From: Gemmatimonadales bacterium
GTDB lineage: Bacteria; Gemmatimonadota; Gemmatimonadetes; Gemmatimonadales; Gemmatimonadaceae
NCBI GenBank assembly: GCA_044449225.1
Contig: JBIOHU010000001.1
Location: 1-46,705 of the forward strand
Direction of reading: 5' to 3'
DNA length: 46,705 nucleotides
The number at the start of each line of letters is the position of its first letter. Positions within the stretch are counted from its first letter, which is position 1. The translations under genes and the position numbers were made by a program. The notes below the pieces were generated by a model. The model saw only the letters and a list, made by a program, of their open reading frames with translations. It had not been told where the DNA came from and ran no database searches. Positions 1 to 46,705 of this stretch are shown here, piece after piece.

Positions 1-2
1 AG

Positions 3-506
3 GCCGCTCTCGACGAGCTCGGCGTCGACCACCCGGACATCCTGGTGAACAACGCCGGCGCCTTTCTCGTCGCCCCGGTGGAGGAAACCTCGGTGGACGT
101 CTTTCGCGAGATGCTCGAGCTCAACCTCACCGCGCCGTTCGCCTTCGTGCGCGCCTTCCTGCCGGAGATGCGCCGGCGCGGCGGCGGTCATCTCGTCACG
201 GTCGGATCGATCGCCGACCGCGCCGTCTTCGCCGGAAACGCCGCCTACGCGGCGAGCAAGCACGGCCTCCGCGCACTTCACGAGGTGCTGCGCGCGGAGC
301 TTCGCGGTACCGGGGTGCGGGCCTCGCTCGTGTCACCGGGCCCGGTGGACACCGAGCTGTGGAACGTCGTCGATCCCGACCGGCGCCCGGGGTTCACGCC
401 ACGCGCCGAGATGCTCGACGCCGACTCCGTCGCCGACGCGGTGTCCTACGTCGTGAGCGCGCCGCTCTCGCTCAACGTGGACGAGCTGCGCCTGTCGCGG
501 GCGTGA
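3..506 (+). CDS. Short-chain dehydrogenase/reductase (SDR), C-terminal part; 5' end lies outside the window
   Basis: The frame is open from the window edge (..DILVNNAGAF). It has the NNAG motif, the catalytic Y-x3-K (YAASKHG) and the PG motif (SPGPVDT). Confidence 0.85.
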   Translation, partial: AALDELGVDHPDILVNNAGAFLVAPVEETSVDVFREMLELNLTAPFAFVRAFLPEMRRRGGGHLVTVGSIADRAVFAGNAAYAASKHGLRALHEVLRAELRGTGVRASLVSPGPVDTELWNVVDPDRRPGFTPRAEMLDADSVADAVSYVVSAPLSLNVDELRLSRA

Positions 507-544
507 GCGGCGTGGCCCGTCGACGGGACCGCTGACACGGCCGC

Positions 545-1177
545 ATGTTCATCGAGCTCGTGGACGCGTTGCGCTGTCCGGCGGCGCACGAGGAAAGCTG
601 GCTCGTCGCGTCGGCGACGCGCACGGAGGCGCGCCACATCGTCGAAGGGATGCTCGGCTGCCCGGTCTGCCGCGCCGAGTATCCGATCCGGCGCGGCGTC
701 GTGGACATCCGCCGCGCACCGAGAGCCGGATCGGTCTCGATCGCGTCTGCCCATGAGCCGGCCCAGGCGATGCGTCTCGCCGCGTTCCTCGACCTCGCCG
801 GTCCACTCGGCTTCGCGGTGCTCGTCGGCGCGTGGGGCGCGCAGGCGCCGGCGCTCCGCGAGCTCGTCGAGCTGCCGCTCGTGCTGGTCGATCCTCCAGT
901 CGACATCGAAGGCGAGCCGGGCGTGACGGTCATCCGCTGCGACGGCGAATTGCCCCTCGCCCAGGGAGCCGCACGCGGCATCGCCGTCGACACCGGAGAC
1001 GCGGCGCGGCTGACGTCGGCCGTCCGGGCGACGAAGGTCGGCGGCCGGATCGTCGCGCCGGCGACGGTCCCGATACCGGCCGGCGTGCGCGAGCTCGCGC
1101 GCGACTCGACTCTCTGGGTCGGCGAGAAGGAGCCCGCCGGATCGCCGCTCGTCGCGCTGCACGTGCGGCGAGGGTGA
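545..1177 (+). CDS. Hypothetical protein with a Trm112-like zinc-ribbon N-terminus
   Basis: ATG at 545. The N-terminus (LRCP..17 aa..GCPVCRAEYPIRRGV) resembles the Trm112/DUF343 Cys pair. The remainder looks Rossmann-like but has no clear SAM-binding motif. Confidence 0.5.
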   Translation: MFIELVDALRCPAAHEESWLVASATRTEARHIVEGMLGCPVCRAEYPIRRGVVDIRRAPRAGSVSIASAHEPAQAMRLAAFLDLAGPLGFAVLVGAWGAQAPALRELVELPLVLVDPPVDIEGEPGVTVIRCDGELPLAQGAARGIAVDTGDAARLTSAVRATKVGGRIVAPATVPIPAGVRELARDSTLWVGEKEPAGSPLVALHVRRG

Positions 1178-1204
1178 CTTCGCGCCACGCCGGCCCACCG
1201 TCCG

Positions 1205-3043
1205 TCAGAGAGCGGCGTGCTCGTGCTCGTCGGCGTAGAGCTCGTCGATAACCGGCTTGTAGGTCCGGTCGATGACCCGCCGCTTGACCTTGAGCGTCGG
1301 GGTGAGCTCGCCCCGCTCGACGGAGAAGTCGTGCTCGAGCAGCGCGAGCTTCTTCGGCATCTCGAACCGCGCGAGGCCGTGGAGCTGGCCGAGCACCTCC
1401 TTCTCCATCTTGGCGCGAATGGTCGGCATGGCGAGGAGCTGCGACCGGTCGGTCCAGATGATGTTCTTGTACGTCGCGTACTTCTCCAGCTGATCCCAGT
1501 TTGGCACGACGAGCACGACGGGGAACTTCCGCTTGTCGCCGATCACGACTGCCTGGCTGACGTACTTGTTCGTCTTGATCGTGTTCTCGATCGGCTGCGG
1601 CGCGATGTTCTTGCCGCCGGCGGTGACGATGATGTCTTTCTTGCGATCGGTGATGGCGAGGAAGCCGTCGCGCAACTCGCCGATGTCGCCGGTGTGGAAC
1701 CAGCCGTCGGCGTCGATCGCTTCCCGCGTCGCGTCGGGCTTGTTGTAGTAGCCTTTCATCACGTGCGGCCCCCGGGTGAGGATCTCGCCGTCGGCGGCGA
1801 TCGTGACCTCCACTCCCGCGACGGGCTTCCCTACCGTGCCGATGCGGAAGTTGGCAGGGGTGTTGACGGCGATCACCGGCGACGTCTCGGTGAGCCCATA
1901 CCCCTCGAGGATCACGAGGCCGGCCGCATAGAAGAACTTGTTGATCTCTGGCGCCAGCGGTGCGCCTCCAGACACGAAGTAGCGTAGCCGGCCGCCGGTT
2001 CGTGCCTGAAGCTTGGAGAACACGAGCTTCTGGGCGATGCGGTATTGCAGCGCGAGCAGTCCCGCCGGCTCGCTGCCGGCGAGCTTCACGTCCGCCCACC
2101 GCTCGGCGACGCTGCGGGCCCAGAAGAAGATCTGCTTCTTGACGGCGCCCCCCGAGAGGGCGTTGTCGAGGACGCGCGCGTACATCTTCTCATAGAGCCG
2201 GGGAACGGAGAGGACGAGCGTCGGTCGTACCGCCTGCAGATCCACCGGCACCGTGTCGATCGACTCGGCGTAAGCGATCGAGCAGCCGACGTGGAACATC
2301 ATGTAATGGCCCGCCATCCGCTCGAAGATGTGTGACAGCGGCAGGAAGCTCAGCCCGGTGTCCCTTCCTTCGAACGGGACGGCGAGGGTCGACGCCATCA
2401 CGTTCGAGTACAGGTTGTCGTGCGTGAGCATGACGCCCTTCGGCTCGCCCGTCGTCCCCGAGGTGTAGATGAGCGTCGCGAGATCGTCCGGCTTTACCGC
2501 GAGCGCCCGATTCCGATAGGCGGTACGGCGCCCGTCGCCGTCGACGCGGGCGCCCAGCGCCTCCACCTCGGCGATGGTGTGGTCCGCACCCGCCGGACGC
2601 GCGCCGGCGAAGCTGATCACCGTTCGCAGCGCCGGGCAGCTCGTGCGCGCTTCGGCGATCTTCGCCGCCTGCGCCGCATCGCTGACGAAGATCGCCACCG
2701 CGCCCGAGTCTCGCAGGATGTACCCCGCCTGTTCGGCCGGAAGGTTCGGATAGAGCGGCACATCGGTGAGCGACGCCGTCAGGCAGGCGTAATCGGCGAT
2801 CGCCCACTCCGGGCGATTCTCCGAGAGGATCGCCACCCGATCGCCCGGCATCACGCCGAGCTCCGAGAGGCCGAGGGCCAAATGGCGCACGCGATCGGCG
2901 ACGACGCGGCTCGAGATCGGCTGGTACGTGCCGTCGACCTTCACCTGCAGCGCATCCGGCTTGTCGTGGCGAGCCACGGCGTCGAAGAACAACCGGGTGA
3001 GGGTGCCGGGCGGCGTGTTGCGCGGACCACCGGATGCGATCAT
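1205..3043 (-). CDS. Long-chain acyl-CoA synthetase (AMP-forming)
   Basis: 612 aa. It carries the AMP-binding signature YTSGTTGEPKGV, GYGLTET, and TGDIGE..DRKKD. Confidence 0.9.
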   Translation of the reverse strand: MIASGGPRNTPPGTLTRLFFDAVARHDKPDALQVKVDGTYQPISSRVVADRVRHLALGLSELGVMPGDRVAILSENRPEWAIADYACLTASLTDVPLYPNLPAEQAGYILRDSGAVAIFVSDAAQAAKIAEARTSCPALRTVISFAGARPAGADHTIAEVEALGARVDGDGRRTAYRNRALAVKPDDLATLIYTSGTTGEPKGVMLTHDNLYSNVMASTLAVPFEGRDTGLSFLPLSHIFERMAGHYMMFHVGCSIAYAESIDTVPVDLQAVRPTLVLSVPRLYEKMYARVLDNALSGGAVKKQIFFWARSVAERWADVKLAGSEPAGLLALQYRIAQKLVFSKLQARTGGRLRYFVSGGAPLAPEINKFFYAAGLVILEGYGLTETSPVIAVNTPANFRIGTVGKPVAGVEVTIAADGEILTRGPHVMKGYYNKPDATREAIDADGWFHTGDIGELRDGFLAITDRKKDIIVTAGGKNIAPQPIENTIKTNKYVSQAVVIGDKRKFPVVLVVPNWDQLEKYATYKNIIWTDRSQLLAMPTIRAKMEKEVLGQLHGLARFEMPKKLALLEHDFSVERGELTPTLKVKRRVIDRTYKPVIDELYADEHEHAAL

Positions 3044-3067
3044 CGGGACCTCCGACTGGGGGAGCGA

Positions 3068-3856
3068 CTAGGGTGTGGAGGGCTTGACGCGAAGGATGAA
3101 ACGCAACGAGTCGCCGCGCAGCGGCACGCCGCGGAGCGATCGCGCCCGAGCGTACACCACCACCGAGTCCACGCCGGTTCCGGCGACGACGAGCGTTCGC
3201 GACGCCTCGCCGGAGCTGTCCGTCGTGTCCACGGCGGCGAGGGAATCCGGGCGCGAGATCGTCCGACCGTCCAGGGTGAGCACCGTCGTCAGCCCCTGCA
3301 TGTCCGTGCCGAACACGCCGGCGATGCGGTATCGAACGACGATGCCGGGCACGGCGACGCGGCTCGCACTGGAGCTGTTCACTCCCGTCACGACGACGCG
3401 CATCGTGTCGAGCGCCGGCAACCTGGTCGAGAGCGCGGCGTCCGAACCGTTGGCCATCGAGTCGGGCTGAGTGACGATGAGCAGGCTCGCCGGCGTGGTC
3501 TGGAGCCGATCGCCGACACGACCGACGATCTGCACCGTCTGCACCGCACTCACGGTGTCGGACGCCGTCACGGTACCGTCCTCGCCGATCGTGATCGGCA
3601 CCGGCACCGTCACCGGCACGAAGCTCGCCGGCACGTCGGGAATCTCGACGTCGCTCCGATCGTACGCGATGACGCGGAGCGGCGCGACGTTGCCGAGGCT
3701 GTCGCGGAGCTGGTCGCCGACGGCGACGGCAGGGGCGGGGAGGACGACCGGCGAGATGTAAGCGATTCCCCCCTCGAGGGTCGGCACCTCGCCGCAGGAG
3801 AGCGCTCCCGCTGCGAGCATCGCTGCCGCCGTCGCGGCGAGGACTCGCCGGCTCAC
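3068..3856 (-). CDS. Exported lipoprotein with beta-rich, probably Ig-like repeats
   Basis: I trimmed the 367-aa track ORF to the GTG at 3856. That GTG overlaps the upstream TGA (GTGA). The signal peptide plus lipobox reads VSRRVLAATAAAMLAAGALS|C. The body is rich in V, T and S. Confidence 0.6.
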   Translation of the reverse strand: MSRRVLAATAAAMLAAGALSCGEVPTLEGGIAYISPVVLPAPAVAVGDQLRDSLGNVAPLRVIAYDRSDVEIPDVPASFVPVTVPVPITIGEDGTVTASDTVSAVQTVQIVGRVGDRLQTTPASLLIVTQPDSMANGSDAALSTRLPALDTMRVVVTGVNSSSASRVAVPGIVVRYRIAGVFGTDMQGLTTVLTLDGRTISRPDSLAAVDTTDSSGEASRTLVVAGTGVDSVVVYARARSLRGVPLRGDSLRFILRVKPSTP

Positions 3857-4620
3857 CGCAACCTCGGGTCGAGGATCTCGGCGAGGCGGAGGTAGGCCAA
3901 CGCCGCGCCGTCGCCGGGTGAGCGCAGCACCACCGGCTGTCCCGCGGCGAAGGCATCGATCGAGGCCATCGTGCGCGGAATCGCCACGTCGAACAGCAGC
4001 TCGGGAGGGAGTTGCTGCCGCACGTAGTCGGCGACGCGCTGCGACACCTCGTTGCCCTGCTCGAGCATCGTCAACAGGATGCCGTCGAGGACGAGCGCCG
4101 GGTTCGCCTGCGACGCCTGGCGCACGGCGCGGAGGATCTGCGTCGTCGTCTGCAGCGCGAGCGGCTCGCACTGGAGCGGGACAAGCACGTGCTGGGCAAT
4201 CGCGAGCACGCGCCGCGTCACGACGCCGAGGCCCGGCGGCGTGTCGACGACGACGATGTAGCCGCGCGCCCGAGCGCGATCGAACAGCTCGCCCAACCGG
4301 TGCGACGTGGCGACGAGCGCGCTGTAGCCTTCGTGGTCGCTCGACTCGCTCACCGAGCCGGCGAGCAGCACGCGGAGCCAGGGAAGGGAGGTCGGCAGCA
4401 CGACGTCCTGCAGCTCACGCTCGCCGGCGAGCAGGTCGGCGAGGCCGGTTTGTCCCACGTCGTCGGCGAGGCCGATGCCGTGGCGCACCGCGCCCTGCGG
4501 ATCCACGTCGACGAGGAGCGTCTTCCGCCCGCGCATCGCCAGCGCGCTCGCCAGGTTGATGGCGGTCGTCGACTTCCCGACACCTCCCTTCTGGCTGACG
4601 ACGGCGAGAACGGTCCCCAC
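3853..4620 (-). CDS. ParA/Soj-family P-loop ATPase (orphan; no parB nearby)
   Basis: It has the deviant Walker A VVSQKGGVGKSTTAINLA, plus DVDPQG and VVVDTPPGLG, and a Soj-like C-terminus (IPRTMASIDAFAAGQPVV). The GTG start at 4620 shares one nucleotide with the TAG of the upstream TPR gene. Confidence 0.8.
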   Translation of the reverse strand: MGTVLAVVSQKGGVGKSTTAINLASALAMRGRKTLLVDVDPQGAVRHGIGLADDVGQTGLADLLAGERELQDVVLPTSLPWLRVLLAGSVSESSDHEGYSALVATSHRLGELFDRARARGYIVVVDTPPGLGVVTRRVLAIAQHVLVPLQCEPLALQTTTQILRAVRQASQANPALVLDGILLTMLEQGNEVSQRVADYVRQQLPPELLFDVAIPRTMASIDAFAAGQPVVLRSPGDGAALAYLRLAEILDPRLR

Positions 4621-5075
4621 TAGCTTTCGGGCTGCTCGGGGAGCTTGGCCGACTGGGCGCGAAGCTCGTCGAGCGTCTGCCGCGCGTGCTGGACCCATCG
4701 CTCGGCTTCGGCGCCAGTCGGCGGCGCCTCGAGGAATGCCTCGAGGTGCGCCGCAGCTTCCGCCAGCTCGCCTCGCTTGATCTGCAGGAAAGCGAGCCCG
4801 TAGTGCGCGCCCGAGAGCTCGGGATCGAGCTCGAGCGCGCGCCGATAGGTCGTGACCGCCTCGTTCATTCGCCCGGTGCGCGAGAACGCGATCGCCATGT
4901 TCTGGAGGATGCGCGGATCGTTGGGATGATCGCGCAGCGCGAGCCGGTACGACGTGAGAGCCGCGTCGAAGTCCCCCTGCCGCTCGAGCCCCAGCGCCTC
5001 GGTGAGATAGTCGAGGCGCTGCGGCTTCATGTTACCGTCCGACTTGCCGCCGAGGAGGCGGCTCAACCAGGACAT
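4620..5075 (-). CDS. TPR-repeat protein
   Basis: ATG at 5075 (MSWLSRLLGG..). There are about three TPR units (..AIAFSRTGRMNEAVTTYRRALELDP..). Confidence 0.7.
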   Translation of the reverse strand: MSWLSRLLGGKSDGNMKPQRLDYLTEALGLERQGDFDAALTSYRLALRDHPNDPRILQNMAIAFSRTGRMNEAVTTYRRALELDPELSGAHYGLAFLQIKRGELAEAAAHLEAFLEAPPTGAEAERWVQHARQTLDELRAQSAKLPEQPES

Positions 5076-5177
5076 GAAATGGCGCGGCAGGAGGGAGGAA
5101 CCGAGCCGAAGGCCCGGCGGCGGGACGGCCTGATGAGGCGCAAAGTTAATTCCCGGGCGTGGCGGGCGGCAACGGCG

Positions 5178-5232
5178 GGTCTGGCCCGCCTCGTCGCGGC
5201 CGGGTCCGCAGGTCTGCCCGCCTCGTCGCGGC
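5178..5232. repeat. Two copies of a 22/23-bp direct repeat in a divergent promoter region
   Basis: GGTCTGGCCCGCCTCGTCGCGGC (5178-5200) and GGTCTGCCCGCCTCGTCGCGGC (5211-5232) differ by a single 1-nt indel. Confidence 0.8.
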
Positions 5233-5344
5233 AGGGCTCGCATGGATCGTCAGGATCGGCGGCGAGCGGCGCGCACGCAACGTGCTGGTTCGATCGGCAC
5301 CGTCGGGCCAAACCGGTCCCACGTCCCCCCTCCAGGAGCGCCCC

Positions 5345-5863
5345 ATGTCCGCACGACGCACGAGCCCCGAGCCGACGAAGGGGGTCTTCGAGGTGGAATG
5401 GCCGATGTTCGGAGAGCTGTCGCGCGCGCTCGCGCTGAAAGTGGTTCGCGCCTACGATCCGGAGATCATCGTCGGGGTGGCGACGGCTGGGGTGGTGCCG
5501 GGCGCGGTGATCGCGGCGATCCTCGACCGCGAGTTCCACTCCATCGTCGTCAGCCGACGATATCAGGCCGAGGTCGTGCGCGAGATGCCGGCCGTCTTCG
5601 GAACCGTACCGGAGGCCGTTCGCGACCGCCGCGTTCTCATCGTGGACGAGACCTGCGACTCCGGCGCGACGATGCGCCTCGCCGTGAGCGCGGTCAGTAG
5701 CGCCGGCGCGAGGGAGGTGCGCACCGCGGTGGCGTTCAGGACCGGCACCTACGAGCCGGATTTCCATGCCCTGGCGACCGAGAGCGAGATCATGCTCCCC
5801 TGGGACCGCGAGGTGCTGTTCGAGGGGGAGCTGGTGCCGAATCCACTCTACAGGAAGGACTGA
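5345..5863 (+). CDS. Phosphoribosyltransferase (purine PRTase-like)
   Basis: ATG at 5345. It has the PRPP-binding loop VLIVDETCDSGATM and an N-terminal IVGVATAGVVPG. Confidence 0.75.
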   Translation: MSARRTSPEPTKGVFEVEWPMFGELSRALALKVVRAYDPEIIVGVATAGVVPGAVIAAILDREFHSIVVSRRYQAEVVREMPAVFGTVPEAVRDRRVLIVDETCDSGATMRLAVSAVSSAGAREVRTAVAFRTGTYEPDFHALATESEIMLPWDREVLFEGELVPNPLYRKD

Positions 5864-5879
5864 GCCGGCGCGGGTCGAC

Positions 5880-6434
5880 CTACCTCGCCGTCGTGACCGC
5901 CGATTCGTAGGCGGAGCCCCGGCTCATCTCCTCGTACACCCGCTCCATCACCTCCGTGCTGCCGAGCAGAAATCGGCATCGCGGACTGCCGGCTGAGCGG
6001 CACTCGACCTCCATCACAGCCAGGGGCGCATCGGCTACGCGGCCGAAGAAATCGGCGAACATGCCGGCCGTGATGTGACAGCTCGGCTGGTTGGCGCCGG
6101 CGTCGGGCGCCGCCTCGCCCCAATCCGCCGAATCCAGCGTCGCCACCGTCTCGTCGAGGGCGCCGACCTGCAGTGAGCCCCAGCCGGCGCGGCGGAAGAA
6201 CTCCGTCGCGTGCCGCTGGAAGGCGTCCACGGAGAGTGATTCCGGGCTTCCCGCTCCGCGCGCCACCAGCCAGCTCCGGAAGGCGTCGAACAGCGCTCCG
6301 CCTCCGGCGTAGCCGGCCTCCTGGAGATAGCCGGCGGCGGCGGCGCCGGTGTCGCGGATGAGCGCGGCGCGCAGCGCGAACAGCGAGTCGCGAGTGATCG
6401 CGAGCATTCCGCTTCCGGTCAGATCGATGGTCAT
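5880..6434 (-). CDS. V4R (4-vinyl-reductase-type) domain protein
   Basis: 184 aa. The C-terminal pattern C-x..EVEC..G.PRCRF is typical of V4R small-molecule-binding domains. Confidence 0.6.
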   Translation of the reverse strand: MTIDLTGSGMLAITRDSLFALRAALIRDTGAAAAGYLQEAGYAGGGALFDAFRSWLVARGAGSPESLSVDAFQRHATEFFRRAGWGSLQVGALDETVATLDSADWGEAAPDAGANQPSCHITAGMFADFFGRVADAPLAVMEVECRSAGSPRCRFLLGSTEVMERVYEEMSRGSAYESAVTTAR

Positions 6435-6483
6435 GGCGCTCGGTGAAGAGTTCGTGATGTGGACGGGTCGGGCAATGGCCGGG

Positions 6484-8526
<2,043 letters not shown>

Positions 8527-9280
8527 CTACCCCTTGGCCTCTTCCTCGAGCACCTGCATCGCCACCGTCACGAGACGTTCGAGCTCCTCGTCGGCGGCAC
8601 GGGGAAGCAGCGTCTCCGCCCACGCATGCTCTTCGCCCTTGACGTAGCGGTCGAGCAGGCGGCGCAGAAAGCCGACGAGCGCCACCCGCTGGAGCTCGGC
8701 CTTGCGCTGCGCGAAGTTGACGTCCTGCTGGCTATGGAGCAGCGTCTCGAAACGGTGGGCGTTCCGCAGCGCTTTCGCCGTGAGCGAGGCGACCGTCTGG
8801 CAGAATCGCACGTCGGCTTCGCCGAACGGATCGGCCTCGCGCTCGGTGCGGAGAAAGATGGCACCGATCACCGAGCCCTCCCAGCGAATCGGCACGACGA
8901 CGATCGAGCGGACGTTCCGGAGGTCGAGCTGGGACTTGATGCTGCGGAGCTGCGGGTCGTTCGCCGCATCGGGGATGAACACCGTTTCCCCGCTGTCGAA
9001 CGCGCGCTTCAGCTCCGGATAGCGGTTGAGGTCGACGACGAGATTGCGGATCGTCGGATCCTCGTAGCTCGCGACCAGCCGCACCTCGTCCTTGTCGCCG
9101 GAGAGGAAGATCGCGCAGCGGTCGAGGCCGAACGTCTCGCCCAGCTTGCGGGCGATCGTCTGGAGGACGTCGACGAAGTGGAGGGAGGCGGCGACCTCCT
9201 GGAGGATGTCGACGATCGCGACGAGATGATCGCGCTCGCGCTGCAGCTCGGCGACGCGCCCGCGCAGCCGCGCGAGCTCG

Positions 9281-10367
<1,087 letters not shown>

Positions 10368-10378
<11 letters not shown>

Positions 10379-10766
10379 TCTGCGCGGCGTCCTTGCCGAG
10401 GAAGCGCTGGACCTCGGCCACGACGGCGCGCGGCTCGCAGGGCTTTGCCAGATAGCCGTCGCACCCCACTTCCATCGCCTTCTCCCGGTCGGACGCGAGG
10501 GCGTGCGCGGTAAGCGCGATGATCGGGATGTCGCGGGTCGCCGGATCGTGCTTGAGCACCTGCGTCGCCTCCCATCCGTCGATGATCGGAATCGAGATGT
10601 CCATCAGGATGAGGTCCGGCTTCTCCATCCGTGCCTTGGCGATCCCCTCCTCCCCGTTCAGGGCCTCGCTCACCTCGTAGCCGAAGTGGCGGAGAATGGT
10701 GGAATAGACGATGCGGTTGTCCTCATTGTCCTCGACGAGCAGGACGGTCTTTCCGTTGTTAGCCAT
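10368..10766 (-). CDS. Single-domain response regulator (CheY-like)
   Basis: 132 aa with VLLVEDNEDN, ILMDISIP, LTAHA and AKP. Its stop overlaps the start of the GGDEF gene by 11 nt. Confidence 0.85.
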
Positions 10767-10917
10767 TCATGGCCTCACACTGCTTGGCGCGTGATCGAAT
10801 CACCACCGGCGGCCGCGGGGAAGTGGCGGAACCGGGGCGTCCGGCAATCGAAAATGCTCCTCGGGACGGGACGCCAGGCGTCGACCGGAGGTACTCTGTG
10901 ACCTGCACCACCATCGA

Positions 10918-11361
10918 ATGACGCCGCACGCAATTTCCAAACCAACACCGACCTCCACCATTCCGAACATGTCCTACGCTGGTCCCTCCCGTGGTCATGC
11001 ATCGAGCCGCTCTGGCGGCGCCACCGCGACCGCCCGGTCCGTCCGGGCCGCCGCCTACACTCCGCACGCGTCCGCTGCGCGTGGCGACACCGATTGGCAG
11101 GAGGTGGCACTCTTCGGGGTCGGCCTGCTCCTGGGGGTGCTGCTCGGTGCCGGCGGGGCATTGCTCGCCGCTCCTCGCACCGGCGCGGAGACCCGGGCGG
11201 CGCTCGGTGCCCGTGCCGCCCGACTTCGTCGCTCCACCACCAGACGCGGGCGCGATGCCTGGGAGGAGCTCAGCGACGAGTTGCGCGGCGCGCGGCACGC
11301 GCTCCGCCGGCGCAAGGTTCGTCGGGCGCGCGAACACGAGCTGGTGTACGACGGGGAGTAG
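10918..11361 (+). CDS. YtxH-like membrane-anchored protein
   Basis: A Gly-zipper TM segment is followed by APRTGAETRAAL, which is characteristic of YtxH. The true start could be internal. Confidence 0.5.
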   Translation: MTPHAISKPTPTSTIPNMSYAGPSRGHASSRSGGATATARSVRAAAYTPHASAARGDTDWQEVALFGVGLLLGVLLGAGGALLAAPRTGAETRAALGARAARLRRSTTRRGRDAWEELSDELRGARHALRRRKVRRAREHELVYDGE

Positions 11362-11406
11362 AGGGGGCGGGTAGGAGGGTGCGGGTCGCTGCGGCGTTCC
11401 ACGACC

Positions 11407-11439
11407 GCGGGCATGCGGCGGCTGCGCCGATATGCCCGC
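11407..11439. terminator. GC-rich stem-loop between convergent genes (candidate bidirectional terminator)
   Basis: GCGGGCAT (11407-11414) pairs with ATGCCCGC (11432-11439). An inner CGGCG/CGCCG stem closes a GCTG loop. There is no U-tract. Confidence 0.4.
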
Positions 11440-11473
11440 ACCGCTTCGAACTCTCCCACGTGCACTCCGCCGA

Positions 11474-12259
11474 CTACAATTTCGCGAGCTCCGCCGCCGC
11501 CTCGGCCTGAAAGTGCTTGTCGTTGTACTCGGTCGGCGTGCCGTTGATCGTCAATTGGTATTGCGCTCGCGCCCGCTGCTTGTCGCCGCGCGCGGCGTAG
11601 ACGCGCGCCAGGTCGAGATGGTGCACGAGGCGGTTTGGCTCGTTCGCGACCGACTCCTCCATGTACTTCTGCGCGTCGTCCCAGTTCGCCGAGTCGAATA
11701 CCTTCCCGCCAAGGAAGGTCTTCGCCATGAAGCGCGTCACCCCGCTCAGCCGCATCACGTTGTAATTCCACATCCCCATCACGTGCTGCGCACCGGCTGC
11801 CTTCGGATCGAGACGCAGGGCCTCCAGCGCTTCCTTCCGCACCTCGCCGGCGTACTTCACCTGGTCGCGCTTGCCGAGGGAGAGCGCCTTTCGTCCCAGC
11901 GCCCGCGCGAGATGGAAGTGACCCTCCGCGTCGCCAGGATTCGCCTGGACCGCGCGGCGCGCGTATTGTTCTGCCAGCGAGTACAGGCGGTCCCGCTCCG
12001 CGGGGATCGGATTGTACTCACCGACGTCCACCGCCTCGCGCGTCGCCTTCCAGAGTGCCTCGTAGTTGGTGGGCTCGACTCCGATCGCCTCCTCATAATG
12101 GTGAAGGGCCGCCGGGGCATTCATCGCCGCGTGTTCCCGGTCGCCGAGGGCGATGTGCTCCGCCGCGCTCTGGGAGCTGGCCACGCGGGGCAGGAGGCCA
12201 AACAGCAGCGCGGCAGTGGCCGCCATCAGGCGGCGCGACGCGGCAACCTTGATCGACAT
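11474..12259 (-). CDS. Secreted all-helical (TPR-like) protein
   Basis: ATG at 12259. The signal peptide is MSIKVAASRRLMAATAALLFGLLPRVASS. The body consists of helical repeats. Confidence 0.55.
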   Translation of the reverse strand: MSIKVAASRRLMAATAALLFGLLPRVASSQSAAEHIALGDREHAAMNAPAALHHYEEAIGVEPTNYEALWKATREAVDVGEYNPIPAERDRLYSLAEQYARRAVQANPGDAEGHFHLARALGRKALSLGKRDQVKYAGEVRKEALEALRLDPKAAGAQHVMGMWNYNVMRLSGVTRFMAKTFLGGKVFDSANWDDAQKYMEESVANEPNRLVHHLDLARVYAARGDKQRARAQYQLTINGTPTEYNDKHFQAEAAAELAKL

Positions 12260-12324
12260 GGGTGACTCCAGGATGCGGGTGAACGAACGGCCGAGCAGTG
12301 TATGGATACCCTGAATTCCGGTCA

Positions 12325-13659
12325 ATGCTCGCTCTGCGTCTGATCGAGCGGAAGCGGGACGGCGGACGCATCGACGCGGGCGAGTGGCGCGCCCTCGCCA
12401 ACGCCTACGCCGCCGGTCACGTCCCCGACTACCAGATGGCCGCCTTCCTCATGGCGTGCTACCTCCGCGGACTCGACCGCGTCGAGACGCGCGACCTCAC
12501 GGAGGCGATGCTCCGCAGCGGCGACGTACTCGATCTGGCCTCCCTCGGCCGGCCGCGCATCGACAAGCATTCGACCGGGGGCGTGGGCGACAAGGTGTCC
12601 ATCGTCCTTGCGCCCCTTATCTCGTCACTTGGCGTTGCCGTGCCGATGATCTCCGGCCGCGGGCTCGGCCACACGGGCGGGACCCTCGATAAGCTGGAGT
12701 CCATACCCGGGTTTCGCACTGATCTCTCGCTCGACGAGGCGAAGCGGCTCATCGAGACCTTCAACTGTGCACTGATCGGGCAGACGTCCGAGATCGCTCC
12801 CGCCGATCGAAAGATGTACGCGCTGCGCGACGCGACGGGCACGGTCGACTCCATTCCCTTCATCGCCGCGAGCATCATGAGCAAGAAGCTCGCGGAAGGA
12901 CTCACCGGACTGGTCCTCGACGTCAAGCGCGGCTCGGGTGCCTTTCTTCCGGAGCTCGATCGCGGCCTCGAGCTGGCGCGCACGATGATCGAGCTCGGCG
13001 CCGATCACGACACGCCGGTCGTCGCCCTGCTCACGGCGATGGACCGTCCCCTCGGCCGAGCCTGCGGCAACGCTCTCGAGGTCGAGGAATCGATCCTCGC
13101 TCTGCGTGGTGAGGGGCCTCCGGACCTGATGTCCGTGACCTACGCGCTGGGCGCCGAGATGCTCGTCCTGGCGAAGGCGGCTCCCGACCACGACGCGGCG
13201 CGGCGCCGGATGGAGCAGGCGATCGGCACCGGCCGCGCCGCCGAGCACTTCCAGCAACTCATCGAGGCGCAGGGGGGCAATCCTGCCGTCGTCGACGATC
13301 CGGCGCTGCTGCCCCAGGCGGCGGAAGTCGAGCTCTACGCCGCACCGCGACGCGGGTTCATCGCCCGCGTCGAGCCACGTGCCATCGGGCGCGGCATCAC
13401 CGCGCTCGGCGGCGGACGCACGACGATGGAGGACAAGCTCGACCTCTCGGTCGGCTTCATGATCTCCGTGCGACCGGGCGACTGGGTGGAGCAGGGTGAG
13501 CCGATGGCATCCATCTTCGCTCAGGACCGTGCCGGCGTGGAAAGTGGTCGCGCGACGCTGCGAGCGGCGATCAGCATCGCCGACGAGGCCGATCCCCCAC
13601 TCCCGTTGGTCTCACACCGCGTCACCGCGGCAGGAGTGGAACAGCTCGTTGACGTCTGA
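12325..13659 (+). CDS. deoA: Thymidine/pyrimidine-nucleoside phosphorylase
   Basis: It has LIERKRDGG.., DKHSTGGVGDK and SGRGLGHTGGTLDKLE. An alternative GTG start lies at 12298. Confidence 0.9.
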   Translation: MLALRLIERKRDGGRIDAGEWRALANAYAAGHVPDYQMAAFLMACYLRGLDRVETRDLTEAMLRSGDVLDLASLGRPRIDKHSTGGVGDKVSIVLAPLISSLGVAVPMISGRGLGHTGGTLDKLESIPGFRTDLSLDEAKRLIETFNCALIGQTSEIAPADRKMYALRDATGTVDSIPFIAASIMSKKLAEGLTGLVLDVKRGSGAFLPELDRGLELARTMIELGADHDTPVVALLTAMDRPLGRACGNALEVEESILALRGEGPPDLMSVTYALGAEMLVLAKAAPDHDAARRRMEQAIGTGRAAEHFQQLIEAQGGNPAVVDDPALLPQAAEVELYAAPRRGFIARVEPRAIGRGITALGGGRTTMEDKLDLSVGFMISVRPGDWVEQGEPMASIFAQDRAGVESGRATLRAAISIADEADPPLPLVSHRVTAAGVEQLVDV

Positions 13660-13738
13660 GCGCGCGCTTTGCATCATTTCGTCGGCGGCGTGAACGCGAT
13701 CGCCACCTGAGGTCACGACCCGATCAGGAGAGAACTCG

Positions 13739-13981
13739 ATGCCGCCGAAAATTGCCCGACTCGCCGGATTCGGCGCCTTCGCCGCTTGCGCGGCCTTCGC
13801 TGCCCTCTTCGTCCTGTTCGTCATCGGGACCTGGCCCTCGCCATCCTCCGGGCTCGACAGCACGGAGCGCTTCCTTTCCTGGTTCGGCGTCGGTGCCGTA
13901 CTATTCGCCTTGCTCGGCGTGCACCTGGTGATCGGCCGGCGCCTGCTCGCCGTGAGTCGTGGCGTGGCGGAGCCGGTCTAG
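13739..13981 (+). CDS. Small two-TM membrane protein, hypothetical
   Basis: 80 aa with two hydrophobic helices. A GGAGAG Shine-Dalgarno-like sequence ends 7 nt upstream of the ATG. Confidence 0.5.
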   Translation: MPPKIARLAGFGAFAACAAFAALFVLFVIGTWPSPSSGLDSTERFLSWFGVGAVLFALLGVHLVIGRRLLAVSRGVAEPV

Positions 13982-13987
13982 CGGCGC

Positions 13988-15709
13988 CTACTGCCGACAG
14001 CCGCCATTCGGGTCGGGAACCGGCTTGTCCACCACCAGCCGCTGCGGTCGATTCGCCACCGCCTCGGCGATGTCGTGCACGAACTGCGCGACCCGGGCGA
14101 GGTGGCCGTAGTCGATGTACTGCGGCTCGTCGGTCACCTGATGGTAGTCGGTATGGTAGCCGAGCGAGAAGTACGTGATGGGGATGCCGTACCGGGCGTA
14201 CATATAGTGGTCGCTGCGGCAGTAGCGGTTGAGCGGGTGGCCGTTTGCGTCGAACGACGCATCGATGTCCATGTGCGGCGTACGGGCGGCGTTCACCGAG
14301 TCGATGAGGTCGCCGAGCTGCGTCGAGAGACGCCGTTGCCCGATGAGCTCCACGTTGTTCGGGCCGCGACCCATGATGTCGGTCGGCTTGCCGCGGCCGA
14401 CCATGTCCATGTTGAGTTGCGCCACGATCGAGTCGCGCGGCACGGTGGGATGGTCGGTGAACCACTGCGATCCCCATAGCCCCTTCTCCTCGCCGGTGTG
14501 CGACACGAACAGCAGGGAACGGCGCGGTCGTTCCGGTGCCGTGGCAAACCGCTGCGCGATCTCCAGCATCGCCACCGTGCCGGAGCCGTCGTCGTCGGCG
14601 CCGTTGTTCACCGAGTCCGGGCGCACCCCGCCGTGCGCGAGGGTCAGGCTGTCGCGCAGCACGCGAATCCGTGCCGCCTCTGCGGCCGTAGGCGTGCGGA
14701 CGGGGTCCTGCACGCCCTGTCGCCGCACGACCATGTTGTTGGCGAGGACGGAGTCGTGGTCGAGGGGACGCGCCGTGAGCCCGATGTGATCGTTGTGCGC
14801 TCCGATCGCGACGTACTGTCCGCGGAGCGCCGGATCGCGGCCGGGGAGGATGCCGATCACGTTGCGCGATGGGAACGCCGCCGGCGTGTCGACGAAGGCG
14901 AGATTGCCGCTCACCGCACGCCCGGTCGCACCCACGGCGAGGCCGTCGAGCGAAGAGACTCCGAGCATCCGGCGCGCGGCGGCCGGCGACACGAGCAGCA
15001 GCGCCGGTCCAACGGGCAGCGCCGGCTCGGCGCGCGGATGAGTCTGGGCTCCCCGGAGGCGTGCGATCTGGCCTGGAGTCGCCGCGTCGAGCGATACGCC
15101 GGCGATGCCGGCTGCGCTCGCGTATGGCGCCAGGGATGTGCTGGCGTAGAAGCGGTAGTCCCGTCGTCCTGTCGTCGTCGTCGGCACGGCGAACACCACG
15201 AGCTTGCCGGTCGCCGCCTCGGGAGCGATCAACGTCCCGCCGAGCTGGCCGCCGTAGACCACTGATGCACCGTCGAGCGAGCGCGTCGACGCGCCGCTCG
15301 GGAAGGCACGGCCGGCCGTGCCGGGCACGATCGGCACGACGTCCGTACCGAGGACGAGCGGGACGCCGTCCACGCGAAGGGTGCGGGAGCTGTCGAGGCG
15401 CGAGACGACGACCGGCACCGTCTGGAAGTAGCTGCCGTTCTCGCCGCCAGGGAGCAACCCCATCCGGCGCATCTCGCCGGCGACGTAGTCGGTGCCCTTG
15501 ACGTTGCCGATGGTGCCGGCCTTCCGGCCGAGCATCGAGTCGTCGGCGAAGATGTACAGGCGGGTCATCGCGTCGGCGGCGGTGATCGCGCCGACGGTCG
15601 GCGACGGTAGGTGCGAGCGGACCTCGCCGATCGGGGTGACGACGGTGGTGCCGGACGTCGCGCAGCCGGCGAGTAGCGCGGCGAGCGGAAGGAATCGGAT
15701 GCGTGGCAT
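13988..15709 (-). CDS. M28-family aminopeptidase lipoprotein
   Basis: It has the lipobox LLAGC. The M28 metal-ligand regions are HNDH, DDDGSG, GEEKGLWGS and a C-terminal H. Confidence 0.8.
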   Translation of the reverse strand: MPRIRFLPLAALLAGCATSGTTVVTPIGEVRSHLPSPTVGAITAADAMTRLYIFADDSMLGRKAGTIGNVKGTDYVAGEMRRMGLLPGGENGSYFQTVPVVVSRLDSSRTLRVDGVPLVLGTDVVPIVPGTAGRAFPSGASTRSLDGASVVYGGQLGGTLIAPEAATGKLVVFAVPTTTTGRRDYRFYASTSLAPYASAAGIAGVSLDAATPGQIARLRGAQTHPRAEPALPVGPALLLVSPAAARRMLGVSSLDGLAVGATGRAVSGNLAFVDTPAAFPSRNVIGILPGRDPALRGQYVAIGAHNDHIGLTARPLDHDSVLANNMVVRRQGVQDPVRTPTAAEAARIRVLRDSLTLAHGGVRPDSVNNGADDDGSGTVAMLEIAQRFATAPERPRRSLLFVSHTGEEKGLWGSQWFTDHPTVPRDSIVAQLNMDMVGRGKPTDIMGRGPNNVELIGQRRLSTQLGDLIDSVNAARTPHMDIDASFDANGHPLNRYCRSDHYMYARYGIPITYFSLGYHTDYHQVTDEPQYIDYGHLARVAQFVHDIAEAVANRPQRLVVDKPVPDPNGGCRQ

Positions 15710-15784
15710 GGCTCGGGCTGGATGGACGATCGGGAGGTCAAACGAAGTATCGCCCAGGGGAGCCCGCGGCGGGAGCGGCGTCGA

Positions 15785-15813
15785 TTGACAATAGATAGCT
15801 AGCTATCTATTGT
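15785..15813 (+). promoter_or_regulatory. Sigma-70-type promoter for marR
   Basis: TTGACA (15785-15790), a 17-nt spacer, then TATTGT (15808-15813). The first possible start codon (GTG at 15820) lies 7 nt after the -10 element. Confidence 0.5.
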
Positions 15814-15814
15814 C
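15787..15814. promoter_or_regulatory. Perfect 28-bp palindrome; probable MarR operator
   Basis: GACAATAGATAGCT|AGCTATCTATTGTC. I checked all 14 positions of each arm by hand. It is AT-rich within a GC-rich genome and spans the promoter spacer and the -10 element. Confidence 0.75.
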
Positions 15815-15819
15815 CGGCC

Positions 15820-16296
15820 GTGACCACCAGGCATCATGGCGACCGGGCAGTGCTCGAGAACGCTTTCATTGGCTCCATCGGAGCGCTCCACCGTGAGCTG
15901 CGCCGTGTCTACGATCGCCAGCTCGGTCCCTCCGGGCTCTCCCTGGCCCACGCGTGGCCGGTCGTCCTCATCGCCGAACATGCCGGCATGCGCCAGCGAG
16001 AACTGGCCGAGCGACTCGACGTCGAAGGGCCTACCCTCGTCCGTTTGCTCCATCAGCTCGCGGCACTGGGTCTCGTCATGCGGAAACAGGATCCTGACGA
16101 CCAGCGAGCCAACGCGATCCATCTCACGGCGGCGGGGCAGGCCACGGCGCGGCGCGTCCGCCGAACGATGGACGCCGTGCGCGCGCGGCTGCTCGCCGAT
16201 GTGTCCGACGACGAGCTCGCGGAGTCGCTGCGCGTGTTCGAGGCGCTGCGCGAGGCGATGTCGACGGACGACGCGAAACAGGTAAGCCATGGCTGA
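15820..16296 (+). CDS. MarR-family transcriptional regulator
   Basis: It has the winged-HTH core (MRQRELAERLDVEGPTLVRLLHQL..GLV.R..DP.D.R). The start is GTG at 15820, with an alternative GTG at 15850. Confidence 0.85.
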   Translation: MTTRHHGDRAVLENAFIGSIGALHRELRRVYDRQLGPSGLSLAHAWPVVLIAEHAGMRQRELAERLDVEGPTLVRLLHQLAALGLVMRKQDPDDQRANAIHLTAAGQATARRVRRTMDAVRARLLADVSDDELAESLRVFEALREAMSTDDAKQVSHG

Positions 16297-17917
16297 GGCA
16301 GTCCGCATCGTCGAGCTCTCGGCCGACGAGGAGCCGACGGCAATCCTCGAGCCGGTCGGCGGGAGCGTCCGCCACGACGGCGTCGAGCATCGCTACATCA
16401 TCGCCTTCGCGGTCGTGCTGGCTGCCGTCATGCAGGTCATCGACAGCTCGATCGTCAACGTCGCGTTGCCCGACATGATGGGCAACCTCGGGGCGAGCCT
16501 CGACGAGATCGCCTGGGTGTCCACCGGCTACATCCTCGCGAGCGTCATCGTCATTCCTCTCACCGGGTTTCTCGGTGATCTGTTCGGTCGCAAGCGCTAT
16601 TTCGTCGGCTCGATCATCGTCTTCACGATGTCGAGCTTCTTCTGCGGCGCGTCGGGGTCGCTCGGAGCGCTGATCTTCTGGCGCATCGTGCAGGGAGTGG
16701 GGGGCGGCGCACTGATGACGGTGTCGCAGGCCGTGCTCTTCGAGTCCTTCCCGACCGAGGAGGCCGGCATGGCCATGGCGCTCTTCGGCCTCGGCGTCAT
16801 GGTGGGTCCGACGATCGGTCCGACGCTCGGCGGCTGGCTGACCGACAACTACGGCTGGCCCTGGATCTTCTACGTCAACATTCCCGTCGGCATTCTTGCC
16901 GCGGTGATGATCGCCGGCTACGTGCACGACCCCGCGTACCAGAAGAAGCCGCGCCGCATCGACTACACGGGCATCGCCCTCCTCGCGGTGAGCGTCGGGG
17001 CGCTGCAGTACGTGCTCGAGCACGGCGAGCGGGACGACTGGTTCGCTTCGCACTTCATCCTCTCGCTGACGGTCATCGGCGTCGTCGGCGGCATCGCGCT
17101 GGTGTGGCGCGAGCTGACGACCGACCATCCCGTCGTCGACTTCCGCGTGCTCCGACATCGACAGATGTGGGTCGGCACGGTGCTCGGCGTCGTGATGGGC
17201 ATCGGATTGTACGCAATGTCGTTCACCCTGCCGGTGTTTCTGCAGGGCAATCTGCACCTGACGGCGGAGCAGACCGGGATCGTGCTGCTGCCGGGCGCGC
17301 TGGCGACGGCGATCGCGATGGCCGTCGTCGGGCGCCTCACCAACAAGGTGGACCCGCGGCTGCTCATCGCCGCCGGCGCGATCATCTTCGCTATCGCGGC
17401 GTGGGAGCTGTCGCTGATGACGAGCCAGAGCGGAGGCAACGACTTCTTCTGGCCGCTCATCCTGCGCGGCGTCGGCCTCGGCCTGATGTTCGTGCCGTTG
17501 ACGACGATCACCCTCGCCGAGCTGGCGCCGCAGGAGCTGGCCCAGGGGACAGGACTCTACAACTTCTTCCGCCAGCTCGGCGGATCGTTCGGCATCGCCG
17601 GCATCTCCACGCTGCTCATTCGGTACACGGGCGAAAGCCGCGCGACGCTGGTGCAGCACATCAGCGCGAGCGACCCGATCAGCCTCGCGCGGCTCGAGGC
17701 GCTGACGCGCGGGATGGTCGCTCGCGGCGCCGATCTCTGGACGGCGAAGAGCCGCGCTCTCGCGCTGATGGATGCGCAGCTCATGGGGCAGGCGAGCGTG
17801 ATCGCCTATGGCCGGATCTACGTGCTGAGCGCGATCATCATTCTCGTCCTCATTCCCCTGCTGCTCCTGGTGCGAAAGACCAGTGGCGCAGCAGGGGCAC
17901 ACGCGATCATGGAGTAA
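16289..17917 (+). CDS. MFS drug-efflux transporter, DHA2/EmrB-QacA type (14 TM)
   Basis: 542 aa with about 14 hydrophobic segments. It has the MFS motif GDLFGRKR. The ATG overlaps the marR stop (ATGGCTGA). Confidence 0.85.
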   Translation: MAEAVRIVELSADEEPTAILEPVGGSVRHDGVEHRYIIAFAVVLAAVMQVIDSSIVNVALPDMMGNLGASLDEIAWVSTGYILASVIVIPLTGFLGDLFGRKRYFVGSIIVFTMSSFFCGASGSLGALIFWRIVQGVGGGALMTVSQAVLFESFPTEEAGMAMALFGLGVMVGPTIGPTLGGWLTDNYGWPWIFYVNIPVGILAAVMIAGYVHDPAYQKKPRRIDYTGIALLAVSVGALQYVLEHGERDDWFASHFILSLTVIGVVGGIALVWRELTTDHPVVDFRVLRHRQMWVGTVLGVVMGIGLYAMSFTLPVFLQGNLHLTAEQTGIVLLPGALATAIAMAVVGRLTNKVDPRLLIAAGAIIFAIAAWELSLMTSQSGGNDFFWPLILRGVGLGLMFVPLTTITLAELAPQELAQGTGLYNFFRQLGGSFGIAGISTLLIRYTGESRATLVQHISASDPISLARLEALTRGMVARGADLWTAKSRALALMDAQLMGQASVIAYGRIYVLSAIIILVLIPLLLLVRKTSGAAGAHAIME

Positions 17918-17920
17918 CCG

Positions 17921-19882
<1,962 letters not shown>

Positions 19883-20058
19883 CTAAAATTGCCCACCGAA
19901 TACATACCGAAAGAGGGCCGCGCCCCAAAAAACGAAATCTAATGAATCGCGGTCGCCAGCGCAACCGCGATCAGTGTTCGTAAGTGCTTGTAATTCTTGT
20001 GGTTATGACTCTGGCACCGACGCCGCGTCTCCCCCACCGCAGAGCGCCTCCCCTTCTC

Positions 20059-20370
20059 TCACATCCGCTTCAGCACCCATCGGATCCGCTTCACGGCGAG
20101 CCGTCCCTGCTTCGCGTTCAGCGAGAGCAACAGCTCCGGCTCCATCATTGACAACTCGGTCATCCACGCGTTCGTCGTCACCGCCACGAACAGTGTTCCG
20201 TCGGCGGCGATCGACATCGGTTGCGTCACCTGCGCGATCTGCGCGCCGACGAGACCAGTCCACTCCGGGATGATTCCCGCCTGCTCCACGCGGGCCGCGA
20301 TGCCGGTATCCTTCAGCACGCCGGCCAGCACGTCGGCGATCGACGAGGGCCGCTTCTTCGCCGGACTCAC
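20059..20370 (-). CDS. DUF721-family protein (the recF-gyrB spacer gene)
   Basis: 103 aa in the typical position between recF and gyrB. The GTG start overlaps the recF TGA (GTGA). Confidence 0.7.
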   Translation of the reverse strand: MSPAKKRPSSIADVLAGVLKDTGIAARVEQAGIIPEWTGLVGAQIAQVTQPMSIAADGTLFVAVTTNAWMTELSMMEPELLLSLNAKQGRLAVKRIRWVLKRM

Positions 20371-21527
20371 GAGACGGCCGCCAGCGAATCAGCCGGCTCC
20401 AGCACGCCGGCGGTGATGCGCCACCGCGCGAGCTGCGTGAGTGCTGGCGGAATGTCCCCCTCGCGCGGCACGGTGAGCAGGGTCTGTCCCATGCCGTGGT
20501 CCGCCAGCAGCTCGAGGATGCGCGCCGACCGACGCGCGTCGAGCTCGGCGAACGGGTCGTCGAGCAGCAGCAGCGGGGCCGCGCCGAGGCGCTCGCGGAG
20601 CGTCTCTCCCTCGAGCAGCCGCAGCGCGATTGCCGCAGTGCGTTGCTGTCCGGCCGAACCGAACTCGCGAAGCTCGCGCCCGTCCAGCGTCAGGGCCAGA
20701 TCGTCGCGGTGCGGACCGGCGTGGGTCAGTCCGCGGCGGAGGTCGAGCGCACGCCTGGACTCCAGCGCTCGACGCAATGCGTCGCGCACGCCGACGAGGT
20801 CGTGCGATGCTGGCGTCAGCGGAGTCGCGTAGCGCAGTCCGACGGCAGCCTGCTCGCCGATCGCCGCGCACACGTCGGAAAAGCGGGGCATGGCAGTCGC
20901 CGTCCAGTTCACGCGCTCGCGCCAAAGCACCGCGCCGTGTTCGGCCAGGGGCTCCTCCCACACGGCGATCCGTTCCTCGGCCCTGCTTCCGCCGCCGTGC
21001 AGCACGCCGCGTAGCGCGGCGTTGCGCTGCGCGAGCGCATGCCGATAGCGCTGCAGCGCCGCGAGGTACGGGCGCGACGACAGGGCGAGCAAGATGTCCA
21101 GATAGCGCCGTCGCGCGTTGGGCGAGCCAGCGACCAGCTCGAGGTCCGCGGGAGAGAAGAGCACGCAGGGCAGCGCGCCGAGCGCATCGCTCAGCCGCTG
21201 CGGCTCGGCGCCGTCGAGCTTCACCCGCTTGCGCCGGCCGGCGCGCTCGAAGCCGGCGGAGAGCTCATGATGTGCCCCGCCATCGACGCGAGCGGAGACG
21301 TGGAACCCATGCGCGCCGAACCGAACGACGTCGACGTCGCGCGCCCCACGCACGCTCCGCAGCAGGTGCAGGTAGTACACGGCCTCGAGCAGGTTGGACT
21401 TTCCCTGCCCGTTCTCTCCGATGATCGCCACACCGGCGGCGGGAAACTCGGCATCGAGCCGCTCCAGGTTGCGGAAGTCGCGCAGCGCGAGCGACCGCAA
21501 CACCACGCGCGAGCCGTCGCGTGTCAC
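20367..21527 (-). CDS. recF: DNA replication/repair protein RecF
   Basis: It has LALRDFRNLE, the Walker A GENGQGKSNLLEA, the signature GSAGQQRT and the Walker B LLLLDD. I trimmed the 534-aa ORF to the GTG at 21527. An alternative start lies about 8 codons downstream. Confidence 0.85.
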   Translation of the reverse strand: MTRDGSRVVLRSLALRDFRNLERLDAEFPAAGVAIIGENGQGKSNLLEAVYYLHLLRSVRGARDVDVVRFGAHGFHVSARVDGGAHHELSAGFERAGRRKRVKLDGAEPQRLSDALGALPCVLFSPADLELVAGSPNARRRYLDILLALSSRPYLAALQRYRHALAQRNAALRGVLHGGGSRAEERIAVWEEPLAEHGAVLWRERVNWTATAMPRFSDVCAAIGEQAAVGLRYATPLTPASHDLVGVRDALRRALESRRALDLRRGLTHAGPHRDDLALTLDGRELREFGSAGQQRTAAIALRLLEGETLRERLGAAPLLLLDDPFAELDARRSARILELLADHGMGQTLLTVPREGDIPPALTQLARWRITAGVLEPADSLAAVS

Positions 21528-22303
21528 CTGCCGGCGAACGACGGCGCGCGCTTCTCGAGGAAGGCGCGCATGCCTTCGGCCTTGTCGGCGCTCGCCGAGA
21601 GCAGGCCGAAGTACGACGCTTCGAGCGCGATGGCGTCGTCGAGCCCCATGTCGAGGCCGCGGTCCACGGCCTCGATGCACTGCGCGACGGCGAGAGGCCC
21701 ATTCGTGAGGATCGTCGCGAGCATCGCGCGGGCGGTCGCCAGTAGCTCGGTGGCGGGCACCACGCGATTCGCCAACCCGATCCGGAACGCCTCCGACGCG
21801 TCGATCGTCTCGCCGGTGAGCAGCATCTGCAGCGCGAGCCCCTTGCCGACGAGGCGCGGAAGGCGCTGGGACCCGCCGTAGCCCGGCACGATGCCGAGTT
21901 TCACTTCGGGCTGGCCGAACTTCGCCGCCTCCGAGGCGATGCGGATGTGACAGGCCATCGCCAGCTCGCATCCGCCACCGAGAGCGAAGCCGTTCACCGC
22001 GGCGATGGTGGGCTTGGGCGACGTCTCGAAGCGCCGAAAAGTGCGCTGGCCGCGCTCGGCGCGTGCCTTGCCCTCGACGGCGCTCTGGTTCGCCAGCTCG
22101 GCGATGTCCGCGCCGGCGACGAAGGCGCGGCCGGCGCCCGTGAGAAGCACGCCGCCGACGTCATCGCGGCCCACCGCCTCGTCGATCGCAGCACCCAGCT
22201 CCGCCATCAAGGCGTCGTTGAGCGCATTCAGCTTGTCGGGGCGGTTGACCGTGATCGTGGCGATCCGGTCGGCGACGTCGAAGGTGAGAAGCTGGTAGGC
22301 CAT
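21524..22303 (-). CDS. Enoyl-CoA hydratase/isomerase (crotonase)
   Basis: 259 aa with the crotonase-fold motifs (FVAGADI.., GGGCELAMACH, E..GL.PG.GG.QRL). Confidence 0.9.
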   Translation of the reverse strand: MAYQLLTFDVADRIATITVNRPDKLNALNDALMAELGAAIDEAVGRDDVGGVLLTGAGRAFVAGADIAELANQSAVEGKARAERGQRTFRRFETSPKPTIAAVNGFALGGGCELAMACHIRIASEAAKFGQPEVKLGIVPGYGGSQRLPRLVGKGLALQMLLTGETIDASEAFRIGLANRVVPATELLATARAMLATILTNGPLAVAQCIEAVDRGLDMGLDDAIALEASYFGLLSASADKAEGMRAFLEKRAPSFAGR

Positions 22304-22385
22304 GGTCGAGGCGCCGGGGGTGAGGTCGCCGCGCGGAAGGGGAATCTACATGCGCGGACCGTCTTTTGCCTCCAGCCGGCGTGTC

Positions 22386-23396
22386 ATGGCCGAATGGATC
22401 ATTCGAGAGGGGCCGAAGAGCAATTTCCGCTACCGCCGCGCCGACGGACGACTCGTCCGGGACGTGCGCACGCTCGAGCGCATCAAGTCCCTCGCCGTCC
22501 CGCCGGGCTGGAGCGACGTGTACGTCGCGGCCAGCGCGCGGGCCGAAGTGCAGGCGTGGGGGCTGGACGTCAAAGGGCGGAAGCAGTACCGGTACCACCC
22601 CCGGGCGGTGGAGCGCGGGCAGCGCCGCAAGTACTATCGCGTGCGGGAGCTGGCGAAGGCTCTGCCCCGGATCCGAGAGAGGGTGCGGCGTGATGCGTCG
22701 TCGCGCACTCCCTCCCGCCGCGCCGTCGCCGCCGCCGTGGTCCGGTTGATCAGCGAGAGCTTCTTCCGCGTCGGCGGCGAACGGTACGCCGCGGAGAACA
22801 ACACGTTCGGCATCGCCACGCTGCGGAAGCGGCACGTCACGATCGAGAGCGGTCGTGCGACCTTCGAGTACGTCGGGAAGCGCGGCGTGGCGCAGCGTCA
22901 GGTCGTCCCCAATCGCGAGCTGGCTCGTGTGGTGAAGCGCCAGCTCGAGAGTCCCGGGGCGCGGCTTTTTCGCTACCGCGACGCCGGACGCTGGTGCGAC
23001 CTCACGGCGCGCGACGTCAACGCCTACCTTCACGACACCCTCGGCGTCGCCTTCAGCGCGAAGGACTTTCGCACCTGGGGCGGAACCCTCCGCGCGGCGA
23101 CCGTTCTGGCCGAGCTTGGGCCCGCGCGCACCGAGACCGAGGCGAAGCGCAACGTCGCGACGGCGATGCGGCTCGTCGCCTCCGAACTGGGCAACACGCC
23201 GGCGATCTGCCGGAAGTCATACGTCCATCCGATCGTCGTGGCCCGCTACGTCGACGAGGGGGACACGATTCGCCTCGCGGCGCGGCACCGGCCGCGCGCC
23301 GACGCGTACGCTCACTCGCCCGAGGAGCGCGCGCTGATCCGCTTTCTCGACGATCACTTTCCGGAGCGGCGGAGCAGACGGCGCCAGGCGGGGTAG
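22386..23396 (+). CDS. Bacterial type IB DNA topoisomerase
   Basis: It has PPGW.DV.., GRKQYRYH, TLRKRHV, FEYVGKRG and DFRTWGGT, with the active-site context RKSYVHP. Confidence 0.8.
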   Translation: MAEWIIREGPKSNFRYRRADGRLVRDVRTLERIKSLAVPPGWSDVYVAASARAEVQAWGLDVKGRKQYRYHPRAVERGQRRKYYRVRELAKALPRIRERVRRDASSRTPSRRAVAAAVVRLISESFFRVGGERYAAENNTFGIATLRKRHVTIESGRATFEYVGKRGVAQRQVVPNRELARVVKRQLESPGARLFRYRDAGRWCDLTARDVNAYLHDTLGVAFSAKDFRTWGGTLRAATVLAELGPARTETEAKRNVATAMRLVASELGNTPAICRKSYVHPIVVARYVDEGDTIRLAARHRPRADAYAHSPEERALIRFLDDHFPERRSRRRQAG

Positions 23397-23404
23397 GAGA
23401 CGGT

Positions 23405-24100
23405 ATGTCGTCCACGAATTCATCATCGTCGCGCGTCGCGCTGACCGACGCGCTCGAGGCGCACTCCGCGCGTCTGGCGAGCTGCCGTCGCTGCGCGCTC
23501 GGACCCGGCGTGCTGCCGAGCGTGTCGCGGTCGCGCGCGCCGCGCGCGATGCTGGTCGGTCAGGCGCCGGGCCAGGTGGAGAGCGGTGGCGGCCGACCGT
23601 TCGCCGGCCGCGCGGGACGGACGCTCTTCGCATGGCTCGCGTCGGCTGGCCTGGATGAAGAGGCGGCGCGCGACCAGATCTACATCGCCGCCGTCACGCG
23701 CTGCTATCCGGGACCGCATCCGTCCGGCCGAGGCGACCGGGTGCCATCGCCCCGCGAGCGTGCTTCGTGCGCCGACTGGCTCGACGACGAGCTGCGACTG
23801 ATCCGGCCGGCGCTGCTGATCCCCGTCGGCCGGTTGGCCATCGACCATTTTCTCGGCCCGGTGCCGCTGGCGGAGGTCGTCGGACGCGAGCACGAGGTGA
23901 CCCATGCCGGTGGACGATCGATCGCGATTCCATTGCCACACCCGAGCGGAGCGAGCAGCTGGATTCACGCCGAGGGCAACCGGGCGCTGCTCGTCCTGGC
24001 GCTGGAGCTGTTGAGCGCGCGGCTGGCGACGCGCGTGGAGATTCCGGGCGCGCGACCTCGAGCGGTACGGCGGTCCTCCGTGAGTGTGGCGGAGAGATAG
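23405..24100 (+). CDS. Uracil-DNA glycosylase superfamily protein (Fe-S, family 4/5-like)
   Basis: Motif A is LVGQAPG and motif B is PHPSGAS. Four Cys residues (CRRC...C...C) are spaced as in the 4Fe-4S UDG families. Confidence 0.7.
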   Translation: MSSTNSSSSRVALTDALEAHSARLASCRRCALGPGVLPSVSRSRAPRAMLVGQAPGQVESGGGRPFAGRAGRTLFAWLASAGLDEEAARDQIYIAAVTRCYPGPHPSGRGDRVPSPRERASCADWLDDELRLIRPALLIPVGRLAIDHFLGPVPLAEVVGREHEVTHAGGRSIAIPLPHPSGASSWIHAEGNRALLVLALELLSARLATRVEIPGARPRAVRRSSVSVAER

Positions 24101-24418
24101 ATGCGCGTGCTGCTGCTGGTCTTCTCGCTGCACGGGGTCCCGTCGGTCGCGTCGGCAGATCGCTGGTTCTCGGCCGACAAGCTGGAGCACTTCCTGAGCG
24201 CCGCGTTCGTCCAGAGTCTGGCGTACGGCTCGCTCCGCGGCGTCGGCGCGAGTCATGGCGCGGCGATGGCCGGTGCCTCCGTCACCACGGCGGTGGTCGG
24301 AGTGGGAAAGGAGATCCACGACGCGCGGACGGGGGGCGACCCGAGCCTGCGCGACCTCGCGTGGGATGCAGCGGGCGCGGGGACGATGAGCGTGCTGCTG
24401 TCGCACTCGGCGCGATAA
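24101..24418 (+). CDS. Small secreted protein, DUF2279/YfiM-like (tentative)
   Basis: It has a signal peptide followed by a W.S.DK.EHF motif. The ATG directly follows the TAG of the UDG gene. Confidence 0.4.
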   Translation: MRVLLLVFSLHGVPSVASADRWFSADKLEHFLSAAFVQSLAYGSLRGVGASHGAAMAGASVTTAVVGVGKEIHDARTGGDPSLRDLAWDAAGAGTMSVLLSHSAR

Positions 24419-24522
24419 TATCGATCATACTGGCGGCGACGGCGTCAGGGAAAGTCCGATCCGGCCGCGGCGGCGGCAATCGTTATATTGGCAAGGTTCT
24501 TCCTCTTATCCGCGAGCGCGGC

Positions 24523-25005
24523 ATGATCTCGGCTCGAAGCAAGTTTCTCATCGGCGGCGCCCTCGTGCTGGGTACCGCCGGGTACCTGATGGCGACGTCC
24601 ATTCAGGAGACCGGCACCTACTACCTGACGCCGACAGAGCTCGCGACGCGCCTCGAGGCCGATCCCGGCTTCCGCAATACCGGCGTGAAGATCGGCGCCC
24701 GGGTCGTGCCGGGCTCCATTCAGCGGATACCCGGCGGGCGTGAGTACATCTTCCGCGTCACCGACGGTGCCCGGGTGGTGCCTGTGGTCTACCGCGGCAT
24801 CGCCCCCGACACCTTCACGGACGGGGTCGACGTCGTGGTGGAGGGACGAATGGGTCCTGACGGCACCTTCCACGCGACGACGCTGCTCGCCAAGTGCGCG
24901 TCGCGCTACGAGAACGCACCGGGCTCGCCGGCCGGAGGTCAGCCCGGCGGCGACAAGTACAAGCAGACGCCGGGCTACAAGGCGGCGACGGGGGCGCAGG
25001 CGTGA
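24523..25005 (+). CDS. ccmE: Cytochrome c maturation haem chaperone CcmE, Cys-type (CxxxY) variant
   Basis: It has an N-terminal TM anchor and an OB-fold body (VKIGARVVPGSI..F.VTD..V.V.Y.G..PD.F..G..VVVEG). The haem-binding position reads LAKCASRYE (C125, TGC at 24895-24897), where LAKHxxxY is usual. Confidence 0.8.
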   Translation: MISARSKFLIGGALVLGTAGYLMATSIQETGTYYLTPTELATRLEADPGFRNTGVKIGARVVPGSIQRIPGGREYIFRVTDGARVVPVVYRGIAPDTFTDGVDVVVEGRMGPDGTFHATTLLAKCASRYENAPGSPAGGQPGGDKYKQTPGYKAATGAQA

Positions 25006-27029
25006 TCCTCGTCGGTGAGCTGTCGCTGTGGGTGGCGCTCCTCATGGCGGTGTGGACGATGGTGACCTCGTATGCCGGTGGCGCGCTGGGCCGCGAGGAC
25101 CTGATCGCGAGCGGTCGTCGAGGGATGTACGCGACCGGCGCGATGATCGTTCTCGCCTCGCTCGGACTCTGGACCGCGCTGCTGACCCACGACTTCTCCC
25201 TCAAGTACGTCGCGTCGAACACGAGCGCGAACATGCCGAAAGTCTACGTGTTCGCCGCGTTCTGGGGCGGGCAGGCCGGCTCGATGCTGTTCTGGGCGCT
25301 GATCCTGTCGCTCTACAGCACGGTCGCCATCTGGTCGCTGCGCGAGAAGGGACGCGACCTGGCGCCCTGGGCCTGCGGTACCCTGGCGGCGATCCTCCTG
25401 TTTTTCATCGCGACGATCTGCTTCAAGGCGAACCCCTACGACCGGCTGGCGTTCGTTCCAGCCGACGGCCGCGGAATGAACCCGCAGCTGCAGAATCCGG
25501 GGATGGCGATTCATCCGCCGAACCTGTACCTCGGCTACGTGGCGACGTCGATCCCGTTCGCCTTCGCGATCGCCGCGCTCGTGACCCGCAAGCTCGACGC
25601 GGAGTGGCTCGGCATCGTGCGGCGATGGTCGCTCGTGTCCTGGTTCTTCCTCACGGTCGGCATCACTCTCGGCATGTGGTGGGCGTATGTCGAGCTCGGA
25701 TGGAGTGGCTACTGGGCGTGGGACCCGGTCGAGAACGCGAGCTTCCTGCCCTGGCTCACCGGAACGGCGTTCCTCCATTCCATCATGATCCAGGAGAAGC
25801 GCGGGATGCTGCGGAAGTGGAACGTCGTCCTCGTCGTGATGACCTTCCTCCTTGCGATCTTCGGCACCTTCATCACGCGGAGCGGCGTGATCGAGAGCGT
25901 GCACTCGTTCGCGCAGTCGCCCGTCGGCAGCTGGTTCGCCACCTTCTTCTTCATCGCGACCGGCGCCACGATCTACTTCGTCGCCACCCGACTGAAGGAT
26001 CTCGAGGCGACGGCGGAGCTGGAAAGCATGGTGAGCCGCGAGGCAGCGTTTCTCTACAACAACCTCGTGCTCGTCGGGATCGCCTTCTCCGTGCTCTGGG
26101 GCACCCTGTTCCCGATCCTGAGCGAATGGGTGCGAGGCTCGAAGATCACTGTCGGTCCACCCTTCTTCAACACGGTGAACATCCCGCTCGGTCTCCTCCT
26201 GCTCGGCCTCACCGGTGTCGGGCCGCTCATCGCCTGGCGAAAGGCATCGACGTCGAACCTGCGTCGGCAGTTCGTCTTCCCGGTGGCCTTCGGGCTCGCG
26301 TGGGGACTCTTGCTCGCCGTGCTCGGCATGCGGAGCTTCCACGCCCTGATGGCCTTCACCCTCGCCGCCTTCGTTGCCGGCACGATCGGCCAGGAGTTCT
26401 ACAAGGGCATCCGGGCGCGGCACACGATGCACGACGAGTCGATTCCGGTCGCGGCGGTGCGCCTCGTAGCGCGCAACCGGCGCCGGTACGGCGGCTACAT
26501 CGTGCACGCCGGCATCGTCATCCTCTTCTGCGGCTTCGCCGGTTTGGCATTCAAGAAGGACCACGACGTACAGATGAAGGCGGGGGAGGCGAAGGAGCTC
26601 GTCGATCCCCTCGGGCATCACTGGACCTTCATCAGCCAGGGCATCTCGACGTCGGAGACGCTGAACCGGTTCGTCACGGGAGTCGGCCTCGAGGTGTGGC
26701 GCGACGGCGTACGGCAGGGGATCATGACGAGCGAGAAACGGCAGTACTTCGACAGCAACAAGCAGCCCCAATTCGAGCCGAGCACGGAGGTGGGCATCCG
26801 GACGTCGGCGAAAATGGATCTCTACATCGTGCTCGCCGGGGTGCGTGACGAAACGGCGGAGCTGCGCATCAGCTTCAATCCGCTGGTCGTCTGGGTATGG
26901 ATCGGCGGCATGGTGATGGCCGTGGGCGGGCTGATCGTGATGTGGCCGCAGGCGGAGCGCCGACGCTCCGGCGGCTACGTAGCGACGCTGGAGCCGGCGC
27001 CGCGGGCCGAGCTGGTCACGGTCTCGTGA
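25002..27029 (+). CDS. ccmF: Cytochrome c haem lyase subunit CcmF
   Basis: It is polytopic and has the WWD motif WSGYWAWDPVEN. The GTG at 25002 overlaps the ccmE TGA (GTGA). Confidence 0.9.
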   Translation: MILVGELSLWVALLMAVWTMVTSYAGGALGREDLIASGRRGMYATGAMIVLASLGLWTALLTHDFSLKYVASNTSANMPKVYVFAAFWGGQAGSMLFWALILSLYSTVAIWSLREKGRDLAPWACGTLAAILLFFIATICFKANPYDRLAFVPADGRGMNPQLQNPGMAIHPPNLYLGYVATSIPFAFAIAALVTRKLDAEWLGIVRRWSLVSWFFLTVGITLGMWWAYVELGWSGYWAWDPVENASFLPWLTGTAFLHSIMIQEKRGMLRKWNVVLVVMTFLLAIFGTFITRSGVIESVHSFAQSPVGSWFATFFFIATGATIYFVATRLKDLEATAELESMVSREAAFLYNNLVLVGIAFSVLWGTLFPILSEWVRGSKITVGPPFFNTVNIPLGLLLLGLTGVGPLIAWRKASTSNLRRQFVFPVAFGLAWGLLLAVLGMRSFHALMAFTLAAFVAGTIGQEFYKGIRARHTMHDESIPVAAVRLVARNRRRYGGYIVHAGIVILFCGFAGLAFKKDHDVQMKAGEAKELVDPLGHHWTFISQGISTSETLNRFVTGVGLEVWRDGVRQGIMTSEKRQYFDSNKQPQFEPSTEVGIRTSAKMDLYIVLAGVRDETAELRISFNPLVVWVWIGGMVMAVGGLIVMWPQAERRRSGGYVATLEPAPRAELVTVS

Positions 27030-27643
27030 TGCGCCGACGGGATTTTCTGACCCGCCTCGCGCTGGGTGGCGTCGCGGTGCTCGGGTCGCGGGAGCTGTTC
27101 GCGCAGCAGGCCGCGCCCGGCGCCGGGCCGGCGCAGGGGACGACGTCGAACCTGTTCGACATGGATCAGATGGCGGCGAGGAGGGTGGTGAAGCCGCCGA
27201 AGCGCGATGCGCACGCGTCGATGACGTCGGACGATCGCGACGCGCTCGAGCACCAGCTCCGTTGTCAGTGCGGCTGCACCCTCGACGTGTACACCTGCCG
27301 CACGACCGATTTCTCCTGCCAGGTCTCGCCGGCGATGCACGCCGACGTGATGTCGCTGGTGGAGGGGGGCTACTCCGCGCACGAGATCATCGATGCGTTC
27401 GTCGGCACGTACGGAGAACGGGTCCTGATGGCGCCCCGAAAGGAAGGATTCAACTGGGCCGGTTACATCGTGCCCTTCGCGGCCCTCGGCACCGGCGCCG
27501 CTGCGCTCGTCGTCGTGCTGCGCGGGATGCAACAGCGCTCAGTGAGGGTCGCGGCGGCGCGCGGGCCGGTGGCGGAGCCGGATTCCGGCGCGACGACCGA
27601 CGAGCTGGCCCGGCTCGACGCGGCCATCCGCCGCGACGACTGA
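27029..27643 (+). CDS. CcmH/CycL/NrfF-family protein, atypical (twin-arginine signal, five-Cys motif)
   Basis: It starts MRRRDFLTRLALGGVAVLGS. It has LRCQCGCTLDVYTCRTTDFSC, then a CcmH-like ..G.S..EIIDAFVGTYGERVLMAP and a C-terminal TM segment. The ATG shares 1 nt with the ccmF TGA. Confidence 0.6.
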   Translation: MRRRDFLTRLALGGVAVLGSRELFAQQAAPGAGPAQGTTSNLFDMDQMAARRVVKPPKRDAHASMTSDDRDALEHQLRCQCGCTLDVYTCRTTDFSCQVSPAMHADVMSLVEGGYSAHEIIDAFVGTYGERVLMAPRKEGFNWAGYIVPFAALGTGAAALVVVLRGMQQRSVRVAAARGPVAEPDSGATTDELARLDAAIRRDD

Positions 27644-28152
27644 TGTCGGCGCTCATCATCGGAACGCTGCTCGCCGTCGGCGCGCTCGCGTATGTGCTCT
27701 ATCCCCTGCTCACCGGCCCGATCCCGATCGCGCGACGACGAGTGCCGCGTCGGCGGGAGGGCGCGAAGGTCGTGGAGCACGAGGCCATCGTCGCGCTCCG
27801 TGAGATCGAGTTCGATCGGGTGACGGGGAAGCTGTCGGACGCCGACTACGCCGAGCTCAAGACGCGCTACACGCAGCGGGCGCTCGACGCGATGCGCGCG
27901 GGAGATCCCGCGACGTCAGGCGACGCCATCGAGGCGGCAGTGCTCGCGTATCGCGCGCGCATGAAGAACTGCGCCGACTGCGGTCCGCGCCCGGAGCCGG
28001 ACGCGCTCTACTGCTCCAGTTGCGGGCGCTACTTGGCGGGCGCCTGCGCGTCCTGCGGAGCCACGGTGAGCCAGCCAGGCGCGGCGTTCTGCGGGAGTTG
28101 CGGTCAGGAACTCAAGGGCGGTCAACTGACCGAACTACGGTCAACATACTGA
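27643..28152 (+). CDS. CcmI N-terminal-module-like protein fused to a double zinc ribbon
   Basis: It has a TM segment (MSALIIGTLLAVGALAYVLYPLL), a basic stretch, and a CcmI-like REIEFDRVTGKLSDADYAELK. It then has four CxxC pairs (CADCG, CSSCG, CASCG, CGSCG). The last 11 codons lie inside the repeat array. Confidence 0.55.
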   Translation: MSALIIGTLLAVGALAYVLYPLLTGPIPIARRRVPRRREGAKVVEHEAIVALREIEFDRVTGKLSDADYAELKTRYTQRALDAMRAGDPATSGDAIEAAVLAYRARMKNCADCGPRPEPDALYCSSCGRYLAGACASCGATVSQPGAAFCGSCGQELKGGQLTELRSTY

Positions 28153-28409
28153 ACGTCGGTCAACTTACCGAACTAGGGTCGACCTACCGAAGGGCGGTCG
28201 ACGTACGGAAGGAAGGACGGTCGACGTACTGAACTACTGTCGACTCACTGACCCGCAGGCAATTGAACGGCCGAGCGCAGGCGCCTGAGTCGACAGCGGT
28301 GCGGTAAGTCGGCCGCAGTTCAATAGGTGGACCGCGGTTCGGTCAGTCGACCGCCGTTCCGTAAGTCGACCGCCGTTCCGTAAGTCGACCGCCGTTCGGC
28401 ATTCGACCG
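28119..28409. repeat. Mirrored array of 7 direct plus 7 inverted ~19-bp units (consensus CGGTCRACnTACnGAAC)
   Basis: I parsed the units by hand. The left arm is 28119-28255, the centre is 28256-28277 and the right arm is 28278-28409. Two adjacent right-arm units (28354-28372 and 28373-28391) are identical. Confidence 0.9.
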
Positions 28410-28420
28410 ACGTCAGCTGT

Positions 28421-28972
28421 TCACCGTACCCGCGCCTCGCGCGCCACCCGCCAGCTCGATCCGCCTCCCACGAGCTGATAGATCCTCTCGAATCGCAGCG
28501 CCGGGGGCCGCTGGCCGCTGGCGGGGCCGAATTGCTCCGCGGAGAAGTACAGCTCGATCGTGTCGGTCGAGACGCGGAAGACGTCGGAAGCGCGCACGAT
28601 GTAGCCGGGCACGGTGGTGTGGCAGCGTGGCGTGTCCAGCGCGGTCTCGCGGATCGGCTCGCAGACACCCGCAACCACGCCCCGTGCCTGCAGCGCGCGC
28701 GCGAGCGCCGCCGGCACGCTGTCGCCTCCCGCGTAGCCCGCCGTGCGCGGGAGGCGGAGCGGATGGAGGAGCAGGGTGAGTCCCGGCCCGAGGTCGAAGG
28801 CGGCGCGCGCGGCGGCGTCGTAGGCGGCGGCTTCGGACGCCACCGGCAGCGCGGCGAGCTGCAGCTTGCGGCCGCGCGCGACGTCGGAGTCGTCCGCTCC
28901 AGATGGGCCGCAGGCGGCGGCCAGGAGGAAAAACGCGACGACGAGTGAGAGGACCCGCTGCGTGCGCATCAT
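28421..28972 (-). CDS. Lipoprotein, hypothetical
   Basis: It has a signal peptide plus lipobox (LLAAAC). It is the last gene of the minus-strand ABC operon. Confidence 0.55.
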   Translation of the reverse strand: MMRTQRVLSLVVAFFLLAAACGPSGADDSDVARGRKLQLAALPVASEAAAYDAAARAAFDLGPGLTLLLHPLRLPRTAGYAGGDSVPAALARALQARGVVAGVCEPIRETALDTPRCHTTVPGYIVRASDVFRVSTDTIELYFSAEQFGPASGQRPPALRFERIYQLVGGGSSWRVAREARVR

Positions 28973-28980
28973 CCCCGAAT

Positions 28981-30687
28981 CTAGCGCTCCACCGCCTCAA
29001 GCCGGCGCTCGGCCATGGAGATCGGCAGAATCGTCGCCGCCATGCAGAGCACGGCCGCGGCGCCGAATCCGACCACCATCTCCGTCATCGAGCTCGGCGT
29101 GCCATAGAACCGCGCCGACAGATAGCCGTATACCGGCCTCGCCTCGAGCACGACGACGGCGGCGATCAATCCGATCGCTGCAATCATGAACATCAGCCCT
29201 CCGAACGACGTCGGGATCTGGGCCGCGTTTTCCGTCTCGAACTGTGGGAAGAGCGTTCCGAAGCCGAGCGCCATGCCGCAGAGCGCGAGCGTCATCAGGC
29301 TGATCGTCATCACCGAGACGGCGAACATGAAGTCGCTCACCTGCAGCAGTGCGTCGGTGACCCCGACGATGCCGAGGGCGAGCACGAGCAGCGGCGTCGT
29401 GCCGACCCAGAACTTCGCCCACAGTAGATCGCGCACGGGCATGGGGCTCGACCGCAACAGCCAGAGCGTGCGTCCCTCGAGGCTGACGCTCGGAAAGATG
29501 AATCGCGCCGCGACCGAGGCAAGGACGAAGCCCGCCAGCACGAGGTTGAGGAACGGAATCACGTTGACGAGGAAAAAGGTGATCCCCTCGCCGCGCAGCG
29601 GCAGGTACTTGATGTTGAACACATAGACGACGACGAGCACGGCGAGCAGGATGAGCTGCGACCACTGTGTCGTGTCGCGGAAGAACAGCCGCAGCTCCTT
29701 GAGCACGAGCTCGCGCTTCAGGATCCCCAGCGGCTTGAACAGCAGATGCCCGACGTCATGCATGACCTTGCCGCGCACGAACCGCTGCCCGCTTTCCTGC
29801 GCCTTGCTGAAGCCGATCGAGTACAGGCTACGATGGAGGATCGCACCGAGGACGAACGCCGCCGCCGCGGTGCTCCAGAGCAGGTAAACGGCCATCCAGT
29901 CCGGCCGGTAGCTCAGCCAACCGAGGATGGCGCGCTGCACCCACTCGCTGGGAAGGAAGGGCGACGTCGGCGTGCGGAGCACGGTCACGAACTCCACCAG
30001 CGAACGGAATCCCTCCGGGCGCGCCAGCCGCTCCGGCCTCACAATGCGGAAAAGCAGGACGATCCCGCCCGCCGCGAGCACGGCGATCACGCTCAGGATG
30101 TCGCGGGTCCGGCGGGCGGGAAAGATATTGACGAGCACCAGCGTGATGGCGCTCCCGACCACCGCCGGCACGACGAGAAATGGCACGAACACCGCGGCGA
30201 CGACAAGCGGAAAGAGCGGGCCGCCATGATATGCCGTCCCGAACGCGGCGAACATCGGGATCGCCAGCAGGAGCACCATCCAGCTCGAGTTCACTCCGGT
30301 CTCGAGAAGCTTCGCGCCGTACAGCTTGAGCCAGTCCGCCGGCGAGGCGACAAGAAGGTCGAGGTCGCGCGCGAGGAAGAAGCTCGACAGCGCGGTGATG
30401 ATGTTCGACAGCAGAAGGATCGAGAAGAAGCCGATCAGGATGATGCCGAGCAGCTTTCCGGCGAGAAAGGGCCCGAGGTCGGGCACGCCGCGAAAGTACA
30501 CGAGCAGCTTGTACAGCACGGCGTAAATGAAGGCCCAGAACAGCAGTGCCATCCCGCCAAGGAGGACGAAGCGCATCGTGCGGCCCCGCTCGTTGGCCAT
30601 CGTCCGCGCCCGTGCCGTGAGCCACTTCGGGCGGAGCAGAAGGGCGAGCGAGGGATCGGGGCGCACCCCCGATCCTGCATCAGGCAT
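28981..30687 (-). CDS. Large polytopic permease ('putative ABC exporter' type)
   Basis: About 568 aa with more than 10 hydrophobic helices. The ATG at 30687 overlaps the stop of the ABC ATPase gene by 8 nt (ATGCCTGA). Confidence 0.65.
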   Translation of the reverse strand: MPDAGSGVRPDPSLALLLRPKWLTARARTMANERGRTMRFVLLGGMALLFWAFIYAVLYKLLVYFRGVPDLGPFLAGKLLGIILIGFFSILLLSNIITALSSFFLARDLDLLVASPADWLKLYGAKLLETGVNSSWMVLLLAIPMFAAFGTAYHGGPLFPLVVAAVFVPFLVVPAVVGSAITLVLVNIFPARRTRDILSVIAVLAAGGIVLLFRIVRPERLARPEGFRSLVEFVTVLRTPTSPFLPSEWVQRAILGWLSYRPDWMAVYLLWSTAAAAFVLGAILHRSLYSIGFSKAQESGQRFVRGKVMHDVGHLLFKPLGILKRELVLKELRLFFRDTTQWSQLILLAVLVVVYVFNIKYLPLRGEGITFFLVNVIPFLNLVLAGFVLASVAARFIFPSVSLEGRTLWLLRSSPMPVRDLLWAKFWVGTTPLLVLALGIVGVTDALLQVSDFMFAVSVMTISLMTLALCGMALGFGTLFPQFETENAAQIPTSFGGLMFMIAAIGLIAAVVVLEARPVYGYLSARFYGTPSSMTEMVVGFGAAAVLCMAATILPISMAERRLEAVER

Positions 30688-31438
30688 CGAGAACCTCGAC
30701 CAGCTCCCGCGCCGCGTTCTCCCCGGTGAGTCGCAGGAAGATCTGTTCCAGCCCCTGAGTTCCGGCATCCGCGCTCTGTCGCAGCTCGTCCATCGTGCCG
30801 CAGGCGCGTATCGTGCCCTGGGCGATGATCGCCACGCGATCGCACAGCGTCTCGGCCACTTCCAGCGTGTGCGTGCTCATCATGATCGTGTGTCCGCGCC
30901 GGGTGTACTCGCGGAACAGATCCTTGAGGATCTTCGTGGCCTTCGGGTCGAGGCCGACCATCGGCTCGTCGACGACGATCACCTCCGGGCGGTGGACGAA
31001 GGCGCTCGAAATGATGAGCTTCTGCCGCATCCCGTGGCTGTAGCTCTCCACCAGCTCGTCGCGCCACGGCTCGAGGTCGAACAGCGCGAGCAGCTCCCGC
31101 GCCCGATGCTCCACCTCGGCACCTTCCTGGTCGTACAGACCGGCGACGAAGCGCAGGAACTCGGCGCCGGTGAGTTTCTCATAAATGAAGGGCCGGTCGG
31201 GAATGAAGCCGAGCTTCATCTTCGCGCCGACCGGATCCTTCGCCAAGTTGACGCCGGCGATCGAGATCTCGCCGCCCGAGGGACGCAGGATACCGGCGAT
31301 CATGCGAAGCGTCGTCGTCTTCCCGGCACCGTTGGGGCCCAGGAAGCCGAACAGCTCCCCGCGAGGAACCTCGAGGTCGATCGCGTCCACGGCCGTGAAG
31401 CTGCCGTAGCGCTTGCTGAGCCGGCGGAGGCTGATCAT
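30680..31438 (-). CDS. ABC transporter ATP-binding protein (ABC-2 type)
   Basis: It has the Walker A GPNGAGKTT, the signature-like YSHGMRQKL and the Walker B VIVVDEP. ATG at 31438. Confidence 0.9.
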   Translation of the reverse strand: MISLRRLSKRYGSFTAVDAIDLEVPRGELFGFLGPNGAGKTTTLRMIAGILRPSGGEISIAGVNLAKDPVGAKMKLGFIPDRPFIYEKLTGAEFLRFVAGLYDQEGAEVEHRARELLALFDLEPWRDELVESYSHGMRQKLIISSAFVHRPEVIVVDEPMVGLDPKATKILKDLFREYTRRGHTIMMSTHTLEVAETLCDRVAIIAQGTIRACGTMDELRQSADAGTQGLEQIFLRLTGENAARELVEVLDA

Positions 31439-31464
31439 GCCGAAGCGGGAGAGGCGCGGAGCGC

Positions 31465-33033
31465 CTAGTGAGCGGAGAGGACGTCGATCTGGAGCGCGCC
31501 CATGAGGCGCAGCAGCTCGGCCTGACGGCCGAGCCCACCCACGGTGAACCGGAGGTGCGAAGCGTCGGCCGGGAACTGGCCGAACGTCGGATCCACCGCT
31601 ACCCACCGCTCTAACCAGACTTCCGGCCAGGCGTGGTAGTAAAACTTTCCGTCGAGGTAGGCGAGTCCGGCCGCGATCCGGGCGGGAATTCCCGCCGCCC
31701 GCGCCAGTGCCACGTAGAGCTGCGCGTGCTCGTTGCAGTCCCCCACCCGCGTGCGGAGGGTCGCCAAGGCGCTCGGCACCCCGATCGTGATCTTCTTGGC
31801 GAGCGAGTCGTAGACCCAAAGGTTTATGCGCTGGGCGACCACCCGCGGGTCCGTGTCCCTCCCGCGCAGCCGTCGTGCCAGCGACTGGATCTCCCGGCTG
31901 CGTGTCTCGAGAAGAGGCTCCGCACCGAGGAAGAGAGCCATCGGCGTCCCGCGCGCTCCGTCGGGGAGCCGGTACGCGGCGCGCATCGCCGTGGGGTCCT
32001 CGCGCGTGATCGTCAGTGTGTCGCCGCGCAGTTGCTGCCGGTAGCCCTTCACGTCGAAGCCGTCGAGATCGACGCCGGTAAGCCTCACCCGGAGCTCCTT
32101 CAGGTTCGCACGGAGCTTCTTCTTCGCGGTGATCGCCGTCGTTTCATAGATGTCGCGATCGGCGGTCACCAGCGCACCTCGCGCCGCGGCGTCCGCCTTC
32201 CAGTTCTCGAATGCCACCTCGTAGGGCCGCCGCTCCAGGGTGAGGCCGAGCAGCCGGGTCACGAGGACGATGCGTCCCTGCTCGTCCACCCAGCCATCGA
32301 ATCCGGCCTTTCCCTCAGCCGTCGTCGTCATCCGCCACGCGCGGACCGTGTCCGGAAGGACCCCTTCCCAACGCTTCGTCGCCGCGTTCACGACGCTGCT
32401 GTCGTGCAGGACGAACACACTCTCCGCGACCACCGAGACCTTCATGTCGCGCGGCGCCATGGTCATCGGGTCGAACACGGGAAGGGTGTAGCTCGAGCCG
32501 ACCGACGGCCGCTCGCCCAGCGCGATGGCGAGGGGCACGAGCGTCGGCAGCAGCACGGGCCCGTTCAGGACAATGCGCTGCGTATCCACCGGCTGGCCGC
32601 TCACGCCGCCGACGGCGAGCAGCATCAGCGAGTCCCCGAGCACCGTGCCTGCCGCCTTGATCGGCGCGAGGTCGGCATCGACGTCGACGGTGAAGTGAGT
32701 CACTCGCAGCGCCCGCGTGACCTGAGTCGAGGTGCGCGCACTGGCGCGGTGCAGCTTGCCGGCGACGGGCAGGTCGGCCACCAGATAGTCGGTGACGGTG
32801 ATGCCGCCGTCCGTCGTGTCGATCGTGGATGAGGCGAAGCCGATCTGCTGTCCGCCCTGGAGCACGGCGTAAAACTCGGCGCCCGGCGTGACGCGAAGCC
32901 CCGCCTCGGCGAGGCGCTCGGTGTGTGGCCGGAAGAGCTGGTGATGTACCAACACGCCGAGGCCGGCGATCCAGAGCGCGAGCACGCCCGCCGCGAGCAG
33001 GGCGCGCCGACCCGGCCGGCGCACCTCGATCAT
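31465..33033 (-). CDS. Membrane-anchored transglutaminase-like (Cys-protease fold) protein
   Basis: It has an N-terminal TM segment. The C-terminal core is RVGDCNEHAQLYVALARAAGIPAR..YHAWPEVW..VAVDPT (a C/H/D triad). The ATG overlaps the upstream TGA (ATGA). Confidence 0.75.
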   Translation of the reverse strand: MIEVRRPGRRALLAAGVLALWIAGLGVLVHHQLFRPHTERLAEAGLRVTPGAEFYAVLQGGQQIGFASSTIDTTDGGITVTDYLVADLPVAGKLHRASARTSTQVTRALRVTHFTVDVDADLAPIKAAGTVLGDSLMLLAVGGVSGQPVDTQRIVLNGPVLLPTLVPLAIALGERPSVGSSYTLPVFDPMTMAPRDMKVSVVAESVFVLHDSSVVNAATKRWEGVLPDTVRAWRMTTTAEGKAGFDGWVDEQGRIVLVTRLLGLTLERRPYEVAFENWKADAAARGALVTADRDIYETTAITAKKKLRANLKELRVRLTGVDLDGFDVKGYRQQLRGDTLTITREDPTAMRAAYRLPDGARGTPMALFLGAEPLLETRSREIQSLARRLRGRDTDPRVVAQRINLWVYDSLAKKITIGVPSALATLRTRVGDCNEHAQLYVALARAAGIPARIAAGLAYLDGKFYYHAWPEVWLERWVAVDPTFGQFPADASHLRFTVGGLGRQAELLRLMGALQIDVLSAH

Positions 33034-33773
33034 CGACGCTGCGCCTCGCGGGCCTTCTGATACGCCGTTGCCGCCTCCACCGGACGTCCCATCCGGTCCA
33101 GCACGACCCCGATCGCCTTGAGGGCGCGGTGATTCGACGGGTCGAGCTCGGCGGCAGCCTGATAGGAACCGAGTGCCGCCGGCAGGTCGTCGATACTGTT
33201 GTATGCCTCGCCGAGGTAGTAGTGCGAGGCGACGCGGCGAGGATCGCTCGCTACCGCGGCGCGCAGGGGCTCGACGGCCTCGCGCCACCGGGCACGCTTG
33301 CAGAACAGTACGCCGAGCTGGAGCTGCACGTCGGCCTCCTGCTCGCCGGTGCGAGCAGCGCGCCGGAGGTCGGCTTCGGCGAGGTCGTACTTTCCGCGCA
33401 ACGTGAATAGCGCGGCCCTGGCGCACAGGATCGCAACGTCGTCCGGCGCGACGTCCACCGCGCGGCCGAGCTCCGCCAGCGCGCCCTCCAGGTCGCCCCG
33501 CTGCTGCAGCAGCTCGGCGAGCGCGGCGTGGGCGCGCGCATTCTTCGGCTCACGCGCGATCAGCGCCCGCAGCGTCGTCGCCGCGGCGAACGTCTCGCCT
33601 GCGGCGAGAAAGTCGCGCGCCTGCTGCATCGAGTCGGCGCGGCGGGGGAGCGCGGCATCGACCGGCCGCTCGTCCGCCGCTGCCAGGGGCAGCTGCTGGT
33701 CGGCGGCGATCGACTCGGGAACGGAGGGAGATTGCGACGCGTCGCGCGCGCCTTCGGGCTCGATATGCAGCAT
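33030..33773 (-). CDS. TPR-repeat protein
   Basis: It has multiple TPR units. I chose the ATG at 33773 because it avoids overlap with cutA. An alternative ATG lies at 33836. Confidence 0.65.
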   Translation of the reverse strand: MLHIEPEGARDASQSPSVPESIAADQQLPLAAADERPVDAALPRRADSMQQARDFLAAGETFAAATTLRALIAREPKNARAHAALAELLQQRGDLEGALAELGRAVDVAPDDVAILCARAALFTLRGKYDLAEADLRRAARTGEQEADVQLQLGVLFCKRARWREAVEPLRAAVASDPRRVASHYYLGEAYNSIDDLPAALGSYQAAAELDPSNHRALKAIGVVLDRMGRPVEAATAYQKAREAQRR

Positions 33774-33799
33774 GCGTCTCTCCAGCTTCAGTCGAAGAC

Positions 33800-34135
33800 T
33801 CAGGCGAGAGCGAGAGTCGTCTCGCCGTTGATCCACTCCAGATACTTCGCGTTGCCCGCGGTGACCGGAAGGGCGAGCAGCTCCGGCACCTTGTAGGGAT
33901 GAAGCTCCTCGAACGCGAGCTTCAGCGTCTCCAGCCGTGCCGACCGCGTCTTGAGGAGGACGATCGCCTCCTGCTCGTCGGCGATTCGTCCCTGCCAGCG
34001 GTAGAGCGAGCGCGCTCCCGGCAGCACCGAGCCGCAGGCGACCAGGCGCCGTTCGAGCAGGGTCTGCACGAGCTTCACCGCGTCATCGGCGGAGGCCAGG
34101 GTGGTGATGACGACGATGGCGTCGGTGTGCGGCAT
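33800..34135 (-). CDS. cutA: Divalent-cation tolerance protein CutA
   Basis: 111 aa, with ..VACGSVLPGARSLYRWQG.I..E.E..LL.KT....L...HPY..PE similar to CutA1. Confidence 0.8.
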   Translation of the reverse strand: MPHTDAIVVITTLASADDAVKLVQTLLERRLVACGSVLPGARSLYRWQGRIADEQEAIVLLKTRSARLETLKLAFEELHPYKVPELLALPVTAGNAKYLEWINGETTLALA

Positions 34136-34259
34136 GCGAAGGCGAGCGCGAGGGCGGATGGAGGGGGCGAGGGCCGCATCTCGCGGACCGCGCAGGTAAT
34201 CTAACGTGCACGCTCCGTGACTTGTCTCCCCCCGGTCCGGAAGCGAGTTTACCCTGGTT

Positions 34260-37106
34260 ATGGCAGAAGACGCACTGATCGTCCGCGGGGCACGCGAGCA
34301 CAACCTCCGCAACGTGGACGTGACGATCCCACGGGACCGCCTCACGGTCATCACGGGGCTGTCCGGCTCCGGCAAGTCCTCCCTCGCCTTCGACACGATC
34401 TACGCGGAGGGCCAGCGCCGCTACGTCGAGTCGCTCAGCGCCTACGCGCGGCAGTTCCTCGGGCTGATGGAGAAGCCAGACGTTGACGCCATCGAGGGGC
34501 TGTCGCCGGCGATCTCGATCGAGCAGAAGACCGCCGGCCACAACCCGCGCTCCACGGTCGGCACCGTCACGGAGATCTATGACTATCTCCGCCTTCTCTT
34601 CGCGCGCGCCGGCACGCCGTACTGTCCGAACTGCGGCCGTCCGGTGCAGCGGCAGAGCCCGGCGCAGATCGCCGAATCCGTGCTCGGCTGGCCGAGTGGA
34701 ACGAAGATCGAAGTCCGCGCGCCTCTCGTGCAGGGTCGCAAGGGCGAGTTCCGCGAGCTGTTCGAGTCGGTCCGCAAGCAGGGCTTCATCCGCGCCTACG
34801 TCGATGGCGCGCTGATCGAGGTCGCCGATCCGCCAAAGCTGAATCGCCGCCAGAATCACAACATCTCCGTCGTCGTCGATCGGCTCGTCGTGCGAAGCGA
34901 GGATCGGGCGCGGCTCGCCGATTCCGTCGAGACGGCGCTCAAGCTCGCCGAAGGCATCGTCGAGGTCTTCGACGTCGAGGCGCAGTCGGTAGAGACCTTC
35001 TCCGAGAAGTACGGCTGCCCTGCCTGCGGCATCTCGATGCCCGAGCTGGAGCCGCGCCACTTCTCGTTCAATTCTCCCTTCGGCGCCTGCGCGACCTGCG
35101 GCGGCCTCGGAACCCGGCGGCGCGTCAGCGAGGAGCTCGTGCTCGGCGATCCGCGCATCTCGATTCTCGAAGGCGTCGTGCTCCCGTGGGGCGAGCCGAC
35201 CGGCTATCTGCGCAAGGTCGTGCTGCCGACGCTGGCCCGTCAGTTCCGGTTCGACCTCAACGCCCCCTGGGGCGAGCTGCCCGAGTCGGTGCGCGACATC
35301 CTTCTGCACGGTGATGCCGGCGCGGCCGGGCGGAAGAAGAAGTCGACTGACGGAACGTGGGAGGGGATCATCGCCAATGTCGAGCGGCGGTACGAGGAAA
35401 CCGATTCCGACATGGTGCGCGTGGATCTCGAGGCATACATGCTCGCCGTCCCCTGCTCGGACTGTCACGGTCAGCGGCTCAAGCCGGAGTCGCTCGCCGT
35501 CACGATCGACGGACGCAACATCGGGGCGATCGTCGACCTGCCCATCACCGAGTCACTGGCGTTCTTCGAGCGGACTCCGGTGCGAGGCGACGGTCGCGTG
35601 AACGGGCTCGACGCCGAGATCGCCGGCCCGATCCTCAAGGAAGTGCGCGAGCGCCTCCGCTTCCTCGTCGACGTGGGGCTGGACTACCTCACGCTCGGCC
35701 GCTCTGCCGAATCGCTCTCCGGCGGCGAAGCGCAGCGCATCCGCCTCGCCACTCAGATCGGGTCGCGCCTCGTGGGCGTGCTGTACATCCTCGACGAGCC
35801 GTCGATCGGCCTCCACCAGCGTGACAACTCACGGCTCCTCGGGACGCTGGAGCAGCTTCGCGACCTCGGCAACACCGTCATCGTCGTCGAGCACGACGAG
35901 GAGACGATGCGCGCCGCCGACTACGTGATCGACATGGGGCCGGGCGCCGGCAAGCACGGCGGCGAGGTGATCGCCTGCGGCACGGTGGACGAGATCATCC
36001 GTAATCCCCGTTCGATCACCGGCAAGTTCCTCAGCGGCGAATTGGAGATCGCCCTGCCGGCGACCCGCCGCCCGCGCGACCCCAAGCGCGCGATCCGCAT
36101 CGTGAACGCGCGCGAGCACAACCTGCGCAACCTCACGGCCGAGATCCCCCTCGGACTCTTCGTCGCCATCACCGGTGTCTCCGGGTCCGGCAAGTCCACG
36201 CTCATCGAGGACATCCTTCACCGGTCGCTGGCGCGCCACTTCTATCGGGCACGGGTCATACCCGGCGCTCACGATCGCATCACCGGCCTCGAGCACATCG
36301 ACAAGGTGATCGACATCGATCAGAGCCCGATCGGCCGCACGCCCCGCTCCAATCCGGCGACGTACACCGGCCTGTTCACGCCGATCCGCGAGCTGTTCGC
36401 CGAGCTGCCGGAGGCGAAGATCCGCGGTTACGGGCCCGGTCGCTTCTCCTTCAACGTGAAGGGAGGCCGCTGCGAGGCGTGCCAGGGCGACGGACTCGTG
36501 AAGATCGAGATGCACTTCCTCCCCGACGTCTACGTGCCCTGCGAGGTCTGCAAGGGCAAGCGGTACAACCGCGAGACGCTCGAGGTCCGATTCCGAGGGC
36601 AGAGCATCGCCGAGGTACTGGAGATGACGGCCGAGGATGCGCTGGCCTTCTTCGAGAATCAGCCGCGCGTTCGCCAGAAGCTCGAGACACTGAACGACGT
36701 CGGTCTCGGCTACATCCATCTCGGCCAGAGCGCGACGACACTCTCCGGTGGCGAGGCGCAGCGCATCAAGCTCGCGACGGAGCTGTCGAAGCGGGATACG
36801 GGACGCACTTTCTACATCCTCGACGAGCCGACGACCGGTCTCCACTTCGAGGACGTGCGCGTCCTGCTTCACGTGCTGCACCGCCTCGTCGACCGTGGCA
36901 ACACGGTCCTGGTGATCGAGCACAACCTCGACGTGATCAAGACGGCCGACTGGATCATCGACCTCGGCCCGGATGGCGGCACGCGCGGCGGTGCCATCGT
37001 CGCCGAGGGGACGCCCGAGGACGTCGTGCAGGTCGATGCGAGCCACACCGGACGATATCTCAAACCGATGCTGGGACGGGTCTCGCAACGCAGAAAGGCT
37101 GGGTGA
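34260..37106 (+). CDS. uvrA: Excinuclease ABC subunit A
   Basis: 948 aa. It has two ABC modules (GLSGSGKSS and GVSGSGKST), Zn-finger Cys pairs and LSGGEAQR twice. Confidence 0.97.
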
Positions 37107-37114
37107 ACATCCGG

Positions 37115-37146
37115 TAGGTGAGTAGGTGGGAAGGTGGGTAGGTGGG
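37115..37146. repeat. Four tandem G-rich 8-mers
   Basis: TAGGTGAG TAGGTGGG AAGGTGGG TAGGTGGG. The tract begins 9 nt after the uvrA stop and ends 47 nt before the sdaAB ATG. Confidence 0.85.
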
Positions 37147-37193
37147 AACACGAGCAAATGCGGATGAGGGCACACCGGTACAGGTAGTCAACA

Positions 37194-37862
37194 ATGGTCT
37201 CCCTGCTCGACATCATCGGACCCGTCATGGTCGGGCCCTCCTCTTCTCATACCGCAGGCGCCTGCCGGCTCGGGCTGCTCGCGCGATGCCTCGTCGGCGG
37301 CACGCCGGAGCGGGCGCGAGCCGAGCTCCATGGTTCCTTCGCCCGGACCGGTGAAGGCCACGGCACCGACAAGGCCATCGTCGGAGGGCTGATGGGGTTT
37401 CGCCCCGATGACGAGCGGCTGCGCACGGCGCTGGAGATTGCCGAGCGCGAGGGGCTCGACTACACCTTCGAGAAAACCACCCTCGCCGACGACGCGCATC
37501 CGAACACGGTGCGACTCACGCTCGAGCGCGGTGATCGGCGCGCCGTCATGACCGGCTCGTCACTCGGCGCGGGACGTGTTCTCGTGACCGACATCGACGG
37601 TTATCCCGTCGAAGTCACCGGCAACTACCACACGATCGTGCTCGTGGCCGAGGACGTGAAGGGCTCGGTGGCGAGGATCGCGACGATCCTCGCCGCGCAT
37701 GAGCTCAACATCGCGACGCTCAGGCTGACGAGAAAGGAACGGGGCGGCGACGCGTTCATGGTCATCGAGATCGACGACGTGCCGGGCGAAGCGGTGCGCG
37801 ACGAGATCCGTGAGCTCCCATGGGTCCGCTGGGCCTTCCGTCTCGACAAGGTCAGCGCCTGA
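37194..37862 (+). CDS. sdaAB: L-serine dehydratase, Fe-S type, beta subunit
   Basis: It has [18 protein letters not shown] and a C-terminal ACT-like domain. Confidence 0.85.
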
Positions 37863-37868
37863 TCGGCC

Positions 37869-38288
37869 TCATTCGCCCGCAGGCAACACGGTAAGGACCT
37901 TCTCGTCGCTGGGAAGGGTGACCTCGAGCCACTCGCCAGGCCCGAGCGAGATCGGCCCGGTCCGGGGGACGATCGACCGCGCGAGTAGCCGGGCCGCGAT
38001 CTCCACGGTGCCGGCTCGCGTCGTGATGTCCGCCGGCACCGTCAGCGTATCGGTCCGACCGGACATGACGGTGCCGATGCGGCGGCTCTCGCTACCAGGC
38101 ACGACCACGTAGACGTCGGCCTGATCGAGCGACCGATTGATGAACACGATGAAGCCCTGCGGCGTCACTTCGCCGCCGCGATGAAAGCGGCCGCACGAAG
38201 CAGACAGGGCGAGGACGAGGACGGCGAGCGCGAGGGCGGCGCGCCGGCCGGTGGAGCGAAGGCAGTGCCGCAGGTGGATGGCGTTCAT
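37869..38288 (-). CDS. Lipoprotein, hypothetical
   Basis: ATG at 38288. The signal peptide plus lipobox reads LALSASC. It lies antisense between sdaAB and sdaAA. Confidence 0.5.
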   Translation of the reverse strand: MNAIHLRHCLRSTGRRAALALAVLVLALSASCGRFHRGGEVTPQGFIVFINRSLDQADVYVVVPGSESRRIGTVMSGRTDTLTVPADITTRAGTVEIAARLLARSIVPRTGPISLGPGEWLEVTLPSDEKVLTVLPAGE

Positions 38289-38451
38289 AGACGGGTGCCA
38301 GCTATCTCGAGGTGGTCCGACGGAGATTCCGACCCGGACCGAAGCACGGGCGGTGCCAGCGCCTCCCGGGGTCGGCGAATGCCCGTCCCCACTGAGGTGC
38401 CCACCGCCGGCCGCGTGATGTCTTTCGCTCGCGATACCGATACCTTCCGAC

Positions 38452-39330
38452 ATGTACAAGTCCCTCGCCGATGCGATCAAGGACGCGGAGCAACAGGGAA
38501 TTCCCCTGGCGCGCCTCGCGCTGGAGACCGAGAGCCGCGATCAGGGGCGCCCCGTCGCCGACATTCGCGCCGCGCTTCAGCGAGCCCTCGACGTGATGCG
38601 GGGCGCCGTCGGCCAGGGGATGACCGGCGATCTGTACTCCGCGTCGGGTCTCGTCGGCGGCGACGCGGCGAAGCTCCGCACGGGACCGGATGGCCCGCTC
38701 GCCGGCACTCCCTTCCGCGACATTCTCGCCCGCGCCCTCGCCGTACAGGAGGTCAATGCGGCGATGGGAGTAATTGTCGCCGCTCCCACCGCCGGCGGAG
38801 CCGGCGTGCTCCCCGCCGTGCTCACGGGACTCGCCCACGCGCGAGGGATCGACGATGAAACCGTCGTCAGCGCGTTGGCCGTCGCCGGTCTCATCGGGGC
38901 CGTGATCGCCGAGCGCGCGTCGCTCTCGGGCGCCGAAGGTGGCTGCCAGGCCGAGACCGGCTCCGCGGCGGCGATGGCGGCCGGCGCCGCCACCGAGATG
39001 CTGGGCGGCAGCCCTGCCCAGGTGGGTCACGCGACTGCTCTCGCCCTGCAAGGGACGCTCGGCCTCGTCTGTGATCCGCTCGGTGGCCTGGTCGAGCTCC
39101 CCTGCGTCTTCCGGAACGCCACCGGTTCGGCGATCGCGCTTACCGGCATCGAGCTGGCGATGGCTGGCGTCGAGTTCAGGATTCCGGTCGACGAAGTGAT
39201 CGACGTCATGGGACAGATTGGTCGGGAGATGGATGTCCGGTACCGCGAGACCGCCGGTGGCGGCCTCGCGGCGACCCCGACCGGGCGCCGCCTCGCGAAG
39301 GAGCGACTGGTGCAGATCAAGCGGGCCTGA
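38452..39330 (+). CDS. sdaAA: L-serine dehydratase, Fe-S type, alpha subunit
   Basis: 292 aa with ..AAPTAGGAG..P, GCQAE.GSAAAMAA and CDP.GGLV..PC. Confidence 0.85.
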   Translation: MYKSLADAIKDAEQQGIPLARLALETESRDQGRPVADIRAALQRALDVMRGAVGQGMTGDLYSASGLVGGDAAKLRTGPDGPLAGTPFRDILARALAVQEVNAAMGVIVAAPTAGGAGVLPAVLTGLAHARGIDDETVVSALAVAGLIGAVIAERASLSGAEGGCQAETGSAAAMAAGAATEMLGGSPAQVGHATALALQGTLGLVCDPLGGLVELPCVFRNATGSAIALTGIELAMAGVEFRIPVDEVIDVMGQIGREMDVRYRETAGGGLAATPTGRRLAKERLVQIKRA

Positions 39331-39453
39331 CGACCCGCCGCGAGCCTTTCGTGTCGTGCCGCGCGTCCATAGCTTGCGGCCACGCGCCACGCTGCTGAAA
39401 CGGACTGAGCGTGGACCTCGTATGGAAGGCAACACCGCCCGCCAGGAGTACCG

Positions 39454-39858
39454 ATGCTCACGAAAGACGACATCGAGAGCTTTCTCGTCCGACTCGCCGC
39501 GACCGGCGCGACCTATTCCGAGGTCGAGCCCGGCTTCTGGATCGTGCGACCGAGCCCGGACAGCGATCTCTCGGTCGCCGTGAACTACGCGCCTCCGGTC
39601 GTGCTGCTGCGGGTGGACGTCATGACGCTGCCGAAAAACGGTGCGCAGAGCGCCACCCTCACTCGCCGGCTGCTCGAGCTCAATGCCTCCGATCTGCTCC
39701 ATGGATCCTACGGCATCCAGGACGAGCAGATCGTCCTCACCGAGGCGCTCGAGCTCTCGGCCCTCGACTTCGAGGAGTTCCTCGCGAGCTACGAGAGCAT
39801 GACGCTCGCGCTCGCATCGCACCTGCGCGAGCTTGGCTCGTACCGCGAGGCACGCTGA
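39454..39858 (+). CDS. YbjN-like / secretion-chaperone-fold protein
   Basis: 134 aa with alpha-beta character. An AGGAG sequence ends 5 nt upstream of the ATG. The gene lies 4 nt upstream of pspA. Confidence 0.45.
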   Translation: MLTKDDIESFLVRLAATGATYSEVEPGFWIVRPSPDSDLSVAVNYAPPVVLLRVDVMTLPKNGAQSATLTRRLLELNASDLLHGSYGIQDEQIVLTEALELSALDFEEFLASYESMTLALASHLRELGSYREAR

Positions 39859-39862
39859 CCCC

Positions 39863-40648
39863 ATGGGCATCTTCGATCGATTCTCCGCGCTTCTCAAGTC
39901 CAACATCAACGATCTCATCTCCCGGGCCGAAGACCCGGAGAAGATGCTGACGCAGATCCTCGTCGACATGCGCGGCCAGCTCGTGAAGGCCAAGCAGCAG
40001 GTCGCCTCGGCGATCGCCGACGAGAAGCGCTTGCGCGACCAGACCGACGCCGAATACAAGCAGGCGCAGGACTGGGAGCGGCGCGCGATGCTCGCCGTTC
40101 AGGAAGGGCGTGACGACATGGCGAAGCAGGCGCTCGTGCGGCACGGCGAGCACCTGTCCCACGGGCAGCAGCTCGAGCAGACGTGGGAAACGCACCGCCT
40201 GGAGACCGAGAAGCTGAAGAACTCGCTCCGGGATCTGAACGACAAGATCGAGGAGGCGAAGCGGAAGAAGAATCTGCTCGTCGCCAGGCAGCGCCGCGCC
40301 CAGGCTCAGCAGCGCATCGCCGAGACGATGTCGTCGTTGTCCGAGAAGAGCGCCTTCGAGGCGTTCGCGCGGATGGAGGAGCGCATCGAGACGAACGAGC
40401 GTCAGATCCGCGCCCATGCCGAGATCGAGGAAGAGTTCACCGGCGACACCCTGCAGCGCGACTTCAAGCAGCTCGAGAAGGGTGCGTCCGCCGTGTCGGT
40501 CGATACCCAGCTCCTCGCGCTGAAGCAGAAGATGGGACTACTGCCAGCCGGCGGCGCGGGACCGAGCAAGGCGCTCAACAGCGGACAGCGGAGCGACGAG
40601 ACGGTTCACGCCGAGATCGAGCATCCTGGCGACGAGGACAAGCGGTGA
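39863..40648 (+). CDS. pspA: PspA/IM30 (phage-shock protein A family)
   Basis: The N-terminus is MGIFDRFSALLKSNINDLISRAEDPEKML, followed by a long coiled coil. Confidence 0.9.
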   Translation: MGIFDRFSALLKSNINDLISRAEDPEKMLTQILVDMRGQLVKAKQQVASAIADEKRLRDQTDAEYKQAQDWERRAMLAVQEGRDDMAKQALVRHGEHLSHGQQLEQTWETHRLETEKLKNSLRDLNDKIEEAKRKKNLLVARQRRAQAQQRIAETMSSLSEKSAFEAFARMEERIETNERQIRAHAEIEEEFTGDTLQRDFKQLEKGASAVSVDTQLLALKQKMGLLPAGGAGPSKALNSGQRSDETVHAEIEHPGDEDKR

Positions 40649-41829
40649 CAGGTCAGGTCGCGAAGCGATTCAAGTTCGCGCCCATCCTGACAGCGACCGT
40701 CTTCACCGTCCTCCTCCTCTGGCTGGCCGGCCGGGTGGCGGAGGTTTTCCTCCTGCTCTTCCTCGGCATTCTCCTCTCGCTCTGCCTCGGCGCCCTCGCC
40801 GGCGTGCTGCATCGGCGCGCGCGCCTTCCGGAGCGAGCCGCCTTTCTCGCCGCCATCGTCATCCTGTTCGGCGGCGTCGCTCTCATCTTCTGGATCCTCG
40901 TCCCTCCGCTGATCGCGCAGACCCAGGAGCTGGTGAAGGTCCTGCCGGACTACATCAGTGGTTGGGAGACGGCGATCGATCGCCTGGCCGACCGCGTGCC
41001 GGCTCTGAAGTCGGTCTTTCCGCCGGGCCAGCACAGGCTGCTCTTCGCCGTCTACAACCAGGTCGCCGGCCAGTTCGGCAACGTCGTGCCCAAGGTGCTC
41101 GGCATCGTCGAGGTGCTGGTCAGCATCTTCTCCGTCATCGTCATGGGGCTGTACCTCGCCCTCCACCCGGCGCTCTATCGCGAGTGGCTGATCGCGCTCT
41201 TCCCGCCGATCCACCGCGACCTGGTTCGCGACGTGCTCGGCGACTGCGCGGACTCACTGCGGGCGTACATCGTCGGGCTCATGTTGACGATGACCTTCCT
41301 CGGCACGCTGACGGCCGTCGGCCTCTACGTGCTGCACGTGCCCTATTACGTGACCTTCGGCGTCTTCACCGGGCTGGCGACCATCGTTCCCTTCTTCGGG
41401 ACGCTGTTCGCGACGACGCTCCCGGCGCTGTTCGTGCTGACCGGCCCCGCCGGCGGCACCCGCGCACTGTGGGTCATCGCGCTCGGCATCTTCGTCCACC
41501 TCGTCGAGGGCAACCTCGTCTCGCCGTACATCATGTCGAAGCAGGTGGATCTGCCGCCGGTGCTGACGATCGTCTTTGTCCTCATCGTGGGCAATCTTCT
41601 CGGTCCGCTCGGCCTGCTCGTCGCGGTGCCCGGACTCGCGGTGATCATGGTCATCGTACGGCGCATCCTGCTATCGCGCATCTACGAGGGGCACGGGTTC
41701 CGCCGCACCACCAGGGAACGCCCTCTCCGCCTGCGACTGCCAGCTCCCGAGGGCGGCGTGATCGTGCCGCGCAGCTACGTCGACATCATCTCCATCCTGG
41801 AACGTCGCGAGACGCTGGCCCCGGTGTAA
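40645..41829 (+). CDS. AI-2E family transporter (PerM/UPF0118)
   Basis: It has about 8 TM segments and a conserved ..PFFG...A..PA....G..... H..EGN...P..M region. The GTG overlaps the pspA TGA (GTGA). Confidence 0.75.
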   Translation: MTGQVAKRFKFAPILTATVFTVLLLWLAGRVAEVFLLLFLGILLSLCLGALAGVLHRRARLPERAAFLAAIVILFGGVALIFWILVPPLIAQTQELVKVLPDYISGWETAIDRLADRVPALKSVFPPGQHRLLFAVYNQVAGQFGNVVPKVLGIVEVLVSIFSVIVMGLYLALHPALYREWLIALFPPIHRDLVRDVLGDCADSLRAYIVGLMLTMTFLGTLTAVGLYVLHVPYYVTFGVFTGLATIVPFFGTLFATTLPALFVLTGPAGGTRALWVIALGIFVHLVEGNLVSPYIMSKQVDLPPVLTIVFVLIVGNLLGPLGLLVAVPGLAVIMVIVRRILLSRIYEGHGFRRTTRERPLRLRLPAPEGGVIVPRSYVDIISILERRETLAPV

Positions 41830-41883
41830 ATTCAGGGCGTTCGTCGCGTCATCGACCTCCCCGCCCGCATCCCCGAGCCACGC

Positions 41884-42939
41884 ATGTCGCGCGACCCGCG
41901 CTATCTCATCCTGGCCGACGGCCAATTCGGCCCCGAGACCTCCAAGACCGCCAACGCCTGCATCCGCTACACCCCCGATCGTGTCGTCGGGGTGATCGAT
42001 GCGAGCCAGGCGACACGGACCGTCCAGCAAGTTCTCGGGTTCGGCGGCGACATCCCGGTCGTGGCGACGATCGACCAGGGGCTGGCACTCCGCCCGAACG
42101 CGCTTCTCATCGGCATCGCCCCGGCCGGCGGCCAGATCCCGCCGGAGTGGATTGCCGTCGTGCGTCGCGCGATCGAGCAGAAGCTCGAGATCTGGAGCGG
42201 GTTGCACAGCTTCATCGGCGACATCCCCGAGCTCGCGGCGGCGGCGCGAGCGAGCGGGGTCACCATTCACGACCTGCGGCGTCCGCCGGCGAAGATCACC
42301 GTCGCCAACGGCCGCGTCCGCGACGTCGCCGCCACGGTGGTGCTCACCGTCGGCACCGACTGCAACATCGGCAAGATGACGACGCAGCTCCAGCTCCTCG
42401 GCGCGCTGCGGTCGAGGGGTATTCGGACCAGCTTCGCCGCCACCGGGCAGACGGGGATCCTCATCGAAGGTCGCGGGATCAGCGTCGATGCCGTGATCGC
42501 CGACTTCATATCCGGCGCGGCGGAGAAGCTGGTCCTCGACTGCGCGAAGGATTCCGACCTCGTGCTCGTCGAGGGGCAGGGCTCCATCATCCACCCGAGC
42601 TACTCCGGCGTCACGTATGGGCTCCTTCACGGCTCGCTGCCGCATGCGCAGGTGATGTGCGCGCAGCCGTCCCGCACCGCGATCAACCGCTGCGAGTGGG
42701 TGAAGATCCCGCCGCTGGTGGAATTCATCCGCCTGAGCGAGTCCGCTGCGGCGCCGCTGCGGCCAGCGCCGGTCATAGCCGTCGCCCTGAACAGCTACGA
42801 CCTCGACGACGATGCGGCGCGCCGCGCGATCGAGACGGTGCAGCGTGAGACCGGCCTCCCGACGACCGACGTGGTCCGGTTCGATCCGGCGCCGGTGGCC
42901 GACGCGATAGCTCGCTTCCACGATTCGCGGCCCCGCTGA
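41884..42939 (+). CDS. DUF1611-family protein (DgcN-like)
   Basis: 351 aa with VGTDCNIGKMTT (P-loop-like) and VEGQGS..HP.YSGVT, as in DUF1611. Confidence 0.65.
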   Translation: MSRDPRYLILADGQFGPETSKTANACIRYTPDRVVGVIDASQATRTVQQVLGFGGDIPVVATIDQGLALRPNALLIGIAPAGGQIPPEWIAVVRRAIEQKLEIWSGLHSFIGDIPELAAAARASGVTIHDLRRPPAKITVANGRVRDVAATVVLTVGTDCNIGKMTTQLQLLGALRSRGIRTSFAATGQTGILIEGRGISVDAVIADFISGAAEKLVLDCAKDSDLVLVEGQGSIIHPSYSGVTYGLLHGSLPHAQVMCAQPSRTAINRCEWVKIPPLVEFIRLSESAAAPLRPAPVIAVALNSYDLDDDAARRAIETVQRETGLPTTDVVRFDPAPVADAIARFHDSRPR

Positions 42940-43008
42940 CGTAGCGATTCCATCCGGCATGCGACCGAATGATGACGCGATGGCAGGGAAGCAGCGCGAG
43001 ATTCGGCT

Positions 43009-43470
43009 ATGCCTCTCGCCCTTCGCGTGGAATCACTCTGGAAATCCTACATCGCCGGCGTGCGCGGCTGCTCGGCGCGAGTGCGGGTGCTCTGCGGGCT
43101 CTCGCTGACCATCGAGTACGGTGAGCGGGTCGCCATCGTCGGCGCCGCTGGCGCCGGCAAGTCCACCCTGGCGGGATGCATCCTTGGCCTTCGCCGGCCC
43201 GACGCCGGCGTCGTCGACGCACCGGCGCTCGTCACGGGCGACCTCGCGATCGTCGGCGCCAGCCGCTTCCTCGCGCCGCCCGATGCGCGGCGCATCGCTG
43301 CGGCGTCGATGCTCCTGTTCGTTCCCGAGTGGACTTTCCATCGATCGTGGTTCGACCGGATCCTGTTGCTGCGCGACGGGCAGCTCCATCGCCTCGACGA
43401 CGAGGAGCCGGTGCGACGGGTGGCCGAGCGCCTGACCGCCGCGGGAGGGGGAGGGTCGCCGCGACGTTGA
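43009..43470 (+). CDS. Collapsed ABC-ATPase-like protein (Walker A retained; Q-loop, helical subdomain and signature missing)
   Basis: It has L.KSY, the Walker A GAAGAGKST, then after about 50 aa a Walker-B-like LLFVPE (Asp replaced by Pro), and DRILLLRDGQL. It is only 153 aa. Confidence 0.5.
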   Translation: MPLALRVESLWKSYIAGVRGCSARVRVLCGLSLTIEYGERVAIVGAAGAGKSTLAGCILGLRRPDAGVVDAPALVTGDLAIVGASRFLAPPDARRIAAASMLLFVPEWTFHRSWFDRILLLRDGQLHRLDDEEPVRRVAERLTAAGGGGSPRR

Positions 43471-43503
43471 CCGTCGACCCGTCGCGCGTCTAGCTTGCCC
43501 GCG

Positions 43504-44400
43504 ATGCCACAGCTCGTCCAGCAGCTCAGGATCCCGAGGCCGGCGGAAACCGTGCGTCCGCACACCGTTGCCGAGTGGCGCAGCAGCGGCGTGGACTACG
43601 CGCTCGACAAGGGGTTGGACATCGGCGGCGTCCTCCTGTCGATCTTCGTCGTCTGGCTGTTCATCCGGTTCATCTCGCGCCGGATCGAGCACTCGGGTGA
43701 GGACGCGGCGCCCGGCCTGCGAACGGCGCGCGAGCAGCGCGCGCGCACAGCGGCCAAGCTCGTACGCAACGTCGGGCGCGCGGTGTTGACGATCGTCGCC
43801 GTGCTGATGGTGCTCAATCAACTCGACTTCAACATCGGCCCTCTGCTCGCCAGCGCCGGCGTCGTCGGACTCGCGGTGTCGTTCGGCTCACAGAGCCTCG
43901 TGCGCGATTACGTCACCGGTTTCTTTCTCCAGCTCGAGCATCAGTTCGCTCTCGGCGACGTCGTCCGCATCGGCTCAGCCGAGGGTACGGTGGAGAACAT
44001 CTCGCTCCGGCTCGTCTACGTCCGCGACGGAACGGGAGCCCTGCACATCATTCCCAACGGCCAGATCAACCAGGTCGTGAACCTGACCCGGTCGTGGGGG
44101 CGCATCTCGCAGGACGTCGTGGTCTCGTGGAAGGACAGCGACGGCGCCGCGGAGGCGGTACGGCGCGCCGCGGCATCGTTGGCCGACGACAAGGCGTGGG
44201 AGGACGCGCTTCTCGACCCGCCGCGACTGACCGGCATCGAGAAGATCGGTAACGGCGTCATCACGCTGCGCGCCGTGGCGCGCGTCGACCCCTATCGCCG
44301 CGACGACGTCGCTCGCGAGCTGCGGCGGCGCGTCAAGGTCGAGCTCGACCAGTCGGGGATCGTCACCGTGGCGCCGCCGCTTCCGGCGCTTCCGGCGTAG
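43504..44400 (+). CDS. Small-conductance mechanosensitive channel (MscS family)
   Basis: It has a pore-helix region (GVVGLAVSFGSQSLVRDYVTGFF) and a beta domain (GDVV.IG...GTVENISLR). ATG at 43504. The track ORF begins at a TTG at 43495. Confidence 0.85.
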   Translation: MPQLVQQLRIPRPAETVRPHTVAEWRSSGVDYALDKGLDIGGVLLSIFVVWLFIRFISRRIEHSGEDAAPGLRTAREQRARTAAKLVRNVGRAVLTIVAVLMVLNQLDFNIGPLLASAGVVGLAVSFGSQSLVRDYVTGFFLQLEHQFALGDVVRIGSAEGTVENISLRLVYVRDGTGALHIIPNGQINQVVNLTRSWGRISQDVVVSWKDSDGAAEAVRRAAASLADDKAWEDALLDPPRLTGIEKIGNGVITLRAVARVDPYRRDDVARELRRRVKVELDQSGIVTVAPPLPALPA

Positions 44401-44414
44401 CTTTCTCTCTTCAT

Positions 44415-44431
44415 CCGCGCGCGACGCGCGG
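44415..44431 (+). terminator. Short perfect GC hairpin after the mscS-like gene
   Basis: CCGCGCG-cga-CGCGCGG. There is no downstream U-tract. Confidence 0.3.
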
Positions 44432-44456
44432 CCCCGCTCCCGCGCCCCAGTCCGAG

Positions 44457-45878
44457 ATGGCCGACTTTCGTCTGTACAACACGCTCACGCGACAGGTGGA
44501 GACGTTCGTGCCCGCCGACGGCCGTACCGTGCGCATGTACACCTGCGGCCCCACCGTCTACAACCCGGCGCATCTCGGCAATTTCCGCACGTTCCTGTTC
44601 GAGGATCTCATGCGGCGCGTCTTCGTCCTGCGCGGCTGGGAGGTACGGCAGGTGATGAACCTCACGGACGTCGACGACAAGATCATCAAGCGCGCGTTCG
44701 AGCAGGGTAAGACGATCACCGACGTGACGGAGCCGGTGATCGTGACCTTCCATCGCGACCGGGAATACCTGCGCATCCAGCGAGCGGAGTCGTATCCGCG
44801 GGCGACGGACTATCTCCCGCAGATGATTGCCCTCGTGCAGCGGCTGGTGGAGCGGGGGGTGGCCTACCAGGCGGAGGACGGCTCGGTGTACTTCGCCATC
44901 GCGAAGTTCCCCTCTTACGGCAGGCTGTCCCGGCTCGACACGCGCGAGGTGAAGAGCGGAGCCCGCGTCCTTCAGGACGACTACAGCAAGGAGAACGCGC
45001 AGGACTTTGCCCTCTGGAAAGCGGCCAAGCCGGAGGACGAAGCGACAGGGGCGGCGTGGGACTCACCGTGGGGGCGCGGCCGGCCGGGCTGGCACCTCGA
45101 GTGCTCGGCGATGGCGCTGGACCTCCTCGGCGAGACGCTCGACCTCCATTGCGGCGGGATCGACCTGATCTTTCCGCACCATGAAGACGAGATCGCCCAG
45201 AGCGAGGCGGCGACGGGTAGGACCTTCGCGCGGGTGTGGTGCCACGGTGCATTTCTGCTGACCGAGGGCGCGAAGATGGCGAAGCGCGTCGGCAACGTCA
45301 GCACGGTGCAAGGGTTGCGCGAGGCGCGCTTCTCGGCCGCGGCGCTGAGGCACTTCGTCTTCAACACCCACTATCGAAAGGAGCTCAACCTGTCGGAAGA
45401 GGCGCTCCTCGCCTCGATGGAAGCGGTGAAGCGGGTCGGCGCCTTCGCCGAGCGGCTGCGCGACCCGGCCACGCTGGTACTCGGGGGGACGCCGGAGCTG
45501 GCGCGCGCAGCAGAGACAGCGGTAAGGGCGGCCGAAGAGGCACTGTTCGACGACCTCAACGGGCCCGAGGCGCTGGCGGCGCTCTTCGATTTCATCCGGC
45601 GAGGCAATGCCGAGCTGGACCGGAAGGGAGGGGATCAGGGCGCGGTGGAGCGGGCGCGAGCGGCCTTGGACCGGATCGATTCGGTGCTGGACATCGTTCC
45701 GGAACGGGAGGAAGCGGACGCCGAGCTCGCTGCCTGGATCGATGGGCGGATCACCGCGCGGCGTGAGGCGCGAATCCGGCGGGACTTTGCCGAGGCGGAC
45801 CGGATTCGCGGCGAGCTGGCGGATCGGGGAGTAGTGCTGGAGGACGTCGGCGGGGAGACGCGCTGGAAGCTGCGCTAA
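44457..45878 (+). CDS. cysS: Cysteinyl-tRNA synthetase
   Basis: It has a HIGH-type motif (PAHLGN), a KMSKS-type motif (KMAKR), CGPTVY and the Zn-ligand context WHLEC. Confidence 0.95.
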   Translation: MADFRLYNTLTRQVETFVPADGRTVRMYTCGPTVYNPAHLGNFRTFLFEDLMRRVFVLRGWEVRQVMNLTDVDDKIIKRAFEQGKTITDVTEPVIVTFHRDREYLRIQRAESYPRATDYLPQMIALVQRLVERGVAYQAEDGSVYFAIAKFPSYGRLSRLDTREVKSGARVLQDDYSKENAQDFALWKAAKPEDEATGAAWDSPWGRGRPGWHLECSAMALDLLGETLDLHCGGIDLIFPHHEDEIAQSEAATGRTFARVWCHGAFLLTEGAKMAKRVGNVSTVQGLREARFSAAALRHFVFNTHYRKELNLSEEALLASMEAVKRVGAFAERLRDPATLVLGGTPELARAAETAVRAAEEALFDDLNGPEALAALFDFIRRGNAELDRKGGDQGAVERARAALDRIDSVLDIVPEREEADAELAAWIDGRITARREARIRRDFAEADRIRGELADRGVVLEDVGGETRWKLR

Positions 45879-45897
45879 GTCCCGGTCTCGTCGTGCC

Positions 45898-45926
45898 TTG
45901 ACCTTGCGTCACGAGTCAACTATCCT
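45898..45926 (+). promoter_or_regulatory. Sigma-70-type promoter of the tRNA-tuf operon
   Basis: TTGACC (45898-45903), a 17-nt spacer, then TATCCT (45921-45926). It lies 29 nt upstream of the first tRNA. Confidence 0.5.
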
Positions 45927-45954
45927 ACGAGTCTCGCGCAAAAAAGGGCCGTCG

Positions 45955-46027
45955 GCTGACGTAGCTCAATTGGCAGAGCACCTGATTTGTAATCAGGCGG
46001 TTGCGAGTTCGATTCTCGCCGTCAGCT
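45955..46027 (+). tRNA. tRNA-Thr (anticodon TGT)
   Basis: I folded the cloverleaf by hand. The acceptor stem is GCTGACG/CGTCAGC. The anticodon loop is TT-TGT-AA (45988-45990). The T-loop is TTCGATT. No CCA is encoded. Confidence 0.9.
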
Positions 46028-46046
46028 CTGCCGTGCGGGAATATTG

Positions 46047-46129
46047 GGTGGGGTACCCAAGCGGCCAACGGGATCAGACTGTAAATCTGACGGCGCAAGC
46101 CTTCGAAGGTTCGAATCCTTCCCCCACCA
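46047..46129 (+). tRNA. tRNA-Tyr (anticodon GTA)
   Basis: The acceptor stem is GGTGGGG/CCCCACC. The anticodon loop is CT-GTA-AA (46081-46083). It has a long variable arm (class II) and a T-loop TTCGAAT. Confidence 0.9.
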
Positions 46130-46174
46130 TGCGCCGTGGTCGCACGCGGTGCGGCAGGATCGGGGCGGTTCGTC

Positions 46175-46247
46175 GCGGGAGTAGCTCAGCTGGTAGAGCG
46201 CAAGCCTTCCAAGCTTGATGTCGCGGGTTCGAGCCCCGTCTCCCGCT
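46175..46247 (+). tRNA. tRNA-Gly (anticodon TCC)
   Basis: The acceptor stem is GCGGGAG/CTCCCGC. The anticodon loop is CT-TCC-AA (46208-46210). The T-loop is TTCGAGC. Confidence 0.9.
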
Positions 46248-46316
46248 CTGGGACGCAGGATGCAGGATGTCGGTAACAGGTCGGTGCGGGATGTCGGCAG
46301 CATGCAGGTATGGAAC

Positions 46317-46389
46317 GCTCACGTAGCTCAGTTGGTAGAGCACACCCTTGGTAAGGGTGAGGTCATCGGTTCAATCCCGATCGTGAGCT
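46317..46389 (+). tRNA. tRNA-Thr (anticodon GGT)
   Basis: The acceptor stem is GCTCACG/CGTGAGC. The anticodon loop is TT-GGT-AA (46350-46352). The T-loop is TTCAATC. Confidence 0.9.
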
Positions 46390-46564
46390 CTCTCGTGGAA
46401 CGGTGCAAGGCGGGGAGTCGGCGCGACGGGCGCGACCGGTCCCGGAAGCAGGTCGGCGTGATGGCCGGTCGGTCATCGTCGCCATGAATCGCGGTCGCCG
46501 CTGGAGGACGCGTTTCCTCTGGGGGCTACTGGCTGTCCAACCCTCTTGAGTTTCGGATCAGGTC

Positions 46565-46705
46565 ATGGCCAAGGCAAAGTTCGAGCGGACGAAGCCGCAT
46601 GTGAACGTGGGGACGATCGGGCACGTCGATCATGGGAAGACGACGTTGACGGCGGCGATCACGGCGATTCAGGCGGCGAAGGGGTTGGCGCAGTCGGTGG
46701 CGTTC
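46565..46705 (+). CDS. tuf: Elongation factor Tu, N-terminal 47 codons (runs off the window)
   Basis: [32 protein letters not shown]... Confidence 0.95.

Follow-up and report, generated by a model that had tools for sequence, protein, structure and literature searches.

A mirror-arranged array of 19-bp units between converging genes, probably a member of an interspersed, lineage-restricted family of repeats in soil Gemmatimonadaceae

The stretch of DNA that we analysed, hereafter the window, comprises 46,705 nucleotides of a Gemmatimonadales bacterium (contig JBIOHU010000001.1). Within it, two genes converge on a block of short repeats (28119-28410), in which seven units on the + strand are followed by seven units on the - strand, each of 19 bp and with the consensus CGGTCGACNTACNGAAC. 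The features of relevance are the following:

3853-4698: ParA-like gene, about 23 kb from the array
27643-28152, + strand: gene for a zinc-ribbon (DZR) membrane protein, downstream of ccmH, with the C-terminus ...LKGGQLTELRSTY*
28119-28255, + strand: left arm, seven inward-pointing head-to-tail units of 19 nt each, except for the fifth with 23 nt
28237-28296, no strand: innermost palindrome, CTGTCGACTCA ... TGAGTCGACAG around the centre
28256-28277, no strand: centre or pivot, 22 nt without resemblance to the unit
28278-28410, - strand: right arm, seven inward-pointing units
28411-28429, - strand: probable degenerate eighth unit, matching at about 10 of 17 positions, without homology to relatives
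28421-28972, - strand: gene for a putative lipoprotein without a Pfam family, oriented towards the array, with a C-terminus shorter than that of its homologues

Upon re-checking, the layout of the preliminary description, with 14 units of about 19 bp in two opposed arms of seven, was recovered. The same applies to the two identical adjacent copies in the right arm, which are its units R2 and R3 (28354-28391), and to the shared start of both innermost units: each opens with CTGTCGACTCA, which yields a perfect inverted repeat of 11 nt (28237-28247 / 28286-28296). The outermost right-arm unit, R1, carries a deletion of 1 nt, and the sequence beyond it (28411-28429) looks like an additional degenerate unit. 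Adjacent units are more alike than distant ones, and the outer units are the most degenerate. In an alternative phase the unit reads GAAC-NN-CGGTCRAC-NNANN; its conservation resides in the unit sequence, namely in CGGTCRAC, A11 and GAAC, and not in the complementarity between the arms. The element measures about 290-310 bp and consists of the units and the 22-nt centre only, with no transposase gene inside. A CRISPR array was ruled out, as the units abut without spacers and occur in two opposed orientations. The core GTCRAC falls within GTYRAC; the idea of a restriction site was dropped because, outside the array, GTCGAC shows no notable depletion (38 observed vs. 49 expected).

Tandem Repeats Finder reports a period of 19 on either side (scores 86-129) as well as a period of 57 (score 152). 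When up to three mismatches are allowed, the pattern CGGTCGACNTACNGAAC matches the window 16 times, 12 of these inside the block, where about 2.0 matches are expected, and a count of 16 or more was reached in none of 100 shuffled windows. Short-read contigs do break within arrays of this kind (L112, L113 and L118 all terminate inside one), a point in favour of an assembly artefact. We nevertheless give an artefact, or a chance repeat, practically no weight, in view of the shuffled windows and because an independent JGI contig (L118, sample 3300035177) carries the same array. This contig shares 99.73% identity with window positions 27257-28367 and confirms both the left arm and the centre, along with the greater part of the right arm; all three mismatches over the 1111 nt lie within the array.

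Both flanking genes have rewritten ends. The zinc-ribbon ORF stops at 28152 within unit 2, with units 1 and 2 encoding its final residues and the stop codon, while the stop of the lipoprotein gene (28421-28423) is situated 11 nt past R1, inside the probable eighth unit, from which this gene also takes its last codons. Either observation bears out what had been described initially, including the distance of 11 nt between the end of the array and the lipoprotein-gene stop. In the alignment of the zinc-ribbon protein, each of the 14 homologues terminates in the conserved LAA*, and the array-encoded tail (LKGGQLTELRSTY) is found in the window protein only. Similarly, the lipoprotein ends in REARVR* in the window and in REARVHEPSS* or REARVHEPAP* in its relatives. 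The array is missing from the ccm/lipoprotein junction in every relative examined, where spacers of 69 bp (L063), 29 bp (L064-66) and 156 bp (L067-69) separate the genes; L062 is likewise array-free. The comparison shows that the element was gained at this junction after the split from relatives with about 83% protein identity, and it overwrote a short ancestral spacer together with the last codons of both converging genes, whose ORFs now stop inside it. The 10-nt string AGCGCAGGCG (28274-28283), with which the centre runs into the innermost right-arm unit, also occurs in the spacer of the closest relative, which lacks the array; it hints, if only weakly, at an origin of the centre from the old spacer.

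A scan with a strict two-unit pattern over 185,579 species, one genome per species, returned 13 strict matches at 11 loci on 10 contigs, all of them in one metagenome-assembled genome, Gemmatimonadaceae SMAG_U5186 (U5186). Together with a further, unseeded array (L028, 529-623), U5186 carries at least 12 arrays on 10 contigs, all intergenic and with 1-6 units per arm; the window holds one copy in 46.7 kb. U5186 is related to the window organism, its locus L028 being syntenic with window positions 10471-15601 at 74-78% nucleotide identity. The U5186 unit is CGGTCAACTGATNGAAC, each genome having its specific variant (NTAC vs. TGAT), and a TGA within it provides the stop codon for several upstream genes. 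The outermost conserved letters across copies are GAACnGCGGTCRAC ... GTYGACCGCnGTTC. Forward units precede reverse units in all nine arrays in which both orientations were detected automatically, and in 12 of 12 by eye, never the other way round; the chance of nine out of nine under random order is about 0.002.

The copies vary considerably in their composition. Arrays pivot on the palindromic core CGGTCGACCG itself, on a few bases, or on 20-170 bp of unrelated sequence. The arms comprise 7+7 units in the window, 5+5 around a centre of about 100 bp in L040, 6+1 in L117 and about 1+4 in L028; those of L023 abut, with 4+3 units detected automatically (seven in all) and up to 5+4 by eye, and L018 and L114 are one-armed. 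No fixed element length is seen across copies. Arrays are also present in divergent (L018) and co-directional junctions, as in L010, where the array follows the stop codon of one gene and precedes the start codon of the next. The idea that each gene brings its own downstream array was rejected, given the identical polarity in tandem, divergent and convergent contexts. On the genomes compared here, the family is restricted to a small group of soil Gemmatimonadaceae and scattered between genes.

At the gathering threshold, Rfam gave no match at the array locus and four tRNAs only in the whole window; blastn of the block against plasmids and phages returned no match, and a pattern scan of viral contigs returned 0 matches. 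A profile of the array's translation, compared with 5.8 billion predicted proteins in a search of low power, revealed no spurious ORFs over other copies. The family is not described in the literature that we searched on Gemmatimonadetes REPs, bacterial foldback MITEs and STRR-type repeats. We regard it as previously undescribed, having found no description in Rfam, in the plasmid and phage collections or in this literature.

A reciprocal case is provided by the TPR/YtxH junction. The family occupies this junction in U5186 and three further relatives (L112, L117 and L114), and it is missing at the corresponding window positions 11324-11486 and in L115/L116. The arms at this one site comprise about 1+4 units in U5186, 6+1 in L117 and 3+0 in L114. 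That the arms, once in place, change via local tandem duplication and deletion is shown by identical units next to each other, by edge units that have diverged and by the unequal arms at one junction in four relatives. In the array-free genomes a GC-rich hairpin occupies the spot where the carriers have their arrays; this comparison of spacers covered the TPR/YtxH junction only. No consistent direct repeats flank the approximately 12 copies, for which the diverged empty sites (at most 83% protein identity) provide no base-level boundaries.

Folding of both strands of the window array, as proposed at the outset, produced a long hairpin in each case (+ strand -171.9 kcal/mol, z = -8.8; - strand -188.2 kcal/mol, z = -11.3), and the L023 array reached -115.4 kcal/mol (z = -9.6). 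The arms are complementary at 73-78%, in several registers offset by 19 nt. Mirror units match no better than non-mirror units at the variable positions, and there is no co-variation between the arms, in accordance with the initial view that the unit is the conserved element and not a perfect long hairpin. Selection for a precise long hairpin is unsupported, as mirror units are not closer and several registers pair equally well. A primary function at the RNA level, be it as a long bidirectional terminator, as a stabiliser of mRNA 3' ends or as a structured or antisense RNA from the converging transcripts, would account for the very stable hairpins on both strands, for the GC hairpins in the array position of array-free genomes at the TPR/YtxH junction and for the placement of the window array between converging genes. 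We nonetheless deem it very unlikely, given the missing U-tract, terminator-consensus match and Rfam family: no terminator-like site was detected in 27600-29000, where the hairpin comes without a T run. One-armed arrays (L018, L114), arrays in divergent and stop-to-next-start positions and the missing compensatory variation between arms also argue against it, and hairpin stability does not require a fixed unit polarity. The terminator or RNA structure considered in the preliminary description is plausible only as a consequence of the element.

The conserved unit sequence, the variable positions without co-variation between mirror units and the fixed polarity could be expected from a protein-binding array of the host. 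Each unit would then be a putative site for a lineage-specific nucleoid-associated, roadblock/terminator or partition-type protein, the opposed blocks would form a bidirectional barrier or nucleoprotein complex, and the genome-specific variants NTAC and TGAT could reflect co-evolution with the binding protein. This appears unlikely to us, however, as arrays come and go at orthologous junctions, vary freely in unit number and overwrite gene ends, and as the 19-bp period is out of helical phase. A linked candidate binder is also missing, the ParA-like gene being about 23 kb away. A centromere or iteron role is contradicted by the dispersal over at least 10 U5186 contigs. Plasmid iterons and parC sites do resemble the array in that short direct repeats with a unit of similar size form two blocks, but they constitute one conserved locus by rep or par genes, whereas the window family is chromosomal and dispersed, with a position that is not conserved. 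The initial comparison with such sites is not supported, since the unit is present at many unrelated chromosomal junctions in U5186 and the site is not conserved among relatives. The link to ParA was rejected for its distance, the dispersed family and the lack of a ParB-like neighbour: the adjacent ORF (3068-4171) matched no Pfam family, ParB included.

The narrow lineage, the extragenic and dispersed positions, the inverted blocks that form hairpins and the lack of target-site duplications bring REP/BIME or REPIN systems to mind. In such a system a REP-like unit would travel as single-stranded hairpin DNA, moved by a RAYT (an IS200/IS605-type tyrosine transposase) that is present in a single copy, and the arrays would be unit clusters. 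REPINs are described as two inverted REPs flanking a spacer (PMC3337134), which speaks for this reading. REPs, BIMEs and REPINs share further traits with the window family, such as clustered units, lineage restriction and proposed side-effects as terminators or stabilisers. We still consider this origin distinctly unlikely. The unit is not even an imperfect palindrome and hardly folds (window consensus -1.1 kcal/mol, z = 0.18; U5186 unit -2.0 kcal/mol), and REP/BIME membership fails for this reason. A GTAG or CGTC end tag defines the two REP superfamilies (PMC3733652); no such tag is present at a fixed position in the 12-unit window consensus or in the U5186 matrix, which was built from 90 loose motif matches (up to three mismatches) in U5186 loci. 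The units run head-to-tail in each arm with one change of orientation per array, in contrast to the alternating REPs and linker motifs of BIMEs. No RAYT is known to be associated. Of the approximately 40 window genes, 14 were scanned against Pfam, with neither a transposase nor a RAYT among them, and roughly 75 kb of sequence from U5186 contains no autonomous copy and no transposase, RAYT or other recurrent gene beside the arrays. The preliminary description had seen novelty at risk if the unit was scattered at gene ends as an ordinary REP/BIME-type family; it is indeed scattered, in the spirit of that concern, but its architecture is a different one.

Closest to the evidence comes another of the early suggestions, a MITE-like element that replaced the native 3' end of a gene. 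Examples of bacterial MITEs, as defined in PMC3184786, are Correia, RPE and Nezha. The window element is likewise small, non-coding and intergenic, lacks an internal transposase gene and has inverted termini (the arms with their complementarity of 73-78%); the family is dispersed in multiple copies in U5186, is present or absent at orthologous sites, and fuses with neighbouring ORFs, supplying their ends. Absence in relatives, the overwritten LAA* and the dispersal thus stand, whereas target-site duplication, fixed length and transposase were not found. Moreover, MITEs have a fixed terminal inverted repeat and a core, as opposed to arms that are tandem arrays of variable length with the most degenerate units outermost, and here neither a parent IS nor a transposase was identified. 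The pneumococcal BOX, like the window family, is an intergenic repeat of modular build, in which the tandem internal units vary in number and an RNA structure is predicted (PMC3184786); its boxA/B/C modules have about 45-60 nt and one orientation, in contrast to two opposed arrays of a single 19-nt unit.

The arrangement of the arms recalls yet other elements. Drosophila Foldback (FB) elements have long inverted arms of short tandem sub-repeats, which are unequal and variable, with an optional central loop and degenerate edge units. The window family has inverted, unequal and variable arms of tandem sub-repeats and an optional loop as well; the likeness is one of architecture only, as FB elements are eukaryotic, kilobase-sized and flanked by target-site duplications, and we do not suggest any relationship by sequence or descent. 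The ends of Tn7 (TnsB sites), Mu and Tn5090/Tn402 (19-bp repeats) contain several direct copies of binding sites of about 19-22 bp. These copies are inverted between the ends and point inward, as the units do here, but they flank kilobases of genes with a fixed site number and defined terminal bases, whereas no genes lie between the window arms and the number of sites varies freely.

Altogether, we consider it probable, at roughly 60%, that the array belongs to a non-coding, lineage-restricted family of interspersed repeats in soil Gemmatimonadaceae, with a foldback- or MITE-like architecture. Spread to new junctions would require ectopic recombination or a trans-acting enzyme with specificity for the conserved GAACNGCGGTCRAC block, and the arms may flip their orientation through template switching at the palindromic core. 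The degenerate outer units would be odd for functional transposon termini and fit a passive, satellite-like turnover; the copies may have spread by recombination instead of transposition. In transcripts from either gene, the two arms could pair into an imperfect hairpin of about 130 bp. As the arms fold and array-free TPR/YtxH sites carry a GC hairpin, the element probably stands in as a bidirectional 3'-end structure or hairpin terminator. This would be a side effect through which the insertion is tolerated, and not the reason for the element's existence. We speculate further, and with considerable doubt, that the family represents a bacterial counterpart of foldback transposons: two inward arrays of a 19-bp protein-recognition unit, moved by a putative lineage-specific enzyme, that preferentially replace hairpin terminators and donate stop codons. 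If this was true, Gemmatimonadaceae would possess a novel system of DNA-protein recognition, defined by the unit.

Interspersed repeats are poorly charted beyond Proteobacteria and Firmicutes, and opposed tandem arrays of a non-palindromic unit with fixed polarity are unusual for bacteria. This arrangement provides an entry point to the enzyme or protein by which the unit is recognised. The element also illustrates how repeats can rewrite the 3' ends of two genes simultaneously, and the location of arrays at sites of terminator-type hairpins in array-free relatives bears on how transcripts end in these genomes. Since arrays break short-read assemblies, with three contigs ending inside them, the quality of Gemmatimonadaceae MAGs is affected and copy numbers are underestimated.

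Two minor observations concern the scanned loci. L077 has the same two-unit sequence as L009, and L099 is an unrelated satellite. The pattern scan of JGI metagenomes gave 42 matches; those inspected lie in coding sequence, with no array of the window family among them, and most of them encode the FHA-domain motif GSTNGT.VNG.

The array between the converging zinc-ribbon and putative lipoprotein genes is built of opposed 19-bp units, which a reading of positions 27700-28800 resolved as follows:

28119-28255, forward strand: left arm, seven head-to-tail units
between the two arms: centre of 22 nt
ending at 28410, opposite orientation: right arm, seven units

The fifth left-arm unit carries an extra 4-nt AGGA duplication, and the outermost right-arm unit has lost one base. 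The preliminary description had reported an identical pair in the right arm, a common CTGTCGACTCA in the two innermost units, a zinc-ribbon stop codon inside unit 2 and a gap of 11 nt between the array and the opposing stop codon; reading of the sequence bore out all four, the identical pair being R2 and R3 (28354-28391). Tandem Repeats Finder recovered a period of 19 on both sides (scores 86-129) and a 57-nt super-period (score 152). At no more than three mismatches the consensus CGGTCGACNTACNGAAC has 16 matches in the window (12 of the 16 within the block; about 2.0 expected), a number reached by 0 of 100 shuffles. The array is genuine and no assembly artefact, since the JGI contig L118 reproduces the window sequence (99.73% identity to 27257-28367) and terminates within identical units.

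Both neighbouring genes end differently from their homologues. All 14 aligned homologues of the zinc-ribbon protein (158-165 aa, 67-82% identical) end in ...CGxxLAA*, whereas the window protein alone ends in ...CGQELKGGQLTELRSTY*; its tail and stop codon therefore come from units 1-2. The putative lipoprotein ends in REARVR*, as against REARVHEPSS* or REARVHEPAP* in the two closest relatives, and its stop falls in 28411-28429, a stretch without homology to relatives that looks like a decayed eighth unit. Comparison of the orthologous ccm junction in relatives, proposed earlier as a check, found the block missing there and LAA* as the ancestral-type zinc-ribbon C-terminus; no unit of the family occurs at this junction in any of the following:

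L063 (neighbour protein 83% identical): ccm/lipoprotein spacer of 69 bp, no unit
L064-66: spacer of 29 bp, no unit
L067-69: spacer of 156 bp, no unit
L062, 1912-2171: unrelated inverted-repeat element of ~260 bp, no unit

The window array is a gain at the ccm/lipoprotein junction, and the ends of both genes were rewritten by it. The unrelated element of L062, an 81%-identical relative, is bounded by terminal inverted repeats of 39 nt that are 87% complementary and contains inner sub-repeats of GGATGA type; small elements seem to have landed at this junction more than once.

A strict two-unit pattern was scanned over one genome per species (185,579 species), which gave 61 loci. Most are single matches spread over many taxa and are chance-like (chance estimate ~35); the related metagenome-assembled genome (MAG) Gemmatimonadaceae SMAG_U5186 alone contributes 13 matches, which fall at 11 loci spread over 10 contigs, and the family is thus dispersed in this genome. 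An additional U5186 array, not sought, lies at 529-623 of contig L028, and U5186 is a real relative of the window organism because this contig shares synteny, at 74-78% nucleotide identity, with window 10471-15601. The U5186 unit, CGGTCAACTGATNGAAC, shares CGGTCRAC, A11 and GAAC with that of the window, while the middle differs genome-specifically. All U5186 copies are intergenic, with 1-6 units per arm, and the TGA of the unit itself serves as stop codon of several upstream genes, which is why arrays can lie against 3' ends or extend into them, as happens in the window. A two-unit profile search of 161 kb of window and relatives found arrays solely at the places described here. Three independent short-read contigs stop inside family arrays (L112 2146-2178, the end of L113 and L118 1042-1111), so that the repeat breaks up assemblies and the copy numbers counted in MAGs are minimum values. 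A pair of adjacent 19-nt units, GGGTCAACACATCGAAGGT, common to another Gemmatimonadetes MAG (L009 1402-1435) and a metagenome contig (L077 12838-12871), is only a loose fit to the family pattern (nhmmer E = 0.2) and could be a remote relative of the family or a coincidence.

The TPR/YtxH junction displays the opposite distribution. The U5186 array there corresponds to window 11324-11486, which has no unit and instead a GC hairpin at 11380-11440 (GCGGGCAT...ATGCCCGC). The family is present at this junction in three further genomes (protein identity to U5186: L112/L113 91%, L117 86%, L114 85%); L115/L116 (83%) have no unit, and a GC-rich hairpin GGGCGGCGC...GCGCCGCCC with a T-rich tail occupies the site. 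Unit counts range from about 1+4 in U5186 to 6+1 in L117 and 3+0 in L114. The element thus occupies a junction in one genome and is missing from its orthologue in another, with the window as carrier in one case and U5186 in the other.

In every array with both orientations (9 scored automatically, 12 by eye) forward units precede reverse units, and all units therefore face inward. Hairpin stability does not require this fixed polarity, which suggests that the two-armed element is the thing that gets copied. The outermost conserved letters read GAACnGCGGTCRAC at the left end and, at the right end, the complement of this. The pivot is the palindromic core itself in L023, L028 and L033 (GGTCGACC) and in L117 (CGGTCAGCTGACCG), a few bases in L048, and 20-170 bp of unrelated sequence in the window, L037, L040, L056 and L059. 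Within the window array adjacent units are most alike and edge units most decayed, and all three differences from L118 lie inside the array; this is the behaviour expected of tandem arms that turn over by slippage or unequal exchange. Pairing of the window's arms reaches 73-78% complementarity in several registers that are shifted by 19 nt, and at the variable positions agreement between mirror partners is no higher than between units that do not pair. With no such covariation, the conserved entity is the unit and not a specific long hairpin.

The evidence best supports reading the window block as a foldback/MITE-like interspersed repeat restricted to one lineage, with inverted termini, fixed polarity and no coding capacity, which remodels both flanking gene ends and turns over rapidly in place. 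The weak points of this reading are the degenerate outer units and the fact that the 46.7-kb window shows a single copy; family copies revealed neither a target-site duplication nor a discrete element length, and the U5186 loci no transposase or recurrent neighbour gene. Spread might proceed via a trans-acting enzyme recognising the GAACNGCGGTCRAC block or via ectopic recombination, and template switching at the palindromic core could account for orientation switches. A single unit does not fold; the whole window array has predicted folds of -171.9 and -188.2 kcal/mol (z = -8.8 and -11.3). Transcripts from either side would form a long hairpin substituting for a terminator-type one, which we propose because array-free genomes carry such a hairpin at the TPR/YtxH junction, the junction from which the proposal derives. 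The alternative that the array is in the first place a terminator or a structured RNA is weakened by the lack of a U-tract at the window array and of any Rfam match, the occurrence of one-armed arrays and the position of certain arrays in promoter-type junctions; arrays occupy convergent, co-directional and divergent junctions alike.

A host protein-binding array, with the unit as putative binding site, is possible: it is the sequence of the unit that is conserved, in a variant peculiar to each genome. Nevertheless, arrays are freely gained and lost and change in copy number, they intrude into the ends of ORFs, and their 19-bp period does not keep helical phase, all of which speaks against a dedicated cellular site. 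The earlier suggestion of a plasmid parC-type or iteron array, which pointed to an orphan ParA, is contradicted by the dispersal of the family and the non-conserved site, and the ParA-like gene (3853-4698) sits 23 kb away, its adjoining ORF without Pfam match. At 3068-4698 a TPR protein precedes this ParA-like ATPase (AAA_31/CbiA), the ORF without Pfam match follows, and Pfam recognised no ParB beside it.

Membership of the REP/BIME/REPIN repeats fails on the tested features, as the unit is not palindromic, is arranged head-to-tail and lacks the GTAG/CGTC tag that defines REP superfamilies (PMC3733652). A RAYT-like mobilisation mechanism may nonetheless apply. Neither literature searches nor searches of Rfam, plasmids, phages, viral contigs and JGI metagenome contigs returned a description of the family, which is a new sort of small interspersed intergenic repeat, within a class already known. 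The element is real and has a distinctive structure, but in its broad character, that of a selfish or neutral intergenic repeat, it holds no surprise. Its architecture comes closest to eukaryotic foldback elements and to those transposon ends that carry arrays of transposase-binding sites; the two comparisons serve as leads.

Other repeats were met alongside. U5186 holds a second family of ~80-100 bp with tandem 8-nt CGGTGAA(A/T) sub-repeats (L023 2775-2870 and, in reverse complement, L010 53-136; ~80% identity between the two contigs). The metagenome contig L099 (47% GC) contains at 884-1744 a satellite-like repeat of ~850 bp that includes GGTCGACC, has a period of ~39 bp as estimated from the printed sequence and is unrelated to the window's family. 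The window itself is ordinary core chromosome: 17921-27643 is syntenic with the gyrB-dciA-recF-topoisomerase IB-UDG-ccmE/F/H region of L064, L067 and L115, and a Pfam scan of 14 window ORFs found no mobile-element genes. Four tRNA genes cluster near its right end (45955-46389). The PvuII-type palindrome CAGCTG is about four-fold rarer than expected across the whole window (6 observed, 24.7 expected by a maximal-order Markov estimate), which may reflect restriction-site avoidance.
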